A DNA stretch of 64,000 bases from Alphaproteobacteria bacterium (GCA_963555825.3 CAUVXB020000002.1:608001-672000); one strand, 5' to 3'. Positions 1 to 64,000 are shown, numbered from the stretch's first letter. Made by a program: numbers and translations. Notes: generated from the letters alone by a model not told the origin.

Positions 1-1725
1 ACCGAGATCAGGGCGTATCTGGCCGAACGCTGGTCGCGCTCGCAGCCGAAGGAGGCGGCGCTCGACTACATGGCCAATGGTATATGGGAGGACCGCCGTG
101 AGAATGTCCGGGAGGACAGAAGCCGATCCTCCGGCGAAACCCAGGGCGGGGCCGGTGATATCCGTGCCGCAGCCAACGACAACGCGCTGGCCCGCATCGC
201 GCGGGATATCCGGCGTACCGCCTTCGGCTGGCGCCATGCCCAGGCGGTCTCCACCTTCGCCGCTGGCCGCGCGGAAATTCTGGCGGCATACGACGATCTG
301 CGCGAGCGCACCCGCACGCAAGGCGATACCGTGGCGCTTGGGCCTGCTTACCAGGAGACGCTAACCCGTCACTCGGCACTGCTTAAACAGGCCGCGGCCT
401 TCCGCGCCCGGCCGGCCGACTTCGCCTCCCTGCTGGCAGAACGCGGCGGTATCGGGCGCAGGGATCTCGACGCCTTCGAGGATCTCCATACACGGGCGCG
501 ACGCCACCGGCGCGCGGCCACGATGCGCTACGTGCATCGGATCAAACGGGAGGCTGAACAAGGGCCGGAACAGCAACCTGGGCCGGAGTTGCGGCAAGGC
601 GAGCTGCCTCTGGAGGACGATCATGCCGCGCTGGACGGGCGTGCCGAAGCGGTGGAGCGGACCGCGACGACAGCGCCATCCCGCAGTCCTGCCGCGACGA
701 CAGCCGATGCGGGGGCGCCCGCAACAGACGCGGAAACCGCAAAGCCGGACTGGGTGGAGCCTTACGAAGCCTTGCGGCGGGATTGGAACAGCCTGATCGA
801 AAGGGTTCAACAAACCGGGGAACCCATATTCTACGCTAAGGGGTATGCGGACATGATGCCGCGCATGCAGGCGCTCGAGGATAACCGGGATATCCCGGCC
901 GAGACACGGGCACCGATGATCCGGGCGCTCGAAAATCACCAACGGGATCTCTCGGCGCGGAAATACGTCGCGGACTATCTTGACGCGGCCGAACGGCACA
1001 TGGGCAATTTCGCCGGCCTTCAAAGCGCGGCGGAGAGCCCCGATATTCCGATCGCCAAGGTACCGGATCATCCGGATTGGAGGCAGGAAGCGGAGCGCCT
1101 GGCGGCGGCGGGTGAGGCCATTCTCTCGGACAAGGAGGCCTACGGTGTGCATCTCGATCACATCCTGATCGGCGATACACGCATCAAATGGGTGCTCTCG
1201 GACCTTCGCGAGGCGATCCGGCGGGACAGCGCCGCCATCCGCGAGAACGCCGTAACAGAAACCCGGGAGCGCCCTTCCCCGGTGCCAACGCCCGAAGAGA
1301 GCGCCCGCGAAGCTCAAAGCAAGGTCCACGAGTTCCGCCGGCTTCAGTCGGCCGCCTACCATGCATCGGGGGACGAGCGCAAAGCGGCGCAGAAGGCGTT
1401 CGACGAATATCGAGCGCGCGAGTCCAAACACTACACCACGTCCGGGGAAGACCGCCGCCACGCCCGCGACATACATGAAGAGACCCGACAACAGCCCTCC
1501 TCGCCGCAAACGGACGAGGAGCGCAGGCGCGAAGCCCAAAGCAAGGCCCACGAGTTCCGCCGGCTTCAATCGGCCGCGTACAACGCAACGGGGGACGAGC
1601 GCATAGCGGCACAGAAGGCGTTCGACGACTATCGCGAGCGCGAGTTCAAAAAGAACGAGAAGCACGAGGAGAAGAAGCGCCAGACCCGCAAGAAGTCCAA
1701 GGGCCTGAGAATGCGCCTGCAGTAA
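1..1725 (+). CDS. traA: C-terminal part of a TraA-like (MobA/MobL-type) conjugative relaxase; 5' end lies outside the window
   Basis: Frame is open from base 1 (TEIRAYLAERWSRSQPKEAALDY), resembling the SR..AKE..LDY motif at the end of the TraA helicase domain. Long helical tail ends in a basic RQTRKKSKGLRMRLQ. Conjugation genes lie nearby. Confidence 0.55.
   Translation, partial: TEIRAYLAERWSRSQPKEAALDYMANGIWEDRRENVREDRSRSSGETQGGAGDIRAAANDNALARIARDIRRTAFGWRHAQAVSTFAAGRAEILAAYDDLRERTRTQGDTVALGPAYQETLTRHSALLKQAAAFRARPADFASLLAERGGIGRRDLDAFEDLHTRARRHRRAATMRYVHRIKREAEQGPEQQPGPELRQGELPLEDDHAALDGRAEAVERTATTAPSRSPAATTADAGAPATDAETAKPDWVEPYEALRRDWNSLIERVQQTGEPIFYAKGYADMMPRMQALEDNRDIPAETRAPMIRALENHQRDLSARKYVADYLDAAERHMGNFAGLQSAAESPDIPIAKVPDHPDWRQEAERLAAAGEAILSDKEAYGVHLDHILIGDTRIKWVLSDLREAIRRDSAAIRENAVTETRERPSPVPTPEESAREAQSKVHEFRRLQSAAYHASGDERKAAQKAFDEYRARESKHYTTSGEDRRHARDIHEETRQQPSSPQTDEERRREAQSKAHEFRRLQSAAYNATGDERIAAQKAFDDYREREFKKNEKHEEKKRQTRKKSKGLRMRLQ
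1288..1650 (+). repeat. Intragenic duplication of about 47 codons (1288-1428 and 1510-1650)
   Basis: TPEESAREAQSKVHEFRRLQSAAYHASGDERKAAQKAFDEYRARESK versus TDEERRREAQSKAHEFRRLQSAAYNATGDERIAAQKAFDDYREREFK. Confidence 0.9.
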
Positions 1726-1929
1726 GCCGCGCGGTTGGCTGGACCGGCGCCCTCTCTCCTCGACCTCATGGGCAATGGCGCGTCCTCACGGCATCGAACG
1801 CGGTGAGAGGTGCCATTTTGAGTGCCGGGTTCTAATCTGGAGGCACTCAACCGAACCGCAAACGGGCCGATGCGGTCCCTGGCGGAAGGAACGTTCGGAT
1901 CGGGACAGCCCTCAACACGCCGCACAATC

Positions 1930-1957
1930 TTGACAACCAGTGTTGTTTGTTTATGTT
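1930..1957 (+). promoter_or_regulatory. Putative sigma70 promoter of umuDC
   Basis: TTGACA (1930-1935), 16 nt spacer, TATGTT (1952-1957), immediately before the umuD start. Confidence 0.45.
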
Positions 1958-2407
1958 ATGTCCGTGTCAACACCGAGGGCCGCCTCCTTGCAGCGTTTCA
2001 CCGATCAGCCCTCCGACCTCGCCCTGCCGCTCTACGGCTCCAGGGTACCCGCCGGATTTCCAAGCCCCGCCGACGACCATATCGAGGGCAAGCTTGATCT
2101 CAATCTGCATCTGATCCGCCGCCCGGCGGCGACCTTTTTCATCCGCGCGCAGGGCGAATCCATGCGCGATGCCGGAATATTCGACGGCGACCTTCTCGTT
2201 GTCGACCGCGCCATCGCGCCCCAGGCCGGCGATATCGTCATCGCCGTCCTGCATGGCGATCTGACGGTCAAACGCCTGAGAAAGAGCAATGGCGCCCTGA
2301 TCCTCTACGCCGAGAATCCGGATTTTCCCGATATCGCCCTCGACGATGCCGGTTGCGAGGCCTGGGGCGTCGTTACCCACAGCATCCGCCGGCACTGCGC
2401 GCGTTAG
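1958..2407 (+). CDS. umuD: Translesion polymerase V subunit UmuD (S24 peptidase)
   Basis: [11 protein letters not shown] autocleavage motif, GESM catalytic Ser, TVKRL catalytic Lys; precedes umuC. Confidence 0.93.
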
Positions 2408-2411
2408 GTCC

Positions 2412-3731
2412 ATGGCCACGATCGGCCTGGTCGATTGCAACAACTTCTATGCCTCGTGCGAGCGGGTGTTCCAACCTTCGCTCGCCGGCCGCCCCATCGT
2501 CGTGCTGTCCAACAACGATGGCTGCATCGTCGCCCGCTCCCAGGAGGCCAAGGCGCTCGGCATCGCCATGGGCGTCCCGCTGTTCCAGGCGAAGCGCCTC
2601 GTCGAACGCCACGATGTCACGGTGCTGTCCTCGAACTACGCGCTCTATGGCGACCTGTCGGAACGGGTGATGAGCATTCTGGCCGCCGAGGCGCCGCGCA
2701 TCGAGGTCTACAGTATCGACGAGAGTTTCCTCGATCTCGACCGCCTTGCGGTTCCCGACCCGGCCCGGTGGTGCCACGATCTTCGCACCCGGATCCGCCG
2801 CTGGACCGGCATCCCGGTATCGATAGGGATCGGTCCGACCAAGACCCTGGCCAAGATCGCCAACAGGATCGCGAAAAGCGCGCCACGGACGGGAGGGGTT
2901 CTTGACCTGTCGGGCAACCCCGCCTGGATCGGCCCGGCACTCGCCAGAACCGCCGCGGGCGATGTCTGGGGCATAGGCAGCCGCTGGTCGAGGATGCTGG
3001 CCGGGCGCGGGATCGGGACCGCGCTGGACCTGCGCGATGCGCCCGATGGCTGGGTGCGCCAGCGCATGGGCGTGACCGGGCTCAGAACGGTGCACGAGCT
3101 GCGCGGCATCGCCTGTCATGAACTGGAGACACAGCCCGCCGCGAAACAGACCACCTGCTGTTCGCGAAGCTTCAGCCGGGCCATTAGCGATAGGGAGCAG
3201 GTTCGCGATGCCATCGTATCCTTCGCGGAAAGGACGGCGGAGAAAATCCGCCGGGCCGATCAGGTCTGCGGCAATCTTCAGGTATCCATCGCGACCGACA
3301 GTTTCGATACCGCCGCCCCGCAATATACGACCGCCGCATCGGCAGCGTTCCCGGCGCCAACCGCCGACAGCCGCGTTATCGTCGCGGCGGCGTTGCGAAT
3401 ATTCGAGCACCTCTGGCGCGAGGGCTTTGCCTACCGCAAGGCCGGCGTGATGCTCCTTGACCTGTCGCCGGCCGGCGATGCGGTTGGATCGCTGTTTGAG
3501 GACGGGCCGTCGGAGAACGGCCGCTTGATGCAGGCGGTGGATCGGATCAACGGGCGGTTCGGGCGGGGCTCGATCGGCCTCGGTCTCGCGGCCAGAACTG
3601 CGGAGTGGCGGATGCGCCAGGAACGCCTTTCCCCGCGCTACACCACCCGATGGCGGGAGCTGGCGGCGGCGAACACTGGACCGGTCACGCCGCACGCCGA
3701 AGCCGTTAAATCCGGCATTCCGCCACTATGA
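2412..3731 (+). CDS. umuC: Y-family DNA polymerase V subunit UmuC
   Basis: [39 protein letters not shown] and C-terminal [13 protein letters not shown] motifs; ATG at 2412. Confidence 0.95.
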
Positions 3732-3904
3732 GGAAAACCGTTCCAGGATTGAAACTGCGGCGGGAAGAAGTTCATCGTTGCGCTGCATCTATCCGCCGCG
3801 CGAACGCGCTGCCGCCGCCCATGGTGACACGCAGCCCGTCATGATTCTTCAGGTAGCGCGCCAAGGGCTCGCGGATATCCCGGTGATCATCGGCCACGGG
3901 AACG

Positions 3905-5342
3905 GGGGATGTCCCGGTATTTGTTGAAACTTTGAATTAGGGTGGCGTTGCTTCCCCTGAGCCGTAGGCTCGGGGTGCTTAAACCAAGAAAGGAAGCAAC
4001 ACCATGAAGACGACTACCACATCCGCGACCGCGCTGGCCAGTGCGGCGAATGTTCACGCCCTTGTTAAAGAGGCCTTTGACGCGGTCGGGGCGAGCTTTG
4101 AGCGGTTCTGCCTGATGGCTGGCATTGAAAGCCTGACACAGATGCTGGGAGAAGACGTGGACACGCTTGCGGGTGGGCGATATGAGCACCGTCCAGACAA
4201 GCCTGGCTACCGATGGGGTCAGGCCAAGGCGCAGGTTGGGTTCCATGGGGGCAAGATCGAAGTTGATCGCCCGCGTGTCCGCAACAAGGCGACGGGTAAA
4301 GAGATGACGCTGCCGAGTTGGGAAGAGATTGCCGCTGGCGGCTTTCTCGATCAGTGGGCCGTGAACCTGATGGTGATGAACGTCGCGACCCGACAATTTG
4401 GCCGGGCGGTGCGCCTGCCGGAAGCCCGGGTTCCGGCACAAGTTGGCAGCGGGCTTTCAAAGTCTGCGGTCTCACGTCGCTTCAAGGCCCTGACGCAGGC
4501 GCATTTCAATGATTGGATGGGGTCCGATCTGTCCGAGCACGACATCATTGCGATCCAGATCGACGGACTGCATCTGGACGATCGCCTATTGATGATCGGA
4601 GCCGTCGGCATTGACGTTTTGGGGGAAAAGCACCCTCTGGGCGTCATTGAGGGGGCCACAGAGAACACCGCTACCGTGCAGGCCCTGCTCGATAACCTGA
4701 TTGAGCGCGGCCTTGATCCGGAGGGCTGTTACCTCTTCATCGTGGACGGTGCCAAAGCGCTCACCAAGGCCATCCGGCGTACCTTCGGCGCAGACATCCC
4801 CATTCAGCGTTGCCAGATCCACAAGGCTCGCAACATTACCGACAGGCTCGACCCGAAGCATCACGCAGCTGTGCGACGTGCTCTGAAGCAGGCATGGGAA
4901 CTGGATGACGCCGACAAGGCTGAGCGCTTGATGCGCAATCTGGCGCGGAGGCTGGAGATGGAAGCGCCGGATGTGTCGAAATCGATCCTCGAAGGCATCG
5001 ATGAAATCCTGACTGTCGTCAGACTTGGCCTTCCGTTGGAATTGCGGCGCTCACTGGCCAGTACCAACATCATTGAATCCATGAACAGCGTTATCCGCCG
5101 CGTCTGCCGAAATGTGAAGCGCTGGCGGGATGCAAAAATGGCCTTGCGCTGGACTTCCGCCGGGATGTTCGAAGCGCAGAAAGGCTTTCGCCGCATCAAA
5201 GCATACAAGCAACTGCCCATTCTCAAGCAAGCTCTCATCGATCACCGCGAAAAAGCCAAACTTGACCAGTTGAAGGACGCAGCATAACCTCCCATCAAGC
5301 AGCGCCGCTCAGGCGAGTTTCAACACAGACTGGGACATTCCC
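3905..5342 (+). mobile_element. IS256-family element, copy 1 (intact)
   Basis: IRs GGGGATGTCCCGGTATTTGTTGAAAC / GGGAATGTCCCAGTCTGTGTTGAAAC; 8-bp target duplication CGGGAACG (3897-3904, 5343-5350). Confidence 0.93.
4004..5287 (+). CDS. IS256-family DDE transposase
   Basis: IQIDG, FIVDGAKAL, QRCQIHKARN and STNIIES motifs. Confidence 0.93.
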   Translation: MKTTTTSATALASAANVHALVKEAFDAVGASFERFCLMAGIESLTQMLGEDVDTLAGGRYEHRPDKPGYRWGQAKAQVGFHGGKIEVDRPRVRNKATGKEMTLPSWEEIAAGGFLDQWAVNLMVMNVATRQFGRAVRLPEARVPAQVGSGLSKSAVSRRFKALTQAHFNDWMGSDLSEHDIIAIQIDGLHLDDRLLMIGAVGIDVLGEKHPLGVIEGATENTATVQALLDNLIERGLDPEGCYLFIVDGAKALTKAIRRTFGADIPIQRCQIHKARNITDRLDPKHHAAVRRALKQAWELDDADKAERLMRNLARRLEMEAPDVSKSILEGIDEILTVVRLGLPLELRRSLASTNIIESMNSVIRRVCRNVKRWRDAKMALRWTSAGMFEAQKGFRRIKAYKQLPILKQALIDHREKAKLDQLKDAA

Positions 5343-5535
5343 CGGGAACGACGGTGACGCTTCAATAGCCAACGGCTAACGAGAGCCTCGCCCAAACGCA
5401 GGCAAAGAGCGTAACAAAGTTTGCCGGTTCCCCGATTGTCCAACTCGCGCAACACAAAGTGCGCGGATGCACATAGTTTTTGCGGCAAACGCTACCTATA
5501 TTTGGGTCATAGACATTCGACGCAGGAGCATATCC

Positions 5536-6020
5536 ATGAGAACGAGAACGAAGGGCTGATCGGAATAGGCATCGCCGCGGCTATCGGCGGCATCGCACTC
5601 GCGGGCGCGAGCTACGCGGAACGCGGTCATGGCGGCATGGGTTTTTTCGCCAAAGGACAGTTCGCACTCATGGCGATGGAAATAATCGATTCCATCGACA
5701 CCGACGGTGACGGCAAGCTCAGCCAGGCGGAGATCGACAAGGTGCGCGATGACCGTCATGCGGCCCACGATGGCGACAGCGACGGCAACCTCAGCCTCGA
5801 TGAATTCGCCGGCGTCTGGCATGAAACCACGCGCCCGCTCACCGTGCGCGCCTTCCAGATGCTGGATACGGACGGCAACGCTGTCATCTCGCGCGCGGAG
5901 TACGACAGGCCGTTGGCCAACATCGTCGAGCGGCTGGACCGCAACGACGACGGCAGGCTGTCGATGAGTGACCGGTGGCGCCACCGCCGGGGGCCGCAAA
6001 AGCGTAACAACGCCAATTAG
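5536..6020 (+). pseudogene. Secreted EF-hand calcium-binding protein with a frameshift near its 5' end
   Basis: Four EF-hand-like loops (DTDGDGKLSQAE, DGDSDGNLSLDE, DTDGNAVISRAE, DRNDDGRLSMSD). RBS AGGAG plus ATG at 5536 reads MRTRTKG-stop, one base out of frame with the signal-peptide h-region LIGIGIAAAIGGIALAGASYA. Confidence 0.75.
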
Positions 6021-6199
6021 GCGGCATGCGCCGGCCCTCCAGGTGCGGGCTATTGCCTCCCGTAGCCCACACCGCCAGCCATCGGCTCTTGCACCGAACG
6101 CAACATCAATACGATTTCGGACAATCGATTGCGGCCGATTGCGGCCGATTGCGGATACTTCCGGCCTGACCGGCAACGCCAATAACCCTGGAGGTTCAA

Positions 6200-6649
6200 A
6201 TGTTCGGCAATCCCTCGTTGAACACCCGCATCGCCGTCGGCAAAACGCTCGGCGCCCTGTTCGGCCTTGCGGGATTTATCTACCTCACTGTCTATCCGGT
6301 CGGCGATGACAGCCTGCTGCGCTGGGGAATATTGCTCTGGTACACAACGCTGGGCGCGATCATCGGCGTGTTCGGCGTCTACACGCGGCACCCCATCTTG
6401 AGAGTGCCGATGCCGTGGTGGTTTCTTGCGCCTCTTTTGGGGGCGTGGATGAACTTCGTGCTGACGTTCTTTGCCTACGACACGCTGGCCGCCGCCATGG
6501 CGTCCGTGTTCGGTCCGGAGGGCATCTTGTCTTCCCCGTTCTGGTTTGTCGCCGAGGGCGCCATCGCCGGGCTCGTCATCGGCTTCGCCGCCACACGGTT
6601 CGGTGGCGAGGGACCCGAGACCGTTGCCCAAACCGCGGCCGTCCGGTAA
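6200..6649 (+). CDS. Hypothetical integral membrane protein (about 4 TM helices)
   Basis: RBS GGAGG before ATG; four hydrophobic segments. Confidence 0.75.
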   Translation: MFGNPSLNTRIAVGKTLGALFGLAGFIYLTVYPVGDDSLLRWGILLWYTTLGAIIGVFGVYTRHPILRVPMPWWFLAPLLGAWMNFVLTFFAYDTLAAAMASVFGPEGILSSPFWFVAEGAIAGLVIGFAATRFGGEGPETVAQTAAVR

Positions 6650-6731
6650 ATCGGCGACCACTCGCGCCGCTCTGCCAGGGCAACGCGTTTGTAACGTGAA
6701 CGAGGAAAACGCGGCCGGTTTTGCCGGGCCG

Positions 6732-7514
6732 TCAAGGCGCGCGAACGGGAAACCTGCACTCGATCGCCTTGTTCTTCCGTCTCGCATCCTCCGCGCAATC
6801 GACGATCGTGCGGCCGTAGTTCTGCCAGATGTGGGCGCTCCAGCCGCTGGTCGGATCGTGGAGCGGCACGATCTGGAATTGTTGCTCAAGCAGCACACCG
6901 AGCATAAAGAAGGCGGGTACGGCGACGGCCAGCGCGAGCGCCGACAATCGAAAGCGATACCGGCGCTGCGTGTCTGCCCAGCGGTGGAAGTCGGCCGTGA
7001 CTTTCCGATTATTGTCCTCGACACATTTCGCGGTTTCGCCTGTTGCGGCTTCCCGCGCAGCCAGCACCTTATCGAGCGCGGCTCCGGTTTTCTCCGCCCC
7101 GGACGCGAACTTCTCCATGGCAAGGGTAAGCTCGTCGACTTTCCCACTTAGCTCGACCAAATTAACGCCCGGTTCCTTGCCGAGGCGCGCGCAAATGCGG
7201 CGCGTCAGATCAAGGACGTTTGCAAGTGTTGCGATTTCATCGGCCGGGACGCGTTCCGGATCGGGGTCGCCCCCAGTACCGCCGCCCGGCAGATCCTTCG
7301 CGCCATCACTTCCGGCTGGCTGAGATGGATCGCCCGTGTTCGCCACGAGGCTCTCCGATGCTGTCTCCCCGCGATCCTCACCCGGGACTTCCCCGGCGGG
7401 CGCCGCGCTTCTCGGAGCGCCAATTGCCGAAGCGCGTGTCCATCCGGCGGGCCTTAATGCTTCATTGGCCCCAGGATCGCGATTGCCTGCCAATTGTTCA
7501 AGTTTCTCCGTCAT
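6732..7514 (-). CDS. Hypothetical DUF6118-like protein downstream of the coupling protein
   Basis: ATG at 7514 overlaps the virD4 stop. Coiled coil, one TM segment, then C-terminal C..A.R....EC.F.V, similar to proteins that follow virD4 on alphaproteobacterial plasmids. Confidence 0.55.
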   Translation of the reverse strand: MTEKLEQLAGNRDPGANEALRPAGWTRASAIGAPRSAAPAGEVPGEDRGETASESLVANTGDPSQPAGSDGAKDLPGGGTGGDPDPERVPADEIATLANVLDLTRRICARLGKEPGVNLVELSGKVDELTLAMEKFASGAEKTGAALDKVLAAREAATGETAKCVEDNNRKVTADFHRWADTQRRYRFRLSALALAVAVPAFFMLGVLLEQQFQIVPLHDPTSGWSAHIWQNYGRTIVDCAEDARRKNKAIECRFPVRAP

Positions 7515-9493
7515 AACGCTTTTCCTCCAAAGGGCAGTTTGAATTGCGGCCACAATCTCTTTTCGTAGCCTTCCGCGGCGCGTTGCTTGCGGATGACGAA
7601 CGGATTGGGATCTGCAAGGTTGCGGGAATCCCAGCGGTGCCAGTAGCGCGCGTGGTGGAGATGGAGTGCATCGCGCGGCATGTCCTTGGGCGAGGCGATG
7701 ACGTATTGGTGGTCGGGGCCAAGCGTCATGAGTTCGTCGGGGGTGATCAGGCGCTCGCGCACCAGGGCGCGGGAATCGCCGGCCTGCCATTGCGTGTTGG
7801 CGGTGACGATTCGGTTCTCGGCGATGGTGCCGGAACGGTTCTCGGTCCGGGCCTCGTAGGTGGCGGTGCCGATGGCCTTGGAGAGTTCCTCCGCGCCCTC
7901 GGCGTCGGTGCGCGGAAAGCCCAGGATCTGGACCAGTTCGGCGAGATGCAGGAGGGTCTTGCGGGGCTCCTTGCCCCAGCTCGAATCGAGCGCCGAGATG
8001 GACTGGGCGAAGCACCAGAAGTGAACGCCCTTGCCGGCGGCCATGGTGTAGCCGTCCATGACCGGCTTGAGGTAGCCGAGCCGCGGCATCTCGTCGATGA
8101 CGATCAGCAGGTCGCGCTCAAGCGGCTTTATACCTGCGACGGCGTTGGGGATGGCGACCCACAGGCGCAGCCAGCCCTTGACGTGCTCGATGGTCTCTTC
8201 CGGCGCAACGACGAACAAGTCGGTATTGCCCTCCGCCAGATCCAAGGGATCGAAGCTGGAGGTTTGCGTATGGGCGAGCAATTCAGGGTAGTTCAGGAAG
8301 GCGAGCTGGTTGGCGATGGTCATGAAATTGCTGCCGCCTTCCTCATCGCCGACCTGGGCCTGGCGCTCAACCGCGATATGGGTGAGCCCGCCGGCAAAGC
8401 GGTCCATTGAGGCCACCCCCTCGGCAAAATCATCCCGTTCCTTCGGTGGCATCGAGAGCATCTCGTAAAGGGTGGACAGGTTTTGCCTCTCGGCCGGTTC
8501 CTGGAAACGGACCCATGCCATGTAACCCGCGACGATAGCGCGCGCGGACTCATAGAAATGCTTGCCGGCGTTATGAGCATCAGGACGCGGCGGCGTGAGC
8601 AGAGCGTCCAGGAGGACATAGATGTCGCGCACGGCGAGGCTTTCATCGTCTCGAATGAAGTCGAGCGGGTTGTAGAGCACGCTTTCGACATCCGGCAGAT
8701 GGGTTTCGTTGAACTTCTTGTGCTTGGCCACCACCCCGAAGGGATCGATCAGCAGAGCCCGGCGGCCCAACTCGCGCCTGCGCCGCGCGGCGATGCACCA
8801 GAGCTCGCCGCGCGGGTCTATGGTGACCGTCGATCCCTGGAACCCCCGGTCGCCGGGCGACAGCAGGTTAAGGGCGATGAGAGCGCCCTTGCCGACGCGG
8901 GGCGGCGCCACGGTGATGGCGGAGCCTTCCAGGGACCAGCCGATCAGCTTGGCGTTGCGGCCCGCGCCCCACTGGCCGAGCAGGATGCCCCGGCGTTTGG
9001 CCAGGCGGCGCAGAAACCTTCGGCCGAGCAGCTTCGACTTGCCATAAAGATCGGACTCGGCCCGCTGCCGCCGCTTGCCGCTCTCCAGGTATTTGAAGCT
9101 GTCGATCAGGACCTCGAACCACAGCATGAAAGAAATCGCGAAGCCCGGTGGCGGCACGGCGATCAAGGCCAGTTCATAGCCGCTCAGACGCGTGAGCCGG
9201 TCGACGAAGCCCGGGAAGGATGAGGCCTCGAGCACGGGACGGACGATCTCCATCCAGACCGACGCGGCGCAGATCATCATTGCGGCCCCGTAGAGCCCGA
9301 AACGGACCCAGGCGCCCTTCTCCTGGCGGCCGGTGGCAAAGTAGGCCAGCAGTACCAGGGTAAGAACGGCGCCGAGAATGGCGAGGCTGATATGGGAGGA
9401 GCGGAGACGCTCCAGCAGGTAGGCTGAACAGCCGGCGCCCGCGGCAAGCAGCAGGACAGAGATGCAGATCGGCAGGAAACGCACAGGTTTCAA
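7511..9493 (-). CDS. virD4: Type IV coupling protein, VirD4/TraG family
   Basis: N-terminal TM helices; Walker A APPRVGKG; TIDPRGE; YNPLDF; Walker B LIVIDEMPRLG; RLITPDEL. Confidence 0.9.
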   Translation of the reverse strand: MKPVRFLPICISVLLLAAGAGCSAYLLERLRSSHISLAILGAVLTLVLLAYFATGRQEKGAWVRFGLYGAAMMICAASVWMEIVRPVLEASSFPGFVDRLTRLSGYELALIAVPPPGFAISFMLWFEVLIDSFKYLESGKRRQRAESDLYGKSKLLGRRFLRRLAKRRGILLGQWGAGRNAKLIGWSLEGSAITVAPPRVGKGALIALNLLSPGDRGFQGSTVTIDPRGELWCIAARRRRELGRRALLIDPFGVVAKHKKFNETHLPDVESVLYNPLDFIRDDESLAVRDIYVLLDALLTPPRPDAHNAGKHFYESARAIVAGYMAWVRFQEPAERQNLSTLYEMLSMPPKERDDFAEGVASMDRFAGGLTHIAVERQAQVGDEEGGSNFMTIANQLAFLNYPELLAHTQTSSFDPLDLAEGNTDLFVVAPEETIEHVKGWLRLWVAIPNAVAGIKPLERDLLIVIDEMPRLGYLKPVMDGYTMAAGKGVHFWCFAQSISALDSSWGKEPRKTLLHLAELVQILGFPRTDAEGAEELSKAIGTATYEARTENRSGTIAENRIVTANTQWQAGDSRALVRERLITPDELMTLGPDHQYVIASPKDMPRDALHLHHARYWHRWDSRNLADPNPFVIRKQRAAEGYEKRLWPQFKLPFGGKAL

Positions 9494-9611
9494 ACTCCTT
9501 CATTGGTTGCAGGCGTAATTCCAGACCGATCCGGAGGGCGTTCGTCGACGCCTCCGATCCGGCATCGCCCGCCGTGTGTTGCGGTATGGATATTTCGATC
9601 TGTGTGAATCA

Positions 9612-11921
9612 TTACCGGCTCCCGGCAATGCCGCCGCCGCGCCGCGGCCCCGCGCCGATCCGCAAACCGCCCACCCGCGAGATGGCGCCGGCGGCAGCAC
9701 CTCCGACCCGCTCGCCGCCGTCCTCGCCCGTACTGCCTCTGCCGCCGATCCAGTCGAGGACGGCCGAGGGCAGCAGGTCGATGAGCTTGAACGAGGCGTT
9801 CATCAGCCCGTAGGCGATCATCACGTAGAGGGTGAGCATGGCGAGGAAGCCGATGGGACCGAGGCCGCCCGACGCGCCCGCGTCGCGCATCTGCGGCAGC
9901 CAGACCTCGTTGAACAGCCCGATCCCGGCCAGGAACACGAAATAGCCCGCAATCAGGCCGAACAGCATCAGCGGCGGGCGCAGGATCAGCCCGGGCAGGA
10001 ACAGCCAGCCCAGGCGGGTGGCCTGTGTCGCGAGCCGGTTGCCGTCGCCGCGCGTCACATGGGCGGCGGCGAACACGGTGACGGCCAGTACCGCCACGGC
10101 GACGGTCACGATCCAGCCGAGGATGGCAAACAGGAAACGGATGAAGGGCAGTGCCGGCAGCAGGTAGGCGAGCACCGCGCCGGCCATCAGCAGGAGCCCG
10201 AGCACGGTGGAGACGAAGCCGTCGGCGACCTGCCAGACGGATTCGAACATATCGAGGCCCTTGCCGACGAAGGGCACGGATTCGAGCAGCCCCGATCCTG
10301 CCGCCGCACCCATCAGCGCGGCCGTGGCGGCCAGCGCCGCGTTCATCAGGCCGTGTCCGAGGGAAGCCAGATCAGCAATGGGATTGCCGCTGTCGGCGAC
10401 GATCACGCTGTCGAGGTCGATGAACTCCATCACCCCCGCCGCCATGCCGCCACCGCCCGGCGCGGGCAACGCGGCGGCGCCACTGGCAGCGGCGGAAAAC
10501 AGCATGGGCTGGTAGCCGCGCGACTGGACCAGGGCAGTCGTCAGTCCCTTGACGGCGGCATCGGCGGCGGGCGCCCATTGCCCCAGGCTCGGCGGCGGCA
10601 GGCTGACGCCCGGAATGTTATGAGCGGCGGCCTGGAACAGGCCGGTGCGGTGGGCGATGGTGTTGAAGAAGCTCGCGGCCGACATCCAGCTTGCCGCCTT
10701 GGCATCCTCGGCCACCACACGGGCAAGCTCCGCGCGTTCCTCGGAAGCGGCGCGGGCAAGCGCCGTATCGAGCACGCCCGCATAACGCTCGGCCAGGCCC
10801 CGGCCCTCAAGCAGGGCATCGAGATCGGGCAAGGGCCGGCCGTAGACGGGCGATCCGGTCACATAATGGCCGGCGAGATCGGTGGCGACGGCGCGGATCT
10901 CCGGCAGCAGCCCGGCCAGCGCGTTACGGTGCCCCTCGGCGGCGATGCCGCGTGCGCCTTCCGCCGCGAGCCCGGCGAAGCGGATCGCGCCGCACAGATC
11001 GCCCGGCATGCTGCGCCCGGCGCCGTCGTAATGCAGGATCCTCGCCCCGATGCGCCGGACCCGGACGGTTCCAGGGCTTTTGTAGGCCTCGTCGGACTCT
11101 CGGAGTTCTATATAGGGTGCATCCCCTGCGCGGGCGGCGCTGCCGTTGGCCGCATACCGGCAGGTCTCCAGGATCAGGGTTCGGGCGATGGCGGCGCGCC
11201 AGACCGTTTCACGGGGCCGGGGCGCGATGGGCTCGCCTTCGCCGAGCGCCTCTTCCGAGAACGGCTCCCAGACGGCGTTGGCGAAATCCCCTCCGAGATG
11301 GGCGAGGCCCACGACAGCGTGCTGGGCGCCGTTCATGCCGCCCGGCAGCGGCGCCATCAGGGCAACGGCGGCAACGATGCGCACGATCTCCCAGGCGCCG
11401 AAGCCGAAGCGGCCCTCGCGGGCGGTATCGAGGGTGCCGGCCACCGTGTGCCAGACCAGCAGGAACCCCGCCAGCGCCAGCACACCGCCGTTGAAGACGA
11501 ACAGCATGCCGCCGAGCACGGAGCTGCGGCCCGCGCCGATATCGCCGAGAAAGGCCAGCACGTCCCGCGTAGCTTGGTCGGCATCGGCGAACAGGCCCCG
11601 GCCGATGGTCTGTGCCGCCGCCGGTTCCGCCAGCAGCAGCCCCGCGATACCCGTGGCTGCGAGCACCGTTCCCGCGAGCAGGATCAGAAGGCCGATACAG
11701 GAAAGGGCACGCTTCCTCTCCGATAACCGCAACCTGTTTGCTTTTGGTGTGTTGGCTACCGCGTCGTCTTTCCCCGTCTCATGCGTCACGTTCGGTGCAG
11801 AATTGGCCGGCACCGGGAGCCGAAACGGCCACATCCTCCGGACCAGCTCGGCCGAAGACCGCACCGCATCCGTGAGCGGGCGAGTCAATTCCGGGGCGAA
11901 CAGGAAGCGGAGCGCGCTCAT
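9612..11921 (-). CDS. dotA: DotA/TraY-family type IVB secretion membrane protein
   Basis: FNGGVL..TLDTAREGRFG..W..RIV N-terminal motif; LAYLLPALPFI.F and LILRPPLMLFGL C-terminal motifs; DLLPSAVLDWIGG. Confidence 0.88.
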   Translation of the reverse strand: MSALRFLFAPELTRPLTDAVRSSAELVRRMWPFRLPVPANSAPNVTHETGKDDAVANTPKANRLRLSERKRALSCIGLLILLAGTVLAATGIAGLLLAEPAAAQTIGRGLFADADQATRDVLAFLGDIGAGRSSVLGGMLFVFNGGVLALAGFLLVWHTVAGTLDTAREGRFGFGAWEIVRIVAAVALMAPLPGGMNGAQHAVVGLAHLGGDFANAVWEPFSEEALGEGEPIAPRPRETVWRAAIARTLILETCRYAANGSAARAGDAPYIELRESDEAYKSPGTVRVRRIGARILHYDGAGRSMPGDLCGAIRFAGLAAEGARGIAAEGHRNALAGLLPEIRAVATDLAGHYVTGSPVYGRPLPDLDALLEGRGLAERYAGVLDTALARAASEERAELARVVAEDAKAASWMSAASFFNTIAHRTGLFQAAAHNIPGVSLPPPSLGQWAPAADAAVKGLTTALVQSRGYQPMLFSAAASGAAALPAPGGGGMAAGVMEFIDLDSVIVADSGNPIADLASLGHGLMNAALAATAALMGAAAGSGLLESVPFVGKGLDMFESVWQVADGFVSTVLGLLLMAGAVLAYLLPALPFIRFLFAILGWIVTVAVAVLAVTVFAAAHVTRGDGNRLATQATRLGWLFLPGLILRPPLMLFGLIAGYFVFLAGIGLFNEVWLPQMRDAGASGGLGPIGFLAMLTLYVMIAYGLMNASFKLIDLLPSAVLDWIGGRGSTGEDGGERVGGAAAGAISRVGGLRIGAGPRRGGGIAGSR

Positions 11922-11926
11922 GGCGG

Positions 11927-13078
11927 TCAGTTCGCTCCGGCGGCCGGGTTGGCGAGGCCGGGCAGAAGGCGCATGCCTTCGGCAGCCAACGCCAGCCCAG
12001 TGGCGCCGATGGCGCCACGCCGTTCATCGAGCCGGTAGCGGCGCCAGTCGAGCATCAGCGAGACCGCTTGCAGGGTGACCAGCTCGCGCAGCAGGTTCTC
12101 CTGGCTCATCGCTTGCAGACCGACGAACCAGCCGGGGTTCTCGAACCGGCGGCTGGCGAGCAGCTCCAGAAGCTCATAGCGGCTGACCGGGGTTGCCGCA
12201 TTGCGTCCCGGCGCGGCCAGAGCGGCCCAGGCTCCGAGCGCGGCGCCCGGTGCGCGCAATGCGCGGGCATGGGCGAAGTAGTCGCCGGCCAGCGCGGCGC
12301 GGGCGTCGGCGGAGCGGGCGAGCAGGATGCGGCGGCGCTCCTGATCGGTCTCGGCGGAGGCCAGCGCCGGCGGGTCGTGCACCACGGGGACGGCGAGATT
12401 GCGCGACAGCTCGACCGCCGTGCGCAGTTCCGCTTCGTTCGCGAAGGTGCGCCGGTCGAACAGGTTTCCGGCTTTGAGATCGGCGGCGTGGAGCGCATCC
12501 CCGCCCCGGCAGAGCGCGGCATCCTCCCCGGCCCGCGCGCCGTTGCAATAGGTGCTCGTCAGGCTCTCGAAGCGGGCCGCGTTGCCGGCGGCGGCGCCGG
12601 CATCGGGAACGGCGGCGCGGTCGCCCGCGATACGCCCCGTCTCAGCGTCCGCGGCTCGCCCATAGGCGCTTTCGGCCGCTTGCCGTGCCGCGGCAAGCCC
12701 AGCCAGGCCGGTGATGGCGGCGCAGCCGCTGTCCGTCGGCCGGCGGGCGCGCATGGCCCTGGTTTCCTCGACCTCGCGGGCGATCTGCGCCTGAAGCTTG
12801 GTCTGGGCGTCGAGCGCGCCGGTCACCGCCTTGGCGCTTTGCGCCGCATAACCCGAGAGCTGGCCCGTTTGCAGGCGCAGCGCCTCGACGATCGTGGCTT
12901 CCATGACGTCGATTTCACGGGTGAGACCGGCGAGCACGCGGCTCGCCTCGGCCCGGTCGTTGTCGGTCGGATCGCACGGCGAATGGGCGTGCGCGGGCGG
13001 AACCGCCAACCTTGCGGTCAGCGCCGTGGCAAGGATCACGGCATGGAAGACCGTGCGGCAACGAACGGGGGTACTCAT
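11927..13078 (-). CDS. IcmX/TraW-like exported type IVB protein
   Basis: Signal peptide; C-terminal SRRF.NP.W...L......LLREL....A......W......ER pattern; sits upstream of dotA/traY as icmX/traW do. Confidence 0.6.
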   Translation of the reverse strand: MSTPVRCRTVFHAVILATALTARLAVPPAHAHSPCDPTDNDRAEASRVLAGLTREIDVMEATIVEALRLQTGQLSGYAAQSAKAVTGALDAQTKLQAQIAREVEETRAMRARRPTDSGCAAITGLAGLAAARQAAESAYGRAADAETGRIAGDRAAVPDAGAAAGNAARFESLTSTYCNGARAGEDAALCRGGDALHAADLKAGNLFDRRTFANEAELRTAVELSRNLAVPVVHDPPALASAETDQERRRILLARSADARAALAGDYFAHARALRAPGAALGAWAALAAPGRNAATPVSRYELLELLASRRFENPGWFVGLQAMSQENLLRELVTLQAVSLMLDWRRYRLDERRGAIGATGLALAAEGMRLLPGLANPAAGAN

Positions 13079-13614
13079 TGCCCACCTCCCAGGATGCTGC
13101 GGAAGCGTTCGGCGTTGACCCCACTGTCTTGCAGGATGTTGCCGTTCCGGGCGTCGGTATCGAGCCCCGGCAGGCGGTGCAGACCCGGCAACCGGGGCAG
13201 CCGTGACGTATAGACCGAGGCGTCCAGCGTGCGCCCGACATAGCCGCGGTAGGTGTTCCGCGCGATCTCACAGACCCGGCGCTGCGCGAGACCGAGGATT
13301 TCCTCGAGCGCGCGGCCGGGATCGAACAGCACGTCGAAGGCCCGGTAGTTGAAGAGGTCCTCCAGGCAGGAGAAGTCGAGGATCGAGTCCGGATCGCGAA
13401 TACCCTGATCGGGATTGCGGATAACGGCGAGATCCTGCTCGACGCCCCGCGCGGCGCTCGCCGCCAGCGCCTCGCGGATCCCGGGATCGCAGCCCGCTTC
13501 AAGTGCGGCGGGCGGCGGCGCCTGGGCCAGGGCCGGCGAGACTCCGGGAACGGAGGCGAGCACCGGCGCCAGAAGCGCCAGTGCCGCGAGCGCGAGACCC
13601 GCGCGCCCGTTCAT
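13075..13614 (-). CDS. Exported Cys-containing conjugation-associated hypothetical protein
   Basis: ATG overlaps the ssb stop (TGATG); signal peptide MNGRAGLALAALALLAP..ALA; three Cys; overlaps the start of the next gene. Confidence 0.65.
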   Translation of the reverse strand: MNGRAGLALAALALLAPVLASVPGVSPALAQAPPPAALEAGCDPGIREALAASAARGVEQDLAVIRNPDQGIRDPDSILDFSCLEDLFNYRAFDVLFDPGRALEEILGLAQRRVCEIARNTYRGYVGRTLDASVYTSRLPRLPGLHRLPGLDTDARNGNILQDSGVNAERFRSILGGGQ

Positions 13615-14102
13615 CACTGCCCCCCGAGCCCTAAAGCGCCGTCCGGTACCACGCCATTGGCCTCCCCGGCTGGTGCGGGCGTGCCGGTGGTCTCGCCGGG
13701 ATCCTCGTTTTCCACCACCTCGCCCACGTCTTCCACGTCTTCCACGCGGCCGTCGTCCTGGCGCGGGGACAGCACGTTGACGCGGCCTTGCGGTCCCGCG
13801 ACGACGATTTCCGTAACCCGGCGGCTTTCGCCCTTCTTGTCCTGATATTCGTGGCTGGTAATGCGCCCTTCGATCAGCAGCGCGGCACCCTTGCGGATCA
13901 ACTTTTCGACTGCCGCGACGGCGGCGCCGAACACAACGATCCGGTGCCACTGGGTGGCCTCACCCGTCCCGCCGTCCTGGCGCCGCCATTTATCCGTGGT
14001 GGCCAGACTGAATGTGGCGGTTTTGTCGCCGCTCTTCATCGTGCGGATCTGGGGGTCGCGCCCCGCGTGGCCCAGCAACATCACCCGGTTCATGTTCAAC
14101 AT
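13614..14102 (-). CDS. ssb: Single-stranded DNA-binding protein
   Basis: NRVMLLGHAGRDP, FSLATTDKW, TQWHRIVVF, IEGRI, acidic tail. Confidence 0.95.
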   Translation of the reverse strand: MLNMNRVMLLGHAGRDPQIRTMKSGDKTATFSLATTDKWRRQDGGTGEATQWHRIVVFGAAVAAVEKLIRKGAALLIEGRITSHEYQDKKGESRRVTEIVVAGPQGRVNVLSPRQDDGRVEDVEDVGEVVENEDPGETTGTPAPAGEANGVVPDGALGLGGQ

Positions 14103-14105
14103 CGT

Positions 14106-14667
14106 TTATTCCTCCGTTTCGGTTGATTGGCTGGCCGGTACGGACCGGCCGGTGGAAACCGCCGCGGCCGGATCATCACCGGCCGGCTTGAAGGCGGATT
14201 CGGTGGTTTCGGCTGCCAGCGCGAGCTCCGCCGCGAGGCGGTCGAGCACGTCTTCCTCGGTGGCGCCGGCACGGATGCCCGCCGCCGCAAGGCGGCCAAG
14301 CTCGGCGCCGATGCGGGCACGCGCGGTCCCCGTGGGGAAGGCCCGGGCCAGCACGGCCCGCGCTTTGGCCGGGGCCAGCCGCGCCTGAAGACGCGACCGC
14401 AGCGCCACGTCGGCGGGGCTGGTGGTCAGCGCCCAAAGTTCGGCCGGTCCCGGCGTATTGACGACCAGTTGCTCAAAGCGCCCGCGCGCATCGCTGGCGA
14501 TAAGAAGTACCGGCGCGCCGTCCCTGCCGGGTCCCGGCAGGCGGTAGCGGATGGCGTCCTGGAGGGTCTCGCTCAGTGCGAATATCCCGGACAGCGCCTC
14601 GATCTCACGGGCCTTGCCGCCCGCGCCGAGGATCCAGTAGCGGTTGGCAAGCTCGGTCAGCGCGCCG
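14106..14667 (-). pseudogene. traU: 3' remnant of IcmB/DotO/TraU (VirB4-like ATPase), truncated by an IS
   Basis: GPAELWALTTSPADVALRSRL....A..ARAVLARAFPTGTA matches the IcmB/TraU C-terminus; the 5' part is replaced by the IS end at 14668. Confidence 0.75.
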
Positions 14668-14754
14668 TGTCTGACGTCAGCGCCTTTGGGACGAATTGAG
14701 GTAATTGCATAACGGAGGATTTCTGGCTCATCGTAGTGACCGAAGGGAACGAAG

Positions 14755-15129
14755 ATGAGACAGAAATCAATGAGCAAGAACGACCCGGCGGAGAGAACGG
14801 TTCGGGATATTCGGCGCAAGACACGCAAGCAGTATACGGCTGAGGAGAAGATCCGGATCGTGGTGTCGGGCCTGCGCGGCGAGGAGAGCATCGCCGCCTT
14901 GTGCCGCCGCGAGGGCATCGCCGAGGGTCTGTATTACAGCTGGTCGAAAGAGTTTTTGGAAGCGGGCAAGAAGCGGCTCGCCGGCGACACCGGGCGCCAA
15001 GCGACCTCGGGCGAGGTTAAAGGCCTGCGCCAGGAGATGCGCGACTTGAAGGAGTTGGTCGCCGAACTTTCGCTGGAGAACCGTCTTCTCAAAAAAAACA
15101 TGATCGGGCATGGGGGAGGCGAGGAATGA
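14755..15129 (+). CDS. Transposase OrfA (HTH)
   Basis: YTAEEKIRIV..GLRGEESIAALCRREGI; A8 slippery run at 15091-15098. Confidence 0.88.
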   Translation: MRQKSMSKNDPAERTVRDIRRKTRKQYTAEEKIRIVVSGLRGEESIAALCRREGIAEGLYYSWSKEFLEAGKKRLAGDTGRQATSGEVKGLRQEMRDLKELVAELSLENRLLKKNMIGHGGGEE

Positions 15130-16058
15130 GGTATCCCGCATCCGAGAAGCTGGAGATCATCCGCCTGGTCGAGCAGTCCCACCTGGGCGTCGGGTCCACT
15201 TTGGACAAGCTGGGCATTCCGAAGACCACCTTTTATCGCTGGTACGATCGCTTTCTGGCCTTTGGCGACGCCGGTCTTGAGGATCGCAACAGCAGCCCGG
15301 GCCGGGTGTGGAACCGGATCCCGGATGATGTCCGGGGGCAGATCATCGATCTTGCCCTGGAGGAGACGCAACTGTCGCCCCGGGAACTGGCCGTCAGGTT
15401 TACGGACACCAGGGGCTACTTTGTCTCGGAAGCCTCGGTTTACCGGCTTCTCAAGGCCCACGGCCTGATCACCAGCCCCGCTTTCGTGGTCATCAAGGCA
15501 GCCGATGAGTTCCGCGACAAGACCACGGCGCCGAACCAGCTGTGGCAGACCGACTTCACCTATCTCAAGGTCATCGGCTGGGGCTGGTTTTACCTGTCGA
15601 CCATCCTGGACGACTATTCCCGCTACATAATTGCTTGGAAGCTCTGCACCAACATGACGGCGGACGATGTGACGGCAACACTGAAGTTGGCGCTAGAAGC
15701 CTCAGGCTGCAATCGCGCCAATGTCGTCCACAAGCCGAGGCTGCTCAGCGACAACGGCTCGTCCTATATCTCCGGCGATCTGGCTGAATGGCTCGAGGAC
15801 CACGGTATGGATCACGTTCGGGGCGCACCGTATCACCCGCAAACCCAGGGCAAGATCGAGCGCTGGCATCAAACGCTGAAGAACCGGATCCTGCTTGAAA
15901 ATTATTATCTGCCCGTCGGCATCGCTGTCTTCATCGCCTTCGTCGATCACTACAACAACCAACGCTACCACGAGAGCATAGGCAACGTAACTCCAGCCGA
16001 CGCCTACTTTGGACGCCACACCGCCATCATCGAAAAGAGAAAAAAGATCAAAAACTGA
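15126..16058 (+). CDS. Transposase OrfB (rve integrase core)
   Basis: WQTDFTY, LSDNGS, PQTQGKIERWH (DDE triad). Confidence 0.88.
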   Translation: MRYPASEKLEIIRLVEQSHLGVGSTLDKLGIPKTTFYRWYDRFLAFGDAGLEDRNSSPGRVWNRIPDDVRGQIIDLALEETQLSPRELAVRFTDTRGYFVSEASVYRLLKAHGLITSPAFVVIKAADEFRDKTTAPNQLWQTDFTYLKVIGWGWFYLSTILDDYSRYIIAWKLCTNMTADDVTATLKLALEASGCNRANVVHKPRLLSDNGSSYISGDLAEWLEDHGMDHVRGAPYHPQTQGKIERWHQTLKNRILLENYYLPVGIAVFIAFVDHYNNQRYHESIGNVTPADAYFGRHTAIIEKRKKIKN

Positions 16059-16176
16059 CCACCCAAAACCGCCGCTTGAACCATCAACGCCAAGCGGCTT
16101 AACATCAAACAAAGATGAGCCATATCCTCCCTTATGAAACACGCTCAACAGTCCCATTTGTTTTGATGACGGACAC

Positions 16177-16407
16177 GAGCGCGGCGCACGGGACCGCTAT
16201 TTTGTCGATATCTATGAGGATATGGCATACGTCACGATCTCCTACGATCCACCGAGACCCTGGCCGTTCCGTTGGGAGCGCAACCGGATGCGCGGCGAGA
16301 TCCGGCTCGACCTTGTCGCGTTCCGACACGCAGTCAGTCATGGTCAGTCCGTGCTCGAAAGACGACTACCGAAGGGAGAAATGCTATTGACCGAGAACGG
16401 CGGCTAA
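16177..16407 (+). pseudogene. 3' fragment of an unidentified gene truncated by the IS
   Basis: Frame is open from the IS end to a stop (ERGARDRYFVDIYEDMAYVTISYDPPRPW...). Confidence 0.3.
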
Positions 16408-16513
16408 GGCGTGCCGCAAGAGATCGTGCTGCCGACTTCGACAATTTAGTTTCTGGGTGGCAACATCGCTTGCCCAAATAAATCAGGCACGTATATGCGT
16501 TTCCTTTACGGTG

Positions 16514-18272
<1,759 letters not shown>

Positions 18273-18633
18273 TCAACCGACAGTCTTCAGATGCCCGTTC
18301 GGACGACTCCCACAGCACTCTCTCGTCAGGTCCATGAACAGCTGGATTGCATTCGCCACCAACTGGCTTCTTTGCTGATGCCCAACGCCCTTCTCCCGGA
18401 ACGTATGACCACGGATGAGTGCCTCGGCGAAGTGATGGAGTCCTTCCCCAGCAGGCTGATGACGCATGCCGGCTTCCCATGGCCACACAGAGAGTATACG
18501 TTGACCACCGTTCGGGACGTTATCTGACGAATATCCACTCAAGTTCATTCGTGGCGTCGGCCCCCTGGGATGTCGAAAAAGACGGTTGCGTACTTTCCAA
18601 GGCTGATAGCGCGCTTTTTCAAGAGGCAATCAG

Positions 18634-18990
18634 ATGCAGGTAAACCAGGAGAAAATTAAGCTAGCTCTGGGGGGTGCTGTTGGTGGTGGAATTGTATTGG
18701 CCATCATCGGATTCAGTTGGGCTGGATGGGTTACAGCGGGTACTGCTCAGGAAATGGCGAGGCAAATGGCTGATGACGCCGTCGTCGCCCGATTGGCGCC
18801 GATTTGTGTCGAGCAGTTTAACCAAGTATCGGAGAAAGATGAGAAGCTCAAAATGTTGAACGAAACAGATTCCTGGCAGAGAGGTGACTTTGTAGTAAAA
18901 CAGGGTTGGGCCACAATGCCTGGCGAAAAGGAAGCCGACAGCGCGGTTGCTGTAAAATGTGCGGTATTGCTTGCGGAACTCGGTCAGTAG
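18634..18990 (+). CDS. Hypothetical membrane-anchored protein (GF.W.GWVT..TA and GWATMPG motifs, Cys pair)
   Basis: Clean ORF with N-terminal TM helix; lower GC than its flanks. Confidence 0.75.
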   Translation: MQVNQEKIKLALGGAVGGGIVLAIIGFSWAGWVTAGTAQEMARQMADDAVVARLAPICVEQFNQVSEKDEKLKMLNETDSWQRGDFVVKQGWATMPGEKEADSAVAVKCAVLLAELGQ

Positions 18991-19127
18991 ACATCCTCTG
19001 TCCTTCGCTTCCGCGGACCTGTATCAATCGGCATTCGGCAGTGCTAGCAGCCTGTCGGACTTGAGCCGGGAGTCGAAATAGGATTCGATGGTATCAGTTG
19101 ATTTGCCCGCGCGTGATGGAGGCCGTC

Positions 19128-20486
19128 ATGAGCAATTTCCGACCGGTCGACCGGGAGACGGGGTTTCTGCTGCCGCCGTCGGTGGAGGAATGGCTTCCCG
19201 AGCGGCATCTGGCGCGCTTCGTGGTCGAGGTGATCGAGCAGTTGGACCTCTCGGCGTTCGTGAAGGCCTATCGCGGCTCGGGCTCGGCGTCCTATCACCC
19301 GAGCATGCTGCTGGGGCTTCTGGTCTACGGCTATGCCACGGGGGTGTTTTCGAGCCGCAAGTTGGAGCGCGCGACCTATGATTCTGTCGCTTTCCGCTTC
19401 ATCGCGGCCAACGATCATCCCGACCACGATACCATCGCCGCGTTCCGGCGGCGTTTTCTCGACCGGATCGAAGGGCTGTTCGTCGAGGTGCTGCTGCTGG
19501 CCCGGGAAGCCGGGGTGCTGAAGCTCGGCACGGTGGCGCTGGACGGCACCAAGGTGCACGCCAACGCGAGCCGGCACAGCGCGCTGTCGTGGAAACACGC
19601 CTGCGAGCTCGAAGCCCGGTTGAAGGCCGAGGTGGCGGAGTTGATGGCGTTGGCGGAGGCGGCCGATGGGGCGGATGTGCCCGACGGGATGTCGGTGCCC
19701 GAGGAACTGGCCCGGCGCGAGGATCGTCTGGCCCGCATCGCCGAGGCCAAGGCGGTGATCGAGGCGCGGGCGCGCGAACGCCTTGAGCGGGAACGGGCCG
19801 AGTACGAGGCGAAGCTCGAGGCGCGCGCGGAGAAGGCCGAGAAGACGGGCCGCAAGCCGGGCGGCCGTCCACCCGAGCCGCCGGTGGCCGGGCCCGGGCC
19901 GAAGGACCAGGTCAATCTGACCGACGCGGACTCGCGCATCATGCCGGTGGCCGGCGGCGGCTTCGAACAGGCCTACAACGCCCAAGCCCTGGTGGCGGCC
20001 GACAGCCTGCTGGTGGTCACCAACGACGTGGTCCAGGCCCCCAACGACAAGCGACAAATCGAGCCGGCGCTGGAAGCGCTCGCCCGCCTTCCCGAGGCGC
20101 TGGGCGCGCCCGAGACCCTGCTGGCGGACAGCGGCTACTTCAGCGAGGCCAACGTGAACGCCTGCGCCGAGGCCGAGATCGCGCCGTTGATCACGCCCGG
20201 CCGGGAACGCCATCATCTCTCCTGGAAGGACCGCTTCGCCGGCGCGCCGCCGCCCCCGGAGAACCCGACGCCGCTGGAAGCGATGACACATCGACTGGCG
20301 ACGCCCGAGGGCCGGCAACTCTACGCCCTGCGCAAGCAAACGCCGGAACCGGTGTTCGGCATCATCAAATCGGCCATGGGCTTCCGCCAGTTCTCGCTAC
20401 GCGGCCTGGACAAGGTCACGGGCGAATGGAACCTGGTGACCCTGGCCTGGAACATAAAGAGAATGTTCACCTTGCAATACGCTTGA
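19128..20486 (+). CDS. IS1182-family transposase
   Basis: LLPPSVEEWLP..HLARF, SSRKLE, PDHDTIAAFRR, ALDGTKVHANAS, LLADSGY, YALRKQTPEPVFG. Confidence 0.93.
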   Translation: MSNFRPVDRETGFLLPPSVEEWLPERHLARFVVEVIEQLDLSAFVKAYRGSGSASYHPSMLLGLLVYGYATGVFSSRKLERATYDSVAFRFIAANDHPDHDTIAAFRRRFLDRIEGLFVEVLLLAREAGVLKLGTVALDGTKVHANASRHSALSWKHACELEARLKAEVAELMALAEAADGADVPDGMSVPEELARREDRLARIAEAKAVIEARARERLERERAEYEAKLEARAEKAEKTGRKPGGRPPEPPVAGPGPKDQVNLTDADSRIMPVAGGGFEQAYNAQALVAADSLLVVTNDVVQAPNDKRQIEPALEALARLPEALGAPETLLADSGYFSEANVNACAEAEIAPLITPGRERHHLSWKDRFAGAPPPPENPTPLEAMTHRLATPEGRQLYALRKQTPEPVFGIIKSAMGFRQFSLRGLDKVTGEWNLVTLAWNIKRMFTLQYA

Positions 20487-20652
20487 GCAGGCGGCCGGAC
20501 TCCGTACCTCGCGAAAAGGAATAAGAGTATGCTCGCCTTGCGGCACGCGCGAGCAAGCGAACGTACTTCGTGCCCTCACGAGAGGGCATAAGAGTATACT
20601 CACCCTGCGGTACGCGCGGCCAAGCGACCGCACTCCGTGTCCTCACGAAAGG
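20453..20652 (+). repeat. Three degenerate tandem units of about 67 bp in the IS1182 3' region
   Basis: Units start at 20453, 20520 and 20587; consensus about ATAAGAGTATGCTCACCTTGCGGTACGCGCGAGCAAGCGACCG.ACTCCGTG.CCTCACGAAAGG. Confidence 0.85.
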
Positions 20653-20725
20653 CGCTCGATCCCATGACCTCTCCACATCGCGATCCGTCCACACCCATTC
20701 TCGCGGACCTCAGTCCGACAGGCTG

Positions 20726-22066
<1,341 letters not shown>

Positions 22067-22073
22067 TGCCTTA

Positions 22074-23240
22074 TACCATCGAGCATTGAAGGAGACTCAT
22101 TTAGGGGATTCCCAAACGGCAAGAAGTCTGAATCAATGAGGCGAACTGATACGGAGGTTCGCTATGGGCAGAGCGGTTGCGTTACGGGAAGATTTTGATG
22201 GTCCGGCGCTTCGGCGGTTAGCCAAGGCGTCGAAGGATGCTGGACAGAGCCGGCGGCTTCTTGCGCTGGCTGAGATTTACGATGGTGGCCGTCGCACGGA
22301 GGCGGCGCGGATCGGTACTGTCGGGCTCCAGGTGGTCCGTGACTGGGTTCTCCGTTTCAACGCCAAGGGGCCGGATGGTCTGATTGACGGCAAGGCGACA
22401 GGCAAGCCGGCCAAGCTCAATGACAGGCAGCGACAAGCGCTCGCTCGGCTTGTTGAGAGCGGACCGATTCCGGCGATCCACGGTGTCGTGCGTTGGCGCC
22501 GAAAGGACCTGGCGCATTGGATATTCGAAGAGTTCCGCATTTCGGTTGATGAGACGACGGTGGGCCGTGAATTGAGGGCGCTGGGGTTTCGCAAGATATC
22601 GGCGCGACCACGCCACAAGGGGCAGAACGAGTTTGCCGTCGAGGATTTTAAAAAAACTTCCCCGCCGGGTTGGGGGAGATCCGAGCCAGGCTCCCGGCCA
22701 ACACCGCGATAGAAATTTGGTGGCAAGATGAGGCCCGGGTCGGCCAGAAAACCATGCTCACCCGGCGCTGGGCGCGACGCGGCAGCCGACCCACGGCGCT
22801 CCGGGACCAACGCACGAAGTCGGCCTATATCTTTGGTGCCATCTGTCCCGCGCGCGGTGTCGGTGCGGGCCTTGTCCTGCCCCGCTGCAACACTCAGGCC
22901 ATGCAATGGCATCTTGATGAAATCTCGGCCCTGGTGACACCAGGCGCTCACGCTGTACTCATCATCGACCGGGCCGGATGGCACACCACCGGCAGGCTCG
23001 AGATCCCATCCAACATCACATTGATGTTCTTGCCACCAAGAGCGCCCGAGCTGAACCCCGTCGAAAACATATGGCAGTTCATGCGCGATAACTGGCTTTC
23101 CAACAGGATATTCAAGACCTACGACGATATCGTCGCGCTGTGTTGCGAAGCCTGGAACAGGCTCATCGATCAACCCTGGAAGATCATGTCGATCGGACGC
23201 CGAAAATGGGCCCATGGGTTCTGATTAATGCCCGTTGGTA
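22074..23240 (+). mobile_element. IS630-family element
   Basis: IRs TACCATCGAGCATT / TACCAACGGGCATT, flanked by (T)TA. Confidence 0.88.
22164..23224 (+). CDS. IS630 transposase (OrfA 22164-22712 and OrfB to 23224, joined by a probable -1 frameshift)
   Basis: HTH; slippery TTTTAAAAAAAAC near 22646-22658; WQDEARVG, IIDRAGWH, PELNPVE. Confidence 0.9.
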
Positions 23241-23563
23241 TTAGCGCGCCGCCTTCACCGTTGGAATTTGGTGTGGGCCACTTGCTCCAGGTAGGCAACT
23301 GACCCACGAAGATGGGGACCGGGACCCGATAAGCGCCGGGAGCGCCGGAGAAGCCGTCGGCAGGGGCGGATCAAGGGCGAGGTGGAGATGTCGGCGAACC
23401 CGATCGGTGCCCACTAGGTCGACCGTAATATGGCCGACTGCGGGGCGAACCGACAGGCGGTGATCCCCGGACGGTAAATTGGGCGTGCCAGGGACATGGA
23501 AGATCGACCTGTAATTCCTGACCTTGGCACGCCCCCCGGATCTTCGAAGAAATTCTTCCCGCA

Positions 23564-23617
23564 TAAGAGTGAATTTTTTGAGCCTAACAGGGAATTCTTG
23601 GCCCGGAACCGGGAATT
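23564..23617 (+). repeat. Three AACAGGGAATT-like repeats with 21-bp period
   Basis: TAAGAGTGAATT (23564), TAACAGGGAATT (23585), GAACCGGGAATT (23606). Confidence 0.55.
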
Positions 23618-23836
23618 TGCGATCTCTGCTTGCAGGTACGCGGTTGGTCCCGTGCCATCACTCACTCGCTGGGCAGAATTTACGGCGCTTTTGACATTGG
23701 AGAGCAAGTTCCGCACCCGGGGGAATGTTCGGTAATAACACTTCCATGGGTGGGTCCTACGCGCACCGTCGCATGCCCGTCACCCGGACTTTCCCGGGCG
23801 CCAATGAAGACGCTGGGCCGTGAAAACGGAGACCCT

Positions 23837-23878
23837 GTTTACAAGATTACCCTGTTCTTGGTTTACAAGATCACCCTG
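23837..23878 (+). repeat. 18-bp direct repeat upstream of the SNF2 operon (candidate operator)
   Basis: GTTTACAAGATTACCCTG (23837) and GTTTACAAGATCACCCTG (23861). Confidence 0.7.
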
Positions 23879-24029
23879 CGCTTGGCCTCGCTGCTGCCAA
23901 CTCATCGGCGTCTAGCTACAAGCCAATCGTTTTATGCGCGTAACAAATTGCGATAGCATGACTTGGGCCCGGCCGGGAGCCCCCTGGTGGCACCCGGTTC
24001 GGCTGAGGGCAAGGGGGGCAAGCACTGAC

Positions 24030-27000
24030 GTGACGCTGTTTCTGCACGGGGCATTCGCTGGAGAGCGTTTCTTGGTGTGGGGAGAGGTACCCCCGAAGCA
24101 AGCGGCACCCGTCAGGAAGCCCCGTGGCCGGCGGCCGAAGGTGCCGCCGCCACCACCCTCTCCGTTCGACCCCGGACCCGAAGTCTTGGCCGCGGCCCTT
24201 TCCGCCGGGTGGCCGGAGATCGATAGTCCGCCTGCCGACAAGGTGGTCGTCTGGTTGCCCTCGAAAGGTGCCAGGCCGGTGGCGTCCCGTCCCCTGATCG
24301 AGGACCCGCCGGAAGCGACGGGCGGGATCACGATCGCGCCGTGGACGGTCTCCGCCCTGGTCGTGCCCATTGTGGACGCGGTTTATTTGCTGAGCCGCTG
24401 CGCCGGCCGGAGCCGCCTTGCGCCGGGCGTTTTCGTGGCCGACGATCTGGCGTTCTGGGCTGAGGCTCTGCGGTTCGCGGGCGCCCTGGTGGCGCGCGGG
24501 AGCTTCCTTCCCGACCTGATCGAAGAAGACAACGTGTTCCTAGCGCGCTGGCGCCCGGTCGTGCTGGGAAAGGAACGCGGTGTTCAAGCCCGGTTAGCGG
24601 ACGCCATGCCCGACTCCTGCCGGGCGGCCAGCCCAGGCTCGACTCCGCCAGACACCGGCCGGGCCTCGGTGTTGGGTGGATTCCTTGACGCCGCCTTGGA
24701 CAGCCTCGTGCGCACGGCCGCGGCACCGAAGGCAGCGCCCATGACGGCGGCACGACCGGGGCGGGGATCCCAGAGTCGGCCCGGGGCAGCCGCGCTTGAC
24801 ACCGTGGACGACCGCTGGTTGGCGGCCTTGCGCGGCCCCGAACCCCGGGTCGATGGAAATCAGGAAGAGCTTGTCGCGCTCCGTCAGAGGTGTCGGGAGT
24901 GGCGCCGGCCGGTGGCGGTGGTTCACGAGGGGCCATTCCGCCTGTGTTTTCGCCTCGAGGAGCCGGCCCCGGAGGAGGACGAGGTTGAACGGCCGTGGAG
25001 CCCCGGTGAAGCGGCGTGGACTCTCCGCTACCTGATCCAGTCCAACAGCGACCCGAGCCTCATCGTGCCGGCCGCCGAGGCATGGCGCGCCCGAGGCCGG
25101 GCGGCGGCGGCGTTCAAGGCGGATGGTTTCGACGTCCGGGACTTCTTGCTGTCGTCCTTGGGCCGAGCGGTGCGGCTCTGCCCCGTTCTGGAGGATAGTC
25201 TGCGCGGCCGCCTGCCCGACCTTCACGTCACCGACGCCGCCGGTGCCGTGTCCTTCCTCACCGATCATGCTCTTGTCCTCGAGCAAGCTGGTTTCGGTGT
25301 GATGCTGCCGGCGTGGTGGACGGCCAAGAGCACCAAGCTGCGCCTCTCCGCCCGCGCCCAGGTCACGTCGCCGAAGATGCAGGGCGGCAATGGTCTCTCG
25401 CTCGACGAGATCGTTCGCTTCGACTGGCAAGTGGCGCTGGGAGACCAGAGCCTGTCGCGCGAGGACCTGATGGCGCTGGCCAAGCTGAAGGTGCCTTTGG
25501 TCCGCGTCCGCGGCCAATGGGTCTTGCTCGACGCCGAGGAAATCAAGGACGCGATAGCCCGTCTCAAGCGCAAGGACAAGGGGCTCACGGGCCGTGATGC
25601 GCTGCGCATCGCCCTGGGTGGACAGGCGGGTGGGTCGGCCGGCGGTGACGGCGTGGTATCCGGCGGCATCGAGGCGCGGGGCTGGATCGCCGATGTCCTG
25701 GCCCGTCTCGAGAACCGGGACACCATCGAGCCCCTGCCGGTGCCCAGTGCCTTCGAGGGTGAGCTCAGGCCGTACCAGGAGCGGGGATATGCATGGCTCC
25801 GATTTTTGCGCCGCTGGGGCCTTGGCGCCTGCCTTGCCGACGACATGGGGCTCGGCAAGACGGTGCAAACCCTGGCGCTGATCCTCTACGACCGAGAGAA
25901 GCCGGAGGATAGAGCGCCAGTCCTGCTGGTCTGCCCGACCTCGGTGATCGGCAACTGGCAGCGGGAGGCGGCCCGCTTCACGCCCGATCTGGCGGTCATG
26001 GTTCACCATGGCGGCGCCCGCGGCCGTGGTAAGGCCCTGCGCAAGACGGCATTCAAGCACGACGTGGTGATCACCAGCTACGCCTTGCTCCAGCGGGACG
26101 TCACGGCGCTGGACGCGGTGCCCTGGAAAGGCGTCGTCCTCGACGAGGCGCAAAACATCAAGAACCCGGAGACCAAGCAGGCCCGTGCCGCGCGCGCGCT
26201 GACGGCTGGCTATCGGATCGCGCTCACCGGCACACCGGTTGAGAACAACGTGGGCGACCTCTGGTCGGTCATGGAGTTCCTCAACCCGGGTCTCCTCGGC
26301 ACCCAGGCGGACTTCAAGCGCCGATTTTTTGTGCCCATCCAGGCGAACAGTGATGTTCAGGCCATCGAGCGGCTCAAAGCGCTGACCGGCCCGTTCATTC
26401 TGCGCCGGTTGAAGAGCGACAAGACCATCATCGCCGATCTTCCGGAGAAGATGGAGATGAAGGTCTATTGCAACCTGACCCGGGAGCAGGGCTCGCTCTA
26501 TGCGGCCGTGGTGGATGAGGCCATGGAGACCCTGACCGCGGCCGATGGCATCCGGCGCAGGGGCGTGGTGCTGGCAACGCTGTCCAAGCTCAAGCAGGTG
26601 TGCAACCACCCGGCCCAGTTCCTGGGCGACAATTCGACCGTGCCCGGGCGCTCGGGCAAGCTGGCACGGCTCGTGGAGATGCTCGAGGAAGTCCTGGAGG
26701 CGGGCGAGCGGGCCCTGGTGTTCACCCAGTTCTCGGAGATGGGCGAGATCATCAAAACCCACCTGCAGGAGACCTTCGGCGAGGAGGTTCTGTTCCTGCA
26801 CGGCGGCGTGCCCAGGGCGAAGCGGGACCGGATGGTGAAGAGATTCCAGGAGGCCGGGGCGTCGATCTTCCTGCTCTCCCTCAAGGCCGGCGGCACCGGT
26901 CTCAATCTGACCGCCGCCAATCATGTGTTCCACTTCGACCGCTGGTGGAACCCGGCGGTGGAGGATCAGGCCACGGACCGGGCCTTCCGCATCGGGCAGA

Positions 27001-27188
27001 CTCGAGGGGTGCAGGTGCACAAGTTCCTCTGCCTCGGCACGCTCGAGGAAAAGATCGACGAGATGATCGAGCGCAAGAAGGAGGTGGCCTCGGCCATCGT
27101 GGGCGCGGGCGAGGCTTGGCTCACCGAGCTGACCACCGAGCAGTTGACCGATATATTGAGCCTGCGCGAGGATGCGGTCGGAGAGTAG
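24030..27188 (+). CDS. SNF2/SWI2-family helicase (DUF3670-type; YwqA/HelZ-like)
   Basis: LADDMGLGKT, LDEAQNIKN, ALTGTPVENN, LSLKAGGTGLNL, QATDRAFRIGQ. GTG start at 24030 follows a G-rich RBS (the ORF extends back to 23934). Confidence 0.93.
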   Translation: MTLFLHGAFAGERFLVWGEVPPKQAAPVRKPRGRRPKVPPPPPSPFDPGPEVLAAALSAGWPEIDSPPADKVVVWLPSKGARPVASRPLIEDPPEATGGITIAPWTVSALVVPIVDAVYLLSRCAGRSRLAPGVFVADDLAFWAEALRFAGALVARGSFLPDLIEEDNVFLARWRPVVLGKERGVQARLADAMPDSCRAASPGSTPPDTGRASVLGGFLDAALDSLVRTAAAPKAAPMTAARPGRGSQSRPGAAALDTVDDRWLAALRGPEPRVDGNQEELVALRQRCREWRRPVAVVHEGPFRLCFRLEEPAPEEDEVERPWSPGEAAWTLRYLIQSNSDPSLIVPAAEAWRARGRAAAAFKADGFDVRDFLLSSLGRAVRLCPVLEDSLRGRLPDLHVTDAAGAVSFLTDHALVLEQAGFGVMLPAWWTAKSTKLRLSARAQVTSPKMQGGNGLSLDEIVRFDWQVALGDQSLSREDLMALAKLKVPLVRVRGQWVLLDAEEIKDAIARLKRKDKGLTGRDALRIALGGQAGGSAGGDGVVSGGIEARGWIADVLARLENRDTIEPLPVPSAFEGELRPYQERGYAWLRFLRRWGLGACLADDMGLGKTVQTLALILYDREKPEDRAPVLLVCPTSVIGNWQREAARFTPDLAVMVHHGGARGRGKALRKTAFKHDVVITSYALLQRDVTALDAVPWKGVVLDEAQNIKNPETKQARAARALTAGYRIALTGTPVENNVGDLWSVMEFLNPGLLGTQADFKRRFFVPIQANSDVQAIERLKALTGPFILRRLKSDKTIIADLPEKMEMKVYCNLTREQGSLYAAVVDEAMETLTAADGIRRRGVVLATLSKLKQVCNHPAQFLGDNSTVPGRSGKLARLVEMLEEVLEAGERALVFTQFSEMGEIIKTHLQETFGEEVLFLHGGVPRAKRDRMVKRFQEAGASIFLLSLKAGGTGLNLTAANHVFHFDRWWNPAVEDQATDRAFRIGQTRGVQVHKFLCLGTLEEKIDEMIERKKEVASAIVGAGEAWLTELTTEQLTDILSLREDAVGE

Positions 27189-27200
27189 TCGGAGAGTAGC

Positions 27201-27881
27201 ATGAGCGACGCTTGGGAGAACCTCGATCCAGACGACCTCGAGGCGGAGATGGAACGCCAAGAAGCTTCCGAGCTGTCCCCCGCCGGCATCGCCGAGCAAA
27301 ACCGGTACTTGCTCCAGCGCCAGCAAGAGTTCCGCCTGGCGGCGGATGCCGTGACCGCGGCCTGGAGTGAACGCGGCGAAGTGGAGGCCGTGGCGCTGTT
27401 CGGCTCGGTGGCGGTAGCGCTGTGGAAGGAGGTGCCGCGGTTCCGCACCTACCGGCGGGCGGGAATCGCCCTTAGGCACGAGTGCAAGGACCTGGACCTG
27501 GCCCTGTGGCTATCGAGCACCAGCGAGCTCGGCGGCCTGCGGAAGGCGAAGACCCGGGCCTTGGCCGAGATGTACAAGGAGACCGGGATCGGCGTGGCGT
27601 CCCATCAGGTGGATGTCTTCGTGCTGGCACCGGGCACGGACAGCTATCTCGGTCGGTTGTGCGACTTCGCCCGCTGTCCCAAGCACAAACCGGAATGCCT
27701 GGTTCCCGGCTGTGGTGCCGTAGCGTTCTTGCAGCAGCACGACGGCTTCGTGTTTGACCCGGAGGCGTTGGCGCCGGATCGGGTCATCCGCCTGTTCGAC
27801 CGGCAAAGCGGCTTGCTCCGGAAGGCCGCGGAGGTCCCCCTGCCCGAACGGGAGGAGGACGAAGATGGCGCGATGGCATGA
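27201..27881 (+). CDS. Nucleotidyltransferase-like (Pol-beta fold) hypothetical protein with a Cys cluster
   Basis: VALFGSV ... KDLDLALW ... QVDVFV (GS, DxD and a third Asp); C-x4-C-x6-C-x4-C; RBS GGAGAG. Confidence 0.6.
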   Translation: MSDAWENLDPDDLEAEMERQEASELSPAGIAEQNRYLLQRQQEFRLAADAVTAAWSERGEVEAVALFGSVAVALWKEVPRFRTYRRAGIALRHECKDLDLALWLSSTSELGGLRKAKTRALAEMYKETGIGVASHQVDVFVLAPGTDSYLGRLCDFARCPKHKPECLVPGCGAVAFLQQHDGFVFDPEALAPDRVIRLFDRQSGLLRKAAEVPLPEREEDEDGAMA

Positions 27882-28752
27882 GTTCGGCTATTACCCGCCG
27901 TCCCGTCCCCGCGAGGCCAAGGGTGGCATCAAGGCGCAGAGCAAGCGGGGCGCCTTCGCCTCGAGTTGGTGGAGCCAGCGCTGGATCGCCACACTGGAGT
28001 CCTTCCCCATCGGCGCCCGCCTGGGACGCGGGCGCAGCTATGCCCGCAAGGGTCAGGTGATCTCCCTGGAGATCGACAAGGGGCGGGTGACCGCGGAGGT
28101 GCAGGGTTCGCGGACGCGCCCCTACGCGGTCTCGATCACGATGAAGCCGATCGCAACGTCCAAGTGGAGAAAGATTGCCAAACAAGCCTCCGAGAACCTG
28201 CTTGTGGCGGCCAAGCTCATGGCCGGGGAGATGCCGCCGGAGATCGAGGAGGTGTTCGCCGATGTGCGCGCACCCTTGTTCCCGACGAACCAGAGGGACC
28301 TGACGACCAGGTGTAGTTGCCCCGATTGGTCGAATCCTTGCAAGCACGTCGCCGCGGTCTACTACTTGCTGGCCGAGGCGTTCGACCGCGACCCCTTTCT
28401 GCTGTTCCGCCTGCGGGGCATGGAGCGGGACGGTCTCGTCGCGCTGCTCGGGCTGGGCGGCACCACGGGCGACGAGGAGACACTGGTCGCCGAGGCCCAA
28501 GCCGCGCCCGCGGAACCTCTCACAACCGATCCTGAAGCCTTCTGGTCGGGTCCGAAAGGCTATGACGAGCTCCTGAAGGAGGTAGCGGTCCCTGAGCACC
28601 CCGCGCCGATGGCGAGCCATCTTGGCGGCTTTCCCTTCTGGCGGGGCGAGAAGAACTTCGCGTCCTCGGTATCCCAAATCAACGAACGGGCGATGCGAAA
28701 CGGGCTACGGACGTTCACGGGCGATTGGGAGATTCCGGCCGATTCCGAATGA
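27865..28752 (+). CDS. SWIM zinc-finger protein (YwqB-like)
   Basis: RLGRGRSYARKG.V, A.VQGSR..PY.V, CSCPDWSNPCKHVAA, FDRDPFLLF.LRG; RBS GGAGGAGG. Confidence 0.92.
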   Translation: MARWHEFGYYPPSRPREAKGGIKAQSKRGAFASSWWSQRWIATLESFPIGARLGRGRSYARKGQVISLEIDKGRVTAEVQGSRTRPYAVSITMKPIATSKWRKIAKQASENLLVAAKLMAGEMPPEIEEVFADVRAPLFPTNQRDLTTRCSCPDWSNPCKHVAAVYYLLAEAFDRDPFLLFRLRGMERDGLVALLGLGGTTGDEETLVAEAQAAPAEPLTTDPEAFWSGPKGYDELLKEVAVPEHPAPMASHLGGFPFWRGEKNFASSVSQINERAMRNGLRTFTGDWEIPADSE

Positions 28753-28976
28753 CGCCTCGGGCCTGGCCACAATTCTCCCCTGTTCATCGGTGCTGACAAC
28801 CGACTTGAGCCTTATGGAAATCACACCGGGAGTCTTCAGCGCCGTGCGATGTGATGCGACTATGGGCGTCAGCTGAACGCGTACGGTTTGCTGGTAGCGA
28901 GGTAACAGAGGCGAACTTCCTAATAAGGTTTTTGCGGCGGATAAGGTTTTCAGGAACCACAGGAACCTGCTTATCC

Positions 28977-29017
28977 GTGACACTCCGCCTGTGGGGATGT
29001 ATGTTCTCAATATGTTC
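28977..29017 (+). promoter_or_regulatory. Transposase promoter overlapped by an alphaproteobacterial LexA (SOS) box
   Basis: GTGACA-N17-TATGTT; GTTC-TCAATAT-GTTC at 29003-29017. Confidence 0.7.
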
Positions 29018-29037
29018 TGCATGAGGGGGTTACGGTT

Positions 29038-29973
29038 ATGGGGTTCAAGGTTGCATCGCGCGTGCGCGGTCTGAGCGACGAGGCGTTTCGGGAGGCCTTC
29101 GGCACCAAGGAGCAGTGCCGCGCGGCGCTGGTCCGGCTGCGCTGGCCGGGCGGCTTCGTCTGCCCCTGCTGCGGCCATCGGGAGCATTGCGTGCTGGCGG
29201 GTCGGGGTCTCTATCAATGCAACCGGTGCAAGAAGCAGACATCGCCCACGGCGGGCACGATCTTCCACGCGACCAAGCTGCCGCTGACACTCTGGTTCGC
29301 CGCCATCCACCTGGTCGTGACGGCGAAGAACGGCATCTCGTTGGTGGAACTCGGCCGCCGTCTCGGGGTCAAGCAGCCGACGCCCTGGGCCGTGAAGCAC
29401 AAGATCATGGCGGTGATGGCGCGGCGCGAGGGGGAGACGGCGCTTACGGGGCGGGTGGAGATGGACGACGCCTATCTCGGCGGGGCGCGCTCCGGCGGCA
29501 AGCGGGGCCGCGGCGCGGCGGGCAAGACACCCTTCGTGGCGGCGGTCTCGACCAGTCCCGAGGGGCGCCCGCGCAAGCTGAAGCTGGCGCCGGTCAAGGG
29601 CTTCCGCAAGCGCGAGATCGCGCGCGGCGCCAAACACTGGCTGGCCCCCGGAGCGGCGGTTGTGACGGACGGCCTGGGCTGCTGGAGCGCACTCGACGAA
29701 GCCGCCTGCAGCCATCGGGCAATCCGCACCGGGTCGGGCCGACAGGCGGCCCGCAGGGCGCCGTTAAAATGGGTGAACACGACGCTCGGCAACATCAAGA
29801 GCGCGATCACCGGGACTTATCGCAAGCTCGGCCCCGACCATGCCGGACGCTATCTCGCCAGCTTCGCCTGGCGCTACAACCGGCGCTATCAACTCCAGAC
29901 AATGATCCCGCGTTTCGTCCATAGCGCCGCACAAACCCAGCCCATGCCCTATCGCCTCCTCATCGCAGGATGA
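29038..29973 (+). CDS. IS1595-family transposase
   Basis: Zn ribbon RWP.GFVCPCCG..YQC.RC; VEMDDAYLGG; VTDGL; RYL..F.WRYNRR. Confidence 0.92.
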   Translation: MGFKVASRVRGLSDEAFREAFGTKEQCRAALVRLRWPGGFVCPCCGHREHCVLAGRGLYQCNRCKKQTSPTAGTIFHATKLPLTLWFAAIHLVVTAKNGISLVELGRRLGVKQPTPWAVKHKIMAVMARREGETALTGRVEMDDAYLGGARSGGKRGRGAAGKTPFVAAVSTSPEGRPRKLKLAPVKGFRKREIARGAKHWLAPGAAVVTDGLGCWSALDEAACSHRAIRTGSGRQAARRAPLKWVNTTLGNIKSAITGTYRKLGPDHAGRYLASFAWRYNRRYQLQTMIPRFVHSAAQTQPMPYRLLIAG

Positions 29974-29995
29974 CTTTCAGGGATAAGCAGGAAGT

Positions 29996-30140
29996 TCATT
30001 GCCCTGTCTGGTTTGTCGCGATGTGGATGCCAATGCTGTCGCCCACGCGCGAACCCGACGCTTTCACGGATTCGTTGGCGAGGTGCGCATACCGCGCGGT
30101 GGTCTGGACCTGTGTGTGACCGAGCAGCTTGCCGATCACC
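29996..30140 (-). pseudogene. C-terminal fragment of a tyrosine integrase
   Basis: VIGKLLGHTQVQTTARYAHLANESVKAS; homologous to the integrases at 46330-48665. Confidence 0.8.
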
Positions 30141-31112
30141 AGCCGTTCTACTGCCAGACTGAAGCCTACCGGCGCGAGGGGATCGATCTCGACCGCACCA
30201 TGCTGGGCAACTGGGCCGGGCGCGGGGTGCAGTTCCTGGCTCCCGGTCATCGACCGGATGATCGACCACCTCAAGGCGTCCGACTGCCTGTTCATGGACG
30301 AGGCCACGGTACCGGTGCTGGCGCCGGGGACCGGGCAGACCCGTCTCGACTATCTGTGGGCGATCGCCCGCGATCAGCGCGGCCATGGCGGTCCCGACCC
30401 GCCGATCGTGGAGTTCCACCACTCGCGCAATCGCAGCGCCAAGGTCGCCCTGGAATTGATGCGCGACTATGCCGGCGGCGACCCGCTGCATGTCGATGGC
30501 TACACAGTGTACGACGCGCTCGGCGATCCGGGACGGGTCTCCAACCCATGGGATCTCGCATACTGTTGGGTCCACTGGCGGAGACGGTTTGTGGAGTTCC
30601 AGCGCGGCACGGCGTCGCCCGTGTGCGAGGAGATACTCGGACGCATCGCGGCGCTGTCCCGGATAGAGGCCATGGTGCGCGGCCATCCACCGGAGCACCG
30701 GCTTAAGGTCCGACAGGAACTCTCGACGCCGATCGTCGAGGCCCTGCGGCCCTGGGTCGAAGCCCAGCTTGGGCGCCTGTCGAGCGCATCCGAGCTCGCC
30801 AGGCATATCCGATACGCCCTCAAGCGCTACTAGAACGGCCTGAGCCGGCTCCTCCATGACCGGCGTATCGAGATGGACACCATTCCTGTCGGGAACCTCA
30901 TCCGCCTGGTGAAGCTCACAAAGAAAAACGCACTCTTCGCCGACAGTGACGACAGCGCCAAAACCTGGGCGCGATGCGCCAGCCTGACCGACACCCTGAG
31001 CCGGATCGTCGACATGCACTCCATGTCATTCCTCAACGATCTAATGCCCTGGAACTTCACCCCGGCAATCCCGACCGTCACTCGTCAAGAAGGTTAACGG
31101 CGCGGCGCTTAC
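30129..31112 (+). mobile_element. IS66 tnpC 3' remnant with right end
   Basis: ADHQPFY.Q, FMDEATVPVL, LHVDGYTVY, AYCWVH.RRRF; frameshifts and an internal stop; ends in CGCTTAC. Confidence 0.8.
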
Positions 31113-31223
31113 GTTTGAACCGGTAGCTGTCGTTTCCGGTCTCGACGATGTGGCAGTGGTGGGTTAGGCGATCGAGGAGAGCGGTTGTCATTTTCTCGTC
31201 GCTAAAGACCGTCGGCCATTCGG
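31113..31223 (-). pseudogene. istB: IS21 istB C-terminal fragment (from a different IS21)
   Basis: [36 protein letters not shown]. Confidence 0.75.
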
Positions 31224-31369
31224 CCTGGCTTTACGCCGTTGGCGCCATGTCGACGAGTTCATCCATGTGTTGACTGGGGGTTGACACAATTATTAAACCA
31301 CAGACGTGGAAATTCGTATATCTATAACTAATTGATATTACGCATATGTTTTATACAAGATTCAGATTC

Positions 31370-31726
31370 TTAAATATGTCGATCAAATTGTTGGATGCCA
31401 GAACCGGGAAAGGCGAGGAGGCCCTTCGGCAGGAAGTTCAGCAGGACGTCGTTACGCCGGAAGGGCGCGGCCTTTCCGTCTCGATCCCAGTTCGGCTTGC
31501 AGACGACCTGGTGAACGCCGTTCTTCTCCGCCCAGCTTGCCGCGATCTTCTCCGCGCCGGGTCCGCCGCCGTGCAGCAGGACCATATCGTCGTACTTGAT
31601 CTTGATGCTGTCCAGCGAGCGCCAGATCGCGGTGACGTCGTCGAAGTCCTTGCCGCCGGTGAAGCCGACCAGGGTGCCTTCGGGCAGATGCGCGGTGGTT
31701 TCGCGGTCTTTGCGGGCGCGCAGGTA
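31370..31726 (-). pseudogene. DUF2493/SLOG-family plasmid protein fragment, truncated by IS21
   Basis: GTLVGFTGG.DF.D, MVLLHGG.PGAEKIAASWA, KAAPFRRND, AFPGSGI. Confidence 0.75.
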
Positions 31727-31844
31727 TGAGAACGGCAGAGCAATAATCCCCCACTGAAGCGGCCGGTCGATCCGGCTGCGGCGGACCAAAATGGGACCGC
31801 GTATAGCCTTCTGTCAGGGTTGCTCTGACTGGAAGGCGGGGGGG

Positions 31845-33344
31845 ATGTATCGGGTGGAGTTGTACGCACGGGTTCGGCGGGCGTGTCATGTCGAGGGGAT
31901 GAGCACCCGCGAGGCCTCGCGGGTGTTTGGTGTAGACCGCAAGACGGTCCGTAAGATGCTGTCGTTCTCGGTGCCGCCAGGGTATCGCCGAAGCGCGCCG
32001 CCGAGGCGGCCAAAGCTGGGTCCGTTCACGGGAATCATCGATCGGATCTTGGAAGACGATCGGACCAGCCACCGCAAGCAACGGCACACTGCGAAGCGCA
32101 TCTTCGACCGCCTCCGGGACGAGTACGGTTTCACGGGCGGCTACACCATCGTGAAGGACTACGTTCGTGAGCAGGGGCTTCGGTCGCGTGAGGTGTTCGT
32201 GCCACTCTCCCATTCCCCCGGTCACGCCCAGGCGGACTTCGGCGAAGCGATGGCGGTGATCGGCGGCGCGTTACGGAAGATCCACTTCCTTGCCTTCGAC
32301 CTTCCCCACAGTGATGGTTGCTTTGTTGCGGCCTATCCGGCGGAGACGACCGAAGCATTCTGCGATGGCCACAACGCGGCGTTTGCCTTCTTCGGCGGCG
32401 TCCCCCGATCCATCCTGTACGACAACACCAAGCTGGCGGTTGCCCGGATCCTGGGCGATGGGAAGCGGCAGCGAACGCGCGTCTTCACGGAGCTTCAGTC
32501 CCACTATCTGTTCGAGGACAGGTTCGGCCGGCCGGGCAAGGGCAACGACAAGGGCAAGGTCGAGGGACTGGTCGGCTTCATCCGGCGGAACTTCCTGGTC
32601 CCCGTCCCGCGTGCCGAGAGCTTCGCGGCCCTCAACGATGCTCTCGCCGAACAGTGCCGCCGGCGCCAGGCGGCGCGGCTGCGGGGCCACAAGGAGACCA
32701 TCGGCGAGCGTCTCGAGCGGGATCGTCAAGTTCTCTTGCCATTGCCGCCTGCTCCCTATGATGCCTGCGATAAGCGCCCTGGACGGGCGAGTTCGCTGTC
32801 GCTGGTGCGTTACCGCAGCAACGACTATTCCGTGCCCGTGGCCTACGGCCACCGTGAGGTGCTCATCCGGGGCTACGTCGATGAGGTGGTGATCAGCTGC
32901 GGGGCCGAGGTGATCGCCCGGCACCGCCGGTCCTACGACAGCGAGGACCTGATCTTCGACCCGCTGCATTACCTGCCCTTGATCGAGCAGAAGATCGGCG
33001 CCCTCGACCAGGCCGCGCCATTGGCGGGCTGGGACCTGCCCGAGGCCTTCATCACTCTGCGGCGGCTCCTCGAAGCTCGTATGGGCAAGGCAGGCAAGCG
33101 CGAGTACGTCCAGGTGCTCCGTCTACTGGAGACCTTCCGGCTCGAGGAGGTCGAGGGTGCGGTCGGCGACGCCCTGCGGCTCGGCGCAATCGGCTTTGAT
33201 GCGGTGAAGCACCTGGTACTGTGCCGCATCGAGCGGCGGCCGCCCAGGCTCAACCTCGACGTCTATCCGTATCTGCCGCGCGCCCGGGTCGCGATGACGT
33301 CCGCCAAGTCGTACATGAGCCTGCTGTCGGGGCTCGGCGCATGA
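31845..33344 (+). CDS. istA: IS21 transposase IstA
   Basis: AQADFG, ILYDN, KGKVE (DDE triad). Confidence 0.93.
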   Translation: MYRVELYARVRRACHVEGMSTREASRVFGVDRKTVRKMLSFSVPPGYRRSAPPRRPKLGPFTGIIDRILEDDRTSHRKQRHTAKRIFDRLRDEYGFTGGYTIVKDYVREQGLRSREVFVPLSHSPGHAQADFGEAMAVIGGALRKIHFLAFDLPHSDGCFVAAYPAETTEAFCDGHNAAFAFFGGVPRSILYDNTKLAVARILGDGKRQRTRVFTELQSHYLFEDRFGRPGKGNDKGKVEGLVGFIRRNFLVPVPRAESFAALNDALAEQCRRRQAARLRGHKETIGERLERDRQVLLPLPPAPYDACDKRPGRASSLSLVRYRSNDYSVPVAYGHREVLIRGYVDEVVISCGAEVIARHRRSYDSEDLIFDPLHYLPLIEQKIGALDQAAPLAGWDLPEAFITLRRLLEARMGKAGKREYVQVLRLLETFRLEEVEGAVGDALRLGAIGFDAVKHLVLCRIERRPPRLNLDVYPYLPRARVAMTSAKSYMSLLSGLGA

Positions 33345-34105
33345 CCGACACACCGCAAGTGCTGCTCGCCCACCACCTCAAGACGCTGAAGCTGCCGACC
33401 TTCCTGCGCGAGTACGACAAGATCGCCCGGCAGTGCGCCTCGGAAGGCGTCGATCACGTCCGCTACCTGTTGAGACTCGCCGAGCTCGAGCTGATCGACC
33501 GCGAGCGCCGCATGGTCGAGCGGCGCATCAAGGCGGCGCGCTTCCCCGTGGTCAAGAGCCTCGACAGCTTCGACTTCAAGGTCATCCCCTCGCTCAACAA
33601 GGCGCTGGTTCTGGAGCTGGCCCGCTGCGAGTACATCGAGCGCCGCGAGAACCTCATCGCGCTCGGCAACAGTGGGACCGGCAAGACCCACATCGCCCTC
33701 GGTCTCGGCCTGGCGGCCTGCCAGAAGGGCCTCTCGGTCGGCTTCATCACCGCCGCCGCGCTGGTCCACGAACTCATCGAGGCCCGCGATGACAAGCAGC
33801 TGCTGAGGTTCCAGAAGAAGCTCGCCACCTACAAGCTTCTGATCGTCGACGAACTCGGCTTCGTGCCGCTGTCGAAGACCGGCGCCGAGCTGTTGTTCGA
33901 GGTGTTCAGCCAACGCTACGAGCGGGGCTCGACCCTGGTCACCACCAATCTGCCCTTCGACGAATGGACCGAGGTGTTCGGCTCCGAGCGCCTCACCGGC
34001 GCGCTCCTCGATCGCCTCACCCACCACGTCAACATCCTCGAGATGAACGGTGACAGCTACAGGCTCAACCAGAGCCGCAGGCGTCAAACCCCGACTGCTA
34101 ACTGA
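33341..34105 (+). CDS. istB: IS21 helper ATPase IstB
   Basis: [25 protein letters not shown]; ATGA overlap with istA. Confidence 0.93.
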   Translation: MTDTPQVLLAHHLKTLKLPTFLREYDKIARQCASEGVDHVRYLLRLAELELIDRERRMVERRIKAARFPVVKSLDSFDFKVIPSLNKALVLELARCEYIERRENLIALGNSGTGKTHIALGLGLAACQKGLSVGFITAAALVHELIEARDDKQLLRFQKKLATYKLLIVDELGFVPLSKTGAELLFEVFSQRYERGSTLVTTNLPFDEWTEVFGSERLTGALLDRLTHHVNILEMNGDSYRLNQSRRRQTPTAN

Positions 34106-34295
34106 ACCGACCACCCAGCCCACGCTTGACCCCGTGGGCCCACAGGTCCCTCCCGCGCGCGCCGCCGCGTCAGCCTGTTGAGGGCACGCCGCGTCGCGCG
34201 CGGGGCCCTCCCGTGGACTACGGGGACAAGCCCGCAGCCGCCAGCGGTCCCTTCTTACACCGCCGAGGTGGTCCCTTTTTGCTCCGCCATTGACA

Positions 34296-34630
34296 GGAAT
34301 CGTCTGGCCGGCCGAGTCCTTGGGAAAATCATGCACCAGTGATTGCTCGGGACTCCCCTTCGGTAGCCATTCAAGGCCACCGTTCTTGAATTCACCCACC
34401 AGTTCCTTCTTCTTGGTGTCGGCCGGGACTATTGGTTGCCGGCGTTGCAGAAAGTCATCCGCCTTCGTACTGATGTGCGCGAATTGCGCGTTCCGATCGG
34501 CGTGCGATGTCGCTTCTCGACTCTTGCGCACCGATTGCAGCCGATAGCCAAGCTCATGCAGCAAACGGCTCACCGTCGTCGAACTCACCTTCCAACCCGC
34601 CTTAGACAATGCCGCGGTGAGCTTCACCGG
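34296..34630 (-). pseudogene. ISAzo13-family transposase internal fragment
   Basis: LGYRLQ..RK..E...H.DRNAQF.HI, DTKKKELVG.FKN.G, VHDF. Confidence 0.8.
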
Positions 34631-34631
34631 A

Positions 34632-35108
34632 CTGGGCGCTGGGCCGACATTCGGCCATCACCATTGCGGAAGCCGCCCGAAAGGTCACTTGCACGCGCCG
34701 GGGTTCGCGGGAAGCGATGGTTGTGCGGTGGTCGTGAACGACGACAAATATGGACCAGCGTGCGCGGGAGTTGGATTGAATCCGCTTGCTGTTTGCTTAT
34801 GGAAAAAATCGAACCGGAACAGGGGCAACCCATGCACGTTCGCACGCCTTCTGTTGGGACCCTGGGAGGTCTTCAAACTGCCCCGGTTGTCGTAAAGGGG
34901 CCGCGTAGGGAATGGAGAAAACCGAAGCCTATGATGAACGGTTTGAAGAAGTCGGATGAGGCCGTACGACCTGTGAGGGCGGCGAACAAGGGAGCGCGAG
35001 CTTCTGCGGAGTCACCGGAGGAAAGGGCCTCAACCAAGGGGAATCCGGATTGCCAAAGCACGCGCCGAACCCAGTGTCGGGTAAGCGTGCCACAGGCGGC
35101 GGCCCGGA
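34632..35108 (+). ncRNA. 5' part of a group II intron (part of domain I through the start of domain IV); RT ORF and domains V-VI lost
   Basis: GAAGTCGGATGAGGCCGTACGACC..GGCGAACAAG..GCGGAGTC..GGAGGAAAGGGCCTCAACCAAGGGGAAT pattern typical of domains II-III, followed by an STRRTQ.R.SV.QA..R RT-leader peptide. Confidence 0.65.
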
Positions 35109-35746
35109 TGTGGCAGACCGACTTCACCTATCTCAAGGTCATCGGCTGGGGCTGGTTTTACCTGTCGACCATCCTGGACGACTATTCCCGCTACATAATT
35201 GCTTGGAAGCTCTGCACCAACATGACGGCGGACGATGTGACGGCAACACTGAAGTTGGCGCTAGAAGCCTCAGGCTGCAATCGCGCCAATGTCGTCCACA
35301 AGCCGAGGCTGCTCAGCGACAACGGCTCGTCCTATATCTCCGGCGATCTGGCTGAATGGCTCGAGGACCACGGTATGGATCACGTTCGGGGCGCACCGTA
35401 TCACCCGCAAACCCAGGGCAAGATCGAGCGCTGGCATCAAACGCTGAAGAACCGGATCCTGCTTGAAAATTATTATCTGCCCGGCGATCTCGAAAACCAG
35501 ATCAGCGCCTTCGTCGATCACTACAACAACCAACGCTACCACGAGAGCATAGGCAACGTAACTCCAGCCGACGCCTACTTTGGACGCCACACCGCCATCA
35601 TCGAAAAGAGAAAAAAGATCAAAAACTGACCACCCAAAACCGCCGCTTGAACCATCAACGCCAAGCGGCTTAACATCAAACAAAGATGAGCCAGATCCTC
35701 CCTTATGAAACACGCTCAACAGTCCCATTTGTTTTGATGACGGACA
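35109..35746 (+). mobile_element. 3' partial copy of the IS3/IS481-type element at 14668
   Basis: Near-identical to 15541-16175, including the right IR. Confidence 0.9.
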
Positions 35747-36011
35747 CCCCTTGCGAAACTGTTGGCGCGCGGTCTGCGCGGACGCGAAGCTCGGCAGCCT
35801 GCGCCTGCATGACCTTCGCCATACCGCAGCTAGCCAAGCCGTCATGTCCGGCGAAAATCTTCCGCTCGTCGGCAAGTTGCTCGGACACCGACGCCACCGC
35901 ACCACTGCGGGCTATGCGCATCTTGCCGACGCACATCTCGTCGAGGCGGCGGAAACGGTTGGGAGCGCCATTGCCGCGCAGATGACCTCTGACATATTTC
36001 GGCCCCCGTAG
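35747..36011 (+). pseudogene. C-terminal fragment of a tyrosine integrase, truncated by an IS
   Basis: LRLHDLRHTAAS...VGKLLGHRRHRTTAGYAHL. Confidence 0.82.
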
Positions 36012-36109
36012 TTGGTCGGAGAAACGGAGGACGGCTCAACACACAACATTTCCTACAGTATCGTCACATACGAAACTCTGTGCAGGACCCACTCCGTACC
36101 TTGCCCGCT

Positions 36110-38038
36110 CTATTCTTCTGACGTACCAAGGTACTCGTCCTCGAATCCCCGACGTGCCTCCCGGATGGCTGCGACAATCTTGCGTCTGAATTCATCCCGG
36201 GCCAATGCTTCCTCAAACTTCAGCAACGTACCGTCGATCGCTATGCCACCACCGATACCGAAAAGGATTCCGACGACTGCCCCCACGGCGTTTCCCGCAA
36301 TGGGCACGACAGTTCCAGCAACACCGCCAGCCAGCGCACCAGCTCCAACCTTGCTGGCCAGCGCTTTTATCGGGGCCTTGGCTGCCACTTTGATGAGAGA
36401 TTTTCCGAGCACCTTCGCCGTTACTTTGTGAGCAACGATTCGCGCGACGCCAGCCCCAGCCGCTGAACCGCCTACGCCGGCTATCCCGAATCTGTGCACT
36501 GCGGGCACGAAGTCCTTGTAAGAGAATGGCTGGATTACATCCTCAAGCGAATCGGTCAATACGACTTCGACCTCGGCCTGTTGAGCATCTACCCGATTCC
36601 TTTCGAGTATGTCGCGCTCCGCACGCTCGTACGCCATTCTTGCTTGCTCGTCAGCGGGTAACAAGCGTTCCATGGCTGCGTTAACACCTATGAACCACTG
36701 TTCGTGCCCGAATATTTCGTTGGCCTTTTCGGTTAGACGCTCTTCCAGGCGCGCTGTTCCTCCCGTCAATAGCATCCAAAGTCGGCCATACTCGCCAGCC
36801 AAGCTGTAGTACCAGTCGAGGTATTCGCCGACTGCATCATTCTCGAGTCGAGCAAATGCCACATCAACTTCGCGGCGAAGTTGATCGGCGGCCGCGCCTA
36901 CCAACGAGGCGGCTTCCGTACGCGCTATCCTTATTTCTTCGACGGTCCCCTGCCTGTAGAAGCAACCAGGCCCAGCCTCATTGCTAATGTCGTCGGTTAC
37001 GCAATTCACATCTCCCCTGATCTTCTCAACCGGCAAGAGCGGTTCAACAAATGGCTTAATCCTTTCTTCCACCCTCTGGCGCTGGTCCGCAACCTCCGAC
37101 GCCCACGGCTCCAATCGCGCGAGCAACGGGAGGAAAATGAAGATTGGGAGGAATGTCGCAACCACCGCGACCGTGAACGCGCTCCCCGCCGATCGCGGAA
37201 GCAAGTTGGCCTGCATGAATCCGGCTCGTGGAATACGGAAGCAGGACAACGCGAGACAGGCGTTATAGAGGAGCGCGAAGTTGCCGATACCCATCGCCAA
37301 CAACGCGAGCAACCACCACCCCGACGCTACGTCCATCGCACGAAGATGACCAAGGACGTAGGCCTCAATACCGTGGAAGTACGCAAACCCGCGCAGCGCC
37401 TCACCAATCAAGGCGTTGCCGGCCCAATCATTGGTCGTCTCGGTTCTTGCGTCAATGGCAGCGTTGATCGTCGCATGCTTCGGTGGGTCTCCCAACCACG
37501 TCATTGCGACCACGTAGAGCAGCACAATCAGCGCCGGACACAACCAGCGCGACCATGTCAATGCTTGGGTGACCGCCACGTCCTCGTGCATCCCCGCACT
37601 TGACAGCCTGCGGTGGATGGTGGTGAAGACGATTGAAAAAAGTGGAACGATCAAGACCAGCGCCGCCCATCCCACGTGATCGTAGAGATGCAATTGCAGC
37701 AGCAATACGGCCGACATCCCCAGTCCCCAAATCGTCCACATCAGGATTCTCAGCCATCGCCCAAGCCATAGCCTATAAAGCCATCCCTGCCGCTGGAACA
37801 TTGCAGATACCTTGCGCTGCTGACGTAAAGTGCCCGAACAGATGCCGGCGAGACACATGGGAACGCCCAGCAGCAGCATGCCGACCCCCACGAACACCAG
37901 TTGTTCCACGGCCCAAACGCGTGAAACGGCGTAAATCGCCGCAACCCATAGAGCAGCCATGGCAAGGAAGGGAAGTTGACGGCAGGACCAGTCCCCAGGA
38001 CTCGCATCTGTGACGTTGGATTCAGGGCCCTTCAACAT
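36110..38038 (-). CDS. Hypothetical multi-pass membrane protein with a C-terminal glycine-zipper-like region
   Basis: 642-aa ORF; about 7 N-terminal TM segments, a helical middle, GAGALAGGVAG..GAVVG..GIGGG near the end. Confidence 0.75.
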   Translation of the reverse strand: MLKGPESNVTDASPGDWSCRQLPFLAMAALWVAAIYAVSRVWAVEQLVFVGVGMLLLGVPMCLAGICSGTLRQQRKVSAMFQRQGWLYRLWLGRWLRILMWTIWGLGMSAVLLLQLHLYDHVGWAALVLIVPLFSIVFTTIHRRLSSAGMHEDVAVTQALTWSRWLCPALIVLLYVVAMTWLGDPPKHATINAAIDARTETTNDWAGNALIGEALRGFAYFHGIEAYVLGHLRAMDVASGWWLLALLAMGIGNFALLYNACLALSCFRIPRAGFMQANLLPRSAGSAFTVAVVATFLPIFIFLPLLARLEPWASEVADQRQRVEERIKPFVEPLLPVEKIRGDVNCVTDDISNEAGPGCFYRQGTVEEIRIARTEAASLVGAAADQLRREVDVAFARLENDAVGEYLDWYYSLAGEYGRLWMLLTGGTARLEERLTEKANEIFGHEQWFIGVNAAMERLLPADEQARMAYERAERDILERNRVDAQQAEVEVVLTDSLEDVIQPFSYKDFVPAVHRFGIAGVGGSAAGAGVARIVAHKVTAKVLGKSLIKVAAKAPIKALASKVGAGALAGGVAGTVVPIAGNAVGAVVGILFGIGGGIAIDGTLLKFEEALARDEFRRKIVAAIREARRGFEDEYLGTSEE

Positions 38039-38084
38039 TGGAGCCTAGCGTTCCCGTTCCCCACCGCACGAACCCGAGACCGGA

Positions 38085-38399
38085 TCATGCGTGCAACGCG
38101 CCCGCGCGCCGTTGAGCGCTGGCCCGGTCCCGTCGCGCCTGTGCAAGCTCGTAGCTCGCTTGCATCCGCATCCAGTGCTCAGCGGTGCCCCAGCCGATAT
38201 CCTCCAGCGCCAGCGCCATGTTCGCCGACACCCCCGCCTTGCCGTTCAGCAGACGCGACAGCGTTCCCCGCTCGCAGCCGAGACGCGCCGCCGTCTCCGT
38301 CACGTTCCAGCCCACATCGTCCATGCTCTCGCGGATGAGTTCGCCCAGGTGCGGCGGGGACTGCATCGGGCCAACGCGATCGTTCTCAATGTCGTTCAT
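38085..38399 (-). CDS. higA: HigA-family antitoxin (HTH-XRE)
   Basis: PPHLGELIRE, TEAA..LG..R.TLSRLLNGKAGVS..MA..L, W.RMQ..YEL. Confidence 0.9.
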   Translation of the reverse strand: MNDIENDRVGPMQSPPHLGELIRESMDDVGWNVTETAARLGCERGTLSRLLNGKAGVSANMALALEDIGWGTAEHWMRMQASYELAQARRDRASAQRRAGALHA

Positions 38400-38418
38400 G
38401 GTGAGCGCTCCCCTGCGG

Positions 38419-38691
38419 TCAGTGATAGTCGATCAGGTCCACCTCCACGGCCTCGCCGTCCTCGAAGCGGAACACCACGCGCCAGTTGCCGGAGACGCGA
38501 ACGCTCCACTGGCCCGCGCGGTCGCCCTTGAGGGGATCTAGCCGAAAGCCCGGCGCGTCGGCGCTGCCCGGATGCGCCGCCTCTTGCAGGCGGAACAGGA
38601 TGCGCCGAAGCCGTGGCACGAGACCGGCAGGCAGCCGCGCGGCATCGTCGCGCTCGTGCAGTGCCCGCAATCCCTTGTGCCTGATCCTCAT
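38419..38691 (-). CDS. higB: HigB-family toxin (RelE superfamily)
   Basis: RHKGL, PGFRL.PLKGDR.G.WSVRVSGNWRVVFRF, VDLIDYH; toxin gene upstream of antitoxin. Confidence 0.92.
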   Translation of the reverse strand: MRIRHKGLRALHERDDAARLPAGLVPRLRRILFRLQEAAHPGSADAPGFRLDPLKGDRAGQWSVRVSGNWRVVFRFEDGEAVEVDLIDYH

Positions 38692-38699
38692 GATTCACT

Positions 38700-38716
38700 G
38701 TAGCGCGCCACGCTAC
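38700..38716. promoter_or_regulatory. Candidate HigA operator palindrome
   Basis: GTAGCG-CGCCA-CGCTAC, 8 bp upstream of the higB start. Confidence 0.55.
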
Positions 38717-39221
38717 GCGCCGCAAGCGTCCGCCGTGCCAGACACGCCACGTGCCCTGCCGTCATGACCGCCGACCCCGCTGCGGAACGCTAACATGTGT
38801 ACGCCCCAGTGCTGCGGCGCGGGACCACGTGCGGCGGTCCCGTCTGCGTTACGGTAACGGGTGAAGCGGCACTGCCACCGACGGTGCGGGCCGAGTGAAT
38901 GACGCTGCCGGTGCGCGCGCCTTCCTGCATTGATCTGTTACCTCGTGCTTCCTATAGTGCCGCCCGGAAGCCGCGCGGCGGTTCGGGGACTGTCTCCGCA
39001 AGTGCGCGGCGGGCGCTGCCGCTCAAGCGCCGCTCGGGCTAAATGCTGATTGCACAACGGCTTTCGTCGCCCGACAGCTTGAGCGGTCAGGAAGCGCGAC
39101 TGGGACGCCATGCGGCGCGGTTTCATCACACCTGACGCACCTTGGTCTTGTCGTGTCGGGGACTCCCTTCGTCCGATGGACGACGCTATCGCGATCTCGT
39201 CGCCAGCGCGACCAGGCCGGA

Positions 39222-39362
39222 CTAGATTCGCATCCAATACCGGCCCTTGCTCTGCTGCTGCCTTTCGGCCTTGCGCTCGGCGCGCTGTTGCCGCAACTCC
39301 TGGAGCTTCTCCGGATCGTCGAGGAGGCGGGCGACGCGCTCGTCGCGCATCTGGAGGCTCTC
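39222..39362 (-). pseudogene. C-terminal tail of a relaxase-like protein
   Basis: LQELRQQRAERKAERQQQSKGRYWMRI-stop resembles the SKGLRMRLQ tail at 1700. Confidence 0.35.
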
Positions 39363-39465
39363 ACCGGAGCGGGTCTTCGTCGTAGATCATCAATCAGGCT
39401 CAAGATTTTCTGGAACAAGCTTCTTGTGACTGCAACCTCGGCCAATTGAAATGTGACGTACCGGC
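39363..39465 (-). pseudogene. IS1380-family transposase C-terminal fragment
   Basis: GRYVTFQLAEVAVTRSLFQKILSLIDDLRRRPAP. Confidence 0.65.
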
Positions 39466-39598
39466 CAATCGGGTACGTTCGAGCCGCCGGCTGGAGGCTG
39501 AGAGCAAGCGTAATCTCGAAGTGATCTGGCTGTTGCGGCGTTTGTCGCCAGACTTCAAGACGATCGCCGATTTCCGGCGGATCAATCGGGCGGCCATC
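39466..39598 (+). pseudogene. IS1182-family transposase N-terminal fragment
   Basis: NRVRSSRRLEAE..RNLEVIWLL..LSPDFKTIADFRR.NR.AI. Confidence 0.75.
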
Positions 39599-39727
39599 CT
39601 GGTCACCCATCAGGTGAACATCACGGCGCTCACGGGCCGGATCCCCGCCTCGGGCGAGGTCTTCTTGCTTGAGATCGGGCGCGACGGCACAATCTCTGTG
39701 GTCGACGAGATCCTGATCGACCCCTAG
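39596..39727 (+). pseudogene. Histidine phosphatase-family C-terminal fragment
   Basis: ILVTHQVNITALTG..PASGE motif. Confidence 0.55.
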
Positions 39728-39829
39728 CGCTGAGATCGATCCGGCCCGAATCGCGTTCATGCTTGCTTCCCCGAATGGCCGCGGCCAACGAAACGAAGCC
39801 TGCCCCGAACCCGGACCGCCGAAATACAC

Positions 39830-39901
39830 GACTCACGATCTACGGCACTCCTTCGCGTCCCGCGCCCTGGCGCTCGGGGAGACCCTGCCGGTGATTGGCA
39901 A
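39830..39901 (+). pseudogene. Internal fragment of a tyrosine integrase
   Basis: THDLRHSFASRALALGETLPVIG. Confidence 0.75.
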
Positions 39902-40073
39902 TCTGGGCTTTGCGGAACATCGGGTTTTGGTGGAGTGCGTCGGTCTGAGACCGTAGCACTGCCGCCCTGATCTGGAGTTTCTGTCCGGTCTGGATGCAAG
40001 TCTCTATCACTGCTTCGCGGACTGCGGCCCCAAGCGCATGTATCGCACCCGGTTCCTTGGACACAAGTTTGTC

Positions 40074-40985
40074 TCATGCGGCGGGCCTGAGTGACATCGC
40101 GGTGTGCCACGCCTGACGAGCTTGAGCGGGGCTCAGGTAGCCGTTCTTCTCCACGATCCACTGGGCATTGTACTGTTCGACGAACCCGCGGACGGCGTTC
40201 CGCAGCTCCGCGATGTTGCGGTAGATGCGGCCATGGATGATCTGTTCCTTGAGCGTGCGATTGAACCTCTCGGCGACGCCGTTGGTCTGGGGCTGTTCGA
40301 CGAAGGCGTAGGACGGCTGGATGCCCCAGAACTTGATCTGGTTGGTGAAGTGGTCCGACAGATACTGGGAGCCGTGATCCATCCGCAAGGCCAGCCCCCG
40401 CGCCGCACCGGCGGAGGTCGAGGCATACAGCCTCGCAAGCCCCATGGAGATCGGCTGAAGGGCGGCGAAGCGGTCGCCTCGCTTGCACACATGCCAGCCG
40501 ACGCACTCGGCGTTCCAATGCTCGATGGCGGTGAATATCCAGCCCCAGCCGTCGTCCACCGTGAACACCCGAACGCCGTCCGTGCCCCACATGAGGTTGG
40601 GGGCATGGGTGATGATCTCACCGACATGGGGATTTCCGCCACGGCGGCGGCAGCGATGGGGCGAGAGCAGGTTGTTCTCGCGCATCACCCGGAGCCCCCG
40701 CTTGCGGGAAACACGGATGCCACGACAGACCCGAAGCCGAGCCCAGACCTTGCGGTGTCCCTCGCCCTCCCAGGGGGATGCCTCCAGGTCGGCCTCGATG
40801 GCCACCAGCAGAGCCTCGTCCGAGATCGAGGGCTTCGGTCCCCGGCGCTTTGCTGGTGGGCGCTCAGCGGTGGCCTGCTGCCGGGATTTCATGGCGTAGA
40901 ACGAGGAACGGGCAAAACCCCAGGCCGCACAGACCCGCTGGAGGCCGTAGGCCAAACCCGTGCCGGGAGAGGTGGCGGCACTCAT
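40074..40985 (-). CDS. Transposase OrfB (HTH_21 plus rve)
   Basis: GEGHRKVWARL, WGTDG, RMDHGSQY, PQTNGVAERFNRTLKE. Confidence 0.88.
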   Translation of the reverse strand: MSAATSPGTGLAYGLQRVCAAWGFARSSFYAMKSRQQATAERPPAKRRGPKPSISDEALLVAIEADLEASPWEGEGHRKVWARLRVCRGIRVSRKRGLRVMRENNLLSPHRCRRRGGNPHVGEIITHAPNLMWGTDGVRVFTVDDGWGWIFTAIEHWNAECVGWHVCKRGDRFAALQPISMGLARLYASTSAGAARGLALRMDHGSQYLSDHFTNQIKFWGIQPSYAFVEQPQTNGVAERFNRTLKEQIIHGRIYRNIAELRNAVRGFVEQYNAQWIVEKNGYLSPAQARQAWHTAMSLRPAA

Positions 40986-41392
40986 CGCCGCGACCTCCGC
41001 CGCCCCAAAGGGCCGGACGTCTCCGTCTTGGCCTCCAGCAGTTCCACCTGCATGATCAACTCCCCGATCCGCTTCATGGCGATGTCCAGTTCCGCCTTCA
41101 CCGGATCGCCCTTGCGTTCCTTGAGCGAGGCATCGATCCCGGCGATCGCCTTCTCACGCCACTGCTCGAGCCGGAAAATCTCCACGCCCAACTGCCGCGA
41201 CAAAAGTTCCACCGGCTCGCCACGCAAAAGCCGCAGGGCAACCTCACGCTTGCGCGTCACCGTCCACCGCTGGCCAAGTCCCAGCGGGCCTGCCGGCGAA
41301 ACCTGGCCCGGGGAAAACGTGGACGAGCCAAGCTCGCCCTCGTTTACCACAGGCCCATCAACAGCAACTTTGTTCTCAAAATTGTCGGTCAT
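40982..41392 (-). CDS. Transposase OrfA
   Basis: RWTVTRKREVALRLLRGE....LSR.LGV....LEQWRE; RBS GGAGGA; ATGA overlap with orfB. Confidence 0.82.
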   Translation of the reverse strand: MTDNFENKVAVDGPVVNEGELGSSTFSPGQVSPAGPLGLGQRWTVTRKREVALRLLRGEPVELLSRQLGVEIFRLEQWREKAIAGIDASLKERKGDPVKAELDIAMKRIGELIMQVELLEAKTETSGPLGRRRSRR

Positions 41393-42845
41393 GTTCCGGT
41401 CCTCCTTGGACACTTCGATTAAGCCAATTCTGTGTCCAAGGAAATCGGGTCCGACTCACGGCCCCAAGCGCAGAAGGGAGCGCTGCAATAATCTCGGAGC
41501 CCGTATCGAGGAGAGGCTGCCTGTCGAATGCGCTTGGCTCGTTCGGCGACCAGCTAATGCTCTGCTCATCGCGTGGCAGGACAAAGCGGCTCAGCCATTG
41601 CACATCACATCCTGCGACTGCCAAATCTCGATACGAAAATGTTGTGCGCGCTGCGAGTTGCTTCATCGTTGGAATGCTCTTGATGGGAAGAGCTTCGAGA
41701 GGGCGCCCCGGGCCCTCCAGAAACGCGTCCAGATCAGCGCGAGCGCATAGAAGGTCCGATAGAACCAGTAGCGCCTGGCAGCTTCGCTTTGCTGCCCTGA
41801 GTTTGCCGCGGTCAGGCATTCCCTCGACTGCATGAAGGATGTGCTGGAGATGATGTCCGTTTGCCTCACGAAGACCTTCCAAGATTCGATAGTTTGCGCC
41901 ATCGAAGATTACGCGCGTCACGAAGACATCCTCGGCTGGGTCCTCCAGAGGCCCCACTCGCGTGCCAACCGATTTGAACCAGCGCGACGCGTTCTGCAGT
42001 GTCGGACTCCGCCGACCATTGCAGTTCGCTAGGGCCAAGTGCGCAATTGCCTCCAATCGGAGGGTATTTGCCTGCAAAACCGGAAGTGTCAGCAGTCCTC
42101 CGATTGCGGCGACGGACTTGTGCAAGTCACAATGGCCAAAGCCAACTCCGAGACCCCGTGCATCTGAATTGGCCATGTCGTGACGTCACCTTTCTCATCA
42201 ACAAGCGTCTCGTTTTCGGTCTAGATCGGGATTCCCCATATGGAAACCTCCCAGCCCGTTGAGTGTGACTCGAAACCGCTCGACGTGCAATTCGCCTTCG
42301 AATGACAGCCATCTTCGCGCCGATCCGGATGATTGAGGACCAATTGGCGGCGTTGGTGGCGCGGAATGGCATTTTTGCCGGCGATCCGGGCCGATCCGGG
42401 CGCACCGAACCAGATACTCCCACTCGCGCGCGATCACCGCGCACCGCGACCAGTCCCAGTCCGGCGAAAGAGCGGCAAGGCGCAGCAACTCTGCCACGGT
42501 CGTTCGCGCTTGCGAAAGCGGGTTGCGGCCGGCCGGCAGGATTTGCACCCGCCCCCGCGAGACCGGGTCGAGTTCCTGCCACGGTCCGCCCGGCGGGTCC
42601 TTCACGCGCGCCCTGTCGATGTGGAGGGGTGCCGGGCCTTCATCCGCTCCCGCGCTGGCTCGAAAGCGCTACGGGAGGCCGATCCCGGCCTGCTGGCTGC
42701 ATGGCATTGGCTGACCACGCCGGAACGGGAAAGCGCCGGCGGCGGGACGGATGGAGATCGCGCTGGCCGATGGCTCGCGGGTGATCGTCGACCGGGAGGT
42801 GGACGGTTCGGCGCTGGCGCGGGTGCTGGCGGTTCTGGCACGCCG

Positions 42846-43193
42846 ATGATCCCGGTTCCGGGCGGTGTTCGGGTCTGGCTGGCGACCGGGGTGACCGACA
42901 TGCGGCGCGGCATGAACACCCTGGCGCTTCAGGTCCAGGAGGATCTCGGGCGCGACCCGCATGCGGGGGATTTGTGTATCTTCCGCGGTCGTCGAGGCGA
43001 CCTCGTAAAATGCCTGTGGCATGACGGGGTGGGGATCTCGCTCTACGCCAAGCGGCTTGAGCGCGGCCGGTTCCAGTGGCCGACGACGTCGGGGGGTGCG
43101 GTGTCGATCAGCGCGGCGCAGCTGGGCTACCTGCTCGAGGGGATCGATTGGCGGAACCCGGTTCGGACCTGGCGACCGTCTCGCGCGGGCTGA
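42846..43193 (+). CDS. tnpB: IS66 accessory protein TnpB
   Basis: VWLATGVTDMRRG, FRGRRGD..K.LWHDG, YAKRLERGRF.WP, LLEGIDWR. Confidence 0.92.
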   Translation: MIPVPGGVRVWLATGVTDMRRGMNTLALQVQEDLGRDPHAGDLCIFRGRRGDLVKCLWHDGVGISLYAKRLERGRFQWPTTSGGAVSISAAQLGYLLEGIDWRNPVRTWRPSRAG

Positions 43194-43264
43194 TCGGCGG
43201 GGGAACGACGCGGGCGGGAGGAATGTTGTAGCGCCGAATCGGTCGATGTGATTCGATCCCGCCG

Positions 43265-44874
43265 ATGACCGGCGGGTCCAACATCTCAGCCCTGAAGACG
43301 GCCCTCGCGGCGGCCGAGGCGCGGGCTGCGAACGCCGCGGCGAAGGTGTCCGGCGCCGCGGCGGAGATCGCCTTCCTGAAGCTGACGATCGAGAAGCTCA
43401 GGCGCGAGATGTACGGCTGGCGCTCGGAGCGCAAGCAGCGGCTTCTCGACCAGCTGGAGCTTCAGCTCGACGAGCTTGAGGCGAGCGCGACCGAGGACGA
43501 GCTGGCGGCCGAACAGGCGGCGGCCGGAACGACGCAGGTCAAGGGGTTCACGCGTCGCAAGCCGGCCCGCAAGCCGTTTCCTGCGCACCTTCCGCGCGAG
43601 CGCGTGGTAGTGCCGGGGCCGACATCCTGCGCCTGCTGCGGCTCGGAGAAGCTGTCGAAGATCGGCGAGGATGTGACTGAGACGCTGGAGGTGATCCCGC
43701 GCCGCTGGAAGGTGATCCGGTGATCCAGACGGTGCGCGAGAAGTTCACCTGCCGCCATTGCGAGAAGATCTCCCAGCTGCCGGCGCCGTTCCATGCGACA
43801 CCCCGGGGCTGGGCGGGCCCGAACCTGCTGGCGATGATCGTCTTCGAGAAGTACGGCCAGCACCAGCCGCTCAACCGCCAGCGGGATCGCTACGCGCGCG
43901 AAGGTGTCGATCTCAGCCTGTCGACCCTGGCCGACCAGGTGGGCGCCTGCACGGTGGCGCTGCGGCCGCTGCACGAGCGGATCGCGGCGCATGTGCTGGC
44001 GGCGGAGCGTCTGCACGGCGATGACACGCCGGTGCCGGTGCTGGCCAAGGGCAAGACCGCTACCGCGCGGGTCTGGGTCTACGTCCGCGACGACGCGCCG
44101 TTCGGCGGTCCTGACCCGCCGGCGGCACTATTCCGCTACTCGCGGGACCGGTCCGGCGATCACCCGGTCGAGCATCTGCGGACCTTCACCGGGATCCTCC
44201 AGGCGGACATCTACGCCGGCTACAACCGCCTCTATGCGGCCGGAAGATCGCCGGGACCTGTCACCGAGGCAGCGTGCTGGTCGCATTGCTGGAGGAAGTT
44301 CTTCGAGCTCGCCGACATCGCGGCCAGCAAGGGACGCGGCAAGAACGCGCCGCCGATCTCGCCGCTCGCGCTGGAGGCGGTGAAGCGGATCGACGTGCTG
44401 TTCGACATCGAGCGCGGGATCAACGGCAAGGCCGCCGAGCAGCGCCTCGACGTACGCCAGGAGCTGAGCGCGCCGGTGCTGGCCGATCTCAAGGGCTGGA
44501 TGCAGGCCGAGCGCAGGAAGCTGTCGCGCCATTCCCCCGTGGCCAAGGCGATGGATTACATGCTCAGGCGCTGGGACCTCTTCGCCCGCTTCCTCGACGA
44601 CGGCCGCATCTGCCTTACGAACAACGCCGCCGAAAGGGCACTGCGCGGTATCGCTTTGGGCAGGAAGTCGTGGCTGTTCGCCGGCTCCGACCGCGGCGGC
44701 GTGCGGGCGGCGGCGATGTACACGCTCATCGGCACCGCCAAGCTCAACAATGTCGATCCGCAGGCCTGGCTCGCCGACATCCTCGACCGCATCGCCGGGA
44801 CGCCGCAGAGCCAGCTCGACGAACTCCTCCCGTGGAACGGGCAAGACAGCCAGCGGCACGATCAGGCCGCATAG
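43265..44874 (+). pseudogene. tnpC: IS66 transposase TnpC, frameshifted by an 8-bp duplication at 43711-43726
   Basis: PAHLPRERV, KYGQHQPLNRQ, LHGDDTPV, NNAAERALR; GGTGATCCGGTGATCC. Confidence 0.88.
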
Positions 44875-45009
44875 GCCGAGACCTCCGCCTGGCGCTTCCT
44901 CACCGGAAATGCGCCGCCACCAAACTCAGCCCCAAATACCCCGCAGCCTTCGGCGGATGCCTACCTCAGATCAACATCCCTTGCAACGGGAGAGCCGTCC
45001 ATAGATATA

Positions 45010-45192
45010 GTAAGTGACCTCGCTGATCCCCAACTGCCGGATCGCATCCGCCATCGACATGCCCTGGCTGTGCAGAACCTCCGCCTGCCGCAGCAGGCTG
45101 ACGATCTCCTCCGGCTTGTAACGCTTCCTTGCCATCGTTGATCCTCCTCATTCCCAAACCCAAGGATGGACCAATTCGATGGGGGAGGATCA
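45010..45192 (-). mobile_element. IS3-family left end with an orfA fragment
   Basis: TGATCCTCCCCC end; MARKRYKPEEIVSLLRQAEVL..QG..MADAIRQLGISEVTY. Confidence 0.8.
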
Positions 45193-45566
45193 CCAGGAAC
45201 CTGCGCCGTGCCCGTCTTCACCGGAGCCTCGACCTTGCCCTTGATGATTGCGACTGTCGGCTATTTCATGATCTTTACCACGCTGATCGCGCTGGTGCTC
45301 ATCACAGCGGCATCGCCAGGCTGGAGCCAGCGCGGTCCGGTTCGCCGTGCAAGAAGGGGCGATGGGCCCGCCCTAGCAAAGCAGCGAGCGTCGCACCGCC
45401 GAGACCGAAGGGATCAGCGGGTACCGCCGAACCCGGCCGAGAGGTCCTCGCGCGCGATGACGCCGCCCATGTAGTTTCGACTCCCTTCAACGTAAAGACT
45501 CTCCACTTGGCATGCGGATTCATACGCGCTAGTGCACCCGCATATCGCGAGGGTGCAGATCGGCGA

Positions 45567-46250
45567 TTAGCGGCAGAACGGCCAGACTTGATACCAGGAG
45601 TCGCACCGAAAGCTGGATTCACAGCGCACAAGCTGCGCTCTATAACGATCCGAGGTCGCAGCGACCCGCCGGGCGGCACGCTGCACCTTCGGCTTGTCCC
45701 TCCAGGTGCCCCGCCGATATCCGCCCTGCCCTTCGTGGTAGGCGAGGTAGAGGCGCTGCGCGTCGGTGAGGGGTATGCCGAGCTGACGTCTGGTTCGGTG
45801 GTTGTACCAGCCGATGAAGTCCAGGGCATCTTCCATGTCGCCGCGGCTGCGGAACAGACGTCCCCGTTCCGCTTGGTATTCGTTCCAGACCGGATCCTGT
45901 GCCTGCGCATAGCCCTTGGCAGAAGACGGACGGCCGAGCGGTATGAACCAGAGCCATTGGCGCGGCGGCCGGGCGTCGCCCCGATAACTCGATTCGTGGC
46001 GCACGAACGACATCTGCACGTGGATCGGTGTTCCCCAGCGGCTTGCGGACTTCCGGGCATAGTCATACCAGTCGGGGTACTGCCGGAACACCTCGCAGAT
46101 ATCCGCCTGTCGTGTCGGCGGCGATGCGGTGCCACAGCCGGCGAGCGGTATCAATGCGGCCAACAACACGGCCGCGACCAATTTGGGGGAATCGCAGACC
46201 GCTGTCCGCAAGTCGGACAGCCGGAAAGACAAGCGCACTGGCTGCTGCAT
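45567..46250 (-). CDS. Transglycosylase SLT-domain lipoprotein
   Basis: Lipobox LAGC; RHESSY (catalytic Glu); ARPPR..L.FIP..RPSSA.GYAQA; YLAYHEG. Confidence 0.85.
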   Translation of the reverse strand: MQQPVRLSFRLSDLRTAVCDSPKLVAAVLLAALIPLAGCGTASPPTRQADICEVFRQYPDWYDYARKSASRWGTPIHVQMSFVRHESSYRGDARPPRQWLWFIPLGRPSSAKGYAQAQDPVWNEYQAERGRLFRSRGDMEDALDFIGWYNHRTRRQLGIPLTDAQRLYLAYHEGQGGYRRGTWRDKPKVQRAARRVAATSDRYRAQLVRCESSFRCDSWYQVWPFCR

Positions 46251-46329
46251 GCGGTCCTCTTACTGATTTCCTCCGCCTCAGATTCCTCCTCGGGGCCCGG
46301 GCGATCGCCCACACCGGCCAATCACAACA

Positions 46330-47478
46330 TTATTCTATATTGGTGACGCGTGCATTGACTGAATCCCGCGCCAGATGCGCATACCGGGCGGTGGTCCGGA
46401 TCTGGCTGTGCCCGAGCAGCTTGGCGATCACGGGCAGGCTCTCGCCCAGCGCCAGCGCCCTCGACGCGAAGGAATGCCGGCAGTCGTGAATCCTGACGTT
46501 CTCGACCCCCGCGCGCTCCCGCACGATCCGCCACGGGTCGTCCAGGTTGGTCATGTGCGTGTCCGGCTTCTGGCCGGGGATTACCCAGGGGTTGCCCGGA
46601 ACCCGGGGCAGTTCCGCCAGCACCTTCGCCGCCGGCGGCGACAGCGGCACCGCGCGCGGGCCCGTCTTGCTTTCGCGGAGCCTAAATTCGCCGGCCTCGA
46701 GGTCGATGTCAGTCCATTGCAGGGACAGGATCTCGCTCTTGCGGCAGCCGGTCAGCATCAGCAGCCGGATCGCCGCCACGGCATGGACCGACACCCCGCC
46801 CTCGGTGGGGGCCTCGCCGAGAACCTCGCCGAAGCGGCGGAACTCGGTGTCGGTCAGGAACCGCTCGCGCCCGCGCGCCGGGTACTTGCGCACCGACCGG
46901 CAAGGGTTGGTGCCGTCGGGGACCATCTCCCAGTCCGCGGCCATCGCATACATGCGCGACATCAGCGCCACCGCCCGGTTCGCCGCGTAGGGAACCCCGT
47001 TCAGCCGGACGTGGAACGCCGCCACCCGCTCGCGCTCCACCGCGAGCAGCGGGAGTTTGCCGAACTCCGGCACGATGTACTTGCCGAGCAGCCCCCGGAT
47101 GCCCTCCGCCGTGGACTGCTTGCAGCGCACCGCGACATGCTTCTCCATGTAGCGCGCCGCCAAGCCGGCCACCGTCGGCCCGCCCGCGAGCCGGGCCGGC
47201 AGCGGTTCCGGTATCGGGTCTTCGCCCGCCTTGATCCGGTTGACGATCCGCGCCGCCCGGCGCCGCGCCTCGTCGGCGGAGATCACCCCGTGCCGGCCCA
47301 CCGTCACCCGCACCGACTTTCCTTTCGTCCGGCTTTGCACGACGTACATCTTCGTGCCCGAGGCGTAGACCCTGATGCCGAACCCCGGCAGGTCCCGATC
47401 CCAGAACACCGTGTCCTTCTCGACCTTGAGCGCCTCGACGGTGCGCCGGGAGATCGAACGCCGGTTCAGCTTGGCCAT
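46330..47478 (-). CDS. Tyrosine recombinase/integrase with N-terminal arm-DNA-binding domain (Int1)
   Basis: FWDRDLPGFGIRV; LTGCRKSE, ESKTG, HDCRH, LLGH, TARY (full R-K-H-R-H-Y set). Confidence 0.93.
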   Translation of the reverse strand: MAKLNRRSISRRTVEALKVEKDTVFWDRDLPGFGIRVYASGTKMYVVQSRTKGKSVRVTVGRHGVISADEARRRAARIVNRIKAGEDPIPEPLPARLAGGPTVAGLAARYMEKHVAVRCKQSTAEGIRGLLGKYIVPEFGKLPLLAVERERVAAFHVRLNGVPYAANRAVALMSRMYAMAADWEMVPDGTNPCRSVRKYPARGRERFLTDTEFRRFGEVLGEAPTEGGVSVHAVAAIRLLMLTGCRKSEILSLQWTDIDLEAGEFRLRESKTGPRAVPLSPPAAKVLAELPRVPGNPWVIPGQKPDTHMTNLDDPWRIVRERAGVENVRIHDCRHSFASRALALGESLPVIAKLLGHSQIRTTARYAHLARDSVNARVTNIE

Positions 47479-48665
47479 TACGCCGCCTCCGCGCCGTCCG
47501 CCGGCAGGATGTCGGCGCCGATGCTGCCGGCCACTTTGGCCGCCGAGGCCTTCTCGGTGTCGCGCGCGAGATGCGCATAGCGCGCGGTGGTCTCGATCCT
47601 GTTGTGGCCTAACAGCTTCCCGATCATGCTCAGGCTCTCGCCGAGCGCCAGCGCACGGCTCGCCCAGGAATGCCGCAGGTCATGGATGCGCACGTCGTCC
47701 AGCCTGGCCCGGGCACGTACGATCAGCCACGGATCGTTGACGTTGGTCATGCGCGCGCCCGGCTTCTGCCCGGCGATCACCCACGGGTTGTCCGGAACCC
47801 GGGGAATATCTTCCAGCACGCCGGCCACGGCGGGTGTCAGCGGCACCATGCGCGCGCCGGTCTTGCCGTCGCGCAGCCGTAGCTCCCCCACCGTCCGGTC
47901 GATGTCGTCCCACCTGAGCTCCAGCACCTCGTTGCGCCGGCACCCGGTCAGCACCAGCAGCCGGATCGCCGCCGCCGCATGGAGCGACACCGTCCGCTTC
48001 GCCTCCATCTCATCGACCGCCCGGCCGAGCCGGCAATACTCCTCCTCCGTCAGGAACCGCTCGCGCGGGTGCGTCCGGTACTTGCGCACCGCCCGGCATG
48101 GGTTCGGCCCGTGCTCCCGCAGGCCCCATTCGACGGCCAGCGACAGCACCTTGGCCACGATCTTCAGCACCGCGTTCGCCGCATGGGGCTCGCCGCGCAT
48201 CGCGTAATGCAGTTCCATCACCTGCTCGCGCCCGACCTCGCCCACACGCATCTCGCCCAGCGCCGGCAGGATGTGGTTGTCGAGCGCCCGCCGGTAGACC
48301 TCCGCGCTCGACGCCCTGCAGTGCGAGGGCACGTAATCGCGCATGTAGCGCTCGGCGAGAACGGCCATCGTCGGCTCGGGCTCCGGCGGAAGGGGAATCG
48401 GATCCTCGCCCCGCTTGATGCGGTCGATGGCCTCCGCCGCCCGGCGCCGCGCCTCGTCGGCGGTGAGTTTCCCGTGCCGTCCAAGCGTCGCCCTCTTCGA
48501 CCCGCCGGGGCCGCGCGACTGGACGACGTATTTCTTCAGGCCCGAGGGATAGACCCTGATGCCGAAGCCGGGGAGGTCCCGGTCCCAGAACACGGCGTCG
48601 CGATGCTCGACCGACAACGCGTCGACGGTGCGTTTGGTGATAACCCGTTCCTGGCGTCTCGGCAT
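47478..48665 (-). CDS. Tyrosine recombinase/integrase with arm-binding domain (Int2)
   Basis: ITKRTVDAL..FWDRDLPGFG; LTGCRRNE, DGKTG, HDLRH, LLGH, TARY; stop overlaps the Int1 start (TAATG). Confidence 0.93.
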   Translation of the reverse strand: MPRRQERVITKRTVDALSVEHRDAVFWDRDLPGFGIRVYPSGLKKYVVQSRGPGGSKRATLGRHGKLTADEARRRAAEAIDRIKRGEDPIPLPPEPEPTMAVLAERYMRDYVPSHCRASSAEVYRRALDNHILPALGEMRVGEVGREQVMELHYAMRGEPHAANAVLKIVAKVLSLAVEWGLREHGPNPCRAVRKYRTHPRERFLTEEEYCRLGRAVDEMEAKRTVSLHAAAAIRLLVLTGCRRNEVLELRWDDIDRTVGELRLRDGKTGARMVPLTPAVAGVLEDIPRVPDNPWVIAGQKPGARMTNVNDPWLIVRARARLDDVRIHDLRHSWASRALALGESLSMIGKLLGHNRIETTARYAHLARDTEKASAAKVAGSIGADILPADGAEAA

Positions 48666-48752
48666 GGCGTTCCCGGCTATTCTCGTTCTGCCGCCCGGAC
48701 GATCCGTAAGCACTATGCAAGCGACCGCCCTCAAACCGGGGCGCATCATGGC

Positions 48753-48771
48753 GCGTCCCTGACAGGGACGC
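48753..48771. promoter_or_regulatory. 19-bp palindrome between the divergent integrase pairs
   Basis: GCGTCCCTG-A-CAGGGACGC. Confidence 0.5.
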
Positions 48772-48873
48772 AAGCGGGAAATGGCAGCGAAAATCTTCTA
48801 GAAACATAGGAGAACCGCTACTTTATCGCACTCCTGCGCATCTCTGCGCAGCCGTGGCGATGCGGGAGAATTA

Positions 48874-50073
48874 ATGCATCATGATATGACCGGCTTCGGC
48901 ATCCAGGTGCATCCCTCCGGCATCAAATCCTTCTTCGTCAACTACCGCACCGGCAACGGTGGCAGAAAGGCATCCAACAAGCGTGTCGTTCTTGGCCGCT
49001 TTGGCAGGATGTCACCCGAGCAGGCGAGGCGTCTCGCCCATCAGGCACTGGGCAAGGTCGCTGGTGGCGCCGACCCGGCAGGCGAGCGCGCCGAGGTGCG
49101 CGGCATGCCTCTTCTCAAGCAGGCCTTCACCGATTACATGGCGGGTAATCCCAACCGGGCGGCGCGCACCGAAAAACTGTACCTTGAACAGTTCGCCCGC
49201 TATCTCGGCGACTGGCAACTGCGTCCCCTTGACAGCATCACCCGGCGGGACGTGGAGGATCGTTTCAGCCGCCTCACGGAAGATCATGGCTGGGCCTGCG
49301 CCAACCGGGGAATATCGCTCCTGGGTTCGATATACCGCCGGCCATGCGTCGATTTCGAGGGCCTGCGCAACCCGGTCGACCTGTGGCGCGCCGGAGGCGG
49401 CAAGTATCATCGCCCGAAGCGGCGCAAGATCTCCGCACCCGCCGAGGTGCTGCCGCGCTGGCGGGCGGGCATCGAAGCGGTGGTGGCGACGCCGAAGGTC
49501 CGGGATGCATTCTGGTTCGGGCTCTATACGGGAATGCGCCTCAACGAGGTGCTGTCCCTGCGGTGGGAACGAGTGGACATGGCGGAGCTTGTCTTCCGGG
49601 TTGATGAAACCAAGACCGGCGAGCCCCTGGAACTGCCCATCACCCGGCAACTGGCGGCCATCCTCGAACACCGCAACCGGGAGAGCGAAACGCTACCGGG
49701 CGATCTTCGCGGCTGGGTGTTCCCGTCCTCAGCCAGAGCAGGCCACATCTCTGACCTCAGTCAATTCTATGCGCGAATCGGAACGGCGGGCGGTGCGAAG
49801 TTCTGGTACCACGCACTGCGGAATTGTTTCATTACCGTCGCCGAGCGCGACCTGCTGCTGCCGCTGTCCTTGACCAAACGGCTTGTCAACCACGCCCGGC
49901 CCAACGACGTCACCGAGGGCTACGCCGCCGACTGGACCATCGGGCAACTGCGGGAACCGGCTCAGCGCATCGCGGATCGGATCGAGGCACTGATGAACGA
50001 TTGCCCGGCCAAAACGGCCACGGCAAGCTCCATCGGCAGGCCCCGCGTGCCGCACTGGATCAGTCCGGAATGA
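48874..50073 (+). CDS. P4-like tyrosine integrase (Int3), probably missing about 30 N-terminal residues
   Basis: TGFGIQV.PSG.KSF..NYR; YTGMRLNE, ETKTG, YHALRN, LVNH, TEGY. Confidence 0.88.
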   Translation: MHHDMTGFGIQVHPSGIKSFFVNYRTGNGGRKASNKRVVLGRFGRMSPEQARRLAHQALGKVAGGADPAGERAEVRGMPLLKQAFTDYMAGNPNRAARTEKLYLEQFARYLGDWQLRPLDSITRRDVEDRFSRLTEDHGWACANRGISLLGSIYRRPCVDFEGLRNPVDLWRAGGGKYHRPKRRKISAPAEVLPRWRAGIEAVVATPKVRDAFWFGLYTGMRLNEVLSLRWERVDMAELVFRVDETKTGEPLELPITRQLAAILEHRNRESETLPGDLRGWVFPSSARAGHISDLSQFYARIGTAGGAKFWYHALRNCFITVAERDLLLPLSLTKRLVNHARPNDVTEGYAADWTIGQLREPAQRIADRIEALMNDCPAKTATASSIGRPRVPHWISPE

Positions 50074-51323
50074 CGAAACCCTCCGGAAAACGTATCGCGC
50101 TGAACAAGCTGTCCTTGACCAAACGCACTGTCGAGGCGCTGAAGCCCGCCGCCAAGTCCTGGATCGCCTGGGATGACACCTTGACCGGGTTCGGTATCCG
50201 AGTGCAGCCCACCGGCCTCAAATCCTACATCGTCAACTACCGCGCTGGAGACGGCGGAAGAAAGGCGCCCAACAAGCGCGTCGTTCTTGGCCGCCACGGC
50301 GGGATAACGGCCGAGCAAGCCCGGCATATGGCGCAGCGGGTGTTGCGCGAAGCCGGCGACGGTCCGGCGGGCGGGCGCGCCGAGACGGGCGGCATGCCCC
50401 TGCTCGAGCAAGCCTTCGATGACTATATGGCGGTCAATCCCAAACGAACCACGCGCACCAATAAACACTATCGCAACATATTCGGCTATCTCGCCGACTG
50501 GCGCATGCGTCCGCTCGACGCCATCGGCCGCCGGGATGTAGAGGACCGTTTCAACAGCCTCACCCGGAATAACGGTTGGGCGCCGGCCAACATGTCGATA
50601 TCGCTCCTGGGTTCGATCTATCGCCGGCCCTGCGTCGATCTCGAGGGCCTGCGCAACCCGGTCGAGCTGTGGCGCGCCGGCGGCGGCAAGTATCATCCCC
50701 CGAAGCGGCGCAAGATCTCCGCTCCGGCGGAGGTGCTGCCGCGCTGGAAGAAAGGCATCGAGGCGGGGGCCATCGCGCCGGTTGCCCGGGACGCGTTCCG
50801 GTTCGGGCTGTACACCGGCATGCGCCTGAACGAGGTGTTGCCGCTCCGGTGGGAGCGCGTGGACATGGCGGAGCTTGTCTTCCGCGTTGACGAGACCAAG
50901 ACCGGCGCCCCCCTGGAACTGCCCATTACCCGGCAACTGGCCGCCATCCTCGAACGCCGCCGGGCAGTGATCGCGACCCTGCCGGGCGGGCTTCGGGACT
51001 GGGTGTTCCCGTCCTCCGCCAGCGCCTCGGGCCATGTCGTCGACTTGGCTCATTTCTACCGGCTGATCGGCGAGACGGGCGGCACGAAGTTCTGGTACCA
51101 CGCTTTGCGGAATTGTTTCATCACAGTGGCAGAGCGCGACCTGCTGCTGCCGCGCACTTTGACCAAGCGGCTGGTCAACCACGTCCGGCCCAACGACATC
51201 ACCGAGGGATACGCGGCCGACTGGACCATCGGGCAACTGCGCGAACCCGCGCAGGGCATCGCTGACCGGATCGATGCCCTTATGAACGCAACCGCGGCGG
51301 CGGCTCCGTCAAACCCGCCGTAA
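50070..51323 (+). CDS. P4-like tyrosine integrase (Int4), close paralog of Int3
   Basis: ATGA overlap with Int3; LTKRTVEALKP..WDDTLTGFG; same catalytic motifs. Confidence 0.9.
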   Translation: MTKPSGKRIALNKLSLTKRTVEALKPAAKSWIAWDDTLTGFGIRVQPTGLKSYIVNYRAGDGGRKAPNKRVVLGRHGGITAEQARHMAQRVLREAGDGPAGGRAETGGMPLLEQAFDDYMAVNPKRTTRTNKHYRNIFGYLADWRMRPLDAIGRRDVEDRFNSLTRNNGWAPANMSISLLGSIYRRPCVDLEGLRNPVELWRAGGGKYHPPKRRKISAPAEVLPRWKKGIEAGAIAPVARDAFRFGLYTGMRLNEVLPLRWERVDMAELVFRVDETKTGAPLELPITRQLAAILERRRAVIATLPGGLRDWVFPSSASASGHVVDLAHFYRLIGETGGTKFWYHALRNCFITVAERDLLLPRTLTKRLVNHVRPNDITEGYAADWTIGQLREPAQGIADRIDALMNATAAAAPSNPP

Positions 51324-51464
51324 ATGGGATCAAAACATCGAGTATTATAACGTGGAATGTCGGGAACGCTGCATGATGCTTGAGACTTAACGAGTGGGAT
51401 TTTGGTTTCCGCAAGTGTTCAAACTTGATGGGCGCAGCCCGAAGAACCTGCCACCTCCTGACGG

Positions 51465-51800
51465 ATGAAGACATCTCCATACTTTCGTCCACGCTGGCCC
51501 TGGGTCACGGCCGACCTTCAGACGATACGGAATGTTTTTCCGGGAAGGCTTTCGGGCATCCCGCCGAATTCCGGGCAACGTTTCGAGATACCTCTCCGTG
51601 ACGAAAGCGCGGACCTACTCGCCGCACGCTTCCACAACGGACGAAAGCCGGTTCCAACCGTGGTTCTGGTGCCCGGACTGGCTGGCTGCGAGGCAAGCCG
51701 GTACGTTCTGCAGTCGGCGGGCGTGTGGCTGGCAGGCGGTGCTCCGGTTGTCCGCCTGAACCTTCGGGGCTCGCCTCCAGGGCATCGTCAAGTTAACTGA
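51465..51800 (+). pseudogene. YheT-family alpha/beta hydrolase N-terminal fragment
   Basis: FRPRWPW...LQTI, VVLV.GLAGC..S.Y, VVRLNLRG; truncated. Confidence 0.7.
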
Positions 51801-51920
51801 TTGTAGGCTGTTTTCGGCATTTTCCATGAGGCTAAGCCATTGAAATTTTGTAGCGCAGCCATCGACAATTTAACGAGATTTCTGAGTAAATCCAGCTAAC
51901 TTGGCAATGCCCTCGCCAGT

Positions 51921-52020
51921 GTGGGCAGCCTGATTCTTGGCGCGGCGCCGGATTTCGAACCCAGGACCTACGGTTGCTCCAGTCTGAGCATGTTGGTCAC
52001 GAAGTCTGGCGGATTCCCTG
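51921..52020 (+). pseudogene. OST-HTH/LOTUS domain fragment (C-terminus of a NYN protein)
   Basis: GSLI....PDFEPRTYGC.SLS.LV...G.F. Confidence 0.55.
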
Positions 52021-52074
52021 GCACAACGAGTTCGCGCTCGCCTATGTCTACCTGGAACGCGCCTTCCCGCGATA

Positions 52075-52420
52075 GCCGAGCCCGGCAGTTCAACGCCCAT
52101 TATGACGACTATTGCTTCCAGCCCATCCATATCTTCGAGGCGGCCACGGGCAAGCCGGTGCTCTCGCTCCTGCGCCCCGGCAAGCGGCCCTCCGCGGAGA
52201 GGAGGTCGCCCAGGTCCTGAAACACGTCATCCGCCGCATCCGGCACAACTGGCCCCGGGTCCAAATCACCGTGCGTGGCGATGGTCATTACGGAACGCCG
52301 GAGGTCATGGAATTCCTGGAAGATCAAGGCTGCGGCTACATCTTCGGCCTATCCGGCAACGCCCGGCTGAGCAAGATCGGCCATCCGTGGTGCGAGGACG
52401 CGGCGGTTCGCCGCGCCCGT
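52075..52420 (+). pseudogene. IS1380-family transposase internal fragment (possible left end near 51777)
   Basis: FNAHYDDYCFQPIHIF, LRPGKRPS, VRGDGHY..PEVM, YIFGL.GN..L; frameshifted. Confidence 0.75.
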
Positions 52421-52479
52421 CCTCTGCCTCTTCCGTCAACTCCGACCGGCCGTAATAGAAATCGTTCAGGGCGACGATC

Positions 52480-52752
52480 ATGCTGACCGACGCCGACGCC
52501 TCCTTGTCGTCGCTCAGCGCGATCTCCTCCGAACTCGACCGGATGGCGCCGGGGTTGATCCCGGAATTCGTGCGTAATCTGAACGCCTGGACCAAATCTC
52601 GGCAAATCGGGAAACGCGGAAGCAGTGTTGCCCAGCCCCATGTCCGGTTTGGGCGAGAGGAGCCGACGGCATTCGGTCGCAAGGTGGGCCGCAACGAACC
52701 CTGTCCGTGCGGTTCCGGCCGGAAGTACAAGCGCTGCTGCGGCGCGCACTGA
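52480..52752 (+). pseudogene. SEC-C motif protein C-terminal part (YecA/UPF0149-like)
   Basis: [21 protein letters not shown]; APGLIP..V..LN.W. Confidence 0.65.
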
Positions 52753-52896
52753 CCGGTCATTGGCAATGAAGGGAGAGCTGACTTCGGTCGGCGGGCAGCG
52801 AGGCCGGCGACAATTCGTGGTAGTCGGTTGCAAGAACCGGGCCATGAACCGGCCGTGAATAGCAGGGCGGCACCACGGCGTCGGGGAGGAGAATAG

Positions 52897-52973
52897 ATGA
52901 ACAAGGCGGAAATGGCCGATCGCCTGGCCGCCCGGACCGGCTTGAACAAGGTCGGCGCAAGGGACGCGGATGA
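52897..52973 (+). pseudogene. hup: HU DNA-binding protein N-terminal fragment, truncated by IS66
   Basis: RBS GAGGAG; MNKAEMADRLAARTGLNKVGARDA. Confidence 0.65.
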
Positions 52974-53045
52974 GTACCCATCCGGCCAGGACCGCGGTGA
53001 GTTTACTTTTGGCCCGTGATGTTGGGCAGCATCGTGGAACGTGAG

Positions 53046-54666
53046 TTATGCGGCTAGTGTGTCGGCGGCCTGGGCCTGCTTCCAGTTCCAGGGGAGGAGC
53101 TCGTCGAGGCGCTGGGACGAATGGTCGGCGATGCGAGCGAGCACGTCGGCGAGCCAGGCCTGAGGATCGACGTCGTTCATTTTCGCCGTGACGATCAGGG
53201 TGTACATGAACGCGGCTCTGTGACCGCCACGGTCGGAGCCGGCGAACAGCCAGGCCTTCCTGCCGAGCGCGATACCACGCAGGGCCCGCTCGGCGGCATT
53301 GTTGGTCAGGCAAACCCGGCCGTCCTCGAGGAACCGGGCAAAGCCCGGCCAGCGTTTGAGCATGTAGTCCATGGCCTTGGCGACCGGGGCATGGCGGGAC
53401 AGCCGCGCGCGTTCGGCGCGCAGCCAGGCTTCGAGCTCGGCGAGCAACGGTGCGGACCGCTCGGCCCGGACCGTGAGCCGCCCCTCGGCGCTCAATCTAT
53501 TGATCTCCCGCTCGACGTCGAACAGGGCGTCGATCCGCGTCACGGCCTCAAAGGCCAGCGGCGAGATGATGGCGCCCGCCTTGCCCTTCTTCGCCCCCCT
53601 TTTTGCCGAGGCGGCGATGTCGGCCAGGACAAAGAACTTGCGCCGCGCATGGGACCAGCAGAGCGCCTCGGTGACCGGCCCCGGAGAGCGGCCAAGCGCA
53701 TACAGCCTGTTGTACCCGGCATAGGCATCGGCCTGCAGGATCCCGGTAAAGCCGGTCAGGTGCTTCTCGGGATGCGCGCCGGATCGATCGCGCGAGTAAT
53801 AGAACAACGCCGCCGGCGGATCGGCGCCTCCAGAGGGTGCATCGTCGCGCACATAGACCCAGGCCCGCGCCGTGTCGGTCTTGCCCTTCGCCAGCACCGG
53901 CACCGTGGTGTCGTCGCCATGAATGCGCTCGGCGGCCAGCACATGGGCCGCGATCAAGTCGTGGAGCGGTCGCAGCACGGTGGAAGCCGCCTACCTGGTC
54001 GGCCAGGGTCGACAGGCTGAGCTCCACGCCCTCGCGGCCATAGCGCTCGCTCTGCCGGTTCAACGGCTGATGTTGGCCATACTTCTCGAACAGGATCATG
54101 GCCAGCAGGCTCGGACCCGCCCAACCCCGCGGGGTCACATGGAACGGTGCGGGGGCTTGCAAGATCTTCTCGCAGTCCCGGCAGGTGAACTTCTCGCGTA
54201 CCGTCTGGACCACCTTCCAGCTGCGCGGGATCACCTCCAGCGTCTCGGTGATGTCCTCGCCCAGCTTGGAAAGCCGATCCGAGCCGCAACAGCCACAGAC
54301 CTCAGGCGCCGGAACCACCACGCGCTCGCGCGGCAGATGCTCCGGGAACGGCTTGCGCGATGGCCGCCTGCGAGTGAAAGACTTGACTGTCGAGGTCTTC
54401 GCGGCTGCCTGTTCGGCGGCGAGCTCGTCCTCGCTCGCGCGCGCCTCCAGCTCCTCGAGCTCCAGCTCCAGCTGGTCGAGCAGGCGCGCCTTGCGCTCCG
54501 AGCGTTGGCCGTAGACCTCGCGCCGCAGCTTCTCGACCATCAGTTTCAGGGCGGCGATGATCGCCTCGGCGTTCGAGGCCTTGGCCACCGCCTCCTCGGC
54601 CCGCGCCTCGGCGACCGCAAGGGCGGCGCGCAGGGCCTCGATATCGGACGCTGTGGCGCGGATCAT
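53046..54666 (-). pseudogene. tnpC: IS66 TnpC, frameshifted near 53985
   Basis: Two overlapping ORFs reconstruct TnpC (PEHLPRERV; IHGDDTTV; NNAAERALR). Confidence 0.87.
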
Positions 54667-54738
54667 AGCGCCGAGCGAATCATACCCGCCGGATTTGAGT
54701 CACGCTCTTTCTTGCGCGGCTCCGTCGCTTTGCCGCGG

Positions 54739-55086
54739 TCAACCCGCGCGCTCGGGCCGCCAGCTGCGCACCGGACGCCGCCAGTCGATCCCTTCGAGCA
54801 GATAACCGAGCTGGGCCGGCGAAACCGCGACCACGCCATCGGCTGGTGAGGGCCAGATGAACCGGCCGTGCTCTAGCCGCTTGGCGTAGAGCGAGGTACC
54901 CAGTCCGTCATGCCACAGCACCTTGATCAGATTGCCGCGACGGCCCCGGAATACGAACAGATCGCCGGCATAAGGATCGCGCCCCAGGGCCTCCTGGACT
55001 TGAAGCGTCAGCCCGTTCATGCCACGGCGCATGTCCGTAACGCCGGTCGCCAGCCAGACCCGAACCCCGGAGGGAACCGGGATCAT
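54739..55086 (-). CDS. tnpB: IS66 TnpB
   Basis: VWLATGVTDMRRG, LWHDG, KRLEHGRFIWP. Confidence 0.92.
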   Translation of the reverse strand: MIPVPSGVRVWLATGVTDMRRGMNGLTLQVQEALGRDPYAGDLFVFRGRRGNLIKVLWHDGLGTSLYAKRLEHGRFIWPSPADGVVAVSPAQLGYLLEGIDWRRPVRSWRPERAG

Positions 55087-55459
55087 CGCGCCTCTAGCGC
55101 CGCCACGACCCGCGCCAGCGCCAGGACATCGACATCGGCGCCAACCATGATCCGCTGGCCTGTTACGGTTACGATCTCCATGCGCCCAACAGCCGCAGCC
55201 GCGCCCAGCGGCGCTTCCTCGTCAGGCACGATCAGCGCCGGCGCAAAGCCGATCACCTCGTCGCGACCGCGACGAAACGCTTTGCGCCAGGAGAACAACA
55301 ACGAGGGCGAGATGTCGTGGCGACACGCGGTCGCAGATACCTGTCGGTGACCCTGGAAACTCTCCTCGACGATCCGCAGCTTCTCCGCCACGCTCCAGCG
55401 CCGACGGCGACCGGTGTTTACCACCTCGAGACGCTGAACCTGGAAACTATCCTTATGAA
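55083..55459 (-). pseudogene. tnpA: IS66 TnpA, 5' end cut by IS21
   Basis: GRRRRWSVAEKLRIVEES, HDISPSLLFSWRK, ALARVV.AL. Confidence 0.82.
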
Positions 55460-55666
55460 TGTCAATGGCGGAGCAAAAAGGGACCACCTCGGCGGTGTAA
55501 GAAGGGACCGCTTGGCGGCTGCGGGCTTGTCCCCGTAGTCCACGGGAGGGCCCCGCGCGCGACGCGGCGTGCCCTCAACAGGCTGACGCGGCGGCGCGCG
55601 CGGGAGGGACCTGTGGGCCCACGGGGTCAAGCGTGGAGCTATGTCCGAAAGTTGGTGACGGAGCTA

Positions 55667-56923
55667 TCAGGCGGCGTGTTTGGTTATCTTGATTCCGTCC
55701 TTGAACGGCACTCCTTCGACGAGTTCGGCGAGTTGATTTGATCCGTCCAGCTTCCGCCATTTCCGCCTGGCACTCAAGATCAGTTTGAAGGCCATGGCGA
55801 GCGCCGTCTTGCGGCTCAGGCACCCCTTGGTCTTCACGGTCCTCAGGCGCACCGTGGCGAAGGTGCTTTCGATGGGGTTGGTGGTGCGGATGTGCTTCCA
55901 GTGCTCGGCCGGGAAGTCGTAGAAGCTCAGCAGGCGTTCACGGTCCTTGACCAGGCGCTCTGCGGCCTTGTGGTATTTTGCGCCGTAGGCTGCGATGAAG
56001 AAGTCGAAGGCGGCTTCGGCGTCGGCCCTAGTCTCGGCCATCCAGATGTCGTGCAGATGGCCCTTGGCTTTGGCCTGCAGGGATTTGGGCATCTGGTTGA
56101 GCACGTTGGCGGTCTTGTGGACCCAGCAACGCTGCACCCTGGTCTCTCCGTAAACCTCGCGTAGCGCCTTCCAGAAGCCCAAGGCGCCGTCGCCGACGGC
56201 CAACTCGGGGCCGGTCTCCAAGCCCCGGCGCTTGAGATCAAGCAGCAGTTCCTTCCAGCTTTGCGCGCTCTCTCGATAACCGTCGACCATGCCGACGATG
56301 TCCTTGTTGCCCATGGCGTCGGCGCCGATGATCACCAGAACACACTGTTTGTCATGGTCCATGCGAGGCGAGAAGTAGACCCCGTCGGCCCAAAAATAGA
56401 CGTAGCGCCGAGCCGAAAGGTCGCGCTTTTGCCAGGCTTCGTATTCGTCCCACCAGACCGCTTTCAGCCGGCCAATGGTGCTGGCCGTCAGGCCCGGCGC
56501 GTCCGGTCCCAGCAGCGCCGCCAGGGCCTCCGAAAAGTCGCCGCTGGAGATGCCCTTCAGATAAAGCCAGGGCAGAAGCGCCTCGACCGACTTGGCGCGC
56601 CTGAGATAAGGCGGCAGGATCGATGACGTGAAACGGATGCGCCCGCCCGTGGCCTGTGGATCTCGGTCTCGCACTCTTGGCCGCTTCACCGTCACAGCTC
56701 CGATCCCGGTCTGAACCTCGCGTTCCGGCATGTGCCCGTGACGGACAATACGGCGCCGGCCCGAAGCGTCGGTCAAATCGGCATGGGCTTCAATATGGGC
56801 GGCAACTTCCGCTTCAATCGCCTGGCCAAGCAACTGCCGGGCGCCGGCGCGCAATATCTCCGTCAGCGGATCGTCGGAAAATGACTCTGGCTGGCGCAAC
56901 GCAACAACTGTATCGTCTTTCAT
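55667..56923 (-). CDS. IS256-family transposase
   Basis: YFWADGVY, AVGDGALGFW, QRCWVHK, TTNPIES. Confidence 0.93.
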   Translation of the reverse strand: MKDDTVVALRQPESFSDDPLTEILRAGARQLLGQAIEAEVAAHIEAHADLTDASGRRRIVRHGHMPEREVQTGIGAVTVKRPRVRDRDPQATGGRIRFTSSILPPYLRRAKSVEALLPWLYLKGISSGDFSEALAALLGPDAPGLTASTIGRLKAVWWDEYEAWQKRDLSARRYVYFWADGVYFSPRMDHDKQCVLVIIGADAMGNKDIVGMVDGYRESAQSWKELLLDLKRRGLETGPELAVGDGALGFWKALREVYGETRVQRCWVHKTANVLNQMPKSLQAKAKGHLHDIWMAETRADAEAAFDFFIAAYGAKYHKAAERLVKDRERLLSFYDFPAEHWKHIRTTNPIESTFATVRLRTVKTKGCLSRKTALAMAFKLILSARRKWRKLDGSNQLAELVEGVPFKDGIKITKHAA

Positions 56924-57002
56924 GGCGTATCCCTTTCTTCGGAAAATTGGCGTCTTCATCAACGCCAGGATACGCCGCCTTCATTCTCCATCACCAAGAT
57001 TC

Positions 57003-58803
57003 GACGGGGCGGTAAAAAGTCGATTCCTCATGAGAGTCGGCTGGATTATAATTGTGCATGTTTACTTTACGCGACCGACGGACTGGGGAATTGTTTGATC
57101 GCTGGTCCGATTTCGGGGACAAACGTCGGCGCCTGATGGAGCAATCCTGGGCCGGGGTTTTTCGGAACCATCTGCTTGTCGAACTTCCGGTTGACGATCT
57201 TTGCCGTCACCTTGATGAACGCATGGGCCGACCATCGAAGGATCTACACGTTGTCATCGGGGTCTTGCTTTTGCAGCAGCTGCACGATCTGAGCGATGCA
57301 GAGACCGTCGAGGCCCTGGCCTTCAATATGGCGTGGCACTATGCCTTGGACGTGCGCAGCGAAGCGGACAGCTATTTCTGTGAGAAAACCCTGCGCAACT
57401 ATCGCCGTCTGTTTATCGAACAAGGTCTCGATGAATTGCTGTTCCGGTGTTTGACGGATCGGCTGGTGCAGGGGTTCTCTGTCGATACCAGCCACCAACG
57501 CATGGATTCGACGGCCCTTCGTTCGGCAATGCGGGCGCTGACACGACTTGGTATCGTTGTTGAGAGCATCTCGAAGTTTGCCCGTGAGCTTGAGCGATAT
57601 CATCCCGGTCTGCACGAGCAGATCAGCAAGGAGGTGATCCGCCGCTATGTCGATCGCGAGGGTAATGGCGCGTTCGCGAATACGGCGCCGAGTGTTTCAA
57701 AACGGCGCCTCGGCGAAGCGGGTCAGTATCTCCTAGCCCTGGTGCTGCAATTCCGTGACACGGCGGCGGCAAAGCTTTTCAGTTTTGCGATCCTGGAGAG
57801 GGTTCTGCGCGATCAGTTCGAGATCGTTGATGATGAGTATGGCGATCGTGACGCAACGCGCGCCGCGATTCGAGATCCAAAGGATGTGCCGTGCGATACC
57901 GTCGGCAATCCGGCCGACCCGGACGCGAGCTACAACGCGCACAAGGGTCAAGGATACATGGCGCAGATCGTCGAAACCTATTGTGAAGATGTCAGTAACG
58001 AGGCGGTTGCCGCGACACCGGACCTCATCACCCACGTGGAGGTCCACAAGATGACGGTGCATGACGGCCATCGCTTGGCCGATGCGCTGGATGATCTGAG
58101 CGAGCGCGCGCTGACGCCGGCGGTGATGCTGGGTGATTCACATTACGGTTCCAGTGACAACATGGCTCTGACGCGCGAACAGAACATCAATCTCGTGGCG
58201 CCCGCGCGACCGCCGAAAGGCGCCGTCTCGGGACGGTTGACGTTGGAGGATTTCACTCTCAACGAAGAAGGCTTGGTCTTGCGCTGTCCCAATAACGTCG
58301 AACCGGTTTCAGCCTCGCTCGCCAAAGCCAAGCTGCAGGCCCGTTTCGACCTTTCCATCTGCCAAAAATGTCCCGATATACTGCGATGTCCCGTGCAGGC
58401 GGCCAAGCGTGACGGCCAATTTTCCCGCTTTCAATATACCCCGGCCAGGGCTGCCAACCAAAAGCGCCGGCTTTATGAACAAAGCGATGCCTTCCGCGAC
58501 GTCTACAGATGGCGGGCCGGCATAGAAGCGACCATGTCGCGATTAAAGTACCAGATGAACCTGGCTCACCTACGCATTCGCGGCATGCCGGCCATGCGCT
58601 ACGTGGTCAATCTGCGTGCCCTCGGCCTCAATATCCGACGCTGCGCGGCAATCGCACCATAAAAAACGAAGCCAAGGAGAAGCCAAGGATAGGTAATATC
58701 AGGTTTTATCCACCAGCAACGCGGAGACAGGCAAATATTCTTCACCGAACCGCAAAGACCTGTACAAGCACGCCATCGGCCAACAACTTTTTACCGCCCC
58801 GTC
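57003..58803 (+). mobile_element. IS1182/IS5-like element inserted in the IS256 left IR
   Basis: Perfect 18-bp IR GACGGGGCGGTAAAAAGT; 7-bp target duplication AAGATTC (56996-57002, 58804-58810). Confidence 0.88.
57058..58662 (+). CDS. DDE transposase (DUF772-like N-terminus, DDE_Tnp_1_6-like C-terminus)
   Basis: GRPS, LSDAE, RMDST, DPDASY..HKG.GY, LGDSHY, YRWRAGIEATMS.LK. Confidence 0.88.
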   Translation: MFTLRDRRTGELFDRWSDFGDKRRRLMEQSWAGVFRNHLLVELPVDDLCRHLDERMGRPSKDLHVVIGVLLLQQLHDLSDAETVEALAFNMAWHYALDVRSEADSYFCEKTLRNYRRLFIEQGLDELLFRCLTDRLVQGFSVDTSHQRMDSTALRSAMRALTRLGIVVESISKFARELERYHPGLHEQISKEVIRRYVDREGNGAFANTAPSVSKRRLGEAGQYLLALVLQFRDTAAAKLFSFAILERVLRDQFEIVDDEYGDRDATRAAIRDPKDVPCDTVGNPADPDASYNAHKGQGYMAQIVETYCEDVSNEAVAATPDLITHVEVHKMTVHDGHRLADALDDLSERALTPAVMLGDSHYGSSDNMALTREQNINLVAPARPPKGAVSGRLTLEDFTLNEEGLVLRCPNNVEPVSASLAKAKLQARFDLSICQKCPDILRCPVQAAKRDGQFSRFQYTPARAANQKRRLYEQSDAFRDVYRWRAGIEATMSRLKYQMNLAHLRIRGMPAMRYVVNLRALGLNIRRCAAIAP

Positions 58804-58845
58804 AAGATTCAGCTATAGCTCTCAAGCGTGGGCTGGGTGGTCGGT

Positions 58846-59610
58846 TCAGTTAGCAGTCGGGGTTTGACGCCTGCGGCTCTGGTTGAGCCTGTAGCTGTCA
58901 CCGTTCATCTCGAGGATGTTGACGTGGTGGGTGAGGCGATCGAGGAGCGCGCCGGTGAGGCGCTCGGAGCCGAACACCTCGGTCCATTCGTCGAAGGGCA
59001 GATTGGTGGTGACCAGGGTCGAGCCCCGCTCGTAGCGTTGGCTGAACACCTCGAACAACAGCTCGGCGCCGGTCTTCGACAGCGGCACGAAGCCGAGTTC
59101 GTCGACGATCAGAAGCTTGTAGGTGGCGAGCTTCTTCTGGAACCTCAGCAGCTGCTTGTCATCGCGGGCCTCGATGAGTTCGTGGACCAGCGCGGCGGCG
59201 GTGATGAAGCCGACCGAGAGGCCCTTCTGGCAGGCCGCCAGGCCGAGACCGAGGGCGATGTGGGTCTTGCCGGTCCCACTGTTGCCGAGCGCGATGAGGT
59301 TCTCGCGGCGCTCGATGTACTCGCAGCGGGCCAGCTCCAGGACCAGCGCCTTGTTGAGCGAGGGGATGACCTTGAAGTCGAAGCTGTCGAGGCTCTTGAC
59401 CACGGGGAAGCGCGCCGCCTTGATGCGCCGCTCGACCATGCGGCGCTCGCGGTCGATCAGCTCGAGCTCGGCGAGTCTCAACAGGTAGCGGACGTGATCG
59501 ACGCCTTCCGAGGCGCACTGCCGGGCGATCTTGTCGTACTCGCGCAGGAAGGTCGGCAGCTTCAGCGTCTTGAGGTGGTGGGCGAGCAGCACTTGCGGTG
59601 TGTCGGTCAT
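58846..59610 (-). CDS. istB: IS21 IstB
   Basis: Protein identical to copy 1. Confidence 0.93.
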   Translation of the reverse strand: MTDTPQVLLAHHLKTLKLPTFLREYDKIARQCASEGVDHVRYLLRLAELELIDRERRMVERRIKAARFPVVKSLDSFDFKVIPSLNKALVLELARCEYIERRENLIALGNSGTGKTHIALGLGLAACQKGLSVGFITAAALVHELIEARDDKQLLRFQKKLATYKLLIVDELGFVPLSKTGAELLFEVFSQRYERGSTLVTTNLPFDEWTEVFGSERLTGALLDRLTHHVNILEMNGDSYRLNQSRRRQTPTAN

Positions 59611-61106
59611 GCGCCGAGCCCCGACAGCAGGCTCATGTACGACTTGGCGGACGTCATCGCGACCCGGGCGCGCGGCAGATACGGATAGACGTCGAGGTTG
59701 AGCCTGGGCGGCCGCCGCTCGATGCGGCACAGTACCAGGTGCTTCACCGCATCAAAGCCGATTGCGCCGAGCCGCAGGGCGTCGCCGACCGCACCCTCGA
59801 CCTCCTCGAGCCGGAAGGTCTCCAGTAGACGGAGCACCTGGACGTACTCGCGCTTGCCTGCCTTGCCCATACGAGCTTCGAGGAGCCGCCGCAGAGTGAT
59901 GAAGGCCTCGGGCAGGTCCCAGCCCGCCAATGGCGCGGCCTGGTCGAGGGCGCCGATCTTCTGCTCGATCAAGGGCAGGTAATGCAGCGGGTCGAAGATC
60001 AGGTCCTCGCTGTCGTAGGACCGGCGGTGCCGGGCGATCACCTCGGCCCCGCAGCTGATCACCACCTCATCGACGTAGCCCCGGATGAGCACCTCACGGT
60101 GGCCGTAGGCCACGGGCACGGAATAGTCGTTGCTGCGGTAACGCACCAGCGACAGCGAACTCGCCCGTCCAGGGCGCTTATCGCAGGCATCATAGGGAGC
60201 AGGCGGCAATGGCAAGAGAACTTGACGATCCCGCTCGAGACGCTCGCCGATGGTCTCCTTGTGGCCCCGCAGCCGCGCCGCCTGGCGCCGGCGGCACTGT
60301 TCGGCGAGAGCATCGTTGAGGGCCGCGAAGCTCTCGGCACGCGGGACGGGGACCAGGAAGTTCCGCCGGATGAAGCCGACCAGTCCCTCGACCTTGCCCT
60401 TGTCGTTGCCCTTGCCCGGCCGGCCGAACCTGTCCTCGAACAGATAGTGGGACTGAAGCTCCGTGAAGACGCGCGTTCGCTGCCGCTTCCCATCGCCCAG
60501 GATCCGGGCAACCGCCAGCTTGGTGTTGTCGTACAGGATGGATCGGGGGACGCCGCCGAAGAAGGCAAACGCCGCGTTGTGGCCATCGCAGAATGCTTCG
60601 GTCGTCTCCGCCGGATAGGCCGCAACAAAGCAACCATCACTGTGGGGAAGGTCGAAGGCAAGGAAGTGGATCTTCCGTAACGCGCCGCCGATCACCGCCA
60701 TCGCTTCGCCGAAGTCCGCCTGGGCGTGACCGGGGGAATGGGAGAGTGGCACGAACACCTCACGCGACCGAAGCCCCTGCTCACGAACGTAGTCCTTCAC
60801 GATGGTGTAGCCGCCCGTGAAACCGTACTCGTCCCGGAGGCGGTCGAAGATGCGCTTCGCAGTGTGCCGTTGCTTGCGGTGGCTGGTCCGATCGTCTTCC
60901 AAGATCCGATCGATGATTCCCGTGAACGGACCCAGCTTTGGCCGCCTCGGCGGCGCGCTTCGGCGATACCCTGGCGGCACCGAGAACGACAGCATCTTAC
61001 GGACCGTCTTGCGGTCTACACCAAACACCCGCGAGGCCTCGCGGGTGCTCATCCCCTCGACATGACACGCCCGCCGAACCCGTGCGTACAACTCCACCCG
61101 ATACAT
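59607..61106 (-). CDS. istA: IS21 IstA
   Basis: Protein identical to copy 1. Confidence 0.93.
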   Translation of the reverse strand: MYRVELYARVRRACHVEGMSTREASRVFGVDRKTVRKMLSFSVPPGYRRSAPPRRPKLGPFTGIIDRILEDDRTSHRKQRHTAKRIFDRLRDEYGFTGGYTIVKDYVREQGLRSREVFVPLSHSPGHAQADFGEAMAVIGGALRKIHFLAFDLPHSDGCFVAAYPAETTEAFCDGHNAAFAFFGGVPRSILYDNTKLAVARILGDGKRQRTRVFTELQSHYLFEDRFGRPGKGNDKGKVEGLVGFIRRNFLVPVPRAESFAALNDALAEQCRRRQAARLRGHKETIGERLERDRQVLLPLPPAPYDACDKRPGRASSLSLVRYRSNDYSVPVAYGHREVLIRGYVDEVVISCGAEVIARHRRSYDSEDLIFDPLHYLPLIEQKIGALDQAAPLAGWDLPEAFITLRRLLEARMGKAGKREYVQVLRLLETFRLEEVEGAVGDALRLGAIGFDAVKHLVLCRIERRPPRLNLDVYPYLPRARVAMTSAKSYMSLLSGLGA

Positions 61107-61224
61107 CCCCCCCGCCTTCCAGTCAGAGCAACCCTGACAGAAGGCTATACGCGGTCCCATTTTGGTCCGCCGCAGCCGGATCGACCGGCCGCTTCAGTGG
61201 GGGATTATTGCTCTGCCGTTCTCA

Positions 61225-61485
61225 GCCATGGCCGCGCTGATCGCGGGCGATCGCCCACAGATAGTCGAGACGGGTCTGCCCGGTCCCCGGCGCCAGCACC
61301 GGTACCGTGGCCTCGTCCATGAACAGGCAGTCGGACGCCTTGAGGTGGTCGATCATCCGGTCGATGACCGGGAGCCAGGAACTGCACCCCGCGCCCGGCC
61401 CAGTTGCCCAGCATGGTGCGGTCGAGATCGATCCCCTCGCGCCGGTAGGCTTCAGTCTGGCAGTAGAACGGCTGGTGATCGGCAA
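61225..61485 (-). repeat. Inverted duplicate of the IS66 tnpC remnant at 30129-30389
   Basis: Same sequence, including the frameshift and the TTGCCGATCAC start point. Confidence 0.88.
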
Positions 61486-61651
61486 TCATCATGGGATGTC
61501 GTGACTAGTCGGTACATGTCATACGATAGATGCGATATTACATGGTGTTAGGGTCTTTTCGACCCGCCAGTCGACGACTATAATACACTCCGGTTTGCAT
61601 CCTGTGGGTACCCATGCGGTTCCCATAAGGCAACGAGAAACGGAGTGTGCC

Positions 61652-61720
61652 ATGGCCAAGATCACCAAACGAACCGTCGACGCCCTCGAACCCCGGGACC
61701 GTGAGCATGTCCTCTGGGAT
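61652..61720 (+). pseudogene. N-terminal fragment of an arm-binding tyrosine integrase, cut by IS3
   Basis: RBS GGAG; MAKITKRTVDALEPRDREHVLWD, then the IS3 end TGACCTGCCCCC. Confidence 0.75.
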
Positions 61721-61786
61721 TGACCTGCCCCCCAAAACCTGGCCCAGGCGGAATGTTAGTCTTGGGCCGTTGGAGAGGAGGTCAAG

Positions 61787-62065
61787 ATGCCACGGAAGCG
61801 ACATACCGCGGAACAGATCATCAGCAAGCTGCGTGAGGCTGAAGTCGGCCTGGCGAGCGGTCACACGGTGCCCGAAGTGTGCCGGACCTTGGGCATCGCC
61901 GAGCAGACGTACTATCGGTGGCGCAAGGAGTACGGCGGCCTGAAGGTTGGGCAGGCCCGACGCTTCAAGGAGCTCGAGCGGGAGAACACACATCTCAGGC
62001 GAGCCGTCGCCGATCTGACGCTGGATAAACTGATCCTGAAGGAAGCCGCCGAGGGAAACTTCTAA
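61787..62065 (+). CDS. IS3 transposase OrfA
   Basis: RHTAEQIISKLREAE..CRTLGIAEQTYYRWRKEYGG..LERENTHL. Confidence 0.9.
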   Translation: MPRKRHTAEQIISKLREAEVGLASGHTVPEVCRTLGIAEQTYYRWRKEYGGLKVGQARRFKELERENTHLRRAVADLTLDKLILKEAAEGNF

Positions 62066-62707
62066 GCCCCGAGCGTCGCCGGCGCTGTGTTGAGCATGTC
62101 TGCACACGATATGGATTACCCGAGCGCCGGGTGTGCCGGGTCATCGGACAGCCACGCTCGACGCAACGCTATCGACGTGTCGGGGCTGACGATGAGGCGG
62201 CGCTCACCGAGGCGATCGTGCGGCTAGCCAGTGAGTATGGCCGCTACGGCTATCGCCGGGTCACGGCGCTGCTCCGCGGAGATGGTTGGCACGTGAACCA
62301 CAAGCGGGTCGAACGCATCTGGCGACGGGAGGGGCTGAAGGTGCCTGTAAAGCAACCCAAGAGAGGCCGACTGTGGCTCAACGACGGGTCCTGCATCCGT
62401 CTGCGGCCGAGCTGGCCGAACCATGTCTGGGCCTATGACTTCGTCATGGCCCGCACACACGATGGCAGGACGTTCCGCATGCTGACGATCATCGACGAGT
62501 GGACCAGGGAGTGCCTGGCGATCGACGTCGCCCGGCACCTGCGATCCGACGACGTGCTGTATCGCCTGGCGGCACTGTTCGTCGACCGGGGGCCACCGGA
62601 CCACATCCGCTCGGACAACGGCAGCGAGTTCACCGCCAAGGCCGTCCGTGACTGGCTGGCGAGAGTCGGTGTGACGACGCTCTACATCGCGCCGGGGAGT
62701 CCCTGGG
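62062..62707 (+). pseudogene. IS3 transposase OrfB, 3' truncated
   Basis: RYGYRR, VNHKRVERIWR.EGL, WAYDF, IRSDNGSEF. Confidence 0.85.
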
Positions 62708-62898
62708 TGTCAATGGCGGAGCAAAAAGGGACCACCTCGGCGGTGTAAGAAGGGCCCGCTTGGCGGCTGCGGGCTTGTCCCCGTAGTCCACGGGAGGGCC
62801 CCGCGCGCGACGCGGCGTGCCCTCAACAGGCTGACGCGGCGGCGCGCGCGGGAGGGACCTGTGGGCCCACGGGGTCAAGCGTGGGCTGGGTGGTCGGT

Positions 62899-63663
62899 TC
62901 AGTTAGCAGTCGGGGTTTGACGCCTGCGGCTCTGGTTGAGCCTGTAGCTGTCACCGTTCATCTCGAGGATGTTGACGTGGTGGGTGAGGCGATCGAGGAG
63001 CGCGCCGGTGAGGCGCTCGGAGCCGAACACCTCGGTCCATTCGTCGAAGGGCAGATTGGTGGTGACCAGGGTCGAGCCCCGCTCGTAGCGTTGGCTGAAC
63101 ACCTCGAACAACAGCTCGGCGCCGGTCTTCGACAGCGGCACGAAGCCGAGTTCGTCGACGATCAGAAGCTTGTAGGTGGCGAGCTTCTTCTGGAACCTCA
63201 GCAGCTGCTTGTCATCGCGGGCCTCGATGAGTTCGTGGACCAGCGCGGCGGCGGTGATGAAGCCGACCGAGAGGCCCTTCTGGCAGGCCGCCAGGCCGAG
63301 ACCGAGGGCGATGTGGGTCTTGCCGGTCCCACTGTTGCCGAGCGCGATGAGGTTCTCGCGGCGCTCGATGTACTCGCAGCGGGCCAGCTCCAGGACCAGC
63401 GCCTTGTTGAGCGAGGGGATGACCTTGAAGTCGAAGCTGTCGAGGCTCTTGACCACGGGGAAGCGCGCCGCCTTGATGCGCCGCTCGACCATGCGGCGCT
63501 CGCGGTCGATCAGCTCGAGCTCGGCGAGTCTCAACAGGTAGCGGACGTGATCGACGCCTTCCGAGGCGCACTGCCGGGCGATCTTGTCGTACTCGCGCAG
63601 GAAGGTCGGCAGCTTCAGCGTCTTGAGGTGGTGGGCGAGCAGCACTTGCGGTGTGTCGGTCAT
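62899..63663 (-). CDS. istB: IS21 IstB
   Basis: Protein identical to copies 1 and 2. Confidence 0.93.
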   Translation of the reverse strand: MTDTPQVLLAHHLKTLKLPTFLREYDKIARQCASEGVDHVRYLLRLAELELIDRERRMVERRIKAARFPVVKSLDSFDFKVIPSLNKALVLELARCEYIERRENLIALGNSGTGKTHIALGLGLAACQKGLSVGFITAAALVHELIEARDDKQLLRFQKKLATYKLLIVDELGFVPLSKTGAELLFEVFSQRYERGSTLVTTNLPFDEWTEVFGSERLTGALLDRLTHHVNILEMNGDSYRLNQSRRRQTPTAN

Positions 63664-64000
63664 GCGCCGAGCCCCGACAGCAGGCTCATGTACGACTTGG
63701 CGGACGTCATCGCGACCCGGGCGCGCGGCAGATACGGATAGACGTCGAGGTTGAGCCTGGGCGGCCGCCGCTCGATGCGGCACAGTACCAGGTGCTTCAC
63801 CGCATCAAAGCCGATTGCGCCGAGCCGCAGGGCGTCGCCGACCGCACCCTCGACCTCCTCGAGCCGGAAGGTCTCCAGTAGACGGAGCACCTGGACGTAC
63901 TCGCGCTTGCCTGCCTTGCCCATACGAGCTTCGAGGAGCCGCCGCAGAGTGATGAAGGCCTCGGGCAGGTCCCAGCCCGCCAATGGCGCGGCCTGGTCGA
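63660..64000 (-). CDS. istA: IS21 IstA, 3' part
   Basis: Identical to the IstA C-terminus of copy 1. Confidence 0.9.
   Translation of the reverse strand, partial: DQAAPLAGWDLPEAFITLRRLLEARMGKAGKREYVQVLRLLETFRLEEVEGAVGDALRLGAIGFDAVKHLVLCRIERRPPRLNLDVYPYLPRARVAMTSAKSYMSLLSGLGA

Follow-up and report, generated by a model that had tools for sequence, protein, structure and literature searches.

The window analysed here, a stretch of 64,000 nucleotides from an Alphaproteobacteria bacterium, carries four tyrosine integrase genes (Int1 to Int4) arranged as two divergent pairs. The features of this cluster, with positions counted from the first base of the window, are as follows.

46330-47478, minus strand: Int1, 382 aa, second position of the Int2-Int1 module, 3′-truncated (Pfam PF13356 and PF00589; clade)
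46330-46352, minus strand: foreign 3′ end of Int1 (blastn and end alignments)
47476-47480, minus strand: TAATG stop/start overlap of Int2 and Int1, read directly; identical junction in locus L009
47478-48665, minus strand: Int2, 395 aa, first position, apparently whole (Pfam PF13356, PF22022, PF14659, and PF00589); 95-96% identity with the first-position gene at L009
48666-48873: spacer between the divergent pairs, 208 bp
48666-48887, minus strand: leader of the Int2-Int1 module, 222 bp, conserved, with phased short direct repeats; outer end at 48875-48887
48874-50073, plus strand: Int3, 399 aa, first position of the Int3-Int4 module, its own first 37 codons missing
48888-48899, plus strand: junction, where the clipped Int3 body begins with the codons for the G-F-G motif; putative integration target
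50070-50073, plus strand: ATGA start/stop overlap of Int4 and Int3, read directly
50070-51323, plus strand: Int4, 417 aa, second position of the Int3-Int4 module, apparently whole (Pfam PF13356 and PF00589)

Anatomy and Condition of the Integrase Cluster

All four proteins scored above the Pfam gathering cut-offs for PF00589 (84.4, 81.7, 41.0, and 37.0 bits; cut-off 27.1) and PF13356 (Arm-DNA-bind_3; 45.3, 44.9, 58.0, and 42.3 bits; cut-off 27), and all retain the catalytic R, K, H-x-x-R, H, and Tyr in the alignment, with the Tyr of Int3 and Int4 one column off; by these domains and residues all are arm-type ("complex") tyrosine integrases. The start assigned to Int2 is the ATG used by its homologues, the longest open reading frame (ORF) extending to 48773. 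Identity is 56% between Int1 and Int2 and 74% between Int3 and Int4, as compared to 29-33% between the two subtypes. An earlier note, made from the sequence alone, had described four arm-type integrases forming two divergent pairs, one overlapping at TAATG and the other at ATGA, a complete R-K-HxxR-H-Y set in each protein, a 208-bp spacer, and two pair subtypes; the ORFs, the HMM scan that it had proposed, the alignment, and the measured coordinates agree with it on each of these points.

Two of the four genes are truncated. The match of Int3 to PF13356 covers profile positions 18-82 alone, indicating that the gene is 5′-clipped, as the earlier note had suspected; Int3 aligns with residues 38-432 of the full-length protein P0125 at 97.7% identity, the break lies at 48887/48888, and the start ATG comes from the neighbouring leader. 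At the other edge of the cluster, homology of Int1 to loci L009, L005, and L006 ends at 46352 (blastn and end alignments). Int1 is 96-98% identical to the 409-aa proteins P0001 and P0002 but diverges past residue ~375, where, by the conserved positions of alignment A2, ~35 conserved C-terminal residues are gone and 7 unrelated ones stand instead; this 3′ truncation is absent from the earlier note, whose description of the cluster as largely intact was too generous. With the conserved C-terminal tail missing from Int1 and the start of the arm domain from Int3, both proteins may be inactive.

The window is dense in insertion sequences and remnants of conjugative DNA. A tRNA scan found no tRNA gene in it, so it is not a tRNA hotspot, and megablast returned no plasmid match to 46000-51600. 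Of 46 small ORFs (45-140 aa) in 44900-53000, the 27 outside integrase coding regions were scanned against Pfam and contained no excisionase-like gene, in line with the earlier failure to recognise one; the single ORF with helix-turn-helix (HTH) matches (44971-45135) gave weak scores, below cut-off, to transposase-type HTH models. Neither an Rfam scan (E up to 0.1) nor a promoter scan found anything in the region, and its one terminator-like match was below shuffle expectation.

Conservation of the Int2-Int1 Pair

A scan of one genome per species yielded 540 relatives of Int1; 79 loci were retained. Of these, 56 carry an intact pair of adjacent, co-oriented genes; at 11 more the pair is damaged, runs off a contig end, or has a wider gap between its genes. 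Nine loci have a single gene and three are unclear. Among the 56 intact pairs, 22 overlap (16 of them by 4 nt), 27 have stop-to-start offsets of 0 to +40 nt, and seven have larger ones. The proteins group by their position within the pair: position labels change three to four times on a 120-row tree (shuffled mean 40; 0 of 500 shuffles as low), every one of 59 first-position proteins is nearer to another locus's first protein than to its own partner, and Int1 clusters with second-position proteins. The first and second proteins also diverge in step, with a correlation of r = 0.91 between their pairwise identity matrices that none of 500 permutations reached (highest, 0.30). The residues R, K, H, R, H, and Y are kept in 59/59 first-position and 56-59/59 second-position proteins, the shortfall being due to alignment gaps. 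Such co-evolving, overlapping pairs occur in metagenome-assembled genomes (MAGs) from several phyla and, among cultured bacteria, on plasmids of Sphingomonadales and Rhodobacterales; no description of them was found in the literature searched. For Int2-Int1, this survey, which the earlier note had called for, bears out its proposal that coupled paralogous integrases form a conserved functional unit. The outcomes that it had named as refuting did not occur for this pair, since the pair recurs elsewhere and the paralogues group by position rather than by genome; on these comparisons the pair is an ancient, conserved two-gene unit.

These patterns bear on the reading that four unrelated single-integrase elements, each integrase working alone, accreted by chance at a hotspot. 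The crowding of the window with mobile DNA would suit that reading, as would the extra integrase-like ORFs found within 4 kb at 27 related loci. For Int2 and Int1, however, pair conservation, position-specific clades, and co-divergence exclude it, and for Int3 and Int4 the pairing of clades and the fusions described below argue against it; we regard it as extremely improbable.

No conserved third gene or neighbour was found beside the pairs, the largest non-integrase clusters comprising 5-7 loci and consisting of relaxases or transposases, and at none of the 79 loci do three full-length, co-oriented integrase genes lie adjacent. Relaxase genes lie 1-6 kb away in seven loci, i.e., four of the single-integrase L032 family and the pair loci L016, L018, and L029. 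Within 1 kb of the pairs there is no convincing conserved ORF of 35-130 aa; the largest cluster of small ORFs (8 loci) represents a conserved leader DNA motif read as peptide. No excisionase-like gene is conserved beside pairs at the related loci. In L008, a second pair, of the Int1/Int2 type, is located ~3 kb away.

Int3-Int4 as a Probable Second Paired Lineage

Evidence for the second pair is less direct but points the same way. The C-terminal tail of P0125, which is encoded on another contig, is identical to the one encoded across the start of Int4. In the tree of Int3/4 relatives, Int4 (89% identical to P0121) belongs to clade A and Int3 to clade C, and three protein pairs, the two members of each coming from contigs of equal length, consist of one clade-A (Int4-type) and one clade-C (Int3-type) member. 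In addition, two Int3/Int4-related integrases are fused in frame in each of four proteins of 789-868 aa. Adjacency of Int3-type and Int4-type genes outside the window is deduced here from these proteins rather than seen directly; together they suggest that Int3-Int4 belongs to a second paired lineage.

The paralogues of a pair could also divide the work without forming a heteromer, one integrating and the other excising or setting direction in place of the missing excisionase, or each serving its own att site. Each protein retains its arm domain and every catalytic residue and could thus act by itself, and the lack of an excisionase-like gene, both near the pairs of the window and as a conserved neighbour elsewhere, is in keeping with such an arrangement. 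Gene coupling and overlap, strict co-divergence, and in-frame fusions nevertheless fit one joint complex better, and we judge a division of labour of this kind to be decidedly unlikely. Residues that separate first from second proteins number zero at a threshold of 85% and three at 70%, and hence provide no clear specificity signature for binding of distinct half-sites.

Leader and Junction between the Two Modules

The leader of the Int2-Int1 module is 95% identical to those of L009 and L059, as far as 48888-48899, and contains blocks that are conserved over 52 leaders; it is probably an arm or regulatory region. Beyond its outer end, the neighbours differ: these three modules, which are ~95% identical, adjoin Int3 in the window, a gene with a CHASE2 domain in L009, and an Int1-like gene in L059. 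In four of the five closest relatives (the window, L005, L006, and L059), an integrase clipped at the same codon abuts the module end, the clipped partners being two Int3/4-like and two Int1/2-like genes; L009, whose flank is not an integrase gene, has a similar short word there. An in-frame start codon (ATG, TTG, or GTG) stands at the junction in the same four loci and also in L009, where it is antisense to the non-integrase gene. The junctions of the window and L005 could go back to a single old event; clear independence rests mainly on the comparison of the window, L059, and L009.

The earlier note had also raised the possibility of a single, undescribed four-integrase element, in which the two divergent pairs would cooperate. 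The four genes are contiguous, the pairs face away from a short spacer, and a divergent integrase beside a pair recurs in L005, L006, L008, and L059. Yet each directly abutting partner is clipped at the junction and the partners are of differing type, L009 (95% identical) has no such partner, full-length Int3 elsewhere has 37 more codons, and a second pair of the Int3/Int4 type diverging from the leader end was found at none of the 79 loci. With this layout absent from the survey, differing left neighbours, and a junction that truncates Int3, the four-integrase reading appears largely refuted, and we consider it very improbable.

Four queries of 40-45 aa were searched against all loci and the window for the displaced first 37 codons, which were not found within 10 kb in L005, L006, L009, or L059, nor in the window; the lone match, at 61661-61732, was weak. 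A second copy of the leader-end word (≤3 mismatches) was found neither in the window nor in L005, L006, L009, L018, or L059, and three other leader words gave no convincing copies elsewhere. On these results the junction does not demonstrate a simple insertion and is explained equally well by a deletion or some other rearrangement at a site prone to recombination. For neither module did the window or any MAG locus yield a definable att site or second end. The truncated CHASE2-domain gene of L009 was searched for beyond the module, where its continuation would have revealed a simple 2.5-kb insertion; none was found, and insertion sequences intervene.

Unit of Mobility

High-identity copies of the module in different genomes share ~2.5-2.9 kb of DNA homology alone, i.e., the leader and the two genes, whereas 5.5-9.6 kb of shared cargo was detected by the same method in a single-integrase family. 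The only comparison of a filled and an empty site comes from the Sphingobium sp. YBL2 plasmid NZ_CP010956.1, where an insertion of 26,655 bp interrupts an efflux adaptor gene. A pair with a 4-bp overlap lies 12 bp from the left end of the insert, which is flanked on both sides by a 16-bp direct repeat with one mismatch; three other plasmids carry the uninterrupted site. It was presumably the pair, rather than another enzyme, that moved this island, the gene table of the plasmid being incomplete. The Sphingobium pair is ~36% identical to Int1, and plasmid pairs form their own first/second split in a 56-row tree, so attributing the same behaviour to the window lineage would be an extrapolation. 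In Leisingera, a shared stretch of ~75-210 bp marks one junction and a cargo of ~20 kb is suggested; no second repeat copy was found. All island hallmarks (integrases at the end, cargo, direct repeats, and an empty site) are present in Sphingobium YBL2; in the window they could not be demonstrated, both modules having lost their far ends.

The short shared length raises the possibility that the leader and two integrases (~2.5 kb) are themselves an autonomous, cargo-less, insertion sequence-like "recombinase in duo", analogous to the RIT trios, that moves alone and accumulates in graveyards of mobile DNA. Several short contigs (2.9-4.5 kb) hold little beyond a pair, several genomes have 3-4 copies, no neighbour gene is conserved, and the Leisingera copy has just the 2.6-kb module in common with another plasmid. 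On the other hand, the Sphingobium insertion is a 26.7-kb island rather than a 2.5-kb one, recent bursts are not indicated, copies inside one genome being at most 85% identical, the 2.5-kb unit is not enclosed by terminal repeats, either inverted or direct, and relaxase genes accompany the seven loci named above. We consider a cargo-less unit unlikely.

Comparison with Known Recombinase Systems

Arm-type integrases are usually treated as single enzymes with an excisionase and are annotated gene by gene as "site-specific integrase". The single P4-like or arm-type integrases of islands have the same PF13356 and PF00589 architecture as the window proteins, but they work alone, usually with an excisionase, whereas two co-evolving paralogues are found here. 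A further resemblance is insertion in the 5′ end of a gene, as reported for an island of this class (PMC4482086; dusA-associated integrases); for the Int2-Int1 module, however, the target is apparently another integrase gene.

XerC and XerD, which resolve chromosome dimers, are paralogous, catalytic tyrosine recombinases that form a heterotetramer on an asymmetric site, and provide a model for how a coupled pair could work. They have no arm-binding domain, serve housekeeping functions, are usually not encoded by adjacent overlapping genes, and do not head islands, in contrast to the arm-type proteins of the window with their adjacent, overlapping genes. Int1 and Int2 scored 55.7-61.8 bits against TIGR02224 and TIGR02225, far below the NCBIfam equivalog cut-offs (335.15 and 329.6), and Int3 and Int4 gave no match; the window proteins are thus not members of XerC/XerD. 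Scores against the integron integrase model TIGR02249 (15.7-45.7 bits) were also below its cut-off of 265.

Among multi-recombinase elements, Tn554 (TnpA, TnpB, and TnpC) needs two adjacent tyrosine recombinases for movement (PMC3414803; PMC10214605). It combines one ordinary and one large recombinase with the small TnpC and is found in Firmicutes and Actinobacteria; the window pairs are set apart by their layout, with both partners ~380-430 aa long and carrying PF13356, and no third gene. GInt (ginABCD) and SE (intA-tfp-intB-srap) elements are described as having a left-end multi-recombinase operon, variable cargo, and site-specific insertion (PMC5385486; PMC10214605), an overall layout like that of the Sphingobium island. 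They have three recombinase-like genes, one without the catalytic motif, and a small protein, whereas the window pairs comprise two fully catalytic genes with arm domains and no small partner.

RIT elements consist of co-oriented recombinase genes overlapping by 4-8 bp, with RitA, RitB, and RitC position families, and occur in several copies per genome without cargo (PMC3414803); the RIT subgroups are classed among "simple" tyrosine recombinases without arm domains (PMC8138268). The window pairs are likewise co-oriented and overlapping with position-specific families, but they cannot be placed among RITs, having two genes per unit (67 of 79 loci show two) and PF13356 in all four proteins. BIM modules were dropped as candidate two-integrase elements, consisting of one recombinase and an unrelated protein (PMC3414803). 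ICEs in general have the integrase gene beside the att site (PMC8138268).

Proposed Model and Its Significance

Overall, the cluster probably represents two independent two-integrase modules of genomic islands, placed back-to-back with one nested in the other, whose integrases act as heteromers. Each module would comprise a short leader and, behind it, two paralogous arm-type tyrosine integrases coupled in translation; located at one end of an island with variable cargo, it would serve for integration and excision. The paralogues would most likely act as a heteromer that could replace the usual single integrase, each binding one half of an asymmetric core site and carrying out one pair of strand exchanges in the manner of XerC and XerD; co-divergence and the natural single-polypeptide fusions in a related lineage strengthen this XerC/D-like proposal, which the earlier note had put forward. 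The 5′ part of Int3 may have received the Int2-Int1 module, or its island, by site-specific integration at the arm-domain G-F-G codons, which would have taken away the Int3 promoter and first 37 codons and left the two modules head-to-head; subsequent decay in this region rich in insertion sequences could then have cost Int1 its C-terminal tail and either module the cargo behind it. We infer the heteromer, the target preference, and this order of events from the comparisons above.

A stronger and speculative version, to which we give little weight for now, is that paired arm-type integrases are obligate heterotetramers and constitute an undescribed, widespread class of island modules, with the Int2-Int1 lineage specialised on G-F-G-coding DNA in other arm-type integrase genes. 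Insertion would then swap the promoter and first ~35 codons of the target integrase for an incoming start codon and four codons. If so, an incoming island would disable or re-wire the integrase of a resident one, a form of competition between mobile elements, and the apparent preference for integrase genes would explain pile-ups of integrases such as that in the window.

If the pairs are two-subunit recombinases, programs that find islands or predict att sites on the assumption of a single integrase per element would mis-delimit many islands, and the pairs would offer a tractable new system for studying the division of strand exchange between subunits and the control of direction where no excisionase is present. 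With its defined 16-bp repeat and natural empty sites, the island of Sphingobium YBL2 provides a directly testable case in a harmless cultured bacterium.

The Four Integrase Genes of the Window

The four integrase genes that the earlier note had read from the sequence were recovered as open reading frames (ORFs), arranged in two divergent pairs:

46330–47478, minus strand: Int1, ORF of 382 aa
47478–48665, minus strand: Int2, ORF of 395 aa counted from the ATG that homologues use
48874–50073, plus strand: Int3, ORF of 399 aa
50070–51323, plus strand: Int4, ORF of 417 aa

Direct reading confirmed the overlaps within the pairs (TAATG at 47476–47480 and ATGA at 50070–50073) and the 208-bp spacer between them, and every protein retains the catalytic residues; in the HMM scan suggested in that note, all four exceeded the Pfam cut-offs for both PF13356 (arm DNA binding) and PF00589 (catalysis). 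None of the four reached the NCBIfam equivalog cut-offs for Xer or integron integrases, and the best matches among solved structures are remote Xer-type proteins, with E-values no better than 2e-11. Identity is 56% between Int1 and Int2, 74% between Int3 and Int4, and approximately 30% between the two subtypes.

The description of this cluster as largely intact had to be abandoned, as two of its four genes (Int1 and Int3) are damaged. The tail of Int1 is replaced from 46352, where the gene diverges from the DNA of three related loci (L005, L006, and L009) and from its near relatives P0001 and P0002 (96–98% identical, 409 aa, with a conserved C-terminal tail), to end in seven unrelated residues. 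Int3 is 97.7% identical to residues 38–432 of P0125, a full-length protein of 432 aa with a cluster size of 811 member sequences; because this match begins at residue 38, Int3 is missing its own first 37 codons. The mutual homology of Int3 and Int4 begins at 48887.

Int2–Int1 Type Pairs Are Conserved and Co-Evolve

An alignment of Int1 relatives, searched against a genome set in which each species was represented once, yielded 540 relatives and 79 retained loci, almost all from metagenome-assembled genomes (MAGs), with titles that name Alphaproteobacteria, Gammaproteobacteria, Candidatus Binatia, Nitrospinota, Acidobacteriota, and other taxa. An intact, co-oriented neighboring pair was found in 56 of these 79 loci, and in 11 more the pair was damaged, ran off the contig, or had a gap of 390–608 bp between its genes; nine loci presented a single integrase and three were unclear. 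The stop codon of the first gene overlapped the start of the second in 22 of the 56 intact pairs (by 4 nt in 16 of them), while the gap was 0–40 nt in 27 and larger in seven; here the second gene was assumed to begin at whichever start codon lay closest to that stop, a choice that may favor overlaps.

First-position proteins (such as Int2) and second-position proteins (such as Int1) form distinct clades, the question for which the earlier note had suggested a phylogeny. On a tree of 120 rows, the position labels require 3–4 changes, as compared to approximately 40 when shuffled, and the branching of one half is mirrored in the other. The pairwise-identity matrices of first and second proteins correlate with r = 0.91, a value not reached in any of 500 permutations (maximum 0.30). 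For each of the 59 first proteins compared, a foreign first protein is nearer than the partner in its own pair (median identity within a pair, 54%), and the six catalytic residues are kept in 59/59 first and 56–59 of 59 second proteins. Eight of the best 120 protein hits to Int1 were 565–666 aa long; in the two that were examined, an Int2-like sequence reads through into an Int1-like one. Int2–Int1 is a conserved, co-evolving pair. A chance accretion of integrases, which would fit the extra integrase-like ORFs present within 4 kb in 27 loci, is extremely improbable given the mirrored tree.

Extent and Leader of the Module

High-identity copies in different genomes (L063/L067, 96%; L030/L039, 93%; L033/L052, 92%; L047/L050, 89%; L026/L078, 98%) share DNA homology only over a 150–350 bp leader and the two integrase genes, with homology stopping 0–150 bp past the second stop codon; a single-integrase family in the same run had 5.5–9.6 kb in common, including a TrwC relaxase gene. 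Islands in L032, L036, L042, and L045 (about 9700–19300), in which a single Int1-like integrase is followed by a TrwC-type relaxase, are 87–96% identical over this common length, whether compared inside one MAG or across MAGs, and are likely to be integrative mobilizable elements.

No conserved non-integrase neighbor of the pairs was found in the flanks of the related loci. Flanking gene clusters that recur in several loci encode PIN toxins, relaxases, or transposases; a gene-by-gene scan found defense-type genes in the flanks of the four closest loci, and PIN or other toxin-antitoxin genes directly adjoin integrase pairs in at least seven MAG loci and two plasmids (L003 and L004).

The leader (48666–48887 for Int2–Int1) contains blocks conserved across 52 pair loci of distant sub-families, in the ~260 nt that precede the first integrase gene. 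These comprise two pairs of short direct repeats approximately 10–11 nt apart (about one helical turn), a repeated TTTGAT word, and a GATAA word that precedes an AT-rich stretch. No Rfam match was found in the leader; judged by their sequence, these blocks are putative arm or operator sites.

Junction between the Two Modules

The Int2–Int1 module of the window (46352 to ~48898) is 95.5% identical to that of L009, and its first gene plus leader are 94.7% identical to those of L059. The left flanks differ: the window has Int3 at this place, L009 a truncated CHASE2-domain gene, and L059 an Int1-like integrase. The earlier note had proposed one undescribed four-integrase element with heteromeric intasomes; while its coupled paralogues stand as a conserved unit, a single element of four genes, which the back-to-back arrangement had suggested, is very unlikely in view of three different left flanks beside modules that are ~95% identical. 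As read from these alignments, the four-gene cluster is the junction of two modules.

Five members of one sub-family (the window, L005, L006, L009, and L059) were aligned at this junction. In all five, the leader ends with the word (G/C)ATATCAT(G/A)(A/T)TGCA and the flank starts with CGAA(G/A)CC, the antisense of G-F-G codons. Four of these flanks are integrase bodies, all of them clipped at one and the same codon:

Window: Int3
L005: Int3/4-like, open ORF
L006: Int1/2-like, frameshifted
L059: Int1-like, open ORF

Direct reading showed that the leader end contributes ATG, TTG, or GTG in frame, four codons ahead of the G-F-G motif. Among the 47 loci whose first gene was intact and located where expected, a clipped-integrase flank was convincing only in L005 and L006, and this junction is therefore a trait of one sub-family rather than of all pairs. 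A third candidate, L053, was rejected, its match 15 bp from the first-gene start not being integrase-like.

The Int2–Int1 module, or an island headed by it, probably entered Int3 by recombination at the site that codes for G-F-G, with decay driven by insertion sequences (IS) following its entry. No displaced N-terminal integrase piece was found within 10 kb, and a clean insertion is thus unproven. A weak match to the Int2 N-terminus at 61661–61732 (58% over 24 aa, E = 0.001) may represent an orphan integrase 5′ fragment or chance. The window holds two damaged module copies of two lineages, one apparently nested in the other.

Int3–Int4 as a Probable Second Paired Lineage

The C-terminal tail of P0125 is that of Int3 and is encoded across the Int4 start. 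In a FastTree phylogeny of 125 rows, Int4 belongs to clade A (13 rows) and Int3 to clade C (16 rows). Hits on equal-sized contigs form three pairs (contig sizes 14166, 71097, and 81766), every one of which joins an A member to a C member of the matching sub-clade; their common contig is deduced solely from equal contig size. Four proteins (P0241–P0244; 789–868 aa, ~50% identical), which are four of the five hits from a search among longer proteins, are in-frame tandem fusions of two complete arm-type integrases of the Int3/Int4 family; they have a conserved linker and represent four 90%-identity clusters on different contigs. Among the loci compared, Int3/4-like genes occur only singly (L005, L008, L045, and L073). 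On this indirect evidence, Int3–Int4 looks like a second paired lineage.

Relatives in Plasmids and Phages

No plasmid record was more than 60% identical. Eight plasmid records were inspected, most of them picked because they matched at more than one place. Two integrase genes with a 4-bp overlap are present in six (Aurantiacibacter, Polymorphobacter, Novosphingobium, Sphingorhabdus, Sphingobium, and Leisingera); of the other two, one has a single integrase and one lacks annotation. Position separates the proteins of these pairs as well, with 6/6 first proteins in one clade and 5/6 second proteins in another. Phage records presented only single relatives with <34% identity.

In the Sphingobium sp. 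YBL2 plasmid NZ_CP010956.1, the left flank matches pSF1 with 99.7% identity until 12 bp short of the first integrase gene, and pSF1 sequence picks up again 26,655 bp on with 99.9% identity. The insert splits an efflux adaptor gene, uninterrupted in pSF1 and two further plasmids, and is bounded by a 16-bp direct repeat, CACACCGTAC(G/C)CAGCC. It contains ~24 cargo genes, and the pair are the sole recombinase genes listed in an incomplete gene table; the pair appears to have moved this island, although the incompleteness of the table leaves room for another enzyme. The Leisingera example (L091, NC_023136.1, 1–24000) is partial, as no second repeat copy was found at the island. Its pair, listed with the second gene alone, stands at the head of ~17 kb of cargo genes for metabolism, among them those of a betaine-type ABC transporter and a trimethylamine methyltransferase; where this cargo stops, backbone-like sequence resumes. 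A cargo-less mobile element of 2.5 kb would account for homology confined to leader and two genes; beside these cargo-bearing islands it is possible but unlikely.

Proposed Mode of Action and Comparison with Known Systems

We infer that each pair would be a two-subunit integrase whose partners act jointly in one complex, because overlapping or closely spaced genes would give equal-dose expression, both partners have full catalytic sets, their divergence has long been joint, natural fusions unite them in a single polypeptide, and neither an excisionase nor any third gene accompanies them. XerC/XerD is the evident working model for a two-subunit tyrosine recombinase. A division of labor between paralogues without a heteromer would likewise be served by two complete catalytic sets; with the fusions in mind, we regard it as rather improbable.

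Multi-recombinase elements were compared by their descriptions in PMC3414803, PMC5385486, PMC10214605, PMC8138268, and PMC5737581. In the passages concerned, Tn554 has two recombinases and TnpC (PMC3414803, PMC10214605), RIT elements are recombinase trios (PMC3414803, PMC8138268), GInt islands carry ginABCD (PMC5385486), SE islands carry intA-tfp-intB-srap (PMC10214605), and BIM combines one recombinase with an unrelated protein (PMC3414803); unlike the pairs of the window, none of these, as so described, is a duo of arm-type integrases. No description of paired arm-type integrases was found in the open full-text literature, the scope of a search that excluded subscription journals and supplementary tables, and the two-integrase module, which is widespread, is apparently undescribed.

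Surroundings of the Cluster

The window contains no tRNA gene and is rich in IS66, IS21, IS3, IS256, IS1595, and IS5-type transposase genes. The following features surround the cluster:

1940–3731, 7511–9493, 13614–14102, and 45567–46250: UmuD/UmuC-like genes, type IV coupling protein, SSB, and SLT_4 transglycosylase
31791–34105 (plus strand), 58846–61160 (minus strand), and 62899–63983 (minus strand): three copies of an IS21-type element (transposase and IstB helper)
42333–44874 (plus strand) and 53046–55487 (minus strand): IS66-family elements, inverted and bracketing the integrase cluster

The genes of the first line, scattered among transposases, are what is left of a conjugative plasmid or ICE that hosted the integrase modules; the SLT_4 lytic transglycosylase gene lies directly past the truncated Int1 end. 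IS21-type copies 1 and 2 have equal Pfam scores, as does copy 3 at the window edge, for which only the IstB ORF was scanned, and all three are 78–81% identical to the same IS21 of L009. The right-hand IS66 transposase consists of two overlapping ORFs (53046–53978 and 53548–54666), suggesting a frameshift.

Two further gene pairs were observed in the window. A 1084-aa SNF2-family helicase with DUF3670, followed by a SWIM zinc-finger protein (23934–28752), may be a defense- or repair-type pair; in L005, a different SNF2 helicase adjoins a TIR/ORC-like gene. A HigB-like toxin gene and an HTH antitoxin gene are located at 38085–38691 on the minus strand.
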